DNA of 64,000 bases from Squalus acanthias (Eukaryota), in the NCBI GenBank assembly GCA_030390025.1, contig CM059432.1, positions 62,684,001 to 62,748,000 on the forward strand, written 5' to 3'. The notes under the pieces were generated by a model, which saw only the letters and a program-made list of their open reading frames with translations, searched no databases and had not been told where the DNA came from. Shown one piece after another: positions 1 through 64,000 of the stretch. Each line of letters begins with the position of its first letter. The first letter of the stretch is position 1. The position numbers were made by a program, and so were the translations under genes.

Positions 1-830
1 GTCAAAAGTACCAGACGTTTTTATTTTCCATTTTGGCTCCAATAGTTTCTACCTACTTGCCAGTATTTATTTATGGCTGCATCCCAAGTAATCATAGTTC
101 TTCTGTACAAATTGTTCAACACACAGATACAGTAGAAAGGTGTTGTCCATAAACAGCAACTGTAAAAGCAACTGGGAAATGCTTCTGGCCACATTGATGC
201 CTACATTGCCTTGAAATAGTAATTGAGGCCGCGCAGTATGTCAAAATTCTGGCAGTTTAAGGTGCTTTGCGGGGAGCTGCACCCACCAGAATTGTGTATC
301 AGAAATTTTGATGCATTATTTTCCAACCATTTGAAATTAATAGTAGGAAAGGGATGCCCAAATTTCCAATATGCAGTCCCAATGGGTGAGGCTCCCTTCC
401 CTGCCAGTAGTGCGAAGTTGGATTATTACTCCTTATTTATCACTGGCACACCCAACCTTTCCTTTCTAGGTCAATTGATACATTCACTGGAACCTGCCTT
501 CATGGAATTTATGATTCAAATTTGCGACTGATTTTCATAAAAAGTCTATGTTTTTATAGATTAAATAATGTCGTACATCTCAGAGTGCAAATGATCTGAT
601 AAAACACTCAATGGTTATTTTGGGGTAGGAATATGTAATGATATAGTAAATACATTTGAGAAGTTCTCCTCTGTTCAGTATTTCCAGTAAAATCGTAAAT
701 GTGTTTTTTAAAAGGATGTGTCTTATGATTTTACTAGAAATAGCAAACAGAAAAATCCTCATGAACACATTTGCAATATAATTATGGACAGCATTCAGAG
801 AAATTTATACCCATATTTGTAAAATCTTTA

Positions 831-2137
831 GTCCCGAATTTAAAACCTCGCACATGAGAGGAAAAGGACGTGTGTGGGGGTGGGGGGGGGGGAGGGGGTG
901 GGTGTTAAGATAGCGGCAGCGTGGTGCTCACTGCATTCGAGCTAACTTCGCATTGCTCACCATTTTAACTGGCATGCTATGGGCAACATGTCAGGCCCTC
1001 GCCCCAGACAGGCTTAGGGCAGTGATAAAAACAGAAAGTGCTGGAAACACTCAGCAGGTCAGGCAGCATCGAGGAGAGAGAAACAGAGTCAAGGTTTCGG
1101 GTCGAACCATGTTGGGTGCTCCCCCCTCGGTCTTTTTCCTCTCTTTTGTTATGTGTACTGCAGTAAGACAGGGTGAGAGTTAATGAGTGTCTGTTGAGAA
1201 GGTCAGTGGAGATGTGTGGGGCTTGTGCATATAGTAGATGTGATGAGAGGTGTAGAAGAAGCAAGGTGGATTGATGATGGGGAAGTGATGAATGTAAAGG
1301 AAATGTGTATAATGTGAAGTGAGTTAAGAGTGGTGCGAGGAGTTGGTGGTTGTGTGAGTGAGAAGTAAATGGAGCTAGTGTGTGGTATGAGGAGAGGAAA
1401 GGAAGAGGTGAACGTGCTTGTAATGAGGAAGAGAGGTGTTGAAGTGTGCCCTTGTGATAGCATGTCGAAGGGTGTGATGGAGTGGAAGAAATTGTTGAGA
1501 CTGGTGGGGGAAGGGGTGAAAGAAGTGTTTGAAGTGCTGCTGAGAGAGGTGGAGAGATGAAGAGGTGTATTCACCCTTGCTGCTCTCATGAGTCCATTAC
1601 ATTTCTTTCAGCATTGCAGCTATGTGTTGGAGGTAATGCTGGTGGCATTGACCCTGTCCGTGACCTCTGTCCAGGCTTGGATCACTGTTTCTCTTGGGAC
1701 CCTCCTGCAAAGAGGAGGACCTCCCGCCTTGCCCTCATTCTCCTCAATTAAAACCTCTTGGGAGACATCTGCAAATTGGAGTGGGGGGCATCTCTTCTGC
1801 TCAGCTCTCTCGCTGTCTTTCTGTCAGGTGCTGCAGTTTAGGGAAAGGCTTGCTCCAGACCAGTCAAATTACGTTGCCCAGCAGAAACTGAAAGCGAGGA
1901 TGTAACCTCGCTTTAAGAGGTGCGTCCCCGCTTTAAATACTATTCAAAAAGTGGAGCCGTAAGTAGCGTGCGAGAGTCTGGCAGGCTGCCCGATTTATGC
2001 CTGGATTGTGAGGCAGCCTGCCATGCATATTTAAATGTGACTCAGGAGTTAAAATGGCCCAAGCCTCATGTTGGCGAGCGGGCGATTGTCGAGCTCGCCC
2101 TGCCAGCTCCACACTCGCTCAGAATTAAAATTGTAGC
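831..2137. mobile_element. Old Harbinger derivative with Myb-like exon 1 pseudogene on -
   Basis: Minus strand about 1570-1790 reads FADVSQEVLIEE...AWTEVTDRVNATSITSNT*LQC*KKCNGLMRAARV; weak TIR-like ends gtcccgaattttaa / ttaaaattgtagc. Confidence 0.6.
1027..1108 (-). repeat. Penelope terminal-repeat fragment
   Basis: aaaacagaaagtgctggaaacactcagcaggtcaggcagcatc...gagagaaacagag matches 30811-30880. Confidence 0.75.
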
Positions 2138-2152
2138 TTTTGATTGGGGCCA

Positions 2153-3352
2153 ATCATAGAATCATAGAAATTTACAGCACAGAATGAGGCCATTTCGGCC
2201 CATCGTGTCCACGCCAGCCGACAAAGAGCTATCCAGCTTAATCCCGCTTTCTAGTTCTTGGTCCGTAGCCCTGTAGGTTACGGCACTTCAAGTGCACATT
2301 CAAGCACTTTTTAAATGTGGTGAGGGTTTCTGCCTCTACCACCCTTTCAGGCAGTGAGTTCCAGACCCCCACCACCCTCTGGGTGAAGAAATTTCCCCTC
2401 AAATCCCCTCTAAACCTCCTACCAATTACTTTAAATCTATGCCCCCGGGTTGATGACCCCTCTGCTAAGGGAAATAGGTCCTCCCTATCCACTCTATCTA
2501 GGCCCCCCATAATTTTATACACCTCAATAAGGTCTCCCCACAGTCTCCTCTGTTCCAAAGAAAACAGCCCCAGCCTATCCAGTCTTTCCTCATAGCTAAA
2601 ATTCTCCAGTCCTGGCAACATCCTCGTAAATCTCCTCTGTACCCTCTCTAGTGCAATCACATCTTTCCTGTAATGTGGTGACCAGAACTGCACGCAGTAC
2701 TCTAGCTGTGGCCTAACTAGTGTTTTATACAGTTCAAACATAACCTCCCTGCTCTTGTATTCTATGCCTTGGCTAATAAAGGCAAGTATTCCGTATGCCT
2801 TCTGAACCACCTTATCTACTTGGCCTACTACCTACAGGGATCTGTGGACCTGCACTCCAAGGTCCCTTTGTTCCTCTATACTTCTTAGTGTCCTACCATT
2901 TAATGTGTATTCCCTTTCCTTGTTAGCCCTTCCCAAATGCATTACCTCACACTTCTCTGGATTGAATTCCATTTGCCACTGTTCTGCCCACCTGACCAGT
3001 TCATTGATATCTTCCTGCAGTCTACAGCTTTCTTCTTCATTATCAACCACACAGCCGATTTTAGTATCATCTGCAAACATCTTAATCATACCCCCTACAT
3101 TCAAGTCTAAATCATCGATATATACCACAAAAAGCAAGGGACCTAGTACTGAGCCCTGCATAACCCCACTGGAAACAGCCTTCCAGTCACAAAAACACCC
3201 ATCAACCATTACCCTTTGTTTCCTGCCTCTGAGCCAATTTTGGATCCAACTTGCCACTTTGCCCTGGATCCCATGGGCTTTCACTTTCGTGACCAGTCTG
3301 CCACATGGGAACTTATCAATAGCCTTGCTGAAATCCATATACACTACATCAA
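2153..3352 (-). mobile_element. CR1 LINE 3' fragment
   Basis: ORFs 2238..2810 and 2832..3416 carry RT and C-terminal CR1 motifs; (attctatg)n tail. Confidence 0.92.
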
Positions 3353-5878
3353 ACGAGGTGAGGTGAGAGTCACTGCCATTGACATCAAGGCAGCATTTGA
3401 CCGAGTGTGGCATCAAGGAGCCCTAGTAAAACAGAAGTCAATGGGAATCGGGGGAAAACTCTCCACTGGCTGGAGTTATACATAGAAACATAGAAACATA
3501 GAAGATAGGAGCAGGAGTAGGCCATTCGGCCCCTCGAGCCTGCTCCGCCATTCGATGAGATCATGGCTGATCATCCAAACTCAGTACCCTGTCCCTGCCT
3601 TCTCCCCATATCCCTTGATACCTTTAGCTTTAAGAAATATATCTAACTCATTCTTGAATATATTTAATGACTTGGCCTCAACTACCTTCTGTGGTAGAGA
3701 ATTCCACAGGATCACCACTCTCTGGGTGAAGAAATTCTTCCTCATTTCTGTCCTAAATGGCTTACCCGTTATCCTTAGGCTATGAACCCTGGTTCTGGAC
3801 TCTCCGACCATCGGGAACATTCTTCCTGCATCTAGTTTGTCCAGACCTGTCAGAGTTTTATATGTTTCGATGAGATCCCCTCTCATTCTTCTATACTCCA
3901 GCGAGTATAAGCCCAATCGACCCAATCTCTCCTCATATGTCATTCCTGCCATCCCAGGTATCAGCCTTGTGAATCTTCGCTGAACTCCTTCCATGGCAAG
4001 AACATCCTTCCTCAGATAAGGCGACCAAAACTGCACACAATACTCAAGGTGTGGTCTCACCAAGGCCCTGTACAACTGCAGCAGGACATCCCTGTTCCTA
4101 TACTCAAACCCTTTCGCTATGAAGGCCAACATACCATTTGCCTTCTTCACCGCCTGCTGCACCTGCATGCTTACTTTCAGCGACTGGTGCACAAGGACAC
4201 CCAGGTCTCGTTGCACTTCCCCTTCTCCCAATCTATTGCCATTCAGATAATAATCTGCCTTTCTGTTTTTGACACCAAAGTGGATAACCTCGCATTTATC
4301 CACGTTATATTGCATCTGCCACGCTTCTGCCCACTCACCCAACCTGTCCAAATCATCCTGGAGTTTCTCGGTATCCTCCTCGCAGCACACACTCCCACCC
4401 AGCTTTGTGTCATCTGCAAACTTGGAGATATTACATTTAGTTCCCTTATCTAGATCATTAATGTATATTGTGAATAGCTGGGGTCCAAGGACCGATCCCT
4501 GCGGTACCCCACTAGTCACTGCTTGCCACTCGGAAAAAGACCCATTAATTCCTACTCTCTGCTTTCTGTCCGCCAAACAGTTCTCTATCCAAGTCAATAC
4601 CTTGCCCCCAATCCCATGTGCCTTAACTTTACACGCTAATCTCTTATGCGGGACCTTATCGAAAGCCTTTTGAAAGTCCAAATACACCACATCCACTGGT
4701 TCTCCCTTATCTATTCTACCAGTTACATCCTCAAAAAATTCCAGTAGATTAGTCAAGCATGATTTACCTTTTGTAAATCCATGTTGACTTTGTCCGATCC
4801 TGTCACTGTTTTTACCTAGCACAAAGGAAGATGGTTGTGGTGGTTGAAGGTCAATCATCACAGCCCCAGGACATCGCTGCAGGAGTTCCTCAGGGTAGTG
4901 TCCTAGGCCCAACCATCTTCAGCTGCTTCATCAATAACCTTCCCTCCAACATAAGGTCAGAAATGGGAATGTTCGCTGATGACTGCAGTGTTCAGTGCCA
5001 TTCACAACTTCTCAGATAATGAAGCAGTCCATGCCCGCATGCATCAAGACCTGGACGACGTTCAGGCTTGGGCTGATAAGTGGCAGATAACATTTGCACC
5101 ACAGAAGTGCCAGGCAATGACTATCTCCAACAAGCGAGAGTCTAACCACCTCCCCTTGATATTCAACGGTATTACCATTGCCGAATCCCCCACCATCAAC
5201 ATCCTGGGGGTCACCATTGACCAGAAACTTAACTGGACCAGCCACATAAATACTGTGGCAACAAGAGCAGGTCAGAGGCTAGGTATTCTGTGGCAAGTGT
5301 CTCACCTCCTGACTCCCCAAAGCCTTTCCACCATCTACAAAGCACAAGTAAGGAGTGTAATGGAATATTCTCCACTTGCCTGGATGAGTGCAGCTCCAAC
5401 AACACTCAAGAAGCTCGACACCATCCAGGACAAAGCAGCCCATTTGATTGGCACCCCATCCACCACCTTAAACATTCACTCCCTCCACCACCGGCGTACC
5501 GTGGCTGCAGTGTGTACCATCTACAAGATGCACTGCAGCAACTCGCCAAGGCTTCTTCGGCAGCACCTCCCAAACCCGCGACCTCTACCACCTAGAAGGA
5601 GCAGGGCAGCAGGCGCATGGGAACACCACCACCTCCAAGTTCCCCACCAAGTCACACACCATCCTCACTTAGAAGTATGTCGCCGATCCTTCATCGTCGC
5701 TGGGTCAAAATCCTGGAACTCCCTACCTAACAGCACTGTGGGCGTACCTTCACCACAGGGACTGCAGCGGTTCAAGAAGTTGGCTCACCACCACCACCTT
5801 CTCAGGGCAATTAGGGATGGGCAATAAATGCCGGCCTTGCCAGCAATGCCCACATCCCAAGAACGAATTAAAAAAAAG
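3353..5878 (+). mobile_element. Distinct CR1-group LINE (clade uncertain), 5'-truncated, split by the CR1 at 3482-4813
   Basis: AIDIKAAFDRVWH before the insertion; [23 protein letters not shown] and ORF 4979..5827 after it; ends in an A-rich tail. Confidence 0.85.
3482..4813 (-). mobile_element. Young CR1 LINE 3' fragment, same subfamily as 55264-57545
   Basis: Open RT frame (ORF 3581..4912) closely matching the 55264 copy; same tail. Confidence 0.95.
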
Positions 5879-8277
5879 TTGTCAACAGGAGGCATTTTAT
5901 TCCTATGGTTATTATACTAGAAATTCAGTGATTGTGATGAGACAGAATACCAGGAGGAATTTTATCTTCCAGGAGGGAAGCTCAGGCCGTCCTAACATCC
6001 CACTGGCTAGCTGCCTGCCCGACACGGGCGTCCAGAGGTGTCTTGCTAGCTTTGGCCCTACAAAGATCGAGCAGCCCGAAGGCCACCAGGCCGGAGGTGA
6101 GGTACGTTGCGGGATGATTCAGGAGAGTTTCGCAAGCAGGAAGGAGGGGAGCCCAGGGCAGCAGCAGCCCAAACTTTCATTGTGGGGTGCAGAAGAGCAC
6201 AGGGTGGCGGGGTGGGGGGGGGGCTACCAATATTTGAATGTACAACTCAGACTAAATGGTGAAACCCACAACAGTATTGGAGGCTTCAACTAATTATGTT
6301 GCTGTATCTTACAGCTGGAGAGAATGCTTAACCTAATTGGAATAAAAATTGTTCAAACCTTAATACAACTCGAGACAAACCACCAAGACTTACTTCACTA
6401 GACAGTTCTCAGTCATCCATAAATAAGCAGTAGGAAAACATCCTAATTTCTTCAACTATGTCCTACAATTAGACCAAACCAGTCAGTGAGTAAACTATTA
6501 AATGCCTCCCATAACGAAAGCCAGTAATGTAAAAGAAGCAAGTTTGCCATTTATCACTATAGGTAAAATAACACCACTGCAGCAAAGTTATGGCTGAGCT
6601 TATTTATTCAAAACTCAATGGTCCATCATGATAAAAGAAATCAGTTTACAGTAAGGCTAATTTAACATGAATACCATCCAGAGTAAATTGCTTTCAGTCC
6701 AGACAGTGGATAAACAAGGTTCACCACATATTTCTTCCTGAATGCCTCTTTTGTTACTGGTGTGCATTAACAATGCAGAAGTGTAGGACTATGTTTGTTT
6801 TTAGTAAGAAGAAATAGTTCTGAATGCTTATTTTAATTTGTTAAAAGGGCAATGTTGTTCAATATTTTGTAAGCTATTTTTACAAGGTTAACAAAACACC
6901 GCGCATGTAATCATAGACTGTAAGGGAGGGTCATGGCATATTAAAAACTGAGTATGTGTGTGTGGATACACCTACAGACTATGTATTGTGGTATAGCCCT
7001 GTTGCAAATAACCCACATAAAAGAAAGATGAAATTTCACTTTTTGGGATGGGTGGGTTTGACAGATTGTGGCATGAAACAGTAAATTTTATGAGGCTCTG
7101 ATCTTAAGACAGAGCCTCGCTCGATGAGAATGCACACTGGAGAATTTTGTGAGGAGGCCAGCACCAAATTCTTGGTGCTTCAGATTTTCCAAGCATTAAA
7201 ATGAATCACGAGAAAATCGGGAGCGCTGCAAATCGGGCTTATTGACCTCTTGACTTGATTCTCTGATCTGCACTCTAATTGAATGAGGGCCTATACCAGG
7301 AGTGGAGCCTTGCAAAATATACTCCTTGAAAGTCATTAAAGGCGCTATATAAATACAAGTTGTTGTTGTTGAAAGTCGAACTTGCATCCTGTTTGAGTTC
7401 AGATTCAGAGTAGGAATCCCGACTGAAGCATCCTGACATCCACTGATTCATGAAACTGGTTTATTTATATTGTGGGACTGGTTTCGCAAACAATGGGGGG
7501 AAAAAAATGCTACGGTAGCACAGAAACATGGTGGCTCTATTAAAGCTCCTCTTAGCCTTTTCTGCTCCACCAACACTCCATTCTTTCATATTCCCACAGA
7601 AATCAAGACATAATACTCATTCTCCCCCACACGATATTGCTTCAAAGTTGCGATAATCCAGCATTACAAAGTTTCTTTCTTGACACTGATGTTTCCAAGT
7701 CAGTTTTAAAATAATCAAAACTTCATTCCAGTGAATAATTCAGCAGGTGTCATACCGGTAACAGGGTGAGGTGTTGTACGATAATTAAAAGGAAATACAG
7801 CTACTTTCTGATGCATGGTGCTAGGATCTTATAACACCTTCTTTAGAGACATTTTGAATGTACGTACAGCCCTTTCAATTTTCCCATTGGACTGCAGGTG
7901 TCTGAGTGGCGAAGTAATATGAGATACACTGTTCTTATTCAAAAATTGAGGAAAAATCGTAAACACCTATTGATCACATTGGAACCGCTTTCAGAATCTA
8001 AAATAAGTAAAGATTTCCATGTCTTCAGCTCAACAATTTCAACATGAATATGCAGCCCTGGTTTTGTTGGCCATTGCCAAGTACCAGCTTCATCAGTGTC
8101 TACAGGTAAGTTGATCTGACAGGCTTGACACTCATGTACAGCATCTTCTATGTTGCGATCTAGGGAAGGCCACCACACCTGCATTCTAGCCAATCCTTTC
8201 ATTCTTACTATACCAGGATGAACAGCATGTATTTCCTGGATCATACGCTTTCAGAATTTAGTTGAAATAACAACATA

Positions 8278-10057
8278 GGCCAGAATTTTCCGAGGTGGTA
8301 GCGGGCGCGATCGGTGGCAGGTCGGGTGGGAAAGTTGTTATTTTTGACAACGGGTCGAGAACCCGCTGTCATCTCACTCCCACGTGCCTTTCCCCTAAGC
8401 GTGTCTGTCATCGCAGAGCTGACCCGACCGGCAGCGACGGGTGACCCAATTGAAATCATTATCAGGTTTACAGGCACTTAAGAGCCTTTTTTCACTTACT
8501 TTTTAAATTTCCCTGCATGGCCACGGGATTCACGCGGCTCGGGAAACACATCTGTCAACCTGAGGCGGGAGTTCTGTGGCCATTGCTCCAGCTGATTACT
8601 TGACAGCATGAAATGTACAGTAAAAGCTCCCACCTGACATCACTTTCCTCAGGCAGAAGCTGTTGCTCAGTCCATTTCCAGCACAGATTCTGCAGGCTGC
8701 AAGTCTTTCCAGCAAAGTCTCCATCCAGTGTCACCTCATTGGAAGAACTCTCTCACCACTGACAGAATGCTTCTGTCATCTGTACTCCACCTGCCATCTA
8801 TTCCATCAACATGGGTGCCATTTATACTGTCTCACCTTGGTCCTCAGAATCGGACCACGATCAGCCCCAACACCAGCAGCACCAGGCACACCAGCAGCAC
8901 CAACAACACCAACCTTCTCCACAATCAACTGTTGCTGCACAGGACAGAGGGCATCAGCACCCGAGCACATTGCTGCCCGGGAGGCCAGGGATGGCCTCAT
9001 CATGGCCAGATTTAGTTAACTTTACGCTGTACACCCTGGCTGCCACATGATGCGCCAGGTTGGCACCACCCCACACTAACACCATAAAGCATCCCTACAA
9101 TGACCAAGCCATTCCTTTCACACTCATCACCATTGGGGGGGGGCTACCGTTATGTCTCACCATTCACTGCAACTCACTAAGCCACTTCCAAAGGTGCACA
9201 TAAATCTGTCCAAGACCGGAAAGTGTTGAAAATAAAGATTTTTATGTTTGATACCACATTAACAGAAACTTTACATAAACATTAGTTAAAACACCCAAGT
9301 GGCTACCCTTGTGTGTTGTTAGTTGGTATGATTGCACTAGGATGAGGGTGAATGTGAGGGGTGGCTAGTGAGATGGGGATGTGATAATGTAGATAGAGAG
9401 AGAGGGATGTGTAGAGGTGCAAGGTATGTTGGTGTGAGTAAGGATGTGCAGGAGTAGGGTAGGGAAGGCAGAGTGATGAGAATGTGATGAGAGGCACAGC
9501 AGGATTAGGTTGAGTGTGACTTTGCGAACGTTTCCTGATCTAATGAGATCATTGAAACGTTTGCAGCACTGCACCCAGGTCCTCCTGACCACATTCCTGC
9601 TTGTGACCTCTGCAATCTGCAACCAGGCTGTGTTGATCTCCTGGGGGGGTCTCTTCCGCCCATCGGAAGGGAAGAGGACCTCCCTGCGTGCTATGACTCC
9701 CTCCATAAGCATATGGAGGGAGTCATCGGAGAACCTGGGTGCAGCCCTCTGCCTCTGTGCAGTCATTGTCAGTGTTTGCAGCACTCCAATGCTGTAATAC
9801 ACTGACAGCATTATGTTAGATTAAACTTCAAATCTAATGTGGCCATGGTCCCTTTAAAGATCTCGGCTGAAAACACGTCATGAATGATGTCACCAGACCC
9901 GCTCCATCTCATTGGGCTGGGTAATGTGCTAGGTGGGCTTAATAGACCCCATTAAGGTAAGTTCATTTTCAACAGCAGGATGGAGCCAGCAGCGGGGTCG
10001 TGACCTGACATGGCCACCGCCCACACTGGACCCGCTGAGATAAAGAAAATTCCGTCC
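8278..10057 (+). mobile_element. Non-autonomous Harbinger deletion derivative retaining Myb-like exon 1
   Basis: TIR-like ends GGCCAGAATTTTC / GGACGGAATTTTC with ATA TSD. Minus-strand Myb-like frame APRFSDDSL...WLQIA...RTWVQCCKRFNDL; on the plus strand a transposase start (MGAI) lies close to its end (AREARDGLIMARFS*). Confidence 0.85.
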
Positions 10058-10614
10058 ATAAAGTCCGCAAACCAAACCTCCATCTTTGATCGACATTTCA
10101 TCTCTATATCTGCCTTATAATTGTAGTTCTGCTGGCAAAACACCATCATTAGGCCACCCGTTCACCATGTACTCCATAACACGGGATAGTGCAAGGTCGC
10201 ATGCTGTAGCATTACTTATGTCATTGGTCGTGATGGAAAGTGAGTTCAGCTTCTCAGTAAACAATTTCTTGATGGTCAAATCAATACATGAACCTGATAT
10301 AGGAAACGGGACAAAAAATCTGAATTGGCATTCAATTTTGATGGTTATACTTGATGTCAAACTGATAAGCTGGTAAGTGAATAGCCCATCTTTGAATTTT
10401 CACTGAAGCTAAAACAAGTATTCCTCACTTTTCAGAGAATATGAAGGGTAAATGCTTATTTTCAGTATACTGAATGAAAGGACATCCAAATAGATATGTG
10501 AGAAGTTTCTTCATTCCAAATATAACTGCAAGGACTTTACATTTGATTTGTGAATAATTAGTCTCAGAGGCGTAACCCCGCTATTCAAGAAAGGAGGGAG
10601 AGAGAAAACAGCGA

Positions 10615-10748
10615 AACCACCGTCTGCCCCACCTGTGACAGAGACTGTAGGTCCCGCATTGGACTCATCAGTCACCTGAGAACTCATTTTTAGTGTGGAA
10701 GCAAGTCATCCTCGGTTCCGAGGGACTGCCTAAGAAGAAGAAGAAGAG
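10615..10748 (+). mobile_element. RTE-clade LINE 3' end
   Basis: C2H2-like tail CPTCDRDCRSRIGLISHLRTHF*, a short 3' UTR and an (AAG)n tail. Confidence 0.7.
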
Positions 10749-10964
10749 AAGATGTCTGCCTTATAATCATAGATCTGCTGGGAAAACACCATCATCAGGC
10801 CACCGGTTCACCATGTACTCCATAACACGGGATAGTTAGTGCAAGGTCGCATGCTGTAGCGTTACTTATGTCACTGGCCGTGATGGAAAGTGAGTTCAGC
10901 TTCTGAGTAAACAATTTCCTGATGGTCAAATCAATACATGAACCTGATATAGGAAATGGGACAG

Positions 10965-11900
10965 TTCAGCTCCCAGTGATGCAGCGACACAGAGTGTCCA
11001 CAGCGCCTGGTCTGCACTCAAGGCCTCCATAATCAGCACCTGTGAAGAGACGCTTGGTCACTTGACCAGGAAACACCAAGACTGGTTCGATGAGAATGAC
11101 CAGGAGATCCAGGAGCTAATAAGCTGCAAGTGCAAGGCATTCCTGATCTGGAAACAGCAACAGAATCGAGAGCAAGAAAGTAGCTCTACAGACGCCTGAA
11201 GGCTAAGGTCCAACAAAAAACTCACGACCTAAAGAACAGATGGTGGGTGGAGAAAGCGCAGGAGATCCAGCAGCTAGCCGACAACCACGACGTGCGTGGA
11301 TTCTTTAGCGCAGTCAAGACCGCCTACGGTCCAAGCACCCAAGGTCCTACCCCACTGCAGGCCAAGAACGGAGAGGTACTCATCAAGAACAGAGAGGCAG
11401 TCCGTGCCTGCTGGAAGGAGCACTTCGAAGATCTCTTTAGATCTTTTTAACCGAGACTCTGTCTTCGATGCGAGTGTCCTCAACTCCATCCCGCAGCATG
11501 CTACCCGCCACCATCTCAGCACAACCCCAGCCCGGCATGAGGTTGAAAGGCCATCCGACAACTGAAGAACAACAAGGCCTCAGGAGCAGATGGAATCCCT
11601 GCCGAGGCACTAAAGCATGGCGGAGAAGCAGTACTGGCACAAATTCATGAACTCATTTCTCTTATCTGGAAGGAGGAGAGCATGCCAGGGGATCTCAGAG
11701 ACGCCGTAATTGTGATCATCTTCAGGAAAGGTGACAAGTCTGATTGCGGTAATTACAGAGGAGTTTCCCTGCTGTCTGCCACAGGGAAAGTCATTGCAAG
11801 AATCCTCCTCAATCGCCTTCTCCCAGTGGCTGAAGAGCTCATCCCAGAGTTGCAATGTGGATTCCGCCCACTAAGAGGCACAATGGACATGATCTTCACC
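10965..11900 (+). mobile_element. RTE-clade LINE internal fragment
   Basis: HQDWFDEND, WKEHFEDL and MPGDLRDAVIVIIFRKGDKSDCGNYRGVSLLSATGKVIARILLNRL...QCGFRPLRGTMDMIF. Confidence 0.85.
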
Positions 11901-12206
11901 ACCAATTACAAGGATTTTGGTGAGAAATCATTGCAACTGATAAAATCAGCGGCAAATTAGGGTCATAATGTTCCAATAACAGTGCACTTGCTATTAAAGT
12001 CTTCAGCCACTCTGCAATAATGAGTGGCTTTGGGTTCAGATGTTCTTTGACCACTTGAACTAACTCCTCATACCTTTTGTCTTTAGGCTGGGCAGGAGCA
12101 ATCAGATTCTTAAGTAATATATGTGTTGCAGGTCCGCTGATAGTAAGCAAAAAGGCTCTCTTTTTGGCTTCTATTGCAAGTTCATTTGCCTCAGAATAAA
12201 GATTAA

Positions 12207-12870
12207 GGGGGGAAAATTGGCTCGCGCCCCTTTCGGGGCGATAACTTCTCGGAGCACTGCTTTTAGCACTCTGAAAAAGTTAGCGCCCTGAGCCCGAAAT
12301 TCAATGGTAGCGCCCCAAGCAGGAGGCGGGGCACGACTGGAAGCGCTCCCCCTCCCTCTTGGGGCGCTCCCATTGAATATCGCGGCGCTACATGCAGATT
12401 AAAGGGGAGGGGCCTAGCACAGTGCGCACCAGGACCCTGCTGGACCACCGGAGAGCGGGGTGCCGGCCAAAGAGCCCGGCACTCAAGAGGAGTGCCGGGC
12501 TGAGCGATTGCGGCTGGCACCCTGCAGGAGGAGTCTAGAGGGAGCAGGTGCTGGCAGGCGGCCTAAAAAAATGGCCGCCCGGCATCTTCCCTTTAATTAT
12601 CGCCGCCCCGGCTGCAAAAACGCCACCCTGAACCTGTCAGACATAGCGTCCGGTGGTAGGTCAGGGGGTGCGAGTGGGGCGCTGCGCACGGCGATGATGT
12701 CATCGCCGGAGGCGCAGCGCCGCGGAGCGCTACCAGCTTCCGCTGCCGTGAACCTCCTGCTGAATTTCACGGGAGGCGTTAGTGGCGCCGCACCCGGGCG
12801 CTAGTTGCTTTGCGCCCCGTTAGCGCCCCGAGGGACGCTAATGGGAGGCGCAAAGGAATCGAATTTTTCC
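12207..12870. mobile_element. Harbinger MITE of the same broad family
   Basis: Ends GGGGGGAAAATTGG ... GAATTTTTCC, TAA/CAA flanks, many TTAGCGCC/GGCGCTAA motifs, CpG-rich. Interrupts a Gypsy gag relic. Confidence 0.8.
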
Positions 12871-13231
12871 CAAGAATTTCTGCATACTCACTTTAGCTCA
12901 ACTATATTCGATACTCTGATTTTTCCAACTAATGGAAAAAAAAGTGACAAGGTAGACCACTACCTAATTAATAAAAATGTCCAATATTCCATCTTTTTAA
13001 CAATGCACTGTCCGTTATGCTTGTCATCAGTCTTGTGTCTGGATAAGCACTCAAATTGGCTAGGTTATAACTAGCTGCTTTTATTTCCAGACCCTCTAGA
13101 ATATTCTGTCAATGAATGATATAAGAATACAAGAGAAATGTAATTGGTACAAAGTGCTTACTCCCATCATGGTGGGAATCTAATGTTCAGTTAACAATAT
13201 TCAAGTGCTATACATATCATATACATTGTCA

Positions 13232-13693
13232 GCCAGTGGCTCAGTTGGTAGCACCCTTGCCTGAGTCAGAAGGTTGTGGGTTCAAGTCCCATTCCAGGGA
13301 CTTGTGCACAAAAATCTAGGCTGATACTCCAGTGCCGTATTGAGGGAGTGCTGCACTGTTGGAGGTACCGTCTTTCAGATGAGACGTTAAACCGAGGCCC
13401 CGTCTGCTCTCTCAGGTGCACGTAAAAGATCCTGTGGCACTATTTCGAAGAAGTGCAGGGGAGTTATCCCTGGTGTCCTAGCCAATATTTATCCCTCACT
13501 GAACATTACTAAAAAACAGATTATCTGGTCATTATCACATTGATGTGCTTGAGCTTGCTGTGCGCAAATTGGCTGCCGCGTTTCTTACATTACAACAGTG
13601 ACTATACTTCAAAAAGTACTTCATTGGATGTAAAGCACTTTGGGATGTCCAGTGATCATGAAAGGCGCTATATAAATGCAAGTCTTTCTTTTT
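13232..13693 (+). mobile_element. tRNA-derived Deu-domain SINE (SacSINE1-like) with L2-type tail
   Basis: A box TGGCTCAGTTGG, B box GGTTCAAGTCC, Deu core gatgagacgttaaaccgaggccccgtctgctctctcaggtg...aaagatcc, tail aaggcgctatataaatgcaagtctttcttt. Confidence 0.85.
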
Positions 13694-14002
13694 ATATCAA
13701 GCTTGATAGTTACATTGGCATATATTGCATTTACAGCTCAAGTCCTGCAGTATGCACATGGATAGCTTCAAACCCAAGCTAGTATATAGCCATTTAGCAA
13801 TGAAGCAAAGATGATTTTATATAAGTGAGTTGGAAGAATATAAATGTTCCTACTTTATGCTGGCGCCAGACTGATGTTAAGCTATTTTGATTGTTTCAGG
13901 TTTCAGGTTCTTTTTAATAAACAACAATAACCACATGTGGAAATACCTTTCATGACTACAAGTTTGCTTAATTATACCTGACTTCCTTCTTCATTCTCAC
14001 AG

Positions 14003-14182
14003 GCTGAATTTAGAATTGTTTACAGCCAAAGATGTCATGGAGCTTCAAGTAAAGGTCCTCCACCTGAAGGAAAAGGTCTCTTCCCTGGCTGAGCTTCTCC
14101 TGGAGACAAGCCATGGTGGATTCCCTGTGATTTATCAACTAGAACAAGCCCATGAGGAAGTATTTATAGGAAGCATCACCAG
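14003..14182 (+). CDS. CLC-family chloride transporter (CLC-6/7 branch), exon encoding CBS1
   Basis: Acceptor cttcttcattctcacAG and donor AG|GTGAGC, phase 2/2. Translates (R)LNLELFTAKDVMELQVKVLHLKEKVSSLAELLLETSHGGFPVIYQLEQAHEEVFIGSIT(R); TAxDVM...HxGFPV...GxIxR is the CLC CBS1 pattern. Confidence 0.9.
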
Positions 14183-15329
14183 GTGAGCAATTTGTGTGCT
14201 AGAACCCCACTGGTTTTGTCACTTGGTGTTATGAATGAATGTTGATGAATTATATCGGCCTGATGCTTTGCACCTTTGAACAATAAGAAACCACTGAGCA
14301 GCTGCTAGTAGGAACCAACATGTCAGGAGTGTTGAAACAAACAGTTTTATAATGATGCATGAGCAAATCTAAATCCAAACCACATTGTTTGGAAAATAAA
14401 TATTTCAGTTTAACTAATAGTTACCCAAAGGAACTTTTGATTAAACAAAGTACTTGTGATATTAAAAAACAGAATTATTATAAATAAGAAATGAAATGAA
14501 AATAATTCACAGGAAACAGTCACACCCAATGGCTTTGTAGCAGTTGGGATTCATTATTAACAAATTAGTTCACAGAACTCTGGCTGTAGCTTTAACTTCT
14601 GAATAAAGTGAGCCAACACTCTAATCTCCTCACTAATATGTATAACGAGCTCGTCAGTTCTTGCTCAGGATTCTGCATAAAAAAATCCCAGTGGGCGTGA
14701 GGATGAACGGAAATGACATTCTGCTTATGCTGACCTAAGAAAGTGCATTGCTGTTGGCCAATAAATGCTGTGGTGTTAGTTTGAAAACCATAGAAATATA
14801 TTACAGGACTGGCCACTTTGCCAGTTGGGCAAGAATGGTGCAAGATAATCCAGCAAAGGAAGTAAAAGCAGGAAAACCAAATAATTAAGATGCATTCTGT
14901 GACACTGGTCACAACAAACTGCCAGCTGTGTTTGAAGATGAAATCCATTTTACTTTATGTAGTTATGCTTGTCATAATCTATGTGCAATTGATGCAAAAA
15001 TAGATTAAATTAGCAGTAGAGACTCATTATAGTCATATGGCCTGACCCACAATCTGACAACGGTTTCTGTGTTTTTTGAAATTATTCCCTCATTTTTCTC
15101 CTCATTCCCTGATTTCTTTCTGCTATTTACCAACTTTAGCTGCAAGGGTAGGCGAATAACCTCCTTGCAAACTTCTGTGAATCTCATCAGGAGGTACATA
15201 AGAACAGTCTGGAGATGATTCTCCCTTTGAAAAGAAGAGATTTATGTAACACCTTGTTATGTCATCAAAATGTCTCAAATTACCTCCACAGTACTTTCCT
15301 TTTTGTTTTGATGTACATTGATTGTTGTT

Positions 15330-15510
15330 CTGTAAGGAGAACAGCAGTCACTCTGTGCTAGCAATTCCCTACTAACATCAGCTAGATGAATAGTGCTATT
15401 TAGTGAGGGTAAAATGCTAGCCAGGATACCAGGAGCACTCTTACGATTCAAGTAATGCCATGGGATCTTTAATGTCCAGGCAGATGGAACTTCAGTTTCA
15501 TCCGAAGGTT
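15330..15510 (-). mobile_element. Decayed Deu-domain SINE fragment
   Basis: gccaggataccaggag...aatgccatgggatctttaatgtcc resembles the reverse complement of the Deu core at 13400-13500. Confidence 0.55.
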
Positions 15511-15579
15511 TCCTTCTCCCCCCAGAGTGACACAACTGAGATCAGAAACAAAGTGAGATACAGAATCATAAAGTTATCA

Positions 15580-17366
15580 TTAGGAGTCTACAGGAAAGAC
15601 AGGGAAAATGGCAGAGGGGGAGGAGTAGCCTTAGTGATTAAGGGTGAAATCACTTCAATGATAAGAGAGGATATAATGAGAGGTAAGCTGGCAGTGGAGA
15701 CTTTATGGGTAGAATTAAAAAATAGGAAAGGATTTAAGACTGTAGTGGGAGTTGTGTATAGGCCCCCTGGTAGCAGCTGTGAAGTGTTAGATTGTATAAA
15801 TGCAGAGATTAGACAAGCGTGTAGTAAAGGCAGCTTGGTTTTAATGGGGGATTTTAACTTTCATATAGATTGGGATAAGCAGACTAGCACCTGTCAGAAA
15901 GGTAGTGAATTTCTTGAGTGTGTCGGGGATAGTTTTCTACAACAATATGTCTCAGAGGCAACAAGGGGACATGCCATATTAAATTTAGTAATGAGTAATG
16001 AGTCAGATTTAGTTAACAGCCTAACTGTGCCTGATCATTTATCCAATAGTGATCATAACATGATCGAGTTTAACGTAGTTTTTGAAAGAGAGAAACATGA
16101 AACAACTACTAAGATTCTAGATTTGGGTAAGGCTGACTTCAAAGGGATGAGATCGAGACTATCCACAGTAAACTGGGCAAATCTGTTAATGGGTAAAATG
16201 ACAGAAGATCAGTGGGAGATGTTCAAAAAAGAATTTAATGTGATACAGAACCAGTTTATACCCCTGAGGGCCAAGAGCTCTACTTGCCAAAAAAACTCAG
16301 CCATGGACGACTAAAGCGGTAAGCGACAGCATAAAACTAAAAGATAAAGCATACAAAAATGCAAAAAATAGCACAGATCCTGGTGAATGGGAAAGATACA
16401 AAGAACAGCAAAGGGCCACAAAACAGATAGTAAGAGCTACAAAAAGGGAGTATGAAAAGAAACTTGCAAGGGATATCAAAATCAACACAAAGAATTTTTA
16501 CAATTACATTAGGAAAAAGAGGGTGGTCAGGTGCAATGTTGGCCCCTTAAAAACTGAAAGCGGTGATATTATCAATGATAATAAGGAAATGGCAGACATG
16601 TTGAATAATTACTTTGCATCAGTATTTACAGTAGAGGAAGAGGATAGCAGGCCAGAAATCCCAAGGAAACTAATATTGAATGAGGGACAGGGACTCTCCA
16701 AAAGTCCAAAAATGTGTGGGTTAGGTTGATTTGGCTATGATAAATTGACCCTTAGTGTTAGGGGGGGATTAAATATGTGGGGTTATGAGGATAGGATGGG
16801 ATATGTTAGGGGGAATTAAATACGTGGGGTTACGGGGGTAGGGTGGGATATGTGTACTGTGGGGATTAAAGCAGGGACAGGGTACTGGATTTTGGATGAT
16901 CAGCCATGATCGTATTGAATGGTGGAGCAGGCTCGACGGGCCGAATGGCCTACTCCTGCTCCTAGATTCTATGTTTCTATGACTCAATAAAATTAATGTA
17001 AGTAAAATAACAGTAATGAAGAAAATAACGACACTACAGAGAGACAAATCCCCAGGACCAGATGGTTTCCATCCCAGGGTTTTAAAGGAAGTAGGTGAGC
17101 ACATTGCAGATGCTCTAACTATAATCTTCCAAAGTGCTCTCGATTTAGGAACCGTCCCTTTAGATTGGGAGATTGCGCCTGTCACTCAGCTATTTAAGAA
17201 TGGCGAGAGAGGGAAACCAAGGTATTATAGACCAGTTAGCCTAACATCTGTTGTCGGGAAATTGCTAGAGTCTATAATTAAGGATAGGGTGACTGAACAC
17301 CTCGAAAATTTGCAGTTGATCAGCATGGATTTGTGATAGGTAGGTCATGCCTGACAAACCTGATTG
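15580..17366 (+). mobile_element. CR1 LINE fragment (APE endonuclease to start of RT)
   Basis: YRKDR...GGGVAL, GVVYRPP, MGDFN and SDHN endonuclease motifs; KSPGPDGFHPRVLKE. Confidence 0.9.
16697..16980 (+). mobile_element. 5'-truncated V-SINE with an alternative CR1 tail
   Basis: GACTC TSD at 16692-96 and 16981-85. Body matches the HE1-type copies; tail matches the 3' end of the CR1s at 3482 and 55264. Confidence 0.8.
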
Positions 17367-19090
17367 ATGGCAAGATTTAGTTAGGTTGCACCACTGCACC
17401 CATGCGGCAGCCACATGCTGAACCCACTTGTTCCCACCCCTTCACAAGCACAAAGCAGTCCTGCAATTATCAAAGCATCCCTTTCACAGACACCCATTGC
17501 TCGGATTTAAATCTTGTCTTACCATTCATCAGAAGTGAGAAGGCCACTTGCCCGGCAATAATGGGCAAGACTGTAAAGTGGTGCAAAGAAATAATTTTTA
17601 TGTGGTTCAACATTTAAACATAAACTTAACAATGTAAAATTGTGTAACACACCCATGTGCAACTACAAATGTTTTATCTTCCTTTTCCTACTACTCCTAT
17701 GTCGTGCAACCCCTGTGGCTTCAGCAGAGGTAGAGGCAGGCTGCTCACATACTTGCTCTGACTGCTGAGATGCTTTTGGCCGACGTTCTCTGGGTTTTGG
17801 AGCCCGTAAGGGCCCCGCCAAAGATTGCTGCACCTGCCATCGGGACACGAGGCAGCATGTGGGGCATTGACTAAGGGGGCTTGCAAAGGGTGAGAAGTGG
17901 AAGTCCCCACTTCCCTGTTTCCTTTCTTCATCTTCCCTCTCATGGCCTACCTGCACTTGCCTGCTAGCAATGAGCCAGAGAGCACTTTGCTGCACATCAG
18001 TGTGGCGATGATTGGCCAAGGCTAGGTTTTGATCAATCCTATTTAAGGTGGTATTCAGAGTGTGCAAGCCATTGGTGAGTACTAGCATGCACTCATTTGA
18101 CTGCCGTGCTTGATGCTCCATTCAGGTGGCCACTCTTTCCATGGACGAGCACATCATGGCTAAGGCATGCGACATCATGCCACTCATGCTTGAGACAGAC
18201 TCCTCCATTCTCTCTGTAAGCGTGCAGAGTGCAGCTGGAAAGTCTGCCAGAATCTCTCAATTTTTGCTGCTGTTCCAGAATTATCCTCTTCGTTGACAGC
18301 CCCTGAGGTTCAGTATCTGCGTCCAGCTGAGCAGAGCTTGGAGCATCTTGCCCCCTCCAATGAGGACTCTCCACTGCTGTCCTTGTCTCCACCATCTGCT
18401 CTTTCTCACATGTGATGTATGAGGCACCAGGTGACAACACAACTATCTGTCTTACTGGTCCCACCGACTTGCATGTATCTGAGCTGGTGCTTGGTCTGCA
18501 TGAGTCCTGTGACAGTGCACCCTCAGAGTGAGTGACCTCCTCTGAGGAGTCGTCATCGTCCTCCGGCACCATCTCCTGCGGGACAGTTGATAGGCCTGTG
18601 GGAGATTAAAGACATGAATTAGAACTGTAATGATAAGAATGATTTAAGTGAACATTATGCACATGTTCATATTTCATTGGCTGTTGACATCAAGTCAACA
18701 TGAGTGAGTGTTGTATGCCATGTGGCTGTGTGATATTCAAATCTGTCACCAGGAAACTGGGAGGCCCCCATCTCTCCATCTCCAATCAGCAGTCCGCCGA
18801 CACTCGGTTTATCTCTCCTCCTCTACAGCTGTCAGTGTGGTGATGGCTGGAGGGTCACCTCTGGTTCTCTGCCTCTCCCTGGTGTTCTGTGCTCTCTTCT
18901 CCTGCAAGTAGGGAAACAAGAGACCTTTGAGTGAGAATAATGGAATGTGTGGAACGAATGGATGGACAACATTTGTTGAGGGTGACTATGAGGGAGAGGC
19001 GTGACATTGCTTTAAGATGAGGGTGAGTGCCAGTGGTGGATGGTCACATGGGGATGTGAGGAAGTGCATAGACAGAGCGGGATGGGTGCA
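17367..19090 (+). mobile_element. Harbinger fragment: transposase C-terminus plus Myb-like exon 2-3 relics on -
   Basis: atggcaagatttagttag (MARFS*) at about 17368. Minus-strand frames 17663-18572 resemble exon 3 of the intact Myb-like gene (LAGPLRAPKPR, QPASTSAEATGVARHRSSRKRK). Confidence 0.75.
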
Positions 19091-20121
19091 CTGAATGTTT
19101 GGAAGGTAGCAAATGTAACCCCGCTATTCAAGAAAAGAGGGAAAGAGAAAACAGGGAACTACAGTCCAGTTAGCTTGACATCAGTTGTCAGGAAAATGCT
19201 GGAATCCATTATGAAGGAAGTGGCAACAGGACACTTAGAAAATCATAATATGATTAGGCAGAGTCAACATGGTTTTATGAAAGAGAAATCGTGTTTAGCG
19301 AATTGATTAGAGTTTTTTGAGGATGTAACTAGCAGCGTAGATAAAGTGGAACCAGTGGATGTAGTATATTTGGATTTCCAAAATTCATTCGATATGGTGC
19401 CACATAAAAGCTTGCTACGCAACATAAGGACTCATGGGGTTGGGGCTAATGGACAGAAAACAGAGAGTAGGGATAAACTGGTCATTTTCCGGTTGGCAGG
19501 CTGTAAACAGTGGAGTGCCACAAGGATCAGTGCTTGGGCCTCAGCTACTTACAATCTATATTAATGACTTAGATGAAGAGACCGAGTGCAATGTATTCAA
19601 ATTTGCTGACGATACAAAGCTAGGTGGGAAAGTAAGCTGTGAGGAGGACACAAAGGGATATAGACAGGTTAACTGAGTGGGCAATAAGGTGGCAGATGGA
19701 GTATAATGTGGGGAAATGTGAGGTTATTCACTTTGGTAGAAAGAATAGAAAAACAGAATATTTTTTAAATGGTGAGAAACTATTAAATGTTGGTGTTCAG
19801 AGAGATTTTGGGGCTAAAAATTCAGTTGGTTGCGCCTCCCGTTAGCGCCTTAAGAGGGCGCTAATGGGGCGCAAAGCAGCTAGCGCCCGGGCGCAGCAAT
19901 GTTTGCGCCGCTCGCGAACTTAACTAGACATTTTGCGGCGGCGCTAAACTTTATCGCCGCGGTCCCCTGCGCGCGCAGATTCTGACGTCATACGAGAGTG
20001 CAACGCCCTTGTGGCGCCCTGGAGCAGAATTTCAGTGGTGCCCCCATCCTTACCGCCTGGCGCATCCAACGACCGGTAGAGTGGAACGCTAACAATCGCT
20101 GTGGGGCTGGGGGGGGGGCGC

Positions 20122-20129
20122 TATTTAAA
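20122..20129 (+). promoter_or_regulatory. Candidate TATA box of the Harbinger transposase gene
   Basis: TATTTAAA about 200 bp upstream of the ATG; conserved in the MITE copy (ctttaaatag at about 25521, opposite strand). Confidence 0.45.
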
Positions 20130-20323
20130 GGGGGCCTCTTCCTGTCTTTCTCTGTGGTTGACATTTTTGCACCACTCGTTCTGAGAGAGAGAGAGAGATT
20201 CGGAGAGAGAGAAAGAGAGACTTGTGCATTGAGTCAACGCTGTGTGAGGTAGTTTTGCCTACTGATCCTAACTTCGCTGGTACTTTGGTTTCTGGCCTTC
20301 ATAACTTTGCTTGCTAAGAGACT

Positions 20324-21354
20324 ATGGGGGCTGCACTGATGGGGGGCGTCGTCCTGCGCCAGCTGAATCGGAGGAGACAGAGACGCAGAGAGAGAGTGGC
20401 AATGATGGCCAGACGGAGGAGGGCCAACAGGCGTCTGTACAGGAGAGCTTACCCTCCCAGGGTATATCGTGGCCAGCTCTCCTACATTCATATGTCTGAT
20501 GAGCAGTGTCTGCGAAGGCTGCGCTTCAGCAAGGAGGTGGTCACTGAGCTCTGCCACCTGCTGCAGCCAGATCTGCAGCCTCAACTGAGGTCCAGGACGT
20601 CTCTGTCGGTGGCAGTGAAGGTCACAGTGGCTCTGAACTTTTATGCTACTGGCTCATTTCAATCTGCTGTTGGAGACATCGCCAATCTCTCCCAGTTCGC
20701 GGTGCATTGCTGCATCCGGCAGGTCACAAATGCCCTCTTTAAAAGGAGACGAGAGTACATCTCTTTCCCCATGACCCCAGACAAGCAGCAAGAACGCGCT
20801 CTGGGCTTTGCGAGGATAGCGGGCTTCCCCATGGTGCAGGGCGCCATTGACTGCACGCATGTGGCTTTGCGTGCTCCGCATGAGAATGCCGAGGATTTCC
20901 GGAACAGAAAGGGGTTCCATTCCTTGAATGTTCAGTTGGTCTGTGACCACAGACAGCTGATACTCGCTGTCAATGCCCACTATCCTGGCAGCTGCCACGA
21001 TGCATTCATCCTGCGCCAGACTACTGTGGCAGAACTTTTCGAGGCACCGCATCAGCCAGTTGGTTGGCTTCTCGGGGACAAGGGGTATCCACTGAGCACC
21101 TGGCTGATGACACCGCTCCGTACGCCCAACACCCCTGCTGAGCTGCGGTACAACGAGAGCCATCAAGCTACCAGGAACATCGTTGAGCACACAATCGGCG
21201 TGCTCAAGCAACGGTTCCGCTGTCTGGACCATTCTGGAGGAGCCCTGCAGTACTCGCCTGAGCGAGTTTCCAACCTCGTAGTTGTGTGCTGCATGCTGCA
21301 TAACATGGCAATCCTCAGGACCCAGCCAATGCCACCAGGCCTTGGAGCACCACC

Positions 21355-21385
<31 letters not shown>

Positions 21386-21484
21386 GAGGAGGATGATCAG
21401 CAGCAGCACCAAGGCGTGAGGGCGGCCCACAATGGTGAAACTGCAAGGGCCGTCCGTCAGCGGCTGATAGCAAGCCGCTTCTAG
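20324..21484 (+). CDS. Harbinger transposase (HARBI1-like, DDE_Tnp_4 type), 386 aa
   Basis: Uninterrupted ORF with GAIDCTH, NRKGFHSLNVQLVCD, YPGSCHDA, LLGDKGY, RNIVEHTIGVLKQRFRCL and CCMLHN motifs and an acidic tail. Confidence 0.95.
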
Positions 21485-21795
21485 GCCCCTGCTGTGGAAA
21501 TGGCTTCTGCCATTGAGAACAGCATGAATGAACCCAACACGCAACCCCTAAGCCGGCCAAGGCACCAATGATTCCAAACACCAAACATATATATTTTGAG
21601 TACCAAAACTTATTTATTTTACAAACTCTGTGTGTGTCATTTCTTCATGACAAACTCATACAAATAAACACAAAAAAACAGTCATTACCATAACTGGTTC
21701 TCACAACCTGGAGATCATGTCCAAAACACTCAACAAAAGTTTGACCACGAACCTCGGCCTTTAATAAAAAAATGACCAGCATTTTGTCACACCTC

Positions 21796-22751
21796 CTACT
21801 TTTTGCCCATCGAGGGTGAACTCCTTCCCGTGCGCACTTCCCCCCTTCTAACCCTACTGCTCCTCCGTAATGGGACCTCAGTGGCTGCAGCAAGGCTGGT
21901 GGAAGGCTGCTGACTGTCAGACCCTGACAATGCAGATGCCCTTGAGGGACGGCCTCGACCAGTTCTGGGCCTGGAGGGCCCGTCTGCAGACTGCACCAAC
22001 TCTGCATGGGCGGCAGCAGTCTGTCCTACAGGCGGTGGCAACTGCAGTGGAGGAGTGACAGTGTTGGCAGCAGGAATGCTGTCATCTTGAGCGAGGACAG
22101 CAACTCCCTGCTCGACCGGCACACTGGCACTCCCACGGGGCAGCACCTCAGCATCCGGAGCAATCTGCTGGAGCACAGATTGCTGGCCTGCTGCGGCGCG
22201 GTGAGAGCCCCGGGGAAATGTGTCCGAACCAGCGAGGATGGCAGCAGACAGTGCTCGCGTGGCCTCAATCTGAGTCTGCATGAGAGCAGTCTGAGATTGA
22301 ATTGCAGCACTGAGCTTCAGTGTCGCATCCGCCTGCGCTGCAGCGAAGTGCTCCACACTCCTTGCCAGTGCTTCAATGCATTCGGGCACCCTACCCACTG
22401 CAGCCATGAGCTCAGTGTGCATGCCCACCGCCTGGGTGTTCATTTCCGCGATCAGCCGCTCCTCCTCTGCGTCCAGTGCAGCAGGACTCGCTGGCATACT
22501 CTCCCTCCGGGGAGAAGGCCCCCGTTCTTCCCTACCCCCATGGCGTTGCTGCAGCCCGCTGGGTCCTGGAGCTTCACCCTCATCAGACCCTTCCCCCCTG
22601 CTCCCCTCCAGGGAAGGCGTGTCCTCAGTGTCGGCATGGGCTTCCTCGGGAGAGGGTGGCACTGATGCTCCGGCTTCCTCTTCCTCCTCGGCTGCAGCCT
22701 CACTCCCACTGGCAGCTTCAGGGCCCGTCTCCTCAGCTGGTGAATCACCAT
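21796..22751 (-). CDS. Harbinger Myb/SANT-like protein, exon 3
   Basis: Acceptor cctccctgctttcAG, phase 1, in frame with ORF 21796..22662. Total CDS is 237+163+956=1356 nt (451 aa), with an acidic segment, a probable coiled coil and a basic C-terminus. Confidence 0.85.
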
Positions 22752-22910
22752 CTGAAAGCAGGGAGGTACAAGAGTGGCTTTAGCGTGAGGACAGGGTGGC
22801 AGTAAGGGAGGAATAAGTGCAGCGAGTTAGTAAGTTGGATTGAAAGTGTCAAAGGCTGGTGTTGTGAGGGACAAGTGGAAGGACAGAGGACAAAAAGGTG
22901 ATGACCTTAC

Positions 22911-23073
22911 CATTGCTGTCCAGAACGGGGTCGGCGTCTCCAGTGGCGACGGGACCGATCACCCGGCTTGCCACAATCCTGTGGACGCGCTCCTCAAGAT
23001 CGCTGAGGGGTTGCAGCTGAGGCCGCCCTCCACCCGTCCGTTGCTGCTGTCTCCTATTATGAGATAGCTTGGC
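22911..23073 (-). CDS. Harbinger Myb/SANT-like protein, exon 2
   Basis: Acceptor tcctttttcttgcAG. Translates AKLSHNRRQQQRTGGGRPQLQPLSDLEERV...DSN, with the conserved TGGG. Donor G|GTAAGG; 163 bp, phase 0 to 1. Confidence 0.88.
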
Positions 23074-23103
23074 CTGCAAGAAAAAGGACGGCGTCTGAGT
23101 AAA

Positions 23104-23211
23104 TATACAGCCATGGTCTTGCCTGATGTGCCTCCCATAGGTGAATAGCCCTTACTGTATACAGCCATGGTCTTGCCTGATGTGCCTCCCATAGGTGAAT
23201 AGCCCTTACTG
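23104..23211. repeat. Perfect 54-bp tandem duplication in intron 1 of the Myb-like gene
   Basis: tatacagccatggtcttgcctgatgtgcctcccataggtgaatagcccttactg at 23104-23157 and 23158-23211. Confidence 0.95.
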
Positions 23212-23357
23212 TATGCAAAGTGTGGAATGTGTGTGTGTGCTTCATGAAAGGGCCATAGGTGTTGGATGAGTGTTGTTAATTGTGGTTTTAAGACCCTCTG
23301 GCCATAGAGTGAGGTTGAGATGGAGGAATGGAGAGGTATTGCAAAAAAGCCACTCAC

Positions 23358-23594
23358 CCTGACGACCCGAGTGAGGTCGTTGAACTTTTTCCGGCATTGG
23401 ACATGGGTCCTGGGCACCATGCTCCTGGAGGAGACGTGCTGAGCCACCTCCCTCCACACTCTTCTGTAGTCGCGCGGCAAAGGCCTCCTGCCACTCTCTG
23501 GGTACAGTATTGATCTTCGGCGCTCCACCGCGCCAACCAGAGCATCCAAGGCCCGCTCGCTGAAGCACTGAGCTCGTTCTCTCACCCTCTCCAT
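23358..23594 (-). CDS. Harbinger Myb/SANT-like protein, exon 1
   Basis: MERVRERAQCFSERALDALV...WREVA...RTHVQCRKKFNDLTRVVR (trihelix/Myb-like), then donor GTGAGT; 237 bp, phase 0. Confidence 0.9.
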
Positions 23595-24180
23595 CCTTGG
23601 CTGGAAAATGGAATCTCAGGTCTCTCCAGGTCGAGATTCAAGGCTGCAATGAGCAGGGTGTGGCTGGGGAGCAAGATCGCCCCCCCCCTTTAATAACTGG
23701 CCGGCGCCAGTGTGTCTCTGTTCCCTCGCTAACTGGCAGCACCTGCGCTGCGCCCGCGCTCTGAGTTAGCGCCTCACTCCTCGGCCTTTGCGCCTTAAGA
23801 CAGGTGTGCAGCGCCTGATTTAGTGCTCCAATCACCTCCCGGGGCGTTAAAACTCAAGTTTCCAGTCAGTGGCGATAATTAGCGCCAGGCGCTAATCTTT
23901 GCGCCCGGCCGATAATTGCGCCCCAAATGGGGCGATACTGAATTTTTCCCCCTTGGTGTTCTTGTACAGGAAACACAGAAAGTTAACATGCAGGTACAGC
24001 AAGCAATTAGGAAGGCAAATGGCATGTTGGCCTTTATTGCAAGGGGTTTGGAGTACAAGAGTAAGGAAGCCTTACTACAATTGTACAGGGCTTTGGTGAG
24101 ACCACACCTGGAGAACTGTGCACAATTTTGGTCTCCTTATCTGAGGAAGGACTTACTTGCCTTAGAGGTGGTGCAACAAG

Positions 24181-26390
24181 AAGCTTCCCCTTAAATGCAT
24201 TGATACTATTCGCCTCAACTACTCCCTGTGGTAGTGAATTCCACATTCTCACCAGTCTCTGGGTAAAGAAGTTTCTTCTGAATTCCCTATTTGATTTCTT
24301 GGTGACTATCTTATACTGATGACCTCTAGTTTTGCTCTTCCCCACAAGTGAAAGCATCCTCTCTATGTCTGCTCTATCAAAACCTTTCATAATTTTAAAG
24401 AACTCTATTAGGCCTTCTCTTTTCAAGAGAAAAGAGATCTAGCCTGTTCATCCTATCCTGATAGGTAGAACCTCGCAGTTCTGGTATCATCCTTGTAAAT
24501 CTTTTTTGCACCCTTTCCAGTGTCTCTATATCCGTTTTATAATATGGCGATCAGAATTGTACAAAATACTCCAAGTGTATTCGATACAAGTTTAGCATAA
24601 CTTCTCTACTTTTCAATTCTATCCCTCTCGTGCTTGGTTTGCTTTTTTATGGCTTTGTTAACCTGTGTCGCTACTTTTAGTGATTTATGCATCTGTACTC
24701 CCAGTCCCTTTGCTCCTCTACCCCATTTAGATTCTTATTTTCCAAGTAATATGTGACCACCTTATTTGAAAATGTAGTACCTCACACTTTTATATGTTGA
24801 AATTAATTTGCCAATTAGATGCCTATTCTGCAAGTTTATTAATGTCATCATGTAATTTGTTGCAGTTCTCCTCAGTATTGACTATCCCCCTCAATTTGGT
24901 GACGTCTGCAAATTTAGAAATGATGTTTTTGATTCTAAAGTCTAAGGGGGAAAAATTCAGTCGCGCCCCGTTTGGGGCGCAAATATCGTCCGGGCGCAAA
25001 AATTAGCGCCTGGCGCTAATTATCGCCACTGACTGGAAACTTCACTTTTATCGACCCCTGAGGTGATTGGAGCGCTAAATCAGGCGCTTCACACCTGTCT
25101 TAAGGCGCAAAGGCCGAGGAGCGAGGCGCTAACTCAGAGCACTGGCGAAGCTCATGTGATGTTAGTCAGCAATGGAACACACACTCAATGGCACCGGCCA
25201 GTTCTTAAAGGGGATGGTTGATCTTGCTTTCCATCCACATTCTGCTCATTGCAGCCTTGAATCCCGGCCTGGAGAGACCTGCACATCAAATCTGCTGGAA
25301 AGAACAATGGAGAGTACCAGGGAAAGAGCTTAGAGTGCAGCCCCAACAGTCTCTTCTAAATCGATACAAGGAATGGCAAATCAAAATGAACCTGCAAAGT
25401 GCTGCTCAGTACCCAAAACTCCTTCACACAACGTTGAATCTCTCCAGATGTCTCTCTCTCTCTCTCTCAGAATGCGTAGTTCAAAAATGGCACCAACAGT
25501 AAAAGGCAGGAAGCGGTCACCTTTAAATAGCGCTCCCCCAGTCCCTTCATGACTGCAGAACGCTCCCCTCAACCTGTCATTGCTAGCGTCAGGCGGTAAG
25601 GCAGGGGGCGCCACTCAATATCCGCTCCGGGGCGATACCGGGGCGTTGCACACTCGACTGACGTCACGATCTGCCGGCGCAGGAGATCGTGGCGGTAGTG
25701 TTTAGCGCCGCCGCAAAATGTCTAGTTAAGTTCGCGAGCGGCGTAAACATCGCTGCGCCCGGGCGCTAGCTGCTTTGCGCCCCATTAGCGCCCTCTTAAG
25801 GCGCTAACGGGAGGCGCAACCAACTGAATTTTTCCCCCTAAATCATTAATATAAATTGTGAACAACAGTGGTCCTAGCACTGATCCTTGTGGGACCCCAC
25901 TTCCCACTTTCTGCCACTCTGAATAGCTACCCTTTACCCCTACTCTCTGCTTTCTGTCTTGCAGCCAGCTAGCTATACATTCTGCTACTTGTCCCCTGAC
26001 TCCGCATGCTCTGACCTTATTCATTAGTTTATTATGTGGTACCTTATTGAAGGCCTTTTGGAAATCTAGATATATTACATGTTCTACATTACCCTTGTCT
26101 ACTCTCTCTGTTACCTCCTCAATGAATTCAATGAGGTTAGTCAAGCAAGACTTTCCCTTTGAAATCCAAACTGACTATTCCTTATTATATTTTCTGGTTT
26201 ATAGGTGTTCTTCTGTTTTCTCCTTTAGTAGGAATTCCATTATATTTCCTACCACCGATGTTAAGCTGACTAGTCTATAGTTCCCTGGACATGTTCGATC
26301 TCCTTTCTTAAATATAGGTATAATGTTAACTATCCACCAGTTCTCTGGCACTGCACCTTTTTCTAACGAATTATTAAATATGTGATATGT
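24181..26390 (-). mobile_element. CR1 fragment hosting the MITE at 24946-25838
   Basis: ORFs 24034..24426, 25785..26144 and 26199..26402 carry CR1 RT motifs. Confidence 0.88.
24946..25838 (-). mobile_element. Non-autonomous Harbinger element (MITE, 893 bp) related to 19811-23952
   Basis: Perfect TIR GGGGGAAAAATTCAGT; TAA TSD at 24943-45 and 25839-41. One terminal ~135 bp is nearly identical to the autonomous left end. Inserted in a CR1. Confidence 0.93.
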
Positions 26391-26419
26391 AAGTAAAAGC
26401 ATCTTTAATTCAAAGCTTG

Positions 26420-27190
26420 CGGAGCTTGACAGGGTAGACGTAGAGAGGATGTTTCCCCTGGCTAGGGAGTTTAGAACCAGGGGTCACAGTCTCAGTATAA
26501 GGGGTCGGCCATTTAGGACTGAGATGAGGAGAGATTTCTTCACTCAGAGGGTGGTGAATCTTTGGAATTATCTACCTCAGAGGGCTGTGGAGACTCAGTC
26601 GTTGAGTATATTCTAGATAGAGATCGATAGATTTTTGGATATTAAGGAAATCAAGGGATATAGGGATAGTGCAGGAAAGTGGAGATGAGGTAGAAGATCA
26701 GCCATGATCTTATTGAATGGCAGAGCAGGCTCGAGGGGCCAAATGGCCTACTCTTGCTCCTATTTCTTATGTTCTTATGTTACGTTCAAAGGTTCACTAG
26801 ATTGATCCCTGACATGAGAGAGTTGTCCTATGAGGAGAGATTGAGTAGCTTGGGCCTATACTCTCTGGAGTTTAGAAGAATGAGAGGTGATCTCATTGAA
26901 ACATATCAGATTCTGAGCAGGATTGACAGGGTAAATGCTGAGAGGTTGTTTCCCCTGGCTGGGGATTCTAGAACTAAGGGTTATAGTCTCAGGGTAAGGG
27001 GTCAGCCATTTAGGACTGAGATGAAGAGAAATTTCTTCACTGAGCGGGTTGGGAATCTTTAGATTTCTCTACCCCAGAGGGCTGTGGAGGCTCAGTTGTT
27101 GAGTATATTCAAGACAGAGATTGATAGATTTTTGAATATTAAGGGTTCAAGGGATATGAGGGTAGTGCAGGAAAGTGAAATGAGGTAGAA
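26420..27190 (+). mobile_element. Two tandem CR1 3' fragments (about 26420-26780 and 26783-27190)
   Basis: Repeated FRTEMxRxFFT segments; (ttcttatg)n tail at about 26765. Confidence 0.85.
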
Positions 27191-27194
27191 GAAG

Positions 27195-28385
27195 GGGAAA
27201 CATCCTCCCTGCATCTACTCTGTCAAGCTCTGTAAGAATCTTGTATGTTTCAATGAGATCACCTCTCATTCTTCTAAAATCTAGAGAATATAGGCCTAGT
27301 CTACTCAATCTCTCCTCATAGGACAATCCCCCATCCCAGGAACCAGTCTGATGAACCTTCGTTACATTCCCTCGATGGCAAGTATATCCTTCCTTAGGTA
27401 AGGAGGCCAAAACTGCACACAATACTCCAGGCGTTGTCTCACCAGGGCCCTATATAATTGCAGTAAGACGTCTTTACTCTTATACTCAAATCCTCTTGTA
27501 ATAAAGGCCAACATACCATTTGCTTTCCTAATTGCTTGCTGTACCTGCATGTTAACTTTCAGTGATTCATGTACAAGGACACCCAGGTCCCTCTGAACAC
27601 CAACATTTCCCAATCTCTCACTATTTAAAAAATACTCTGCTTTTCTATTTTTCCTACCAAAGTGGATAACATCACATTTCTCCAGATTATATTCCACTTG
27701 CCATGTTCTTGCCCACTCACTTAGCCTGTCTATATCCCCTTGAAGCCTCCTTGCATCCTCCTCACAATTTACATTCCCACCCAGCATTGTATCATCAGCA
27801 AACTTGGATATATTACATTTGGTCCCCTCATCCAAATTATTGATGTAGATTGTGAATAGCTGAGGCCCAAGTACTGATCCTTGCGGTACCCCACTAGTTA
27901 TAGTGTGCCAATCCGAAAATGACCTGTTTATTCCTACTCTCTGTTATCTGCCCATTAATCAACCCTCAATCTGTGCTAGTATATTACCCCCCAATCCCAT
28001 GAGCCCTAATTTTGTTTCATAACCTCTTGTGTGGCACCTTATCGAATGCCTTCTGAAAATCCAAATGCACCACATCCACTGGTTCCCCCTTATCTATTCT
28101 GCTAGTTACAACCCCAAAAAACTCTAACAGATTTGTCAAACATGATTTCCCTTTCATAAATCCATGTTGACACTGCCCAATCCTATTATTATTTTCGAAG
28201 TGCCCTGTTACCACGTCCTTAATAATAGATTCTAGCATTTTCCCTACTACTGTTGTCAGGCTAACTGGTCTGTAGTTCCCCGTTTTCTCTCTCCCTCCTT
28301 TCTTAAATAGTCAGGTTACATTTGCTATGTTCCAATCCATGGGAACCGTTCTAGAATCTATGGAATTTGGGAAAATGGCAACCAA
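27195..28385 (-). mobile_element. CR1 RT fragment
   Basis: ORFs 27147..27422, 27362..27835 and 28017..28238. Confidence 0.9.
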
Positions 28386-28756
28386 TGCCCTACTCCTGCT
28401 CCTATTTCTTGTGTTCTGAGCAGCTGTTCCCACTGGGTATCCAGCTTGCTGCTGTGAGGACTGGGAGTAAAGGGGTGCCCATGGTTGCAACAGTGAAGGG
28501 GGACGTTTACTCTGCGTCTAACTTATAATGCACCTGAAATGGGAATGTTTGGTGCTAATCTTCCATTTGGCATTCGTGACATCCTTTCAATTTGGTGAGA
28601 ACAATAAACAAAGAAACTCTGATGAAAGGTCTACATCAGAAACATTAACATATCTTTTCTCTTTTCAGATGTTATGTATTTCAATCATTTGCTGCTTTTA
28701 TTAACTACTTCCAATTGTTGAGTTCTCAATTATGCTTTCATTTGTTTTGGGACTAG

Positions 28757-28850
28757 GCTGGAACTTTTTAGAATCTTGGAAAATGAAATGCTTTTCGAAA
28801 CCTGGAATGAAGAGAGCTACAAACAATGTGCTCAGCTGAACTACCATGAG
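28757..28850 (+). CDS. CLC-family gene, internal exon (end of CBS1 and linker)
   Basis: Acceptor tttcatttgttttgggactAG, donor GAG|GTGAGG; 94 bp, phase 2 to 0, exactly bridging its neighbours. Translates (R)LELFRILENEMLFETWNEESYKQCAQLNYHE. Confidence 0.8.
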
Positions 28851-30804
28851 GTGAGGATTACCTGCAGTGATCAGTGGAAGTGATAACATGCATCTCCTCC
28901 AGTGCCTGTTTGTCTCATGAACTCAAATTATAGGTACCTTAATCCCAGTGACCTTATCCACAGTAACTATTACTTTGTCCTTGATTTTAACTCTGGGCGT
29001 GTTTTGGGTGGGTGGGAAGCAGTGTGAGTTGGAAACTCACTCACTGCTCCAGAAATGAGGCCTGTGTTATTTTAACTCCTGAGCCTCATTTAAATCTTGC
29101 CGGCCAACTTCCCACTTGTTCCAGGCAGGAAGCGACAGAAAATCACATAGCCCAAATGCTACCCGCTGACACCCGGTGGGTGGCGGGATCAGCTTCCAGG
29201 GCCATCTTTCAGGGTTCACCTGGGCGTTTGGGAAGTGGGGTGGGAGGGAGATTCCGCAGCAGGAGAGGCCTAAACTGTAACACTTTTCCAGTTTTGTAGA
29301 TGTGATGGGTGGCATAACAATAGGTGTGGGCCGTACGCCTTTGGTGCTGCCATACATCCCTGGCAGCCCTTCTCTGTCATTGCCCTGCACCAAGTCAAGT
29401 GCTTGGGAAGGATGGAAAACAATTGTCATTCTCATGAGCTTCCTAAAAGAGAAATCCAGCTCCCATCTGAACCCCAGCATCTCAGGTGAGAACTTGGCTC
29501 AGCTGCAAGGTACTTTTCATAAGGACAATGGGATGCACGAAGACTACAATTTGCTACACTAGTCCCTTAATGAGCAATTATGCAAGAACCAACAAAGGTA
29601 ACAAGGGTAGTACATGCCTTAAGTGACACATGTGTGTCACCTCATTGTGGAAACCGATGAGAAGTGAGTGTAACTGTGCACTCTGCACTGCCGGCCACTA
29701 TTGCACATCTGCTGCTGGTGTGAAGGTGTCTGCTGATAGCAATTTCTGGGCTATTGCATTGAAAGGCTACAGCCCCTTAAAAATTAAGCATGTTTTCAAT
29801 AGCAATTGAATTCATATGCTGCAGGATAAATTACTGGGTCTGTAAGCCATAACTATATTCTTAAATGGCTTTACAGTTGCATTGAACTGTGACTTACACC
29901 ACATTTTTTTTATTACACTGACCTAAATGGCTAGAAGAATATGAGCCAGGATGGTTATCATTAAGTGCAGTGTGTAGCCCAACACAAGAGAGTTATTTAT
30001 TAAATCTGTACACATGAACTACAGGAAACATGATAGCAATACTTGGGCGTTAGATCCATTCCCTCACTAATATTACCTAATAGATACCTTATGTATTTTG
30101 TATTTGAATGTGCATTCTGATTTTTGTTCAATTATCAATGCTCATATTCAAACAATTCATATGCAGATACTGGGGCCAAAAATCTGCGTAGTTGATGGTG
30201 CTGCAGTAACGCCCACAGGTCAGGACTTCTGCCCACTGGTGATTTGCACTATGACCCTGCCAGAATTCGCAGGGTCAGCTCATTTAAATATTGAATAGTG
30301 GGCCAAGAGTGTATCCCTTGTGCAACATGGCAGTGAATTACTGGGGGGAGGGGAGGAAACTTGTTGCTGCAGGATTTAAAAGCCTGAGTGAACCTACAGA
30401 TCACATAAAGCAGCACATTTATTGTCACTTTCGAGGGATCTGTGTTGCAAAAACATTTGGAACCATGTTTCAGCAAAGATGGTGAAGTTCTTAACTTGAC
30501 ACATATTTTAAGATTTTAGGATTTCTTTACCCAGTTCTTGTTCCCAGTGAAGTGGAATCTGCCATTTTTTGTTAGTGTACGAGAGGCTCATGCATGAGAA
30601 CTGCTGGAGTGTAAAATGGAAAGGATAACAGGCAGAGTAGACCAGCCATTCTCCAGTGCTAACTGTCAATTAAGAACAGGGCCATTATTAGGAAGCAAAT
30701 GTGAGCCCTCTCCCAATATTTCCATAGACATAGAAAATACTCATTGATCTGTGGAAACAATAGTTCACTTGTGTGTTTCCACAGCCAGATACCTATTTAT
30801 ATTT

Positions 30805-32209
30805 AATATAAAAACAGAAAATGCTGGAAATACTCAGCAGGTCAGGCAGCATCTGTAGAGAGAGAAACAGTTAACATTTCGGGTCGATAACCCTTCGTCA
30901 GAACTGGAAAAAGTTAGAGATGTAACAGATTTTTAAGCAAGTGCAGGGGCAGGGAAAGGGGGGAGGGGAGGAAAGAACAAAAGGGAAGGTCTGTGATAGG
31001 TTGGAAGGCAGCAGAGATTAAAAGACAAAAGGGATGATGGTGCAAGGCAAAAGGAGATGGTAATGGGACAAGTTAAGAAACAAAAGATGACTCTAGATGC
31101 GGTGTAAATGGCAATGGCAGAATCATCAACAGCTGCCATGTGAGAGAAAAAAAAAATAGAAAAAAAAAATAGGGTCAGAGGTTATGGTCTGAAATTGTTG
31201 AACTCGATGTTGAGTCCAGAAGGCTGTAAAGTGCCTAATCGAAAGATGAGGTGCTGTTCCTCGAGCTTACGTTGAGCTTCGTTGGAACAGTGTAAGAGGC
31301 CGAGGATGGAGAGGTCAGAGTGGGAGTGGAGTGGAAAATTAAAGTGACAGGTGACCGGAAGCTCGGGGCCACGCTTACGGACTGAATGGAGGTGTTCTGC
31401 AAAGCGGTCACCCAATCTGCGTTTGGTCTCCCCAATGTAGAGGAGACCACATCGTGAGCAGCGAATACAGTGTACTAAATTGCAAGAAGTACAAGTAAAT
31501 CGCTGTTTCACCTGGAAGGAGTGTTTAGGGCCAGTGGGAAGGGAGGAGGTAAAAGGGCAGTTGTTGCATCTCCTGCGCTTGCACAGGAAGGTGCCATGGA
31601 AAGGGGAAGGGGTGTTGGGGGTGATAGAGGAGTGGACTAGGGTGTTGCGGAGGGAGCGGTCCCTTCAGAATGCTGAAAGGGGAGGGGAGGGAAGGGGAAG
31701 ATATGTTTGGTGGTGGGATCATGCTGGAGGTGGCAGAAATGGCGGAGGATGATCCGTTGAATGTGGAGGCTGGTGGGGTGAAAGGTGAGGACAAGGGGAA
31801 CCCTATCGTGGTTCTGGGAGGGAGGGGAAGGGGTGAGAGCAGAAGTGCAGGAAATAGAACAGACACGGTCAAGGGCCATGGCAACCACGGTAGAGGGGAA
31901 TCCTCGGTTGAGGAAAAAGGAAGACATATCGGAAGCACTAGTATGGAAGGTGGCATCGTCAGAGCAGATGCGGCGGAGACGGAGAAACTGGGAGAATGGA
32001 ATAGAGTCCTTACAGGAAGTGGGGTGGGAGGAAGTGTAGTCCAGGTAGCTGTGGGAGTCAGTGGGCTTATAGTGAATGTTTGTCAATAGCCTATCCCCAG
32101 AAATGGAGACAGAGAAGTCGAGGAGGGAAGGGAAGAGTCGGAGATGGACCATGTGAAAGTGAGGGAAGGGTGGAAATTGGAAGCAAAGTGAATGAAATGT
32201 TCTAGTTCT
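30805..32209 (-). mobile_element. Penelope-like element, 5'-truncated (RT C-terminus, GIY-YIG endonuclease, terminal repeat)
   Basis: YKPTDSHSYLDYTSSHPTSCKDSIPFSQFLRLRRICS and CSRCGLLYIGETKRRLGDRFAEHL...QPSGLNIEF; candidate TSD tttatattt. Confidence 0.9.
30868..30906 (-). ncRNA. Minimal type I hammerhead ribozyme motif in the Penelope terminal repeat
   Basis: Minus strand: CAGUU-CUGACGA-A-GGGU uaucg ACCC-GAA-AUGU-U-AACUG; 5-bp stem I, 4-bp stem II, stem III reduced to AUGU (ACGU in the other copy). Confidence 0.7.
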
Positions 32210-33123
32210 TTTATATTTGATTTTTAAGCTGTTTTATAACCATTTGCTAGCTTGCATATTTGGCTTTATATACACCTAGAATTTCAGAGGCTCTGAACTG
32301 CCCACAATTCAGCACCAGCCCACAATAATTCATCCTAGAGCTTTTAGTTATGAATTATCTTTAAGTTGTGTAGTTGCATTGAAATAAATGAGGAAGCAGC
32401 ACTATTGCCCTGTGCTGCTGGGCCTACCGAATTCATTGCCACAGCTAAGAATAGCACTGCCAATTCCATGCACCGACCAGGAGTCAAAGAGAGGATAGCA
32501 TCAGACCAAGGATGAAAAGTAATGTAGGGGACTACAGAATTTCTAACAGAAGAGTCAAGCTAGTTTTAAACACAGTGCAAGTATGTGTAGCATCATGCGA
32601 GGGGCAGGAGACTAGCTGTTGAGGGCAGGAGGGTGGCACTGGGCCTGGGGCAGGTAGGGTGGAGCAACAAAATTACTTTGATATATTGAAGTAAAATTCA
32701 ATACAATTTTGAACCAAGGGAGTAGGAGGTATTCAACATATCAAAGTTCAATATGTCAAAATTCCACTGTCTGTGTAACTGGTATAATTAAATACATTAT
32801 TATTACAAAAAAATTACATATACAGCACAGAAACAGGCCATTCGGCCTAACTAGTCTGTGCTGGTGTTTATACTCCACACGGGTCTCCTCCCATTCCATC
32901 TACCTCATCTCGCCTTTCAGCATATCTTTCTATTCCCTTTTCTTTCATGTACTCTTCTAGTTTCCTTTTGAAAGCATCTAAGTTTGCCTCAACTACTTCC
33001 TGTGGTCGTGAGTTCCACATTCTAACCACTCTCTGAGTAAAGACATTTTTCTTTATTTCCCTATTGGATTTATTAGCAACTATCGTGTATTTATGGTCCC
33101 TAGTTTTGGATTCTTCCACAAGT

Positions 33124-33436
33124 CACAGAATCACAGAATCCCCACAGTGCAGATAGAGGCCATTTCGGCCCATCGAGCCTGCACCGACACATATCCCACC
33201 CTATCCCCGTAACCCCACGTATTTAATCCCCCCTAACACTAAGGGTCAATTTATCATAGCCAAATCAACCTAACCAGCACATCTTTTGACTGTGGGAGGA
33301 AACCGGAGCACCCGGAGGAAACCCACGCAGACATGGGGAGAATGTGCAAACTCCACACAGACAGTCACCCGTGGCCGGATTCGAACCCGGGTCCCTGGCG
33401 CTGTGAGGCAACAGTGTTAACCACTATGCCACCGTG
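33124..33436 (-). mobile_element. HE1-type V-SINE, full length
   Basis: A box TGGCATAGTGG, B box GGTTCGAATCC, V domain gagtttgcacattctcccc...gtttcctccgggtgctccggtttcctccc, CR1-type tail ending (attctgtg)n. Inserted in a CR1. Confidence 0.9.
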
Positions 33437-34587
33437 GAAACATTCACTCCACATTTGCCCTGTCCAACCTATTCATAATTTTAAAGATCTCTATCAGGTC
33501 ACCTCTAAGTCTTCTCTTTTCTAAAGAAAAAAGCCCCAACCTTTTCAATCTTTCCCAATAGCTGTAATCTCTCAGTTCTGGTGCCATCCTTGTAAATCTT
33601 TTTTGCACTCACTCCAGTCCTTTTTGTAGCATGGAGACCAGAACTGTGCACAGTACTGCAAGTGCAGCCTGATCAGAGTCCTATACAAGTTTAACATAAC
33701 TTCACTACTTTTGAATTCTATACCCCTGGAAATAAATTCCAGTTCTTTGTTAGCATTTTTAATTGCTTTGCTGACCTGCAATGTGGCTTTTAATGATTTG
33801 TTCACCTGTATCCCTAGATCCCTTTGCTCTTCTACCCCATTCAGTTTCTTATTTTCTAAGGTGTAGGTAGTGTTTCTACTTTTCCTACCAAAGCACACCA
33901 CCTTACATTTATCTATGTTAAAGTTCATTTGCCACTTAACTGCCCAATCTACAAGTTTTCTAATGTCTTTTCGTATTATGTTGCATTCTTCCTCAGTGTT
34001 AGCTAAACCCCCCAGTTTGGTATCATCTGCAAATTTTGATATTGAGTTACTTGTTTCTAAGTCCAAATTATTAATGTAAATTATGAATAACCGTGGTCCC
34101 ACCATTGATCCTTGTGGAACGCTATCTTCCTTCAATTTGAATAACTACCTTTTATCCCTATTCTCGGCTTTCTATTCTCTTTTGTAGCCAATTTGCTATC
34201 TATTCAGCTATTTGTCCCTGACTCCACATGCCCTAAGCTTTGTCATGAGCCTACCGTACGGTACCTTATCGAAGACCTTTTGAAAATCCAAGTATATGAC
34301 ATCTACTACATTACCCTTGTCTACTTTTTCATTCCCTCTTCAAAGAATTCTATCAGGTTAATTAAGCATGACTTAGCCTTTCGGAATCCATGCTGACTAA
34401 TTTTTATTATATTTTCTGTCTCTAGATGCTCTTCTATCATTTCTTTCAGTATAGATTCCAGTATCTTTCCTATCACCGATGTTAAGCTGACTGGTCTATA
34501 GTTCCCAGGTTTTGTGCCATCTCCCTTTTTGTACAGTATATAGAAACAACATTAGTTTTCTGCCAGTCCTCTGGCACTACCCCCTCA

Positions 34588-34623
34588 TATATATATATAT
34601 ATATATATATCTATATATATATA
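34588..34623. repeat. (TA)n microsatellite
   Basis: atatatatatatatatatatatatctatatatatata. Confidence 0.9.
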
Positions 34624-35202
34624 AATAAACTAGTGCCTCTGCTATCTCCTCCCTCTTCTCCTTGAATGTGCGTGGATGCATACCATCCAGACCTGGGGTT
34701 TTATCCTCTTTTAGTTTTGCTAGTTTGTCAATTATTTTCTCCCTTTCTATCCCAACTGTATTAATGTTCTTTTTAAGCTCATCCTCTAGTGAAGTATCTA
34801 TTTCGTTATCTTCTTTAGTAAAAACTGAGGCAAAGTAGCTATTCAATACTTCTACCATTTCTCTACCATGGCCTGTGAGTTTATCTTGCTCATCCCTACT
34901 TTAATTTTCCTTTTGCTATTTATGTGTCTATAAAACACTATTATTTCTTTTTAAAGTTCTTGCTAATTTGATTTTTGTAATTTCTCTTTGCTTCCTGATG
35001 GTTTTTATAAACTTCTCTCTTAAGTCCTTTGTATTCCCTTTTGTCCTTCTCTCCTTTAGTATCTAACTACTTCTTATGTATTTTTCTTTAGATTAAATTT
35101 TCTCTTTAGTTCTTTATTCATCCACAGTGCCCCATAATTAGCTTGCTTATTTTTGGCTTTTAGTGCAATACATTTCTCTTGAACTCTATTGATTACCCCT
35201 TT

Positions 35203-35776
35203 ACAACAACAACTTGCATTTATATAGCACCTTTAATGTAGTAAAATGTCCCAAGGCACTTCACAGGAGCGTTAACAAACAAAACTTGACACCGAGCCAC
35301 ATAAAGAGCTATTAGAACAGGTGACCAAAAGCTTGGTCAAAGAGGTAGGTTTTAAGGAGCGTCTTAAAAGAAGAGAGAAAGGTAGAGAGGAAGAGAGATT
35401 TAAGGAGGGAATTCCAGATTGTATGGCCTAGGCAGCTGAGAGCACGACTGCCAATGGTCGAACGAATAAAATAGGGGATGCGCAAGAGGCCAGAATTGGA
35501 GGAGCGCAGAGATCTTGGAGGGTTGTTGGGCTGGAGGAAGTTACAGTGATAGAGAGGGGGGAGGCCATGGAGAGATTTGAAAACAAGGACAAGAATTTTA
35601 AAATTGAGGCGTTGCCAGACCGAGAGCTAATGTAGGTCAGCGAGCACAGAAGTGATGGTGAACAGGACTTGGTGCGAGTTAGGATACGGGCATCAGAGTT
35701 TTGGATGAGCTCAAGTTTATGGAGGGTGGAAGATGGGAGGCCGGCCAGGAGAGTGTTGGAATAGTCAAGTCTAGAG
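35203..35776 (-). mobile_element. L2 LINE 3' fragment
   Basis: acaacaacaacttgcatttatatagcacc tail; collinear with the 62884 copy. Confidence 0.85.
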
Positions 35777-36256
35777 TGAGTTTAAAGATTTCCTATTGTT
35801 TTTCTGTCTCTTTGTTTTTCAAGATTTTCTCCCAGTTTACCTTCTTTAGTTCCACCCTCATTTCCTCATAATTTTCTCTTTTCCAATTTATTACCTTAGT
35901 CTTTGCCCAACTTATGTCACTCTCGATCCTAATCTTGAACCTTACTATGTTGTGATCACTACTACTAAGATGCTCTGCTACTCTTACTTCTCCTATCTGT
36001 TTGGGTTCATTACCCATTACAAGATCCAGCAGTGATTCTTTTCTTGTTGGACTTCTTACATACTGAGTGAGAAAGGAGTCCTGTATACACTGTAAAAACT
36101 CAATTCCCTTTTCTCCTTTCGTTACTTCTTCCTGCCAATTTATTTGGAGGTAGTTAAACTCTCCCATGATTCTTATTCTATGCCTGCTACTCACCGAGTA
36201 GATTTGCCTACATATTTCTTCCTTCAATTCCCTTTCCACTATTTGGTGGTCTATAG

Positions 36257-36800
36257 CAGGGGTTCTCACTCTCAAGGGGGTCCGGGGTCTGCAAGAAGAT
36301 TTCAAGGGGTCTGCCAGAGAATGGCTAGTTTCTCGGGGGGGGGGGGGGGGGGGGGGGGGGAGGGGGGATGCCTATCTGGGGAGGGAAGGCCATGGCTGGG
36401 GGCAGGCCCTTGGTCAGGTTGAGGCACCAATTGCAGGGGAGGTTGCAGTCGGACGGGGACGTAGCAGCTCAGCGGCCTGTGGGACAGTGTCAGGTAGATG
36501 CAGGCTGGGTGTGGGGGGAGGGGGCAGTGGACAGTGCGAGCTTGGCTGGGTTGCGAGGGTCTCTGGCTGCCCCGGGGCGGTTGACTGGCTTCATTGCTCT
36601 GGGCGCTGGTTACCGAGTGTAGGCCCTAGCCCCCCTGGCCCAGGCTCTGTAATCCCCTGACACCGTTATCGGGAGGCTGCACTCAGCTGTGCAGCCGCTC
36701 CTTGGCCTGTCTGGAGATGCCAGGCCCGCAGCGTTTCCAGAACCTTCTGCTGTCATTAAAGCCCAGTAACTGAATGTATGACTGGAATTCAGAAACGGCC
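36257..36800 (+). mobile_element. Possible hAT/Charlie-type non-autonomous element end
   Basis: Abrupt switch from CR1 to CAGGGGTTCTCAC..., resembling Charlie-type termini; GC-rich with a long G run. Partner TIR not found. Confidence 0.4.
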
Positions 36801-36985
36801 CCCCCCCCCCCCCACAGACTGTAGAACAAACTGTGGGACAAACTGTCTCTCCACCCCCATAGACTGTGGGACAAACTGTCTCCCCCCCACAGACTGTGGA
36901 ACAAACTGTCCCCCCCCCATAGACTGTGGGACAAACTGTCTCTCCCCCCCCCATAGACTGTGGGACAAACTGTCCCCCCCCCACA
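36800..36985. repeat. Minisatellite, about 30-bp unit, about 5-6 copies
   Basis: (C)n-ca[c/t]agactgtgggacaaactgtc repeated with variable C-run length. Confidence 0.9.
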
Positions 36986-38505
36986 TCCAAGTACTTTTTA
37001 AATGTGATGAGAGTTTCTGCCTCTACCACCCTTTCAGGCAGTGCGTTCCAGTCTCCCACCGCCCTCTGGGTGAAAAGATTTCTCCTCAATTCACCTCATA
37101 CCCTTCTACCAATTACTTTAAATCTTTGCCCCCTGGTTATTGACCTCTCTGCTAAGGGAAATAGTTGCTTCCTACCACTCTATCTAGGCCCCTCATAATT
37201 CTATACACCTCAATTAAGTCTCCCCTGAGCCTCCTCTGTTCCAAAGAAAACAACCCCAGCCTATCCAATCTTTCCTCATAGCTAAAATGCTCTAGTCCTG
37301 GCTACATCCTCGTAAATCTCCTCTGTACCCTCTCTAGTGCAATCACATCTTTCCTGTAATGTGGTGATCAGAACTGTATGCAGTACTATAGCTGTGGCCT
37401 AACTAGTGTTTTATACAGTTCTAGCATAACCTCCCTGCTCTTATATTCTAAGCCTCAGCTAATAAAGGAAAGTATCCCATATGCCTTTTTAACCACCTTA
37501 TCTACCTGTCCTGCTACCTTCAGGGATCTGTGGACATGCACTCCAAGGTCCCTCTGTCCCTCTACACTTCTCAGCATCCTACCATTTATTGTGTATTCCC
37601 TTGCCTTAGCTGTCCCAAATGCATTACCTCACACTTCTCCGGATTGAATTCCATTTGCCACTTTTCTGCCTACCTGACCAGTCCATTGATATCTTCCTGC
37701 AGTCTACAGCTATCATCCTCACTATCAACCACACGGCCAATTTTTGTATCATCTTCTTAATCAAGCCCCCTACATTGAAGTCTAAATCATTGATATATAC
37801 CACAAAAAGCAAGGGACCTAGTACTAAGCCCTGCGGAACCCCACTGGAAACAGCCTTCCAGTCACAAAAACACCCGTCGACCATTACCCTTTGCTTCCTG
37901 CCACTGAGCCAATTTTGGATCCAACTTGCCACTTTCCCTTGTCCCATGGGCTTTTACTTTTTTGACCAACCTGCCATGTGGGACCTTGTCAAAGGCCTTG
38001 CTAAAATCCATGTAGACTACATCAAATGCACTACCTTCATCAACTCTCCTCGTTACCTCCTCGAAGCTTTGGCCTGGATATCTGACTTAGATACGAAAGA
38101 AGAAGACCTCCTCAAAAAATTCACTCAAGTTAGTCAGACACGACCTTCCCTTAACAAATCCATGCTGACTGTCCTTGAGTAATCCGTGACTTTCTAAATG
38201 ACGATTTAGACTGTCCCTCAGAATTTTTTCCAATAATTTTCCCACCACCGAGGTTAGGCTAACTGGCCTGTGATTACTTTGTCTATCTCTTTCTCCATTT
38301 TTAAACAATGCCACCATGTCAGCAGACCTCCAGCACCACACCTGTAGCCAGAGAGGATTGGAAAATGATGGTCAGAGCCTCCGCTATTTCCTCCCTTGCC
38401 TCTCTTAACAGCCTGGGATACATTTCATCCGGGCCTGGCGACTTATCTACTTTCAAAGATGCTAAACCTCTTAATACTTCCTCTCTTTCTATGTTTAACC
38501 CATCT
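36985..38505 (-). mobile_element. CR1 fragment, same subfamily as 2153-3352
   Basis: Collinear similarity to 2300-3350; RT motifs in ORFs 37624..37947 and 38087..38341. Confidence 0.88.
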
Positions 38506-39013
38506 AATTTTACACTCCTCCTCTATAAACTTAAACTCATCGAAAACTCTGCACCAAGTCCCGTTCACCCATCATCCCTGTGCTCGCTGACTTACATTGG
38601 CTCCTGGTTAAGCAACGCCTCGATTTCAAAATCCTAATCATTGTTTTCAAATTCCTCCATGGCCTCGCCTCGTTCCACCCTATCTCTGCCACATCCTCCA
38701 GCCTCAAAACCCTCCGAGATATCTGTGCTCCTCCATTTCTGGCCTCTTGAGCATCCTCGATTTTAATCGTTCCACCTTTAGCTGCCAGGTCCCTAAGTTC
38801 TGGAATTCCCTTCCTAAACCGCTCCACCTCTCTACCTCTCTTTCTTCCTTTAAGCGCTCCTTAAAACCTACCTCTTTGACCAGCTTTTGGTCATCTGCCC
38901 CAATATATCCTTACATGGCTCGTTGTCAAATTTTGTTTGATAACGCTCTTGTGAAGCGCCTTGGGACGTTTTACTACTTTAAAGGCGCTATATAAATACA
39001 AGTTGTTGTTGTT
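38505..39013 (+). mobile_element. L2 LINE 3' fragment ending about 45 bp before a CLC exon
   Basis: ctggaattcccttcctaaacc...aaggcgctatataaatacaagttgttgttgttg. Confidence 0.85.
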
Positions 39014-39057
39014 GATGTTTATTATTCTGAGTCTTGTTCTTTTTGATTGATTAATAG

Positions 39058-39150
39058 ATATCTGTCAAGTTGTTAAACTCAACAAAGATAAACCTGCTCC
39101 TGAATAAGTACAGAACTGCCAACCAATACAAGGAGCACTATGTCAATTTG
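39058..39150 (+). CDS. CLC-family gene, penultimate coding exon (inter-CBS linker)
   Basis: Acceptor ttctttttgattgattaatAG, donor TTG|GTAAGC; 93 bp, phase 0/0. Translates ISVKLLNSTKINLLLNKYRTANQYKEHYVNL; joining the last exon gives YVNL-KPYIN, matching the CLC-6/7 'xDLxPyMN' motif. Confidence 0.85.
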
Positions 39151-40670
39151 GTAAGCAGTGAGTCAATTGTACAAAAATCCCAATTTTACTCTGTTTAGTG
39201 TGCTGACCCTATGTTGTCATTTATTTAGCATTTTTGTATGAGCAACAGGATTTTATATAAACAGTAGTTGCATCAGGTCTCTGTCATTTTCCAGTGGGTT
39301 CTGCTAGTCTTCAGCTGGAGGTATGGCTGTCGACCGATAGAAGTCCTGTGAAATTTGAGGGCCTATCTTTATTAGTTATTATATTTCAAAGCAGAAAAAT
39401 GTCTTGGATGCCAAGCTCCAAACTTCAGGTTTATAAGGGTTGAAAATCCAATTGGTGTAGTTTATGTAGGAACACTTACCTTGCTTGCACTAAATTCCCA
39501 CATACTCAACTATGACTGCAGGCATCACCTTTATTCCTGTCTATCATGGGACCGTTAAATCATTTTAATATTATTACCCTTACATATTCTCTGAACTGTC
39601 TGCAGCTAGCTCCCTCAATCTCCTCTCCACTGTTTGGAGCCTATAATGCACACCGAGCACTGTGTCATCTCCCTTCTGATTTCTTAATTCTATCTATATG
39701 GATTCTGTATTGATATAACCCCCTAGGACATCCTTACATTCTAGGGCTGTGATAGAATCCTTGAGCAACATAACCACTCCACCCTCCCATATTTTTCTCT
39801 TTCTCCTGAAAATGTTATAACTAGGAATATTAAGTGCGTAAAATGCATCTCCCACTGGGAATGTGAAACAAGCTTTATTCTGTATGATGGTGAGTTGGAC
39901 GGAGCAAAAGAATTTAGGTACGGAAGTCCCATCACTAACCTTGCTGAGCATCCCAGAATTCAATGGCCAGCTTTGATTATAAGGATGGGTCTAGACTGAG
40001 ATAATTAATTACTCGACAGGACATAAATTGAATGCAAGATTGTTCCGTATGTTTCAACGGAATCCATTCCTTTATCTCTGTCTGAGTGGCTCTGGTTTCT
40101 AATTGAATGGAAATCTATATGTTGCATGTTACATAGGCCTCACTACAGGCTTTCTGATTCCTCTCAGAAATCCAATTAAGAAGAATAAATATAGTTTACT
40201 ATTTGATATGGCCATGGAATTTTACTATAGCTAATGAAGATCCAAGATAGAAAATTGGACTAACCTTGTGTTTACCAGTAATTACATCTGGATGGCCTTT
40301 TGGTATATCTCAAACTTTCAGCAGTTGGAGTTTTGTGAGAACTCTTAATTATTTTCCATTGTACAGCCGTATTTCTGGGATAGTCACTATGTTCCTCATC
40401 TCTGCTATGGGATGCATACCCGATTTTCACAGTTTTGGTTATAAACTTTTCACTGACAAGAGTTTTTCTTTGTTGTTGGTCCTTTTGTCGTGCGCTTTCT
40501 CATCAAAGATTTTACTGCAGTAGTCCAAGATACTATAAAGTAATCACAATTCAACCGCAAAGACAAAAAAAAACCTTTCTCATGTCATAGATAATCTTCA
40601 CCGTACAAAGAAGCTCTTTTTACAGGTACAGGACTTCAACTTTTTTTCCTGTCTTCTGTGTATGCTGAAG

Positions 40671-41153
40671 TGTACTCGCACCAAGTCCCGTTCGCCCATC
40701 ACCCCTGTGCTCACTGACCTACATTGGCTCCAGGTTAAGCAGCACCTTGATTTCAAAATTCTCATCCTTGTTTTCAAATCCCTTCATAGCCTCGCCCCTT
40801 CCTCTCTGTAATCTCCTTCAGCCCCACAACCCCCGGAGATATCTGCGCTTCTCTAATTATGCCCTCTTGAGGATCCCTGATTATAATCGCTCTACCTTTG
40901 GTGGCCGTGCCTTCTGTTGCCTAGGCCCTAAGCTCTGGAATTCCCTGCCTAAACCTGTCCACCTCGCTACCTCTCTTTCCTCCTTTAAGACGCTCCTTAA
41001 AACCTACCTCTTTGACCAAGCTTTTAGTCACCTGCCCTAATTTATCCTTATGTGGATCGGTGTCAAACTTTTTGTCTTAAAATACTCCTGTGCAGCACCT
41101 TGGGACATTTTACTGCGTTAAAGGTGCTAAATAAATACAAGTTGTTGTTGTTG
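40671..41153 (+). mobile_element. L2 LINE 3' fragment
   Basis: GRAFCCLGPKLWNSLP...FKTLLKTYLF and a (gtt)n tail. Confidence 0.88.
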
Positions 41154-41164
41154 TACTTTGTAAT

Positions 41165-44100
41165 GTTTTAATTCTTATTCTTGGACTGGGAGGATGAGCA
41201 GAGGTCATGCAGAGCAGGACAAACTGCTAGAGGAGAGAGGGGTAGAAGGGCGCTCAGCAGAAGGCCATATCCACAGAGGGTGTTTAGGGAGCAATTCTTG
41301 TACCTGAACTTTAGTGACGACCGATACTGGAGACGTCTGCACTTCACTAAAGAGGACGTCACTGAAATCTGCCACCTGCTGCAGCCACAACTCCAACCTC
41401 GGAGCAGGGCATGGACCGCATTGCCTGTGGCTGTCAAGGTGACTGTGGCTCTGAACTTCTGTGTCTAGCTCCTTCCAGGCTGCTGCTGGAGATCTAAGCA
41501 ACATCTCTCAGTTTGCAGTGCATTTCTGCGTAAGAACATAAGAACATACTAAATAGGAGCAGGAGCGGGAGCAGGCCATTCGGCCCCTCGAGCCTGCTCC
41601 GCCATTTAATGAGATCATGGCTGATCCGATTTTGCCCTCAACTCCACGTTCCTGCCCGCTCCCCATAACCCTTGACTCCCCTGTTGCTCAAAAATCTGAC
41701 TATCTCAGCCTTGAATATATTCAATGACTCAGCTTCCACAGCTCTCTGGGGTAAAGAATTCCGAAGATTCACGGCCCTCTGAGAGAAGAAATTCCTCCTC
41801 ATCTCCTCATAAGCGAGGTCACTGAGGCTCTCTGTGCAAGAGAGACAACTTCATCTCATTCCCTCTTGCCAGAGAGAAGCAGGCGGAGTGTTTGCAAGGA
41901 CTGCAGGCTTCCCCATGGTGCAGGATGCCATTGACTGCATGCACATTGCTTTGCGTCTGCCTCATGTCAACTCTGCCATGCAGCTGAACCGAAAGGCATT
42001 CTACTCCCTCAATGTGCAGCTGGTGTGTGACCACAGGTAGCGCATCATGTAGGTCAATGCCTGGTATCCTGGCAGCAATCATGATGCGTTCATTCTGCGG
42101 CAGTCCTCTGTGCCAGCTGTATTTTACAACCACGGCAAACCAAAGGTTGGCTACTGGGTGACAAGCGTTATCTGCTAACGACATGGCTCATGACTCCGGT
42201 CCGCATCCCACACACACTTGCACAGCAGGCATACAACGAGAGCTATGCTGCCACAAGAAATCTTATAGAGCAGACCATTTGCAGCCTAAAGCAACGATTC
42301 CACTGCCTGGACCGCTCTGGAGGAGCCCTGCAGTACTCAGCTGAGCAGGATTCAAGATTTGTGGTGCTATGCTGCATGCTGCGCAACCTGGCCATTATGA
42401 GGGAACAGTCCTTGCCACCACCTATCAGGCGAGAAGCTGAAAAGCAGGAGCATGAGGAGGAGGAGGTGGAGGAGGAGGTGGAAGAGGAGGAGTAGGAAGG
42501 GAGGCTGCAACCTAGACTCTCCCTTTCTGCCCTGGCTGTACATGAAGAACTAATTCAATTGCGATACCAGTAACCTCAACTCCAATTCACCATTCACCAA
42601 TAGTCCCACACCCCTTCCCTTTCCTCTGTCACTGACCATCAAATTGATCTCTTGCTCATAGTTGCAAAAATAAAAGGCAACACAAAATACACATTCCAAT
42701 CAGAATTTATAAATTAAATCATACCATAGTGCATACAAAAATAAACTAATCACCCTTGTGCATTCCATTAGTGCCTCTTTCGTGTGCCTTTGGAGGTCCT
42801 AGTGCTCCTACGAGGTGCTTCCCCAGTGGCTACGACATGGCTTGTGGAAGGCTGCTGACCTTCAGTTGAGAAGACTGCAGATGGCCTTGGAGGGTGACCT
42901 TGAGCAGCTCTGGGCCTACATGGCCCGGCTGCAGACTGCACCATCTCGACCTGTGCCACAGCAGTCTGGGCAACAGCAAGGGCACTGGCGGAGTGGCAGG
43001 GGTGGGAGCACAAATGCTGTCATCCTGAGAGGGGACAGCAGATTTGTACTCCATGGAGCCATTGCCACTCTCCTGGGGTGGCACCTCTGCAATCCTAGTA
43101 CTCTGTTGGGGAGCAGATTGCTCCTTGACATTGAACATAGGCTTTCTGGCAGGCTTTCCAGTGCACCAAGCATTTAGGTCTGTACACCCATCGGCCTTCT
43201 TCTGTGGCCTGGCCCATTGACGTCATCATCTGAGTCCTCTGCAGCAGAACATGTGTGCGACCTTGCCCTCCAGTGAGCTGGTGCCCGCACTATCCTTTCC
43301 CCCTGCCCTGGCTGCAGCGCACTTGTGTCCGGTGCAGATCCCGTCTCTATGCTATCCTCTAAATTTCGCGCAGTGCCATTATCTGAGCTGGTGGCTGCAC
43401 CTGTGAAATTGAGTGACTGTGTGTCTTCATCTTCACTGTCTTCTTGCTCTTCCTCCACTGCCTGGGCAGGTTGCAGTTCTTGGGAATCTGAAAGGAAAAA
43501 GGGACAAGGGTTGGGTTGTGTGAGGGGAGAGGAGAAAGTAAGAAGTGTATGCTTACACTATCAACTGCTTCTCAGTCAGAAGAGATTGTGGGATGAGGGA
43601 GAAGTGGGATGAGAAAAGGAGGATTAGGTATGCGGATACCCTCATCTTCAATGGCTTCAGCACCGCCGGTGACCATGGCCTCAGCCATGGCCCTTCCCAT
43701 AATGACCAGCAACCATCTCCTCCATGGAGGTTAGAACATGCAAGCGCGCCTCTCCCCCTCCGGTTAGTTCTTGCTGTCTCAGGTTGTGCGCTACCTTCTC
43801 CTGCAAGAGAGGGTGAAATGTGTCAGTGAGTGTCGTGCAATCTGTTTGGGTGATGTGGCTGTCATTGTGAATAGCTGCCAGTGTGTGCAATCTGTGAGAT
43901 GTAGGTTTGAGGCCTGCAACAGTGCTAGTGTGTGAGGGTGAGGTGAAGCATATGAATTTTAGGTATGAGTGCTGATTGATAGAGATTGTTGGTAGGTGAG
44001 TGATAGGGGTGTGGTGAATTGAGCAGTGGCTGAGGCTCGTGGTGCAGTTGGTAGGATATAGCATTTGAAGATGCAGTCACTGACCTTGACCACTCGTGTG

Positions 44101-44616
44101 AGGTCATTAAACTTCTTCCTGCACTGCATCCATGTTCTTGGAGTTATACGCCTGGCATTGACCTCCACGGCTATCTCTTGCCACTGCCTTCTGAGCAAGT
44201 GCCTGGAGGGCCTCCTGAGGATACAAGACACATCTCCTCTGTTCCACCTCTTCAACTAAGACTTCCAGTGCAGTTTCTGAAAACCTTGGTGCTTGCTCTC
44301 TCCCATGGTCAGCCATTGTTGATTGTTGCAGAGCACACTATTCAGAATGATCTCAACCCCTCCAACAGCCACAATGCACCTCCCCTTTAAGAGGTGAAGG
44401 CTGGCTTTAAGTAGTGCTTGGCACTCACGATATTGGGCTCCCTGCTGATACGTGCAGCCAATGAACAGGACGGGGAGTGCTGGCTGAATGCAGAAATCAT
44501 GGTAATGCGCAGGCAGCACAAAGTTGGCATCCTGCCTGCTTGCAATCAACGGACGCGGGGTAATCGCAAATCGCAATCCCTGCGCCCGTTTTTGGGGGTT
44601 GGCCAATTTAACCCCC
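41165..44616 (+). mobile_element. Decayed two-gene Harbinger (transposase pseudogene on +, Myb-like pseudogene on -)
   Basis: Fragmented transposase at 41181-42570 (LPVAVKVTVALNF, AIDCMHIAL, FHCLDRSGGALQYS). Myb-like exons at about 44085-44310, 43640-43800 and 42768-43486. Right end AATTTAACCCCC followed by TAA; left TIR not found. Confidence 0.85.
41532..41810 (-). mobile_element. Short CR1 3' end inserted in a Harbinger transposase relic
   Basis: taagaacataagaacata...ggccattcggcccctcgagcc CR1 tail. Confidence 0.85.
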
Positions 44617-44684
44617 TAAATGTCTCAGTCTCTCTGTTAATAGCTGGTTCATAGTTCAATTGTTCATAGTTTGCATCATTACAA

Positions 44685-45220
44685 AGTATTACAAAGTATT
44701 TACAGCACAGAAACAGGCCATTTGGCCCAACTGGTCCATGCTCCACACGAGCCTCCTCCCACCCCTCTTCATCTAACCCCAGCAACATATTCTTCTATTC
44801 CTTACTCCCTCATGTGCTTATCTAGCTTCCCCTTGAATGCGTCTATGCTGTTCGCCTCAATTACTCCCTGTGGTAGTGAGTTCCACATACTAACCCCTCT
44901 CTGGGTAAAGAAGTTTCTCCTGAATTCCCTATTAGATTTATTAGTGACTATCTTATATTTATGGCCCCTAGTTCTGGTCTCTCCCACAAGTGGAAACATC
45001 TTCTCTACGTTTACCCTATCAAACCCTTTCATAATCTTGAAGACCTCTATCAGGTCACCCCTCAGTCTTCCCTTTTCTAGAGAAAAGAGCCCCAGCCTGT
45101 CGAATCTTTCCTGATTGGTATAACCTCTCAGTTCTGGTATAATTCAAGTAAATCTTTTTTGCATCTTCTCCAGTGCCTCTGTATCCTTTTTGTAATATGG
45201 AAACCAGAACTGTTCACAGT
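44685..45220 (-). mobile_element. CR1 3' fragment
   Basis: ORF 44802..45032 (FRRNFFTQRGVSMWNSLP). Confidence 0.85.
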
Positions 45221-45490
45221 CATAGGACATGGGATTCTTTATAGACTGATGTTTATTCATGATTTCAATGTGTTTTTCTTGTACAGTGTTTTGTTTAAGT
45301 GTAATTATTTTGGACTGCTTTGATCTGATATTATCTGTACAAAAATTCTATTATGATAAATCAAATCTTTAAGAATAAAACTAACTATAAATTTGTTATC
45401 TTGGAGGTTTATGTTAACTAAGAATATTCCTCTTTTGTTGAGAACTGCCAGTAGTCAACCTTCCTCATCTCTTTTGTCTGTTGCCTATAG

Positions 45491-45709
45491 AAACCCTACA
45501 TCAACCAATCAGCAATGACAGTCCATGCTAACTTTTCTCTCCAACGCACTTACATTATTTTTCGAACATTGGGACTTCGACACCTGACTGTTGTTGACTT
45601 GAAAAACCGTGTTCTTGGCATCATTACACGGAAAGATCTGATGGCGTTCCGACTTGAAGAGAAACTGCTGGAATCTGAGAATTTGAAATCAGACAATGAT
45701 AAAAGATAA
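45491..45709 (+). CDS. CLC-family gene, terminal coding exon encoding CBS2
   Basis: Acceptor ctcttttgtctgttgcctatAG. Translates KPYINQSAMTVHANFSLQRTYIIFRTLGLRHLTVVDLKNRVLGIITRKDLMAFRLEEKLLESENLKSDNDKR*; FRxLGLRHLxVV...GxxTRKDL is diagnostic of CLC-6/7-type CBS2. Confidence 0.93.
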   Translation, partial: KPYINQSAMTVHANFSLQRTYIIFRTLGLRHLTVVDLKNRVLGIITRKDLMAFRLEEKLLESENLKSDNDKR

Positions 45710-46760
45710 AAGCTTTCTGGTGGGAAACTTTCATTGATTACTCTGCCTGTGTAGAACACAAACCTCATTAAGAGGGGCAGGTAACTCTGAAGGTACGGAT
45801 TGTTTCTGATAGGTATTTGTCCATAGAGCACCTTCACAGCCTCCAACCTTTGCTTTTCAATTTTGCTTTGTAATAACCTTCATTTTCAGGGCTCCTCCAT
45901 ACAGCCCTGTAAACATCAATTTTGAGCAGCTATTTATTAGGGTGATGTCAGTTAGGGAGATCATCTTCAGAAGATATTCCACAGCATGGGATGTCTCTTT
46001 ACCAGACTTATAAAGGAAAATTGCAATCGATTTCCTGTTTGTTTAAGTCTTTGACAAGTATTAGCAATATAAATTCAATCAATGGCCATCATCCCACATA
46101 TATTAGTTCACATTTTAGCACCTAATCTCTTGATTGCAGTGGATTGCTACTTTTGTAGAAGAATGAAACAATGTGATCTGCTGTTGATTAGCAATAAATG
46201 TTAATGAGTTTAAAGTTTTTTTTTGAAAAACCAGAGGTTGGACAGTGCTCTCCTATATTCGTCAGAATTTCTGTAATTGTTCTACAATTATCTGGGAATA
46301 ATAGTTAACAGAGCTTTAGTGCAAAAAGTGATTTTACTTAGGAAAATGTTGCCTTAAATTTCCAATAAAGAATAAAGTTTTAAAACCAGAAAGTATCCTA
46401 ATCATGCACATTTTAGTTTGGCCATTTTTCTACTATATAATACTATAATTTACATGTTGCTATGGTGTAAAAGATGTAAAGCAACACCCATGCATGATAG
46501 TAAATCTTCTGATTCAATGTTCGTAATCAAGAATGTATTTTACAATATTTTATGTGACAGACAAAAGTTTTAAATATATACAGTTAGTCCCACTCTACAG
46601 TATCTATACTTTATAATCTGCTTTGCTGTTTTTCATTGACTTTTATTAATTTGTTTCATTTTACTTAATCTAAATATTTTTTAAATTATGAAAATTGAAA
46701 GTAATATGAAATTGTACTTATTTTTTAACATTATGAAAATATGTTAATAAATTCATACAA
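45710..46760 (+). terminator. Probable 3' UTR with candidate poly(A) signals
   Basis: AT-rich sequence with no repeat I recognise after the stop codon; AATAAA at about 46193, tandem at 46364-46369 and 46371-46376, and at 46746-46751. The site actually used is unknown. Confidence 0.55.
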
Positions 46761-47426
46761 ACATTTCAAATAATATAATAGGCACGGGCATAGTGCTTTG
46801 TTATTGATAGAGGTTAGAGTCATACAGGAAAGGATGCACTTTTGTGGTGCTGATGCCTTCACTCAGGTGATGACGATTGGTATGGCCACGTAGGGACAAA
46901 GAGGGCTGATATGCTGTCATGTTGTGGGATGGGTAGTGGTTTGAGGGACTGTCACTTTATTTCAAAGTAGGGGGGAGAAGGAAGTAAGGCTATAGAGTCA
47001 AAGGTCGACTGTGTTCCACAGAAGAGAAGACCTCAGTGATGACATGTGCTGTGATGCTCCTTACAATAAATACTGCCCGAGACTCCTTTGCTCCAACCTG
47101 TGGTGGTACTCCTCCTCCAAGATAATGGGATACAAGCGTATACCCACAGGGAATGCTATACCTGCTCCTGAGAAGCCCTAACTCTGGGTATGGGTGGGGT
47201 TGGGTAGATTTGAGAAGCAAGTCAGGTGTGTGTAAAAAACACTTTAAAAAACATTTTCGAGCTGTAGAAATCTGTATTCAATATCTCCAGACTCCTCACG
47301 TCCGCCTGTATCAGCTGATCCTGGCAGTTGCTGTGCCTGATAAATCTCAGTCTAATTTAGCCAGATTAATTAGCAGTGCAAACCCAGGAAACTCACAGCT
47401 GTTACATCACTCACACTCACACTGGC

Positions 47427-47870
47427 ATGAGTAGATTGGGCCTATACTCTCTGGAGTTTAGAAGAATGAGAGGTGATCTCATTGAAACATATAAGATTCT
47501 GAGGGGGATTGACAGGGTAGATGCTGAGAGGGTGTTTCTCCTGGTTGGAGAGTCTAGAAATAGGGGGCACAGTCTCAGGATAAGGGGTCAGCCATTTAAG
47601 ACTGAGATGAGGAGGAATTTCTTCACTCAGAGGGCTGTGAATCTTTGGAATTCTCTACCCCAAAGGGCTCTGGAAGCTGAATCGTTGAGTATATTCAAGG
47701 CTGAGATAGATAGATTTTTGGCCTCTAGGGGATTCAAGGGATATGGGGATCGGGTGGGAAAGTGGAGTTGAGGTCGAAGATCAGCCATGATCTTATTGAA
47801 TGGTGGAGCGGGCTCAAAGGGCCGTCTGGTCTACTCCTGCTCCTAATTCTTACGCTCTTATGTTCTTATA
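47427..47870 (+). mobile_element. CR1 3' fragment
   Basis: LGLYSLEFRRMRGDLIETYKIL...GKWS*, followed by the CR1 tail. Confidence 0.9.
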
Positions 47871-47879
47871 TGCAAATGA

Positions 47880-50480
47880 GGCAAGTGATGACTCAACGAG
47901 TGGATCAAGGGAAGGCTAAAAAAGGTTGATGAAGCACAGGGGAGGCATTTTAAAGGTATAAAAACGCCGTAAACGACTTCCATTCAAATTTCTTTGCTAA
48001 AAATTTTTCCTACACCATTTATATGCCAATGATGTGCTGAAAAGATGAGGAATTTCACCCTGAGTTAGAGGAGTCTGCACAAGGTGATTCACTCAGCATT
48101 AGTGAATAGGAACAGGTACAAGTGATAAGGGCAGCCCAGGCAAGGGCTTGTCGGAGGGCAAGCTTGGGTTCAGCTGTGCTGAAGAGGTCACAGGTGCAGA
48201 CTTTAGGGGCCCAACAACTGCTCAAAGCTTTGGACTGACTGCCAGGGAGCTGCCGCACTATGTCGGACATGGTGAAACAGTCTGCTGCTAACTTGTGTGT
48301 GATTCTGGCGCATGGAATCAACACTCTGCAGTGATGGAAAGCAAAATCTGGAGAGGTGTATAACGGCCAGCTGATCCAATATCACCTGGTTTACACTATC
48401 ACCAAAAGTTAAAATTTGGGGGATAGTTAGTTTGTAGGTATTTGTGCAATCCATTAAAATGTTAACCTGTTTTGAAATCTGTGTGTGCAGAGTGTTGCTG
48501 TAGTAGCTGTTGACCCTGCAATCTTGGTCTTTGGGCAGGGTGAAAAGACTGGAAGAGACATTGGACATGGCTGGTAATGGGGGTGGGGCAGGGATTATTC
48601 AGCTGAAGCGCTCTTAAATGAGCTGCTGCCAAAGAACTCTGGCTGTCGGCTGGTATTGGTGCCCTCCACTTCTTCACTATCTTCACTGTTATCTATGTTG
48701 TCTTCATCATCTGGTTGAAGGTCATGATCCAATGGTGGCTCCATGTGCTGTCCCTGCTGCAGAGCAAAGTTAGGCAGCATGTAGCAAATCACAATGATCA
48801 CAGAATCACAGAATCCCCACAGTGCAGATAGAGGCCATTTCAGCCCATCGAGCCTGCACCGACACATATCCCACCCTATCCCCGTAACCCCACGTATTTA
48901 ATCCCCCTAACACTAAGGGTCAATTTATCATAGCCAAATCAACCTAACCCGCACATCTTTGGACTGTGGGAGGAAACCGGAGCACCCGGAGGAAACCCAC
49001 GCAGACACGGGGAGAATGTGCAAACTCCACAGACAGTCACCCGAGGCCGGATTCGAATCCGGGTCCCTGGCGCTGTGAGGCAACAGTGCTAACCACTATG
49101 CCACCGTGTTGCATATGGGACCGATATGGGACACTCTCACTGGGCTGTATTTGGAGGATACCATCAGACTTGTCCAGGCAGCCGAAGCATTGCTTGAGCA
49201 CTCCAATGGTCTGCTCAATGATGGCTCTAGTCAACCTGTTTGTAGCGCAGTTCAGCTGGTGAGCATGGGTTCCTTTGAGGTGTCATGAGCCAAGTATGCA
49301 GGTCATAGCTCTTACCCCAAGCATTGAGCCTCTCGCTTGCTGTGCAGGGTCAAAGAGTTGGGGAATGGAGGATTGGCCAATATAAAGGTGTCATGGCAGC
49401 TGCCAGGTATCCAACGGGCATCCATTGTTCATCACACACCAGCTGCACATTAAGGGAATGGAAGACGTTGTGGTTCATGAAGGCAGCGCGCTTGTTTGCA
49501 GGAGCCCTCATGGTGATGTGAGTACAGTCAATGATGCTTTGAACTCGGGGGAAGCCTGCAATGTCTGTGAACTCCTGATCTCTAGCCTGTTATTTCCAGT
49601 TGTCCATGATGAAAGTGATGAAAGTGTTTGCTTTAGTAAAAACATGACATCAGTCACCTGCTGAATGCAAGCATGAACTGCAGACTGACTGATGACTGAT
49701 GCTGCTGATATTCCCTGTTGCAGCATGGAATGAAATAAAGACAAAGAGATTGAGAGCTGTAGTAACTTTGACTGCAACAGGCAATTCAGTGGCAAGCTGT
49801 GGCAGTGTGTTGCAGGTCTGGTTGCAGGAGGCAACACAGGTCTGTGACCGCCTCCCTGGAGAAGTACGGCCTCCTTATGCACTGCTCCTCTGGGAACTGC
49901 GGATATATTACTCTGGGCCTATATACCCTATTGGGAGGGTAAGGACGTCTGCGACCTCCTCATTAGACTCCCAGCAGCTACAGCTGCAGTTCCATGTGGT
50001 CCTTCCCACTGTTGCTGCTGCTCCTCTTCCTCGAGCAAGAATGGAATGGCAAAAAGGATTCTTATTTTCTGAAGTAGCTGGCACCTCCTCGAGCTTCCTG
50101 AAGGTTGTGCAGCCACAGCAATCAGCCAAACAGGACAAAGAAATAAAAACAAGATGTCTACCAAATGATTCCAGTGATCTAAATGAGAGCAGGTGAGTGC
50201 CCCTTTAAGTAATACTTGAACTGTCCGTTTCCCGCCTTGTACCACCCATGATTTGTGGGCGGGCTTAAGAAGCAGTGCTGACTCACTCGGAAATGTCATC
50301 CGGGTCTTAAAGATGTCATCAGACCCCAATTTAAATATATTCATTAGGCCTGTTTCCGGCGAGAGCATTGGTCATTTAAATTGAGGCCCACTCAAAAATC
50401 GCCTCAGGTGCTAACTTGGCTAGTTTTTAATATACGTTTTTCATCCTGTTACTGCCCCGTTCATGTCAAAATATTGGGCC
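47880..50480 (-). mobile_element. Heavily decayed Harbinger with transposase relic on -
   Basis: Fragments TRAIIEQTIGVLKQCFGCLDKSDG, ISQSAVHACIQQVTD and CYMLPNFALQQG; end gtcaaaatattgggcc. Interrupted by a SINE. Left boundary uncertain. Confidence 0.75.
48797..49108 (-). mobile_element. HE1-type V-SINE, full length
   Basis: Nearly identical to 33124-33436; inserted in a Harbinger transposase relic. Confidence 0.9.
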
Positions 50481-51227
50481 GAAGGGAGATGAAAATTGCC
50501 CCTTATTTCCACATCTGGTCTGATATTGCATTGTGTTTAAAGATCTCATTAAAAGATGTAGATGCAATATATGTATTGTAATGTGGAACACTTCTAATCA
50601 ACTCTCTTCCATGCAATTTTTACCATGATAGATTCCATTGACTTACAAGCCAATATTTTGCCATGGCCAGTAAATTTACCACCAAATGTTTGAGAGATTT
50701 TTACCTGGTGATAATGGCTGCTGCCATGCAAAACAATATTCCCACCGAGACTAATACTTGCAGTCATCAGTTAACACTAAAGAAGCTGAATAAAGTAATT
50801 GTGGGAAGGCTGGCAAAATTACCACTTTATTTCTTGTTTTTCCCTTTTGTAAGTACGAGAAGAGATCAGCTTTAACTTTGACCCCAAGCAATGTGATTTT
50901 TTAAAAAAGTTTTAACTATTTATCAGCAATTCTTTAAAAACAGTGCTCAAAGCTTGTGTGCTCCTGGAACAAGTTGCAGTCAATCTTGTCGTCGGTCACG
51001 CAGGACTCCAATCAAGTATTCAAATCAATTTTTTGGGGTAGGAGCAAAGTCAGAGGAAAGGAATTTCACTTGTTGAAACCCAGCCTCTACTCAGCCCTTT
51101 CACCATCTCCTTATTGCAGGTGGCAGGTTTCTTGCCAGAACACAGCTGGACAGGTGTCCCAATCTACCAGTTACTGACAGAAAGGGAAAATAAACAGAAC
51201 AATAGGTATGTACATTTCCCACTCAAA

Positions 51228-52914
51228 GGCCATGATTTTATCATCAGTGTCGGGATGGTGGCGGGAGAGCTGGTTTCCGGGTTCCAGTCATGATCCTGGC
51301 TGCAGCCGCTCTGTCAAAGGGATTTTCCCTTGATTGGCCTTGTTAAGCCCGCCCTGCGGGCTTCCCGGCCAATTAACAGGAAGCGGGTCTGATGACGTCA
51401 TTTGATGACGTGTCATCAGCCGGTTTCCTTAAAGGGACCACGGCCACATTTAGATTGACAGTTGTTCTGTCAGTGTTTTACAGCATTGAGGTGCTGCAAA
51501 CACTGACGAGCACTGCACAAAGGTGGACGCTTGCCCCCAGGCTCTCCAATGACTGACTCCCTCCATATGCTTATTCCAAAGGCGGAAGAGACCTCCCCAG
51601 GACACCAACACAGCCTGGTTGCACATTGCACAGCAGGGCAAAAGCAGGGATGTCATCAGGGGTCCCTGGCTGCAGTGGCGCAAACCTTTCAATAATCTCA
51701 GTGGATCACGAAATGTTACTGCAAAGCCACACTCAAACTCACCCTGCTGTGCCACTCAACACATCCCCATAACTCTGCCTTCCATACCCTTCTCCTGCAC
51801 ATCGTAACTCACACCAACTTACCTTGCACCTCCACCCAACCCTCTCTATCTACTTTATCACTTCCCCATCTCACTAGCCACCCCTCACCCTCACCCTCAT
51901 CCTACTGCAAGCATACCAACTAACAACACACAAGGGTAGGCACTTGAGAGGTTTAGCCAATGTCCATGTGAAATTTCTGGTAATGTGTTGTCATACAGTG
52001 AAATCTATTTTTCCAACACTGTCCTTTATTGGATAGATCTGAGCGCACCTTGAGAAGTGTCTTACTGAGTTCCAGTGAAAGTTGAGACATAACTCCCCCC
52101 CACCCCCTGCTATAGTGTGCATGGAATGGCTTGGACATTAAAGGGATGCTTTATGGTGCTGGTGTGGGATAGTGTCAACCTGGCGCATCATGCGGCAGCC
52201 AGGGTTAACAGCGTCAAGTGAAGTAAATCTGGCCATGGTGATGCCTCCCGGGCAGCAATGTTGTCAGGGGCTGATGCGCTGTGTCCTGTGCAACATTAAG
52301 TGATGGCGGAGAAGGTTGGTGTGCCTGGTGATGTTGGCATTAGGGCTGATCGTGGAAGGATTGAAAGAACCAAGGTGTGATTTTTTTCAAGGGCACCGAT
52401 GTTGCTGCAATAGATGGCAGCTGCAGGTGAGATGACAGAAGCGATCTGTCAATGGTGAGAGAGGTTGTTTCAATGAGGTGGCACTGGACATACAGTTGTC
52501 TCTAAACACTTGCAAGCTAAAGAAATCTCTATATGTATTATAAATGAAGTAACCAATATTTTCTGCACTCTGAAACTGACCATCTGCAACATGGCATCCT
52601 TTACACCACTTCTGCAGCTGTCAGCTTATCAGATAAATCAGAGCAGACTCAAATCATGCCAAGTTGAGCTGACGTGTTCCCTGAGCAGCGGGTAACCCGT
52701 GGGGGAGAACGTAAAATTGGAAGGAAGCTTCAAAATAGTATTAAATTAGCTGTTAACAAGCCATTTAACTAGCTCAATTGTATGCCCCTGCTCTATTGAC
52801 AGACCTGACACCTTTGCTATTTGACAGCGGACCCGCCTCCAAACCCGCCCTCTGAGCGCTGGCAAATTTGCGGCCAAAGTAACTGTTAATACCTGCCAGA
52901 GGAAAATCTGCACC
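51228..52914 (-). mobile_element. Second, more decayed copy of the 8278-10057 Harbinger derivative, in opposite orientation
   Basis: Collinear reverse-complement similarity to 8278-10057 (e.g. aagggaccacggccacatttaga; Myb-like relic at 51520-51720); ends GGCCATGATTTT ... AAAATCTGCACC. Confidence 0.8.
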
Positions 52915-53034
52915 CAAGTTCTGAACATTCCACCTTAGGACTGTATTGACCTTTCAACCATTGTCTCAATACTCTCACCAAATAATGACAAGGAAATCTC
53001 ATTCCATACCTCATAAAACAAATACTGAGGTGTT

Positions 53035-54200
53035 CATAAGATCATAAGAACATAAGAAATAGGGGCAGGAGTAGGCCATTCTGCCCCTCGAGCCTGTTCC
53101 GCCATTCAATAAGATCATGGCTGATCTGATCTTGGCCTCAACTCCACTTTCCTGCCCGCTCCCCATAACCCTTGATTCCCATGTTTTTCAAAAATCTGTC
53201 TATCTTCGCCTTGAATATATTCAATGACTCCGCCTCCACAGCTCTCTGGGGTAGAGAATTCCAAAGATTCACGACCCTCTGAGAGAAGAAATTTCTCCTC
53301 ATCTCCGTTTTAAATGGGCGACCACTTATTCTGAAACTATGCCCCCTAGTTCTAGATTCCCCCACGAGGGGAAACACCCTGCCTGCATCTACTCTGTCAA
53401 ACCCCCTCAGAATCTTATATGTTTCAATAAGATCCCCTCTCATTCTTCTAAACTCCAGTGAGTATAGGCCCAACCTGCTCAACCTTTCCTCATAAGGCAA
53501 CCCCTTCAACTCAGGAATCAACCTAGTGAACCTTCGCTGAACTGCCTCCAATGCAAGTATATCCTTCCTTAAATAAGGAGACCAAAACTGTACGCAGTAC
53601 TCCAGGTATGGTCTCACCAACGCCCTGTACAGTTGTAGCAAGACTTCCCTACTATTATACTCCATCCCTCTTGCAATAAAGGCCCGTATTCCATTTGCCT
53701 TCCTAATTACTTGCTGTACCTGCATGCTAACTTTTTGTGTTTCATGTACGAGGACCCCCAGATCCCTCTGTACCGCAGAATTTTGTAGTCTCTCAACATT
53801 TAAATAATATTTTGCTTTTTTATTCTTCTTACCAAAGTGGATAACCTCACATTTTCCCACATTATACTCCATCTGCCAAATTTTTGCCCACTCACTTAAC
53901 CTATCTATATCCCTTTGCAGACTCTTTGTTTATTCCTCACAACTTGCTTTCCCACCTATCTTTGTATCGTCAGCAAATTTGGCAACAGTACACTCGGTCC
54001 CTTCATCCAAGTCATTAATCTGGATTGTAAATAGTTGAGGCCCCAGCACTGATCCCTGTGGCACCCTGCTAGTTACAGTTTGCCAACCTGAAAATGACCC
54101 ATTTAATTCCGGCTCTCTGTTTTCTGTTAGTTAGCCAATCCTCTATCCAGTCTAATATATTACCCCCAACTCCTTGAGCTCTTATCTTGTGCAGTAACCT
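53035..54200 (-). mobile_element. CR1 3' fragment
   Basis: ORF 53138..53872 and (ttcttatg)n tail. Confidence 0.92.
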
Positions 54201-54795
54201 AAGAGCTCACTTTTTTAGCCTAAGAACATTTCAGGTCACTTTTAAAAAGAAAGTTTTCAATTCACATACTGTAATGCTGAAACAAGCACGAATGTTTCAA
54301 TAAGATTGCAACTTAATGAACCAGAAATAATATATTATCCATATACCACGAAAAGAAAACTCTTGAAAAACATTTAAAAATAAAAATAAAAAATAAATTT
54401 CTTGTCCTGTGTTTTACTTTTCTTCCCATTCTCTCTTACCTCCATTCTTTCATTTTTTTGTTCCTGCCTTTATTAATCTTTGGCCCTCCATTTGCCACAA
54501 TATTTATGCAGCCATCAATCTGCTCAACCTTTGATGTCCTTGTCCCCAGCAAAACCTTTACTCTCTTCCATCCTTATTGTTCTCCCTAATATGGCCCCCA
54601 TCTTTGATCCCTCCAGTCCAAGAGGCGCAGACTTGAGAGTATCTGATGCAACACTGGTTTAGCCATCCATCACCAGATCTGGCTGGACCACCTCACGTGC
54701 CCAAGGCTTCACTCTCCTCTGCCAAAACTGCCCACTGCTCGAGGATCATCCTGGAAAGCAAACCAACAATACCAACAACAATTTGCATTATATAT

Positions 54796-57700
54796 TGTAG
54801 GTGGTTTGCCTTGGTGGTTCGAATCACCTCTCCTACTTAGTTTTAGACGACAGGAATTACGGTGAACAGGATTGGAACACAGACAAGCTTTTCGGACTCA
54901 ACCGTACGGTGTTTAATAAGGTTGACACACATACCCGCCTGCAGTACGTAAAATGCCTGGTGGCGTAAAACAAACAGTCCAACAATATGACTTGGCCTGT
55001 CGAACAGGCCCCTGTCTCGTATTAAGACGCCTAAAATCACACTGTGTTGCTATGCAGAGTATAACATGGACTTGTCCCACAAACCCCGGAACATACACTA
55101 TAGAATACACACAGAACCTCCCCACTAAACCCCTCTGGATTGGTTGGGACACACAATGCCCCCTCACACAGTACCGGTGGTCTTAGGGATGCGTGGGCTT
55201 GGACAATGCTCACCCCGATTGTCTGTTTTCTTGCTCGCTGCTTCCCTGTGTAGAGCGTGTCTCATAGAAACATAGAAACATAGAAGATAGGAGCAGGAGT
55301 AGGCCATTCGGCCCCTTGAGCCTGCTCCGCCATTCAATGAGATCATGGCTGATCATCCAAACTCAGTACCCTGTCCTTGCCTTCTCCCCATATCCCTTGA
55401 TACCTTTAGCCTTAAGAAATATATCTAACTCCTTCTTGAATATATTTACTGACTTGGCCTCAATTGCCTTCTGTGGTAGAGAATTCTACAGGTTCACCAC
55501 TCTCTGGGTGAAGAAATTCCTCCTCATCTCTGTCCTAAATGGCTTACCCCTTATCTTTAGACTGTGACCTCTTGTTCTGGACTCACCCGCCATCGGGAAC
55601 ATCGTTCCTGCATCCAGTCTGTCTAGCCCTGTTAGAATTTTATAAGTTTCAATGAGATCTCCTCTCATTCTTCTAAAATCCAGCGAGTATAAGCCCAATC
55701 GACCCAATCGCTCCTCGTACGTCATTCCTGCCATTCCAGGTATCAGTCTGGTGAATCTTCGCTGCACACCCTCCATGGCAAGAACATCCTTCCTCAGATA
55801 AGGCGACCAAAACTGCACACAATACTCAAGGTGTGGTCTCACCAAGGCCCTGTACAGCTGCAGCAAGACATCCTTGTTCCTGTACTCAAACCCTCTTGCT
55901 ATGAAGGCCAACATACCATTTGCCTTCTTAACCGCCTGATGTACCTGCATGCTTACCTTCAGCGACTGGTGCACAAGGACACCCAGGTCTCGTTGCACTT
56001 CCCCTTCTCCCAATCTATTGCCGTTCAGATAATAATCTGCCTTTCTGTTTTTGCCACCAAAGTGGATAACCTCGCAATTATCCACATTATACTGCATCTG
56101 CCATGCTTCTGCCCAATCACCCAACCTGTCCAAATCATACTGGAGTTTCTCTGCATCCTCCTCGCAGCACACACGCCCACCCAGCTTTGTGTCATCTGCA
56201 AACTTGGAGATATTACATCTAGTTCCCTCATCTAGATCATTAATATATATAGTGAATAGCTGGGGTCCTAGGACCGATCCCTGCGGAACCCCACTAGTCA
56301 CTGCCTGCCACTCGGAAAAAGACCCGTTTATTCCAACTCTTTGCTTCCTGTCTGCCAACCAGTTCTCTATCCAAGCCAGTACCTTGCCCCCAATCCCATG
56401 TGCCTTTACTTTACACGCTAATCTCTTATGCGGGACCTTATCGAAAGCCTTCTGAAAGTCCAAATACACCACATCCACTGGTTCTCCCTTATCTATTCTA
56501 TCAGTTACATCCTCAAAAAATTCCAGTAGATTAGTCAAGCACGATTTACCTTTTGTAAATCCATGTTGACTTTGTCCGATCCTGTCACTGTTTTCCAAGT
56601 GCTCTGCTATTACATCTTTTATAATGGACTCTAGCATTTTCCCCACAACCGATGTCAAGCTTACCGGTCTATAATTCCCCGTTGTTTCTTTACCACCTTT
56701 TTTAAATAGTGGGGTTACATTAGCTACCCTCCAATCCATGGGAACTGTTCCAGAGTCTATAGAATTTTGGAAGATGACCAGCAATGCATCTACTATTTCT
56801 AGGGCCACTTCCTTAAGTACCCTAGGATGTAGATTATCAGGCCCTGGGGATTTATCGGCCTTTAATGCCATCAATTTCCCTAACACTATTTCCCTACAAA
56901 TATTGATTTCATTCCGTTCCTCCCTCTCATTAGACCCTATGTTCCCCGACATCTCTGGGAGGTTATTTGTGCTCTCCTTTGTGAAGACAGAGCCAAGGTA
57001 TGTATTTAATTGGCCTGCCATTTCTTTGTTCCCCATTATAAATTCCCCTGATTCTGACTGCAAGGGACCTACACTTGATTTCACCAATCCTTTTCTCTTC
57101 ACATATCTATAGAAGCTTTTACAGTCAGTTTTTATGTTCCCTGCAAGCTTACTCTCATAATCTATTTTCCCCCTCTTAATTAATCCCTTTGTCCTCCTTT
57201 GCTGAATCCTAAACTGCTCCCAATCCTCAGGTTTACTGCTTTTTCTGGCCAATTTATATGTCCTCTCCTTGGATCTTATGCTATCCCTGATTTCCCTTGT
57301 CAGCCATGGTTGAGTCACCTTTTTTGTTTTATTTTTATGCCAGACAGGGATGAACAAATTCTGTAGTTCATCCATGCGATCTTTGAATGTTTGCCATTGC
57401 CTATCCACTGTCAACCCTTTGAGTAACATTCCCCAATCTATCCTACCCAACTCGCGCCTCATACCATCGTAGTTTCCTTTATTTAAATTCAGGACCCTAG
57501 TCTCTGAGTCAACTATTTCATTCTCCATCTTAATGAAGAATTCTATCTCCTGGTTCCGTATCGCTGATGCAGTATCCAAGTCCCAGTTTCGAGGTTCGTT
57601 CCTACAGTTGAAGAGCAAGGTGAGGCTCTTGTCGCTCGTGGTGGTTTCTTCTCTCCCGTCTCGGACGGAGTGCTCGGTTCTTGGTTCAGAGATGAGGACA

Positions 57701-58172
57701 CGCGAAGGCGAGAGCAAGAGATGAGAGCGAGAATGGCCTAAGCTGCCTTCTCTTATACCCTAAAAGTTCATTGAGGTTTGTGTATTGCAGTGATGTCTTT
57801 TTAATCACCCTTCTTTGTCTGGTTTCCCGCCTTTCATGGCTATCCCATCTAGGTGCTGGTGTTAATGGCAGATGATGGGCCACACTTCTCACCCGATCCT
57901 GGGTTAAGTGGTTTCCCATTAACATACAATGGCCCTCCATCTTCTGCCCGTTACCGTATGAGTCACCTACCCGGGCCCATTGTTTCCCAGAGAACTCTGT
58001 CTGCTCAGACATTCTCCCATCATCAGTTTGAAGGCCTGGCTGGAATCTCCTGTCCATCACGAACACCTGGGCCCCTCCCATCTTCTCCAAACAGGCTGCT
58101 GGTCAATCAGCAGAAACAATCATACAAAATGTCCGCTACAAAAAATCCTTGGGGCCTGCGCTGATGCTTACA
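54796..58172 (-). mobile_element. Solo LTR (about 1.1 kb net), interrupted by a CR1 and inserted in an L2 tail
   Basis: TG...CA termini (TGTAGG / CTTACA); ATAT/ACAT 4-bp TSD; removal restores the L2 tail tatat-agtgcctttaac. Minus strand has TATAA at about 57753-57757, a pyrimidine-rich stretch, and ATTAAA at about 54912-54917. Confidence 0.75.
55264..57545 (-). mobile_element. Young CR1 LINE, 5'-truncated, with a nearly complete RT frame
   Basis: Open frame down to 55486 with [28 protein letters not shown] and FADD; a single TGG-to-TAG stop near the C-terminus; (tttctatg)n tail; candidate TCTC TSD. Confidence 0.95.
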
Positions 58173-58291
58173 ACATAGTGCCTTTAACATAGTAAAATGT
58201 CCTGAAGCACTTCACAGGCGCGTTATCAAACAAAATTTGACACTGAGTCACATAAGGAAATTTGACACCGAGCCACATAAGGAAATATTAT

Positions 58292-59061
58292 ATATGATAG
58301 CAAAATACTGCGGATGCTGGAAATCCGAAATAACAACAGAAAACGCTGGAAAAACTCAGCAGGCCAGGCAGCATCCGTGGAGAGAGAAACAGAGTTAACG
58401 TTTCAGGTCGAAGACCTTTTGTCAGAACTGGAAAAAAGCAGGAAATGAAATAGATTTAAAGCAAGTTTAATGCTGGGAAAAGGGGGAGGGGATGAAAGAA
58501 CAAAAGGGAAGGTCAGTGGTAGGATAGAAAGCTGGAGAGATTAAGAGACATTGAGAGACATTAAGAGATATTCAAGGCAAGAGGAGGTGGTAATATGACA
58601 GGTTGAGGCTGGATGAAGTGTGAAATGCGCTGGCAGAATGAAGGATAGCTACCAGCTTCTGGGAGGGAAGAAAAAAGGCCAAACAAAAGGGTGGATGAAA
58701 AAATAAAATAAAAAAATATATATATGTGATAGGGGCCGGGGTTATGATCTGAAATTGTTGAACTCTATGTTGAGTCCAGAGGGCTGTAGAGTGCCTAAAC
58801 GAAAGATGAGGTGCTGTTCCTCGAGCTTACGCTGAGCTTCCGTGGAACAATGCAAGAGGCCGAGGACGGTGAGGTCAGAGTGGGAGTGGAGCGGAGAATT
58901 AAAGTGACAGGCCACCAGGAGCTCGGGGTCCCCCTTATGGACTGAACGGAGGTGTTCCGCAAAGCGTTCACCCAATCTGCGTTTGGTCTCCCCAATGTAG
59001 AGGAGACCACATCGTGAGCAGCGAATACAATATACTAAATTGCAGGAAGTACAAGTATTAT
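58292..59061 (-). mobile_element. Penelope-like element 3' fragment inserted in an L2
   Basis: GIY-YIG segment ERFAEHLRSV...GTLQPSGLNIEFNNFRS; same terminal repeat as the 30805 copy; candidate TSD gaaatattat at 58282-91 and 59062-71. Confidence 0.88.
58393..58429 (-). ncRNA. Minimal type I hammerhead motif with a core substitution
   Basis: Minus strand: AGUU-CUGACAA-A-AGGUC uuc GACCU-GAA-ACGU-U-AACU; palindromic ACGU intact but CUGANGA changed to CUGANAA. Confidence 0.6.
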
Positions 59062-59469
59062 GAAATATTATGACAGATGACCAAAAGCTTGGTCAAAGAG
59101 GTAGGTTTTAAGGAGTGTCTTAAAGGAGAAGAGAGAGGTAGAGAGGTTTACGGAGGGAATTCCAGAGCTTAGGGCCTTGGCAACTGAAGGCATGGCTGCC
59201 AATGGTAGAGCAATTAACATTGAGGATGCGCAAGAGGCCAGAATTGGAGGAGTGCAGATATCTCGGAGAGTTGTCGGGCTGGAGGAGTTTCAGAGATAGG
59301 GAGGGGCAAGGTTATGGAGGAATTTGAAAACAAGGATGATAATTTTAAAATCGAGGCGTTGCCGGAACAGCAGCCAATGTAAGTCAGCGAGCCCAGGGTG
59401 ATGGGTGAACAGGACTTGGTGCGATTTAGGATACGGGCAGCAGTGTTTTGGATGAGCTCAAGTTTTATG

Positions 59470-60800
59470 CTCCCTTGATCCTATTCCCACTAAACTGATG
59501 ATAGCCTAACTTTCTTTCCTTGCCTCCATGCTAGCTGACATTGTAGATAGTTTCTTCTCCTCAGGTACTGTCCCCCTCCCTTTCAAAACTGCTGTCATTA
59601 TTCCCACACCTTTAAAATTCCACTCTTGAGTTCTCTATCCTTGCACACTATTGCCTTATCTCCAATCTATCTCTCCTCTCCAAATTCCTTGAACATGTTC
59701 TTGCCTCTGAAATTCATGCTTATCTTTCCAGCAACTTCCTATTTGAATCTTCCCAATCTGGTTTCTGTCCCTGCCACAGCACTGAAACAACACTAATCAA
59801 AGACATCCTCTGTGACTGTGGTGCATATCTCTTCTCGTCCTCCTCTTCCTCTCTCAGCCTTTGTCACGGTTGACCACACCATCCTCCTCCAATGTGTCTC
59901 ATGCATTGTTCATTTCAGTGGGACAGCCCTCGCTTAATTCTCAATACCTATCCGCTTGTAGCCATAGCATCTCTAGCAATGGCCTCTCCTCTCGGCCCAC
60001 ACTGTTATCTATGAAGTGCCCCATGGATCTATCCTCATGGCCCCCTCCTCTTCCTCAGGTACATGCTGCCCCTTAGTGATATTGTCTGTAGACATGGGGT
60101 CACCTGCCACATATATGCTGACGACACTCTACCTCTCCACCACCTATCTCGACCCCTTCACTGCCTCTGTGTTGCAGGCTGTTTATCCAAATCCAATCCT
60201 GGATGAGCAGCAATTTCCTAAAGCCAAATATTGGGAAAGCTTAAGCTCCTGTCTTCGGCCTCCTTCACAAACTTATCACCCTTGCCTTCAATTCCATTCT
60301 CCTCCCAGCCACTGTCTCAGGCTGAAACAGACTGTTCACAACCTCAGCATCCTATTTGACACCAAGCTCACTTTTTGACCCCACATCCTTTCAATCACAA
60401 AGACCACCTACTTCCACCTCTACCCTTATCTCCTCCCATCTGTTCCTGAAACTCCCATTCATTCATCACCTTTAGACTTGACTATTCAACTGCGTTCCTG
60501 TCTGGCCTCCCGTCCTCTACTCTCCATAAACCTCAGCTCATTCAAAACTCTGTTACCCATACACTATCTGCAACAAGTCCCGCTCACCTATCACACTGTT
60601 CCTGCTGACCTACATTGGCTTTCATTCTCCAATGCCTCAAATTTAAAATTCTTATCCTTGTGTTTAAATTCCTTTACATCCTCACCCCTAACTTTGCCCC
60701 ACCATTGATGACTGAGCCTTCAGCTGCCTGGGCCCCATGCTCTGGAATTCCCACACTAAACCCCTCTCTCTCCACCCCTCTCCTCCCCATTCAAACCTTT
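59470..60800 (+). mobile_element. Heavily decayed L2 RT region
   Basis: Relics of QSGFxPxHSTET, AFxTVDH, YADD and LHWL motifs with many frameshifts. Confidence 0.7.
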
Positions 60801-62042
60801 TTTTTAGAAAAATGTATATTTTTAAGCTCAAATAATTTACTTACATTTTTCCTCAACTTCTGGGGATCTAGCTGTCCATTTTGGAGGTGGGATCCAATTT
60901 GCCTCTAATTGGCTTAAGACTGACTCAATAAGCTAGTTTTCCAACCAATCAAATGTCAGCGTACACAGATTGACAGGGTCACATGGGATGATATCAACAT
61001 TTACTGAACTTTTAAGTGCCAAACTAAGGGTGATACCATTTGGTGAGTTATTTTGTTGGTGCTCCTGGTAGTGCAATTGTGGCCCATCAAGATAATTTGT
61101 TGGTAGCACCCTAAATTTAAAAGTTATAATTTAAGCTCATGTTTGGATAATGTTTGTAAATTATTTGAGCTTGGCCGCAGGCAGGATTGAGGGCTGAAGA
61201 GACCCAGGTTATAATGCCATCTGAATTATGCCCTTGTAACTTCCTTGCAGATTAGTATTCCACGAGGCTGCTGTGTAGCTCACTGTAGTATTCCATAGAC
61301 CTAAACTCTGGTGTGTTACTGCATTGCAATAAATATCAGAACACTATTCAAAGCTGCTGCTGAATATGTTTTGGCTTTAAGAAAGTTCTTATTTTAATCC
61401 CATTGTATGAATAAATCACAGTGATTTATGATTTATGTAATTTGTATTATTTGAAAAGGTCAGATCCAGTTTAAATTCATGTTATTTGAAGTTTTCAGTT
61501 TTTCTTTGACAGGTATGAACTGATCAGTGTTGGAATGCCTCAGGAATTTCTTCCCTGATGAAAGTAACTGTAACTTCACTTTGATTCTGTCAGTAATTTT
61601 ACTGAAGGTTGTAAACAAATCATCACTTCTAGTTGCAATGCAACTGAAATGGGAGGACCGATTTTAACGCTGCCCACCGGACCTCCCCCAGGATTGGACA
61701 TCCCCTGGGGTCAGTGATAGGACCTACCTGGTCCTGCGGCCTGCTCCCTGCCTGACTGGAAGCCAAACCTGTCAATCAGGTTGACTTCCGGGTGGGGAAC
61801 CTGCCAGGGTCAAAAGTTGCATGTGGAAAACCCGGACTTCCGGGTGTCTTGCCCGAAACTCTACCCCCCGCCTACGTAACCTACCCCTGTTAATATCCAG
61901 GCCATTGTGTAAAACATAATTTAAAATTGTTATTTTCTTGGATAGACTGCTTACCACCAGAGAGCCAAATTATTTCCTCTTGGTTTTCTTGTCCCCTTTG
62001 ACATCAACAATGTTGTTGACATCATTAAATAATTGATTTTTT

Positions 62043-62855
62043 GGGCTAGAAATTCGTTTCCTTAGAGCCACATGTTAGCGCCATGAAATGGGGTTAAAAC
62101 GCCGGCAGCTGCTCTTTCGCCAGCTGGTGGCGGGTCCCGCAGCAGCCACGGTTTTTGTCCCTCCCTTTGCACTGCCGGTAACTGTTATAGATGTTACTGA
62201 AATAGATGTTAAAAGTTTTTTGTGTGTAGGGAGTGCTGCAAGCCTCAGATGGTAAAGGAAGTCCTCGGAGAAGACAGAAAATGCTGCAAATACTCAACAG
62301 GTCAGGCAACATCCGTGGAGAGAGAAACAGAGTTCCTGTCTCACATCGAGATGCTGCCTGAGCTGCTGAGTATTTCCAGCATTTTATGCTGGCATTTCAG
62401 ATTTACAACATCCGCTCGCAGAGGGAAGATAAAGACACAGAAGAGGAAGAAGCTGAAAAGGAGGAAGCAGACAGAAGGATGCATCCCGGACAGCCCCTTT
62501 GTGGCCGGGATATCCGAGATGGAATCATCCACCTGCGGTACCAGTGACCACAACCCCAATTCCTCTTTCAACATTAGTTCTGAAAGCATTGCCCCTTTAA
62601 TTCATAGCCCCTTTAATTGCCCACAACGAACTCCACAGCCTCGCTCCCACAGGCTGTAAGAAGCAGCAACTTTGGGTCGGAGGCCTCCATTAACGCCACA
62701 AGGGGGGTGTTGCACGGTAAGTTAGCGCTGTGCTCCACATTGCCAACCTCCAGTGCCAATTTTTCAACATTAGCACTGTGACCATTTTCGGCGGCCGTTA
62801 ACTTGAGTTGCCGGTGACACCAGCAGTTGTGTTGGCGCGCACAAATTTCCCCCCC
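62043..62855. mobile_element. Decayed Harbinger-type MITE
   Basis: Ends GGGCTAGAAATT ... AATTTCCCCCCC with internal TTAGCGCC-like motifs; TSD not clear. Confidence 0.55.
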
Positions 62856-62883
62856 ATTGTGTCTAATCTGGCAGGTTTAATCT

Positions 62884-64000
62884 ACAACAACTACAACTTA
62901 CATTTATATAGGACGTTTAACATAGTAAAACGTCCCAAGGCGCTTCATAGGAGTGTTATCAAACAAAATTTGACACTGAGCCACATAAGGAGATATTAGG
63001 ACAGCTGACCAAAAGCTTGGTCAAAGAGGTAGGTTTTAAGGAGCGTCTTAAAGAAGGAAAGAGAGGTAGTGAGGCGAAGAGGTTTAGGGAGGGAATTCCA
63101 GAGCTTAGAGACTAGGCAGCTGAAGACACGGCCGCCAGTGGTGGAGCGATTATAATCAGGGATGCACAAGAGGTCAGAATTGAAGGAGCGCAGATATCTC
63201 GGAGGGTTGTGGGGCTGGAGGAGGTTACAGAGATAGGGAGGGGCGAGGCCATGGAGGGATTTGAAAACAAGAATGAGAATTTTAAAATCGATGCGTTGCT
63301 TAACTGGGAGCCAATGTAGGTCAGCGAGCACAGGGGTCATGGGTGTATGGGACTTGGTGTGAGTTAGGTTACGGGCAGCAGAGTTTTGGATGAACTCAAG
63401 TTTATGGAGGGTGTAAGATGGGAGGCTGGCCAAGAGAGGGTTGGAATAGTCAAGTCTAGAGGTAACAAAGGCATGGATGAGGGTTTCAGCAGCAGATTAG
63501 CTGATGCAGAGGTAGAATCAAACGATGTTACGGAGGTGGAAGTAGGTAGTCTTTGTGATGGAGTGGATATGTGGTCGGAAGATCATCTCGGGGTCAAATA
63601 CGACACCAAGGTTGTGAACCATCTGGTTCAGCTTCAGACAGTTGCCAGGGAGGGCGAGTTGGTAACTAGGGAAGGGAGCTGGTGTTGTCAGTCTACATGT
63701 GGAAACTGACGTTGTGATTTCGGATGATGTCGCCGAGTGGCAGCCTGTAGATCTAGATGAGAAATAGGAGGGGACCAAGGATAGATCCTTGGGGGTCTCC
63801 AGAGGTAACGGTGCAAGAGCAGGTGATTCTCTGGCTACGACTGGATAGATAAGAATGGAACCAGGCAAGGGCAGTCCCATCCAGCTGGATGATGGAGGAG
63901 AGGCGTTGGAGGAGGATATTGTGGTCAACTGTGTCAAAGGCTGCAGACAGGTCGAGAAGGATGAGGAGGGATAGTTTACCATGGTCACAGTCACATAGGA
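62884..64000 (-). mobile_element. L2 LINE fragment running off the window end
   Basis: ORF 62996..63433 IQNSAAR...TPVLADLHWLPVKQRIDFKIL...LWNSLP...LKTYLF; (gtt)n-like tail. Confidence 0.92.

Follow-up and report, generated by a model that had tools for sequence, protein, structure and literature searches.

A probable full-length, two-gene PIF/Harbinger transposon of an abundant chondrichthyan family in a CLC6/7-like intron of Squalus acanthias

Is the 4,142-bp element at 19811–23952 of a 64,000-nucleotide stretch of Squalus acanthias DNA (hereinafter the window), flanked by TTG at both ends, a transposon that still moves, or does it merely look intact for want of divergence? We favor the latter, at a probability of roughly three in four: in this view a very abundant PIF/Harbinger family of chondrichthyans, with GGG ends like those of NuwaI, is represented here by a full-length copy of the autonomous type, which entered a CR1 element in a CLC6/7-like intron by cut-and-paste and owes its intactness mainly to low divergence. 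The features concerned are collected in Table 1.

Table 1. Features of the element, its insertion site, its non-autonomous relative and the host gene (window coordinates)
Feature	Position	Strand	Basis or detail
Host-gene exon, CBS1 region, CLC6/7-like chloride/proton exchanger	14003..14182	+	E 0.06 (weak); CBS score 0.94
CR1-type LINE, decayed, interrupted: 5' part	19100..19807	+	
Left target-site duplication, TTG	19808..19810	+	flank letters; empty site collinear with CR1 paralogues
Left TIR, 16 bp, starts GGGCT	19811..19826	+	14/16 against right TIR
Left subterminal region, three TTAGCGCC motifs	19842..19947	.	at 19842+, 19857-, 19940-
TATA-like box upstream of transposase	20122..20129	+	motif only
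Possible 5' UTR mini-intron, 70 nt	20249..20318	+	putative; GT..AG, CTAAC branch-like motif
Transposase ORF, 386 aa, stop-free, DDE triad D176/D252/E288	20324..21484	+	ORF translation, PF13359
Convergent 3' ends	21613..21770	.	AATAAA on + at 21663 and 21763, on - at 21618
Myb-like gene exon 3: acidic stretch, helical segment, basic C-terminus	21796..22751	-	
Myb-like gene exon 2	22911..23073	-	
Perfect 54-bp tandem duplication, Myb intron 1	23104..23211	.	
Myb-like gene exon 1, Myb/SANT domain	23358..23594	-	PF13873
TATA-like motif upstream of Myb-like gene	23688..23695	-	motif only
Right subterminal region, three TTAGCGCC motifs	23766..23895	.	at 23766+, 23879+, 23888-
Right TIR, 16 bp, starts GGGGG	23937..23952	-	14/16 against left TIR
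Right target-site duplication, TTG	23953..23955	+	flank letters
CR1-type LINE, same copy: 3' continuation	23956..24185	+	
Non-autonomous relative (MITE), 893 bp, perfect GGGGG TIRs, TSD TAA	24946..25838	-	
Host-gene last coding exon, CBS2 region	45491..45709	+	E 1.9e-12 to ClC-7 740–800

The terminal inverted repeats (TIRs) mismatch solely at positions 4–5, and the site that is left on taking out the element with one TTG is collinear with each of two CR1 paralogues found elsewhere in the window. Together, the TIRs, the target-site duplication (TSD) and the collinear empty site show a cut-and-paste landing in an old CR1 LINE with a 3-bp duplication, in agreement with an earlier note, made from the letters alone, that had reported both TIRs and an exact TTG duplication. 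A boundary one base over, with a TTA target (close CR1 relatives read TTAGG), requires more changes and was rejected. Short TIRs with a 3-bp TSD place the element in the PIF/Harbinger (PHIS) superfamily. As for the target trinucleotide, for which only two sites are at hand, the TWA of strict PIF/Harbinger elements is matched by the TAA of the MITE and not by the TTG of the element, while the CWG of NuwaI is matched by neither. The intronic location in a vertebrate gene claimed by the same note also holds: judging by similarity, the element sits in an intron of a shark CLC6/7-like gene, between two predicted CBS-domain exons on the + strand, and a search for further CLC6/7-like exons between these two found none.

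The transposase reading frame codes for a protein with a Harbinger-type DDE domain (PF13359, E 2.7e-41 in Pfam). Across 111 homologues, its D176, D252 and E288 are each shared by the majority (89, 85 and 71 sequences, respectively); the uninterrupted 386-aa transposase with catalytic motifs that had been read from the letters is therefore borne out. Sharks and rays account for every one of its best 75 protein matches, the top one at 68% over 90% of its length. The proteins closest to the two gene products carry predicted names, 'putative nuclease HARBI1' and 'myb-related', and belong to Pristiophorus, Heptranchias and further sharks and rays. They are automatic gene models of other families, mostly from decayed copies; D-D-E is kept in 47 of the 100 shark and ray homologues that cover all three positions. 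The structure was predicted with a model pLDDT of 89.5; a fold search with the model returned nothing at E 0.001 or better, with DDE transposases and integrases matching weakly, and a sequence search of the PDB gave 0 matches, i.e., found no solved relative.

The second gene expected of the PHIS superfamily is found on the opposite strand, with a Myb/SANT domain (PF13873, E 2.5e-9 in Pfam). Its introns of 284 and 159 nt are bounded by GT..AG, and the spliced frame is open over 451 aa. Among its homologues (66 searched, 64 aligned), the alignment continues beyond residue 95 in 59/64 with the spliced model as against 5/64 with intron read-through, which backs the three-exon gene with canonical splice sites proposed earlier. 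The protein is 39% identical over 490 columns to its closest shark and ray counterparts. Homologue searches returned no match for exon 3, one match for exon 1 among longer proteins, and 65 when exhaustive. The reads suggest that the 54-bp duplication in intron 1 is absent from many family copies.

The motif TTAGCGCC occurs 15 times in the window against 0.55 expected, and all 15 occurrences lie within Harbinger-type ends; by analogy, these subterminal repeats are candidate Myb-binding sites. If the two-protein mechanism of zebrafish Harbinger3_DR, as cited in the sections available of PMC2836001 and PMC9710019, extends to this element, the Myb-like protein would bind the repeated subterminal TTAGCGCC motifs, and would also bind the transposase and mediate its nuclear import. 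The DDE transposase would cut at the TIRs and insert at a loosely palindromic target, and the same two proteins might mobilise MITEs such as the one at 24946–25838.

That MITE matches the ends of the element at 77–87%, with 126/130 over the left end. A more distant MITE in the window (62043–62855) has GGGCT on the left and GGGGG on the right, as does the element. The earlier caveat that the left GGGCT could immobilise this copy is thus probably wrong; on comparison of these ends, GGGCT may be a natural variant and is probably not damage. In the scan for TIRs with TSDs, 6 pairs were obtained at 10/14 against 3–7 in shuffles, so lower-scoring pairs were distrusted and those at 12/14 and 14/14 alone trusted. 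The retention of CpGs at the ends, likewise noticed earlier, is real (observed/expected 1.15 and 0.84 as against 0.35–0.39 in the window). The ratio is also 1.15 and 0.90 in the neighboring MITE and 1.12 in an older one, and since MITEs 13–23% diverged or older are equally CpG-rich at their ends, we rejected it as a sign of youth.

Part of the 31-mers of the element was present in 20 of 22 public runs, with a share of 0.41–0.77 in eight coded organisms, corresponding to about 0.8–2.8% divergence (runs X19–X22, with a share of 0.10 or less, were excluded); the nearest sampled words lie about 0.8–1% from this copy. On a 6-kb stretch, three genomic-type runs yielded 42,499, 75,056 and 78,001 contigs with 30/30 bins covered, and single contigs inside the element reach a depth of the order of 10^4, which is not a measured copy number. 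The copy is one of a very abundant family common to several organisms; dispersed copies and MITE derivatives are evident from the very high depth in these three runs and the MITE in the window. The 40 of 86 differences listed include 34 sites in the element; at 12 of them, each of the three genomic-type runs has the window letter in the minority. Most such letters are carried by 10–30% of the depth in run X1 and hence reflect a subfamily, not decay private to this copy. Five of the six coding sites among the 12 are non-synonymous; of the three transposase differences listed, none has the minority letter in every one of these runs, as would suit better conservation of the transposase. Among the 15 of 232 joints listed, 11 skip the element; with sides of 40 letters or fewer, most with extra letters of other CR1 copies, they were rejected as an empty allele.

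In neutral simulations, both frames stay open by chance in 9–47% of cases at 1% divergence and in 26–66% at 0.5%. We therefore attribute the intactness of this copy mainly to little divergence (about 1%) in a large family, rather than to demonstrated activity or selection. The copy is probably silent, or transcribed only passively with the host intron. The about 1% may in part be species distance, the host species possibly lying outside the runs, and the copy could then be younger. The earlier reading of a complete two-gene PIF/Harbinger with coding capacity in a shark intron thus stands, while its use of intactness and CpGs as evidence of recent mobility does not, given a family about 1% away, the survival of frames by chance and the CpG-rich ends of old MITEs.

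It is nonetheless conceivable, if unlikely, that this copy, or the subfamily to which it belongs, still acts as a source element, with germ-line expression and splicing of both genes and movement of full-length copies and MITEs. Both frames and the catalytic triad are intact, as are the splice sites, the motifs of TATA-like and poly(A) type, the subterminal motifs and the TSD; a distant relative has the GGGCT end as well, four runs taken by guess for RNA contain 32–36% of the element words, and in one of them (X16) a 131-nt contig matches Myb exon 2 with zero differences. However, the RNA label is itself a guess, no joint at either Myb intron is among the 15 of 232 listed, and contigs of X16 cross both ends of Myb intron 1 unspliced, at an intron depth about that of the exon. 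Moreover, no run has more than 77% of the element words, and 0.84% amounts, if mutations arise at 7e-10 per generation as in the epaulette shark, to about 12 million generations (95% interval 6–60 million). Residue 10 of the Myb-like protein is C through a CpG-type change, where 31/53 homologues have R. We likewise consider it unlikely that a Harbinger family with naturally asymmetric ends (left GGGCT, right GGGGG) and a relaxed target of YWR type is still active in sharks, and that this copy, unmodified, encodes both proteins in working form and could mobilise its MITE in vertebrate cells.

Recent horizontal transfer among sharks would also yield near-identical sequence in many organisms, as in the eight above, and has precedent for Harbingers among marine animals in the parts consulted of PMC8437027 and PMC9179366; but the decayed CR1 flanks, too, are covered at 94% or more by the same runs, as related sharks would lead one to expect, and with mutation as slow as it is in sharks such similarity is normal; we regard transfer as very improbable. 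A transposase/Myb pair domesticated under host selection, akin to HARBI1/NAIF1, is scarcely credible. Both frames are intact, such domestication is recurrent in jawed vertebrates (PMC9392472) and several shark and ray homologues look domesticated, whereas this pair retains TIRs, TSD and subterminal motifs inside a LINE, in a very high-copy family, unlike the single-copy HARBI1/NAIF1 type without TIRs or TSD, and its listed coding differences are mostly non-synonymous. Intactness through low divergence in an abundant family remains our preferred reading.

Shark Harbingers are little described: a search of published papers listed no study of a shark Harbinger family, a survey of the elephant shark found no Harbingers, and a reef-shark genome paper merely names them among the commonest DNA transposon types. 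The earlier note had implied that intact vertebrate Harbingers are rare, which is wrong, with 269 fully intact Harbinger-Snek copies reported in Laticauda colubrina (PMC8437027, in part). As intact vertebrate copies are already published, ours is a catalogue addition unless activity appears. Still, assays and structure work could start directly from this natural shark copy, which brings both genes, a MITE of its own and candidate Myb-binding motifs; an active shark family, if true, would provide a natural vertebrate Harbinger system, obtained without reconstruction, and an active DNA transposon in a cartilaginous fish.

The known systems were compared by description, from the portions available of the cited sources. 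NuwaI (PHIS; Han et al. 2015, PMC4482050) resembles the element in its animal hosts, GGG-starting TIRs of 12–61 bp (here 16), two ORFs (DDE and Myb/SANT) and length of about 4.4 kb (here 4,142 bp), and has 11 listed families with two intact ORFs; however, it is defined by CWG TSDs, seen at neither of the two sites here, and among the hosts given there are 12 bony fish but none that is cartilaginous. Harbinger-Snek of sea kraits (PMC8437027) is likewise a high-copy vertebrate family with natural intact two-ORF copies, non-autonomous derivatives and intronic insertions, and is possibly still active; unlike the shark family, it came by horizontal transfer 15–25 Mya and is backed by RNA, which covers both ORFs of the intact copy in L. 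laticaudata. LatiHarb1 of the coelacanth and the Harbingers of Pleurodeles waltl (PMC3787270, PMC5741667, PMC9179366) are also abundant, two-gene elements of slowly evolving or large vertebrate genomes, for which transcription is reported, but in different host lineages. The vertebrate Harbinger tested for transposition, Harbinger3_DR with its partner Harbinger3N_DR, was reconstructed from zebrafish (Sinzelle et al. 2008, as cited in PMC2836001, PMC3016246 and PMC9710019). It shares the DDE transposase and Myb-like genes, 3-bp TSD and non-autonomous partner, and its 9-bp Myb-binding motif parallels the repeated short subterminal motif of the shark element. In contrast, the shark copy is natural, known from sequence, and has TTG and TAA rather than CWG TSDs. 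The 15-bp zebrafish target consensus is matched at 8/15 by the flanks of the element and at 9/15 by those of the MITE, scores attained by 4.4% and 1.3% of window positions, respectively.

The element is real and well built, and its activity is unproven. This PIF/Harbinger transposon (19811–23952, 4,142 bp) is flanked by TTG at either end and carries 16-bp TIRs whose left and right copies mismatch at positions 4–5. It splits a decayed CR1-type LINE; with the element and one TTG taken out, the remaining spacing is exactly that at which two further CR1 copies from the window align over the site. As these copies keep the spacing expected of an empty site, the boundaries and the 3-bp duplication accompanying insertion are real, bearing out the TIRs and TTG duplication read by the earlier note. 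The target flanks match the 15-bp Harbinger3_DR consensus of the zebrafish system, as given in the available text of PMC3016246, at 8/15 positions for the element and 9/15 for its cognate MITE (24946–25838), scores that 4.4% and 1.3% of window positions attain, respectively. When 235 open frames lying outside repeats were scanned against Pfam, the one clear non-repeat match was a CBS domain (45491–45709) resembling the ClC-7 C-terminus (E 1.9e-12), while an exon at 14003–14182 weakly matches the ClC-7 CBS1 region (E 0.06; CBS cluster at 0.94). These two exons, of the chloride/proton exchanger type with only distant likeness to ClC-7, place the element in an intron of a predicted CLC6/7-like gene, in line with the intronic location first proposed; the 31 kb separating them yielded no linking exons.

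Both genes retain coding capacity, as had been claimed. The transposase ORF (20324–21484, + strand; 386 aa) is uninterrupted and matches PF13359 (E 2.7e-41), and when it is aligned with 111 homologues, its catalytic-type residues D176, D252 and E288 agree with the majority at their positions. Its AlphaFold model has a mean pLDDT of 89.5; a Foldseek search with this model returned nothing at E 0.001 or better, the weak top rows being DDE transposases and integrases. The best 75 protein matches of the transposase all come from sharks and rays, with a top identity of 68%, from which a cartilaginous fish would be deduced as the host. A possible 70-nt mini-intron lies in its 5′ UTR (20249–20318), the donor of which is apparently lost in the cognate MITE, an 893-bp non-autonomous relative. 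The Myb-like gene (− strand) has three exons; its two introns (284 and 159 nt) are of the GT..AG type, and joining the exons gives an open 451-aa frame, with PF13873 in exon 1. Among the 64 homologues aligned (of 66 searched), 59 reach beyond residue 95 of the spliced model, as against five with the intron read-through version (counted from printed rows); a Pristiophorus protein spans all three exons (39% over 490 columns), and the gene order and exon split recur in a decayed relative at about 41200–44620. The gene structure is thus a prediction, well backed by homology rather than by transcripts. Intron 1 contains a perfect 54-bp tandem duplication (23104–23211), apparently missing from many family copies and possibly a marker for this copy or its subfamily.

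The window holds 15 copies of the motif TTAGCGCC, where 0.55 would be expected: six within the element's subterminal regions, six in the cognate MITE and three in older MITEs. Harbinger3_DR is cited as carrying a 9-bp subterminal motif (PMC9710019), and by comparison with it these copies are candidate Myb-binding sites. If the element works like the zebrafish and rice systems, as far as the excerpts of PMC2836001 and PMC9392472 describe them, the Myb-like protein would bind its ends, take the transposase into the nucleus and position it there; the transposase would then excise and reinsert the element, and MITEs could be mobilised in trans. The earlier suspicion that the GGGCT left end is damage draws some support from the cognate MITE, which reads GGGGG and matches the element's left end at 126/130 positions. 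However, a distant MITE (62043–62855) has the same asymmetry, so a tolerated natural variant appears at least as likely, the recurrence being one independent case. Single TIR changes are described as reducing mPing mobility (PMC9921582, in part). Retained CpGs do not signal recency as had been thought: the ends of the cognate MITE (o/e 1.15 and 0.90) and of an older MITE (1.12) are CpG-rich too, and such ends are no sign of youth.

All tested features place the element in the PIF/Harbinger (PHIS) superfamily. It resembles NuwaI, as described in the text available from PMC4482050, in its GGG ends, two ORFs and length (about 4.4 kb in NuwaI), but lacks the CWG duplication, and we therefore keep it out of that group. 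Naturally intact vertebrate Harbingers are already published: Harbinger-Snek is reported with 269 intact copies in Laticauda colubrina, while L. laticaudata has an intact one that is transcribed (PMC8437027), and both ORFs are intact in 11 NuwaI families (PMC4482050). Other sources describe large or transcribed families in coelacanth, newt and teleosts (PMC3787270, PMC5741667, PMC9179366) and a natural insertion in a nematode (bioRxiv 10.64898/2026.05.26.728016). Harbingers were not found in elephant shark in one survey, going by the portion available (PMC9179366), and a paper on a reef shark mentions them in a single sentence (PMC12498223). Our literature search found no study of a shark Harbinger family; Repbase or Dfam may already contain this one, and supplements lay outside the search.

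Parts of the element occur in public sequencing runs (20 of 22 listed) from 11 studies, and 41–77% of its 31-mers are present in eight organisms, corresponding to about 0.8–2.8% divergence. Four of the 22 runs, three genomic-type and one guessed to be RNA, were compared over 18901–24900. The genomic-type runs yield 42,499, 75,056 and 78,001 contigs, CR1 flanks counted, covering 30/30 bins. Inside the element single contigs reach a depth of about 10^4 and the lowest listed lie at 9–30; depth itself is no copy number, and we infer hundreds or more near-identical copies. The anatomy, coding capacity, cognate MITE and large family are evident. Our preferred reading (probability about 0.75) is of a family member that has diverged little and is probably quiescent. 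Among the listed difference rows (40 of 86, 34 of them within the element), the window letter is in the minority in all three genomic-type runs at 12 of the 34. Coding positions make up six of these 12; all six belong to the Myb-like gene, and five of them are non-synonymous. Most minority letters are carried by 10–30% of the depth in one genomic-type run (X1), and are therefore subfamily markers. R10C, at a CpG site of the Myb-like protein, is rare in X1 and in a second such run (X2), R being present in 31/53 homologues.

That the copy is instead a currently active source is unlikely, although two points count against the quiescent reading: in none of the three listed transposase rows is the window letter the less frequent one throughout the three runs, and the divergence estimate comes from runs that possibly exclude the host species. 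The earlier note took intactness as a sign of recent mobility, which is not supported, since both frames stay open in 9–47% of neutral simulations at 1% divergence and 26–66% at 0.5%; intact copies are thus expected in a large family. In the putative RNA run the element is covered to a similar depth in introns and exons, two of that run's listed contigs read unspliced through the ends of intron 1, and no joint among those listed (15 of 232) matches the Myb-like introns. Eleven joints skip the element; their sides are short, and most have additional letters of the kind seen in other CR1 copies. Recent spread by horizontal transfer would also yield similar copies and is very improbable. With a rate of 7e-10 per base per generation, taken from the epaulette shark (PMC10587355), 0.84% divergence equals about 12 million generations (6–60 million); the estimate rests on another species' rate and ignores CpG effects, but it shows that a "young" shark element is not necessarily a recent one. 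Domestication of the element's own genes is scarcely credible.

Elsewhere in cartilaginous fish, HARBI1-like proteins form closely similar pairs between distant species (Pristis/Scyliorhinus, Narcine/Mobula, Carcharodon/Chiloscyllium) with one or more catalytic residues lost, and are candidate domesticated transposase genes. Across Hypanus, Hemitrygon and Mobula, one Myb-like protein stays at 90% or more, and its gene may likewise be a domesticated one of rays.

Harbinger remains, both MITEs and decayed coding copies, are common in the window and dense in the intron holding the element.

Harbinger-related remains in the window
Feature	Position	Description
Cognate MITE	24946–25838	893 bp, TAA duplication
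Older Harbinger-type MITE, distant	62043–62855	GGGCT left end, GGGGG right end
Older related MITE	12207–12872	CpG-rich ends, two TTAGCGCC; left-type end without two terminal G
Decayed full two-gene Harbinger, other family	about 41200–44620	about 70% DNA identity
Decayed transposase or Myb-like fragments	49111–49950, 9539–9733, 1569–1673, 51562–51726	
Decayed transposase or Myb-like fragment	about 17370–19090	read by eye

A LINE tail at about 41540–41810 splits the decayed two-gene copy. A little-decayed LINE copy at 55486–57759 (− strand) keeps a 757-aa open CR1-type reverse-transcriptase frame. Pieces at 7942–8250, 10428–10580 and 31182–32233 derive from an LTR retrotransposon, with profile matches to an integrase zinc finger and RNase H, and from an element which, reading by eye, we take to be Penelope-like.
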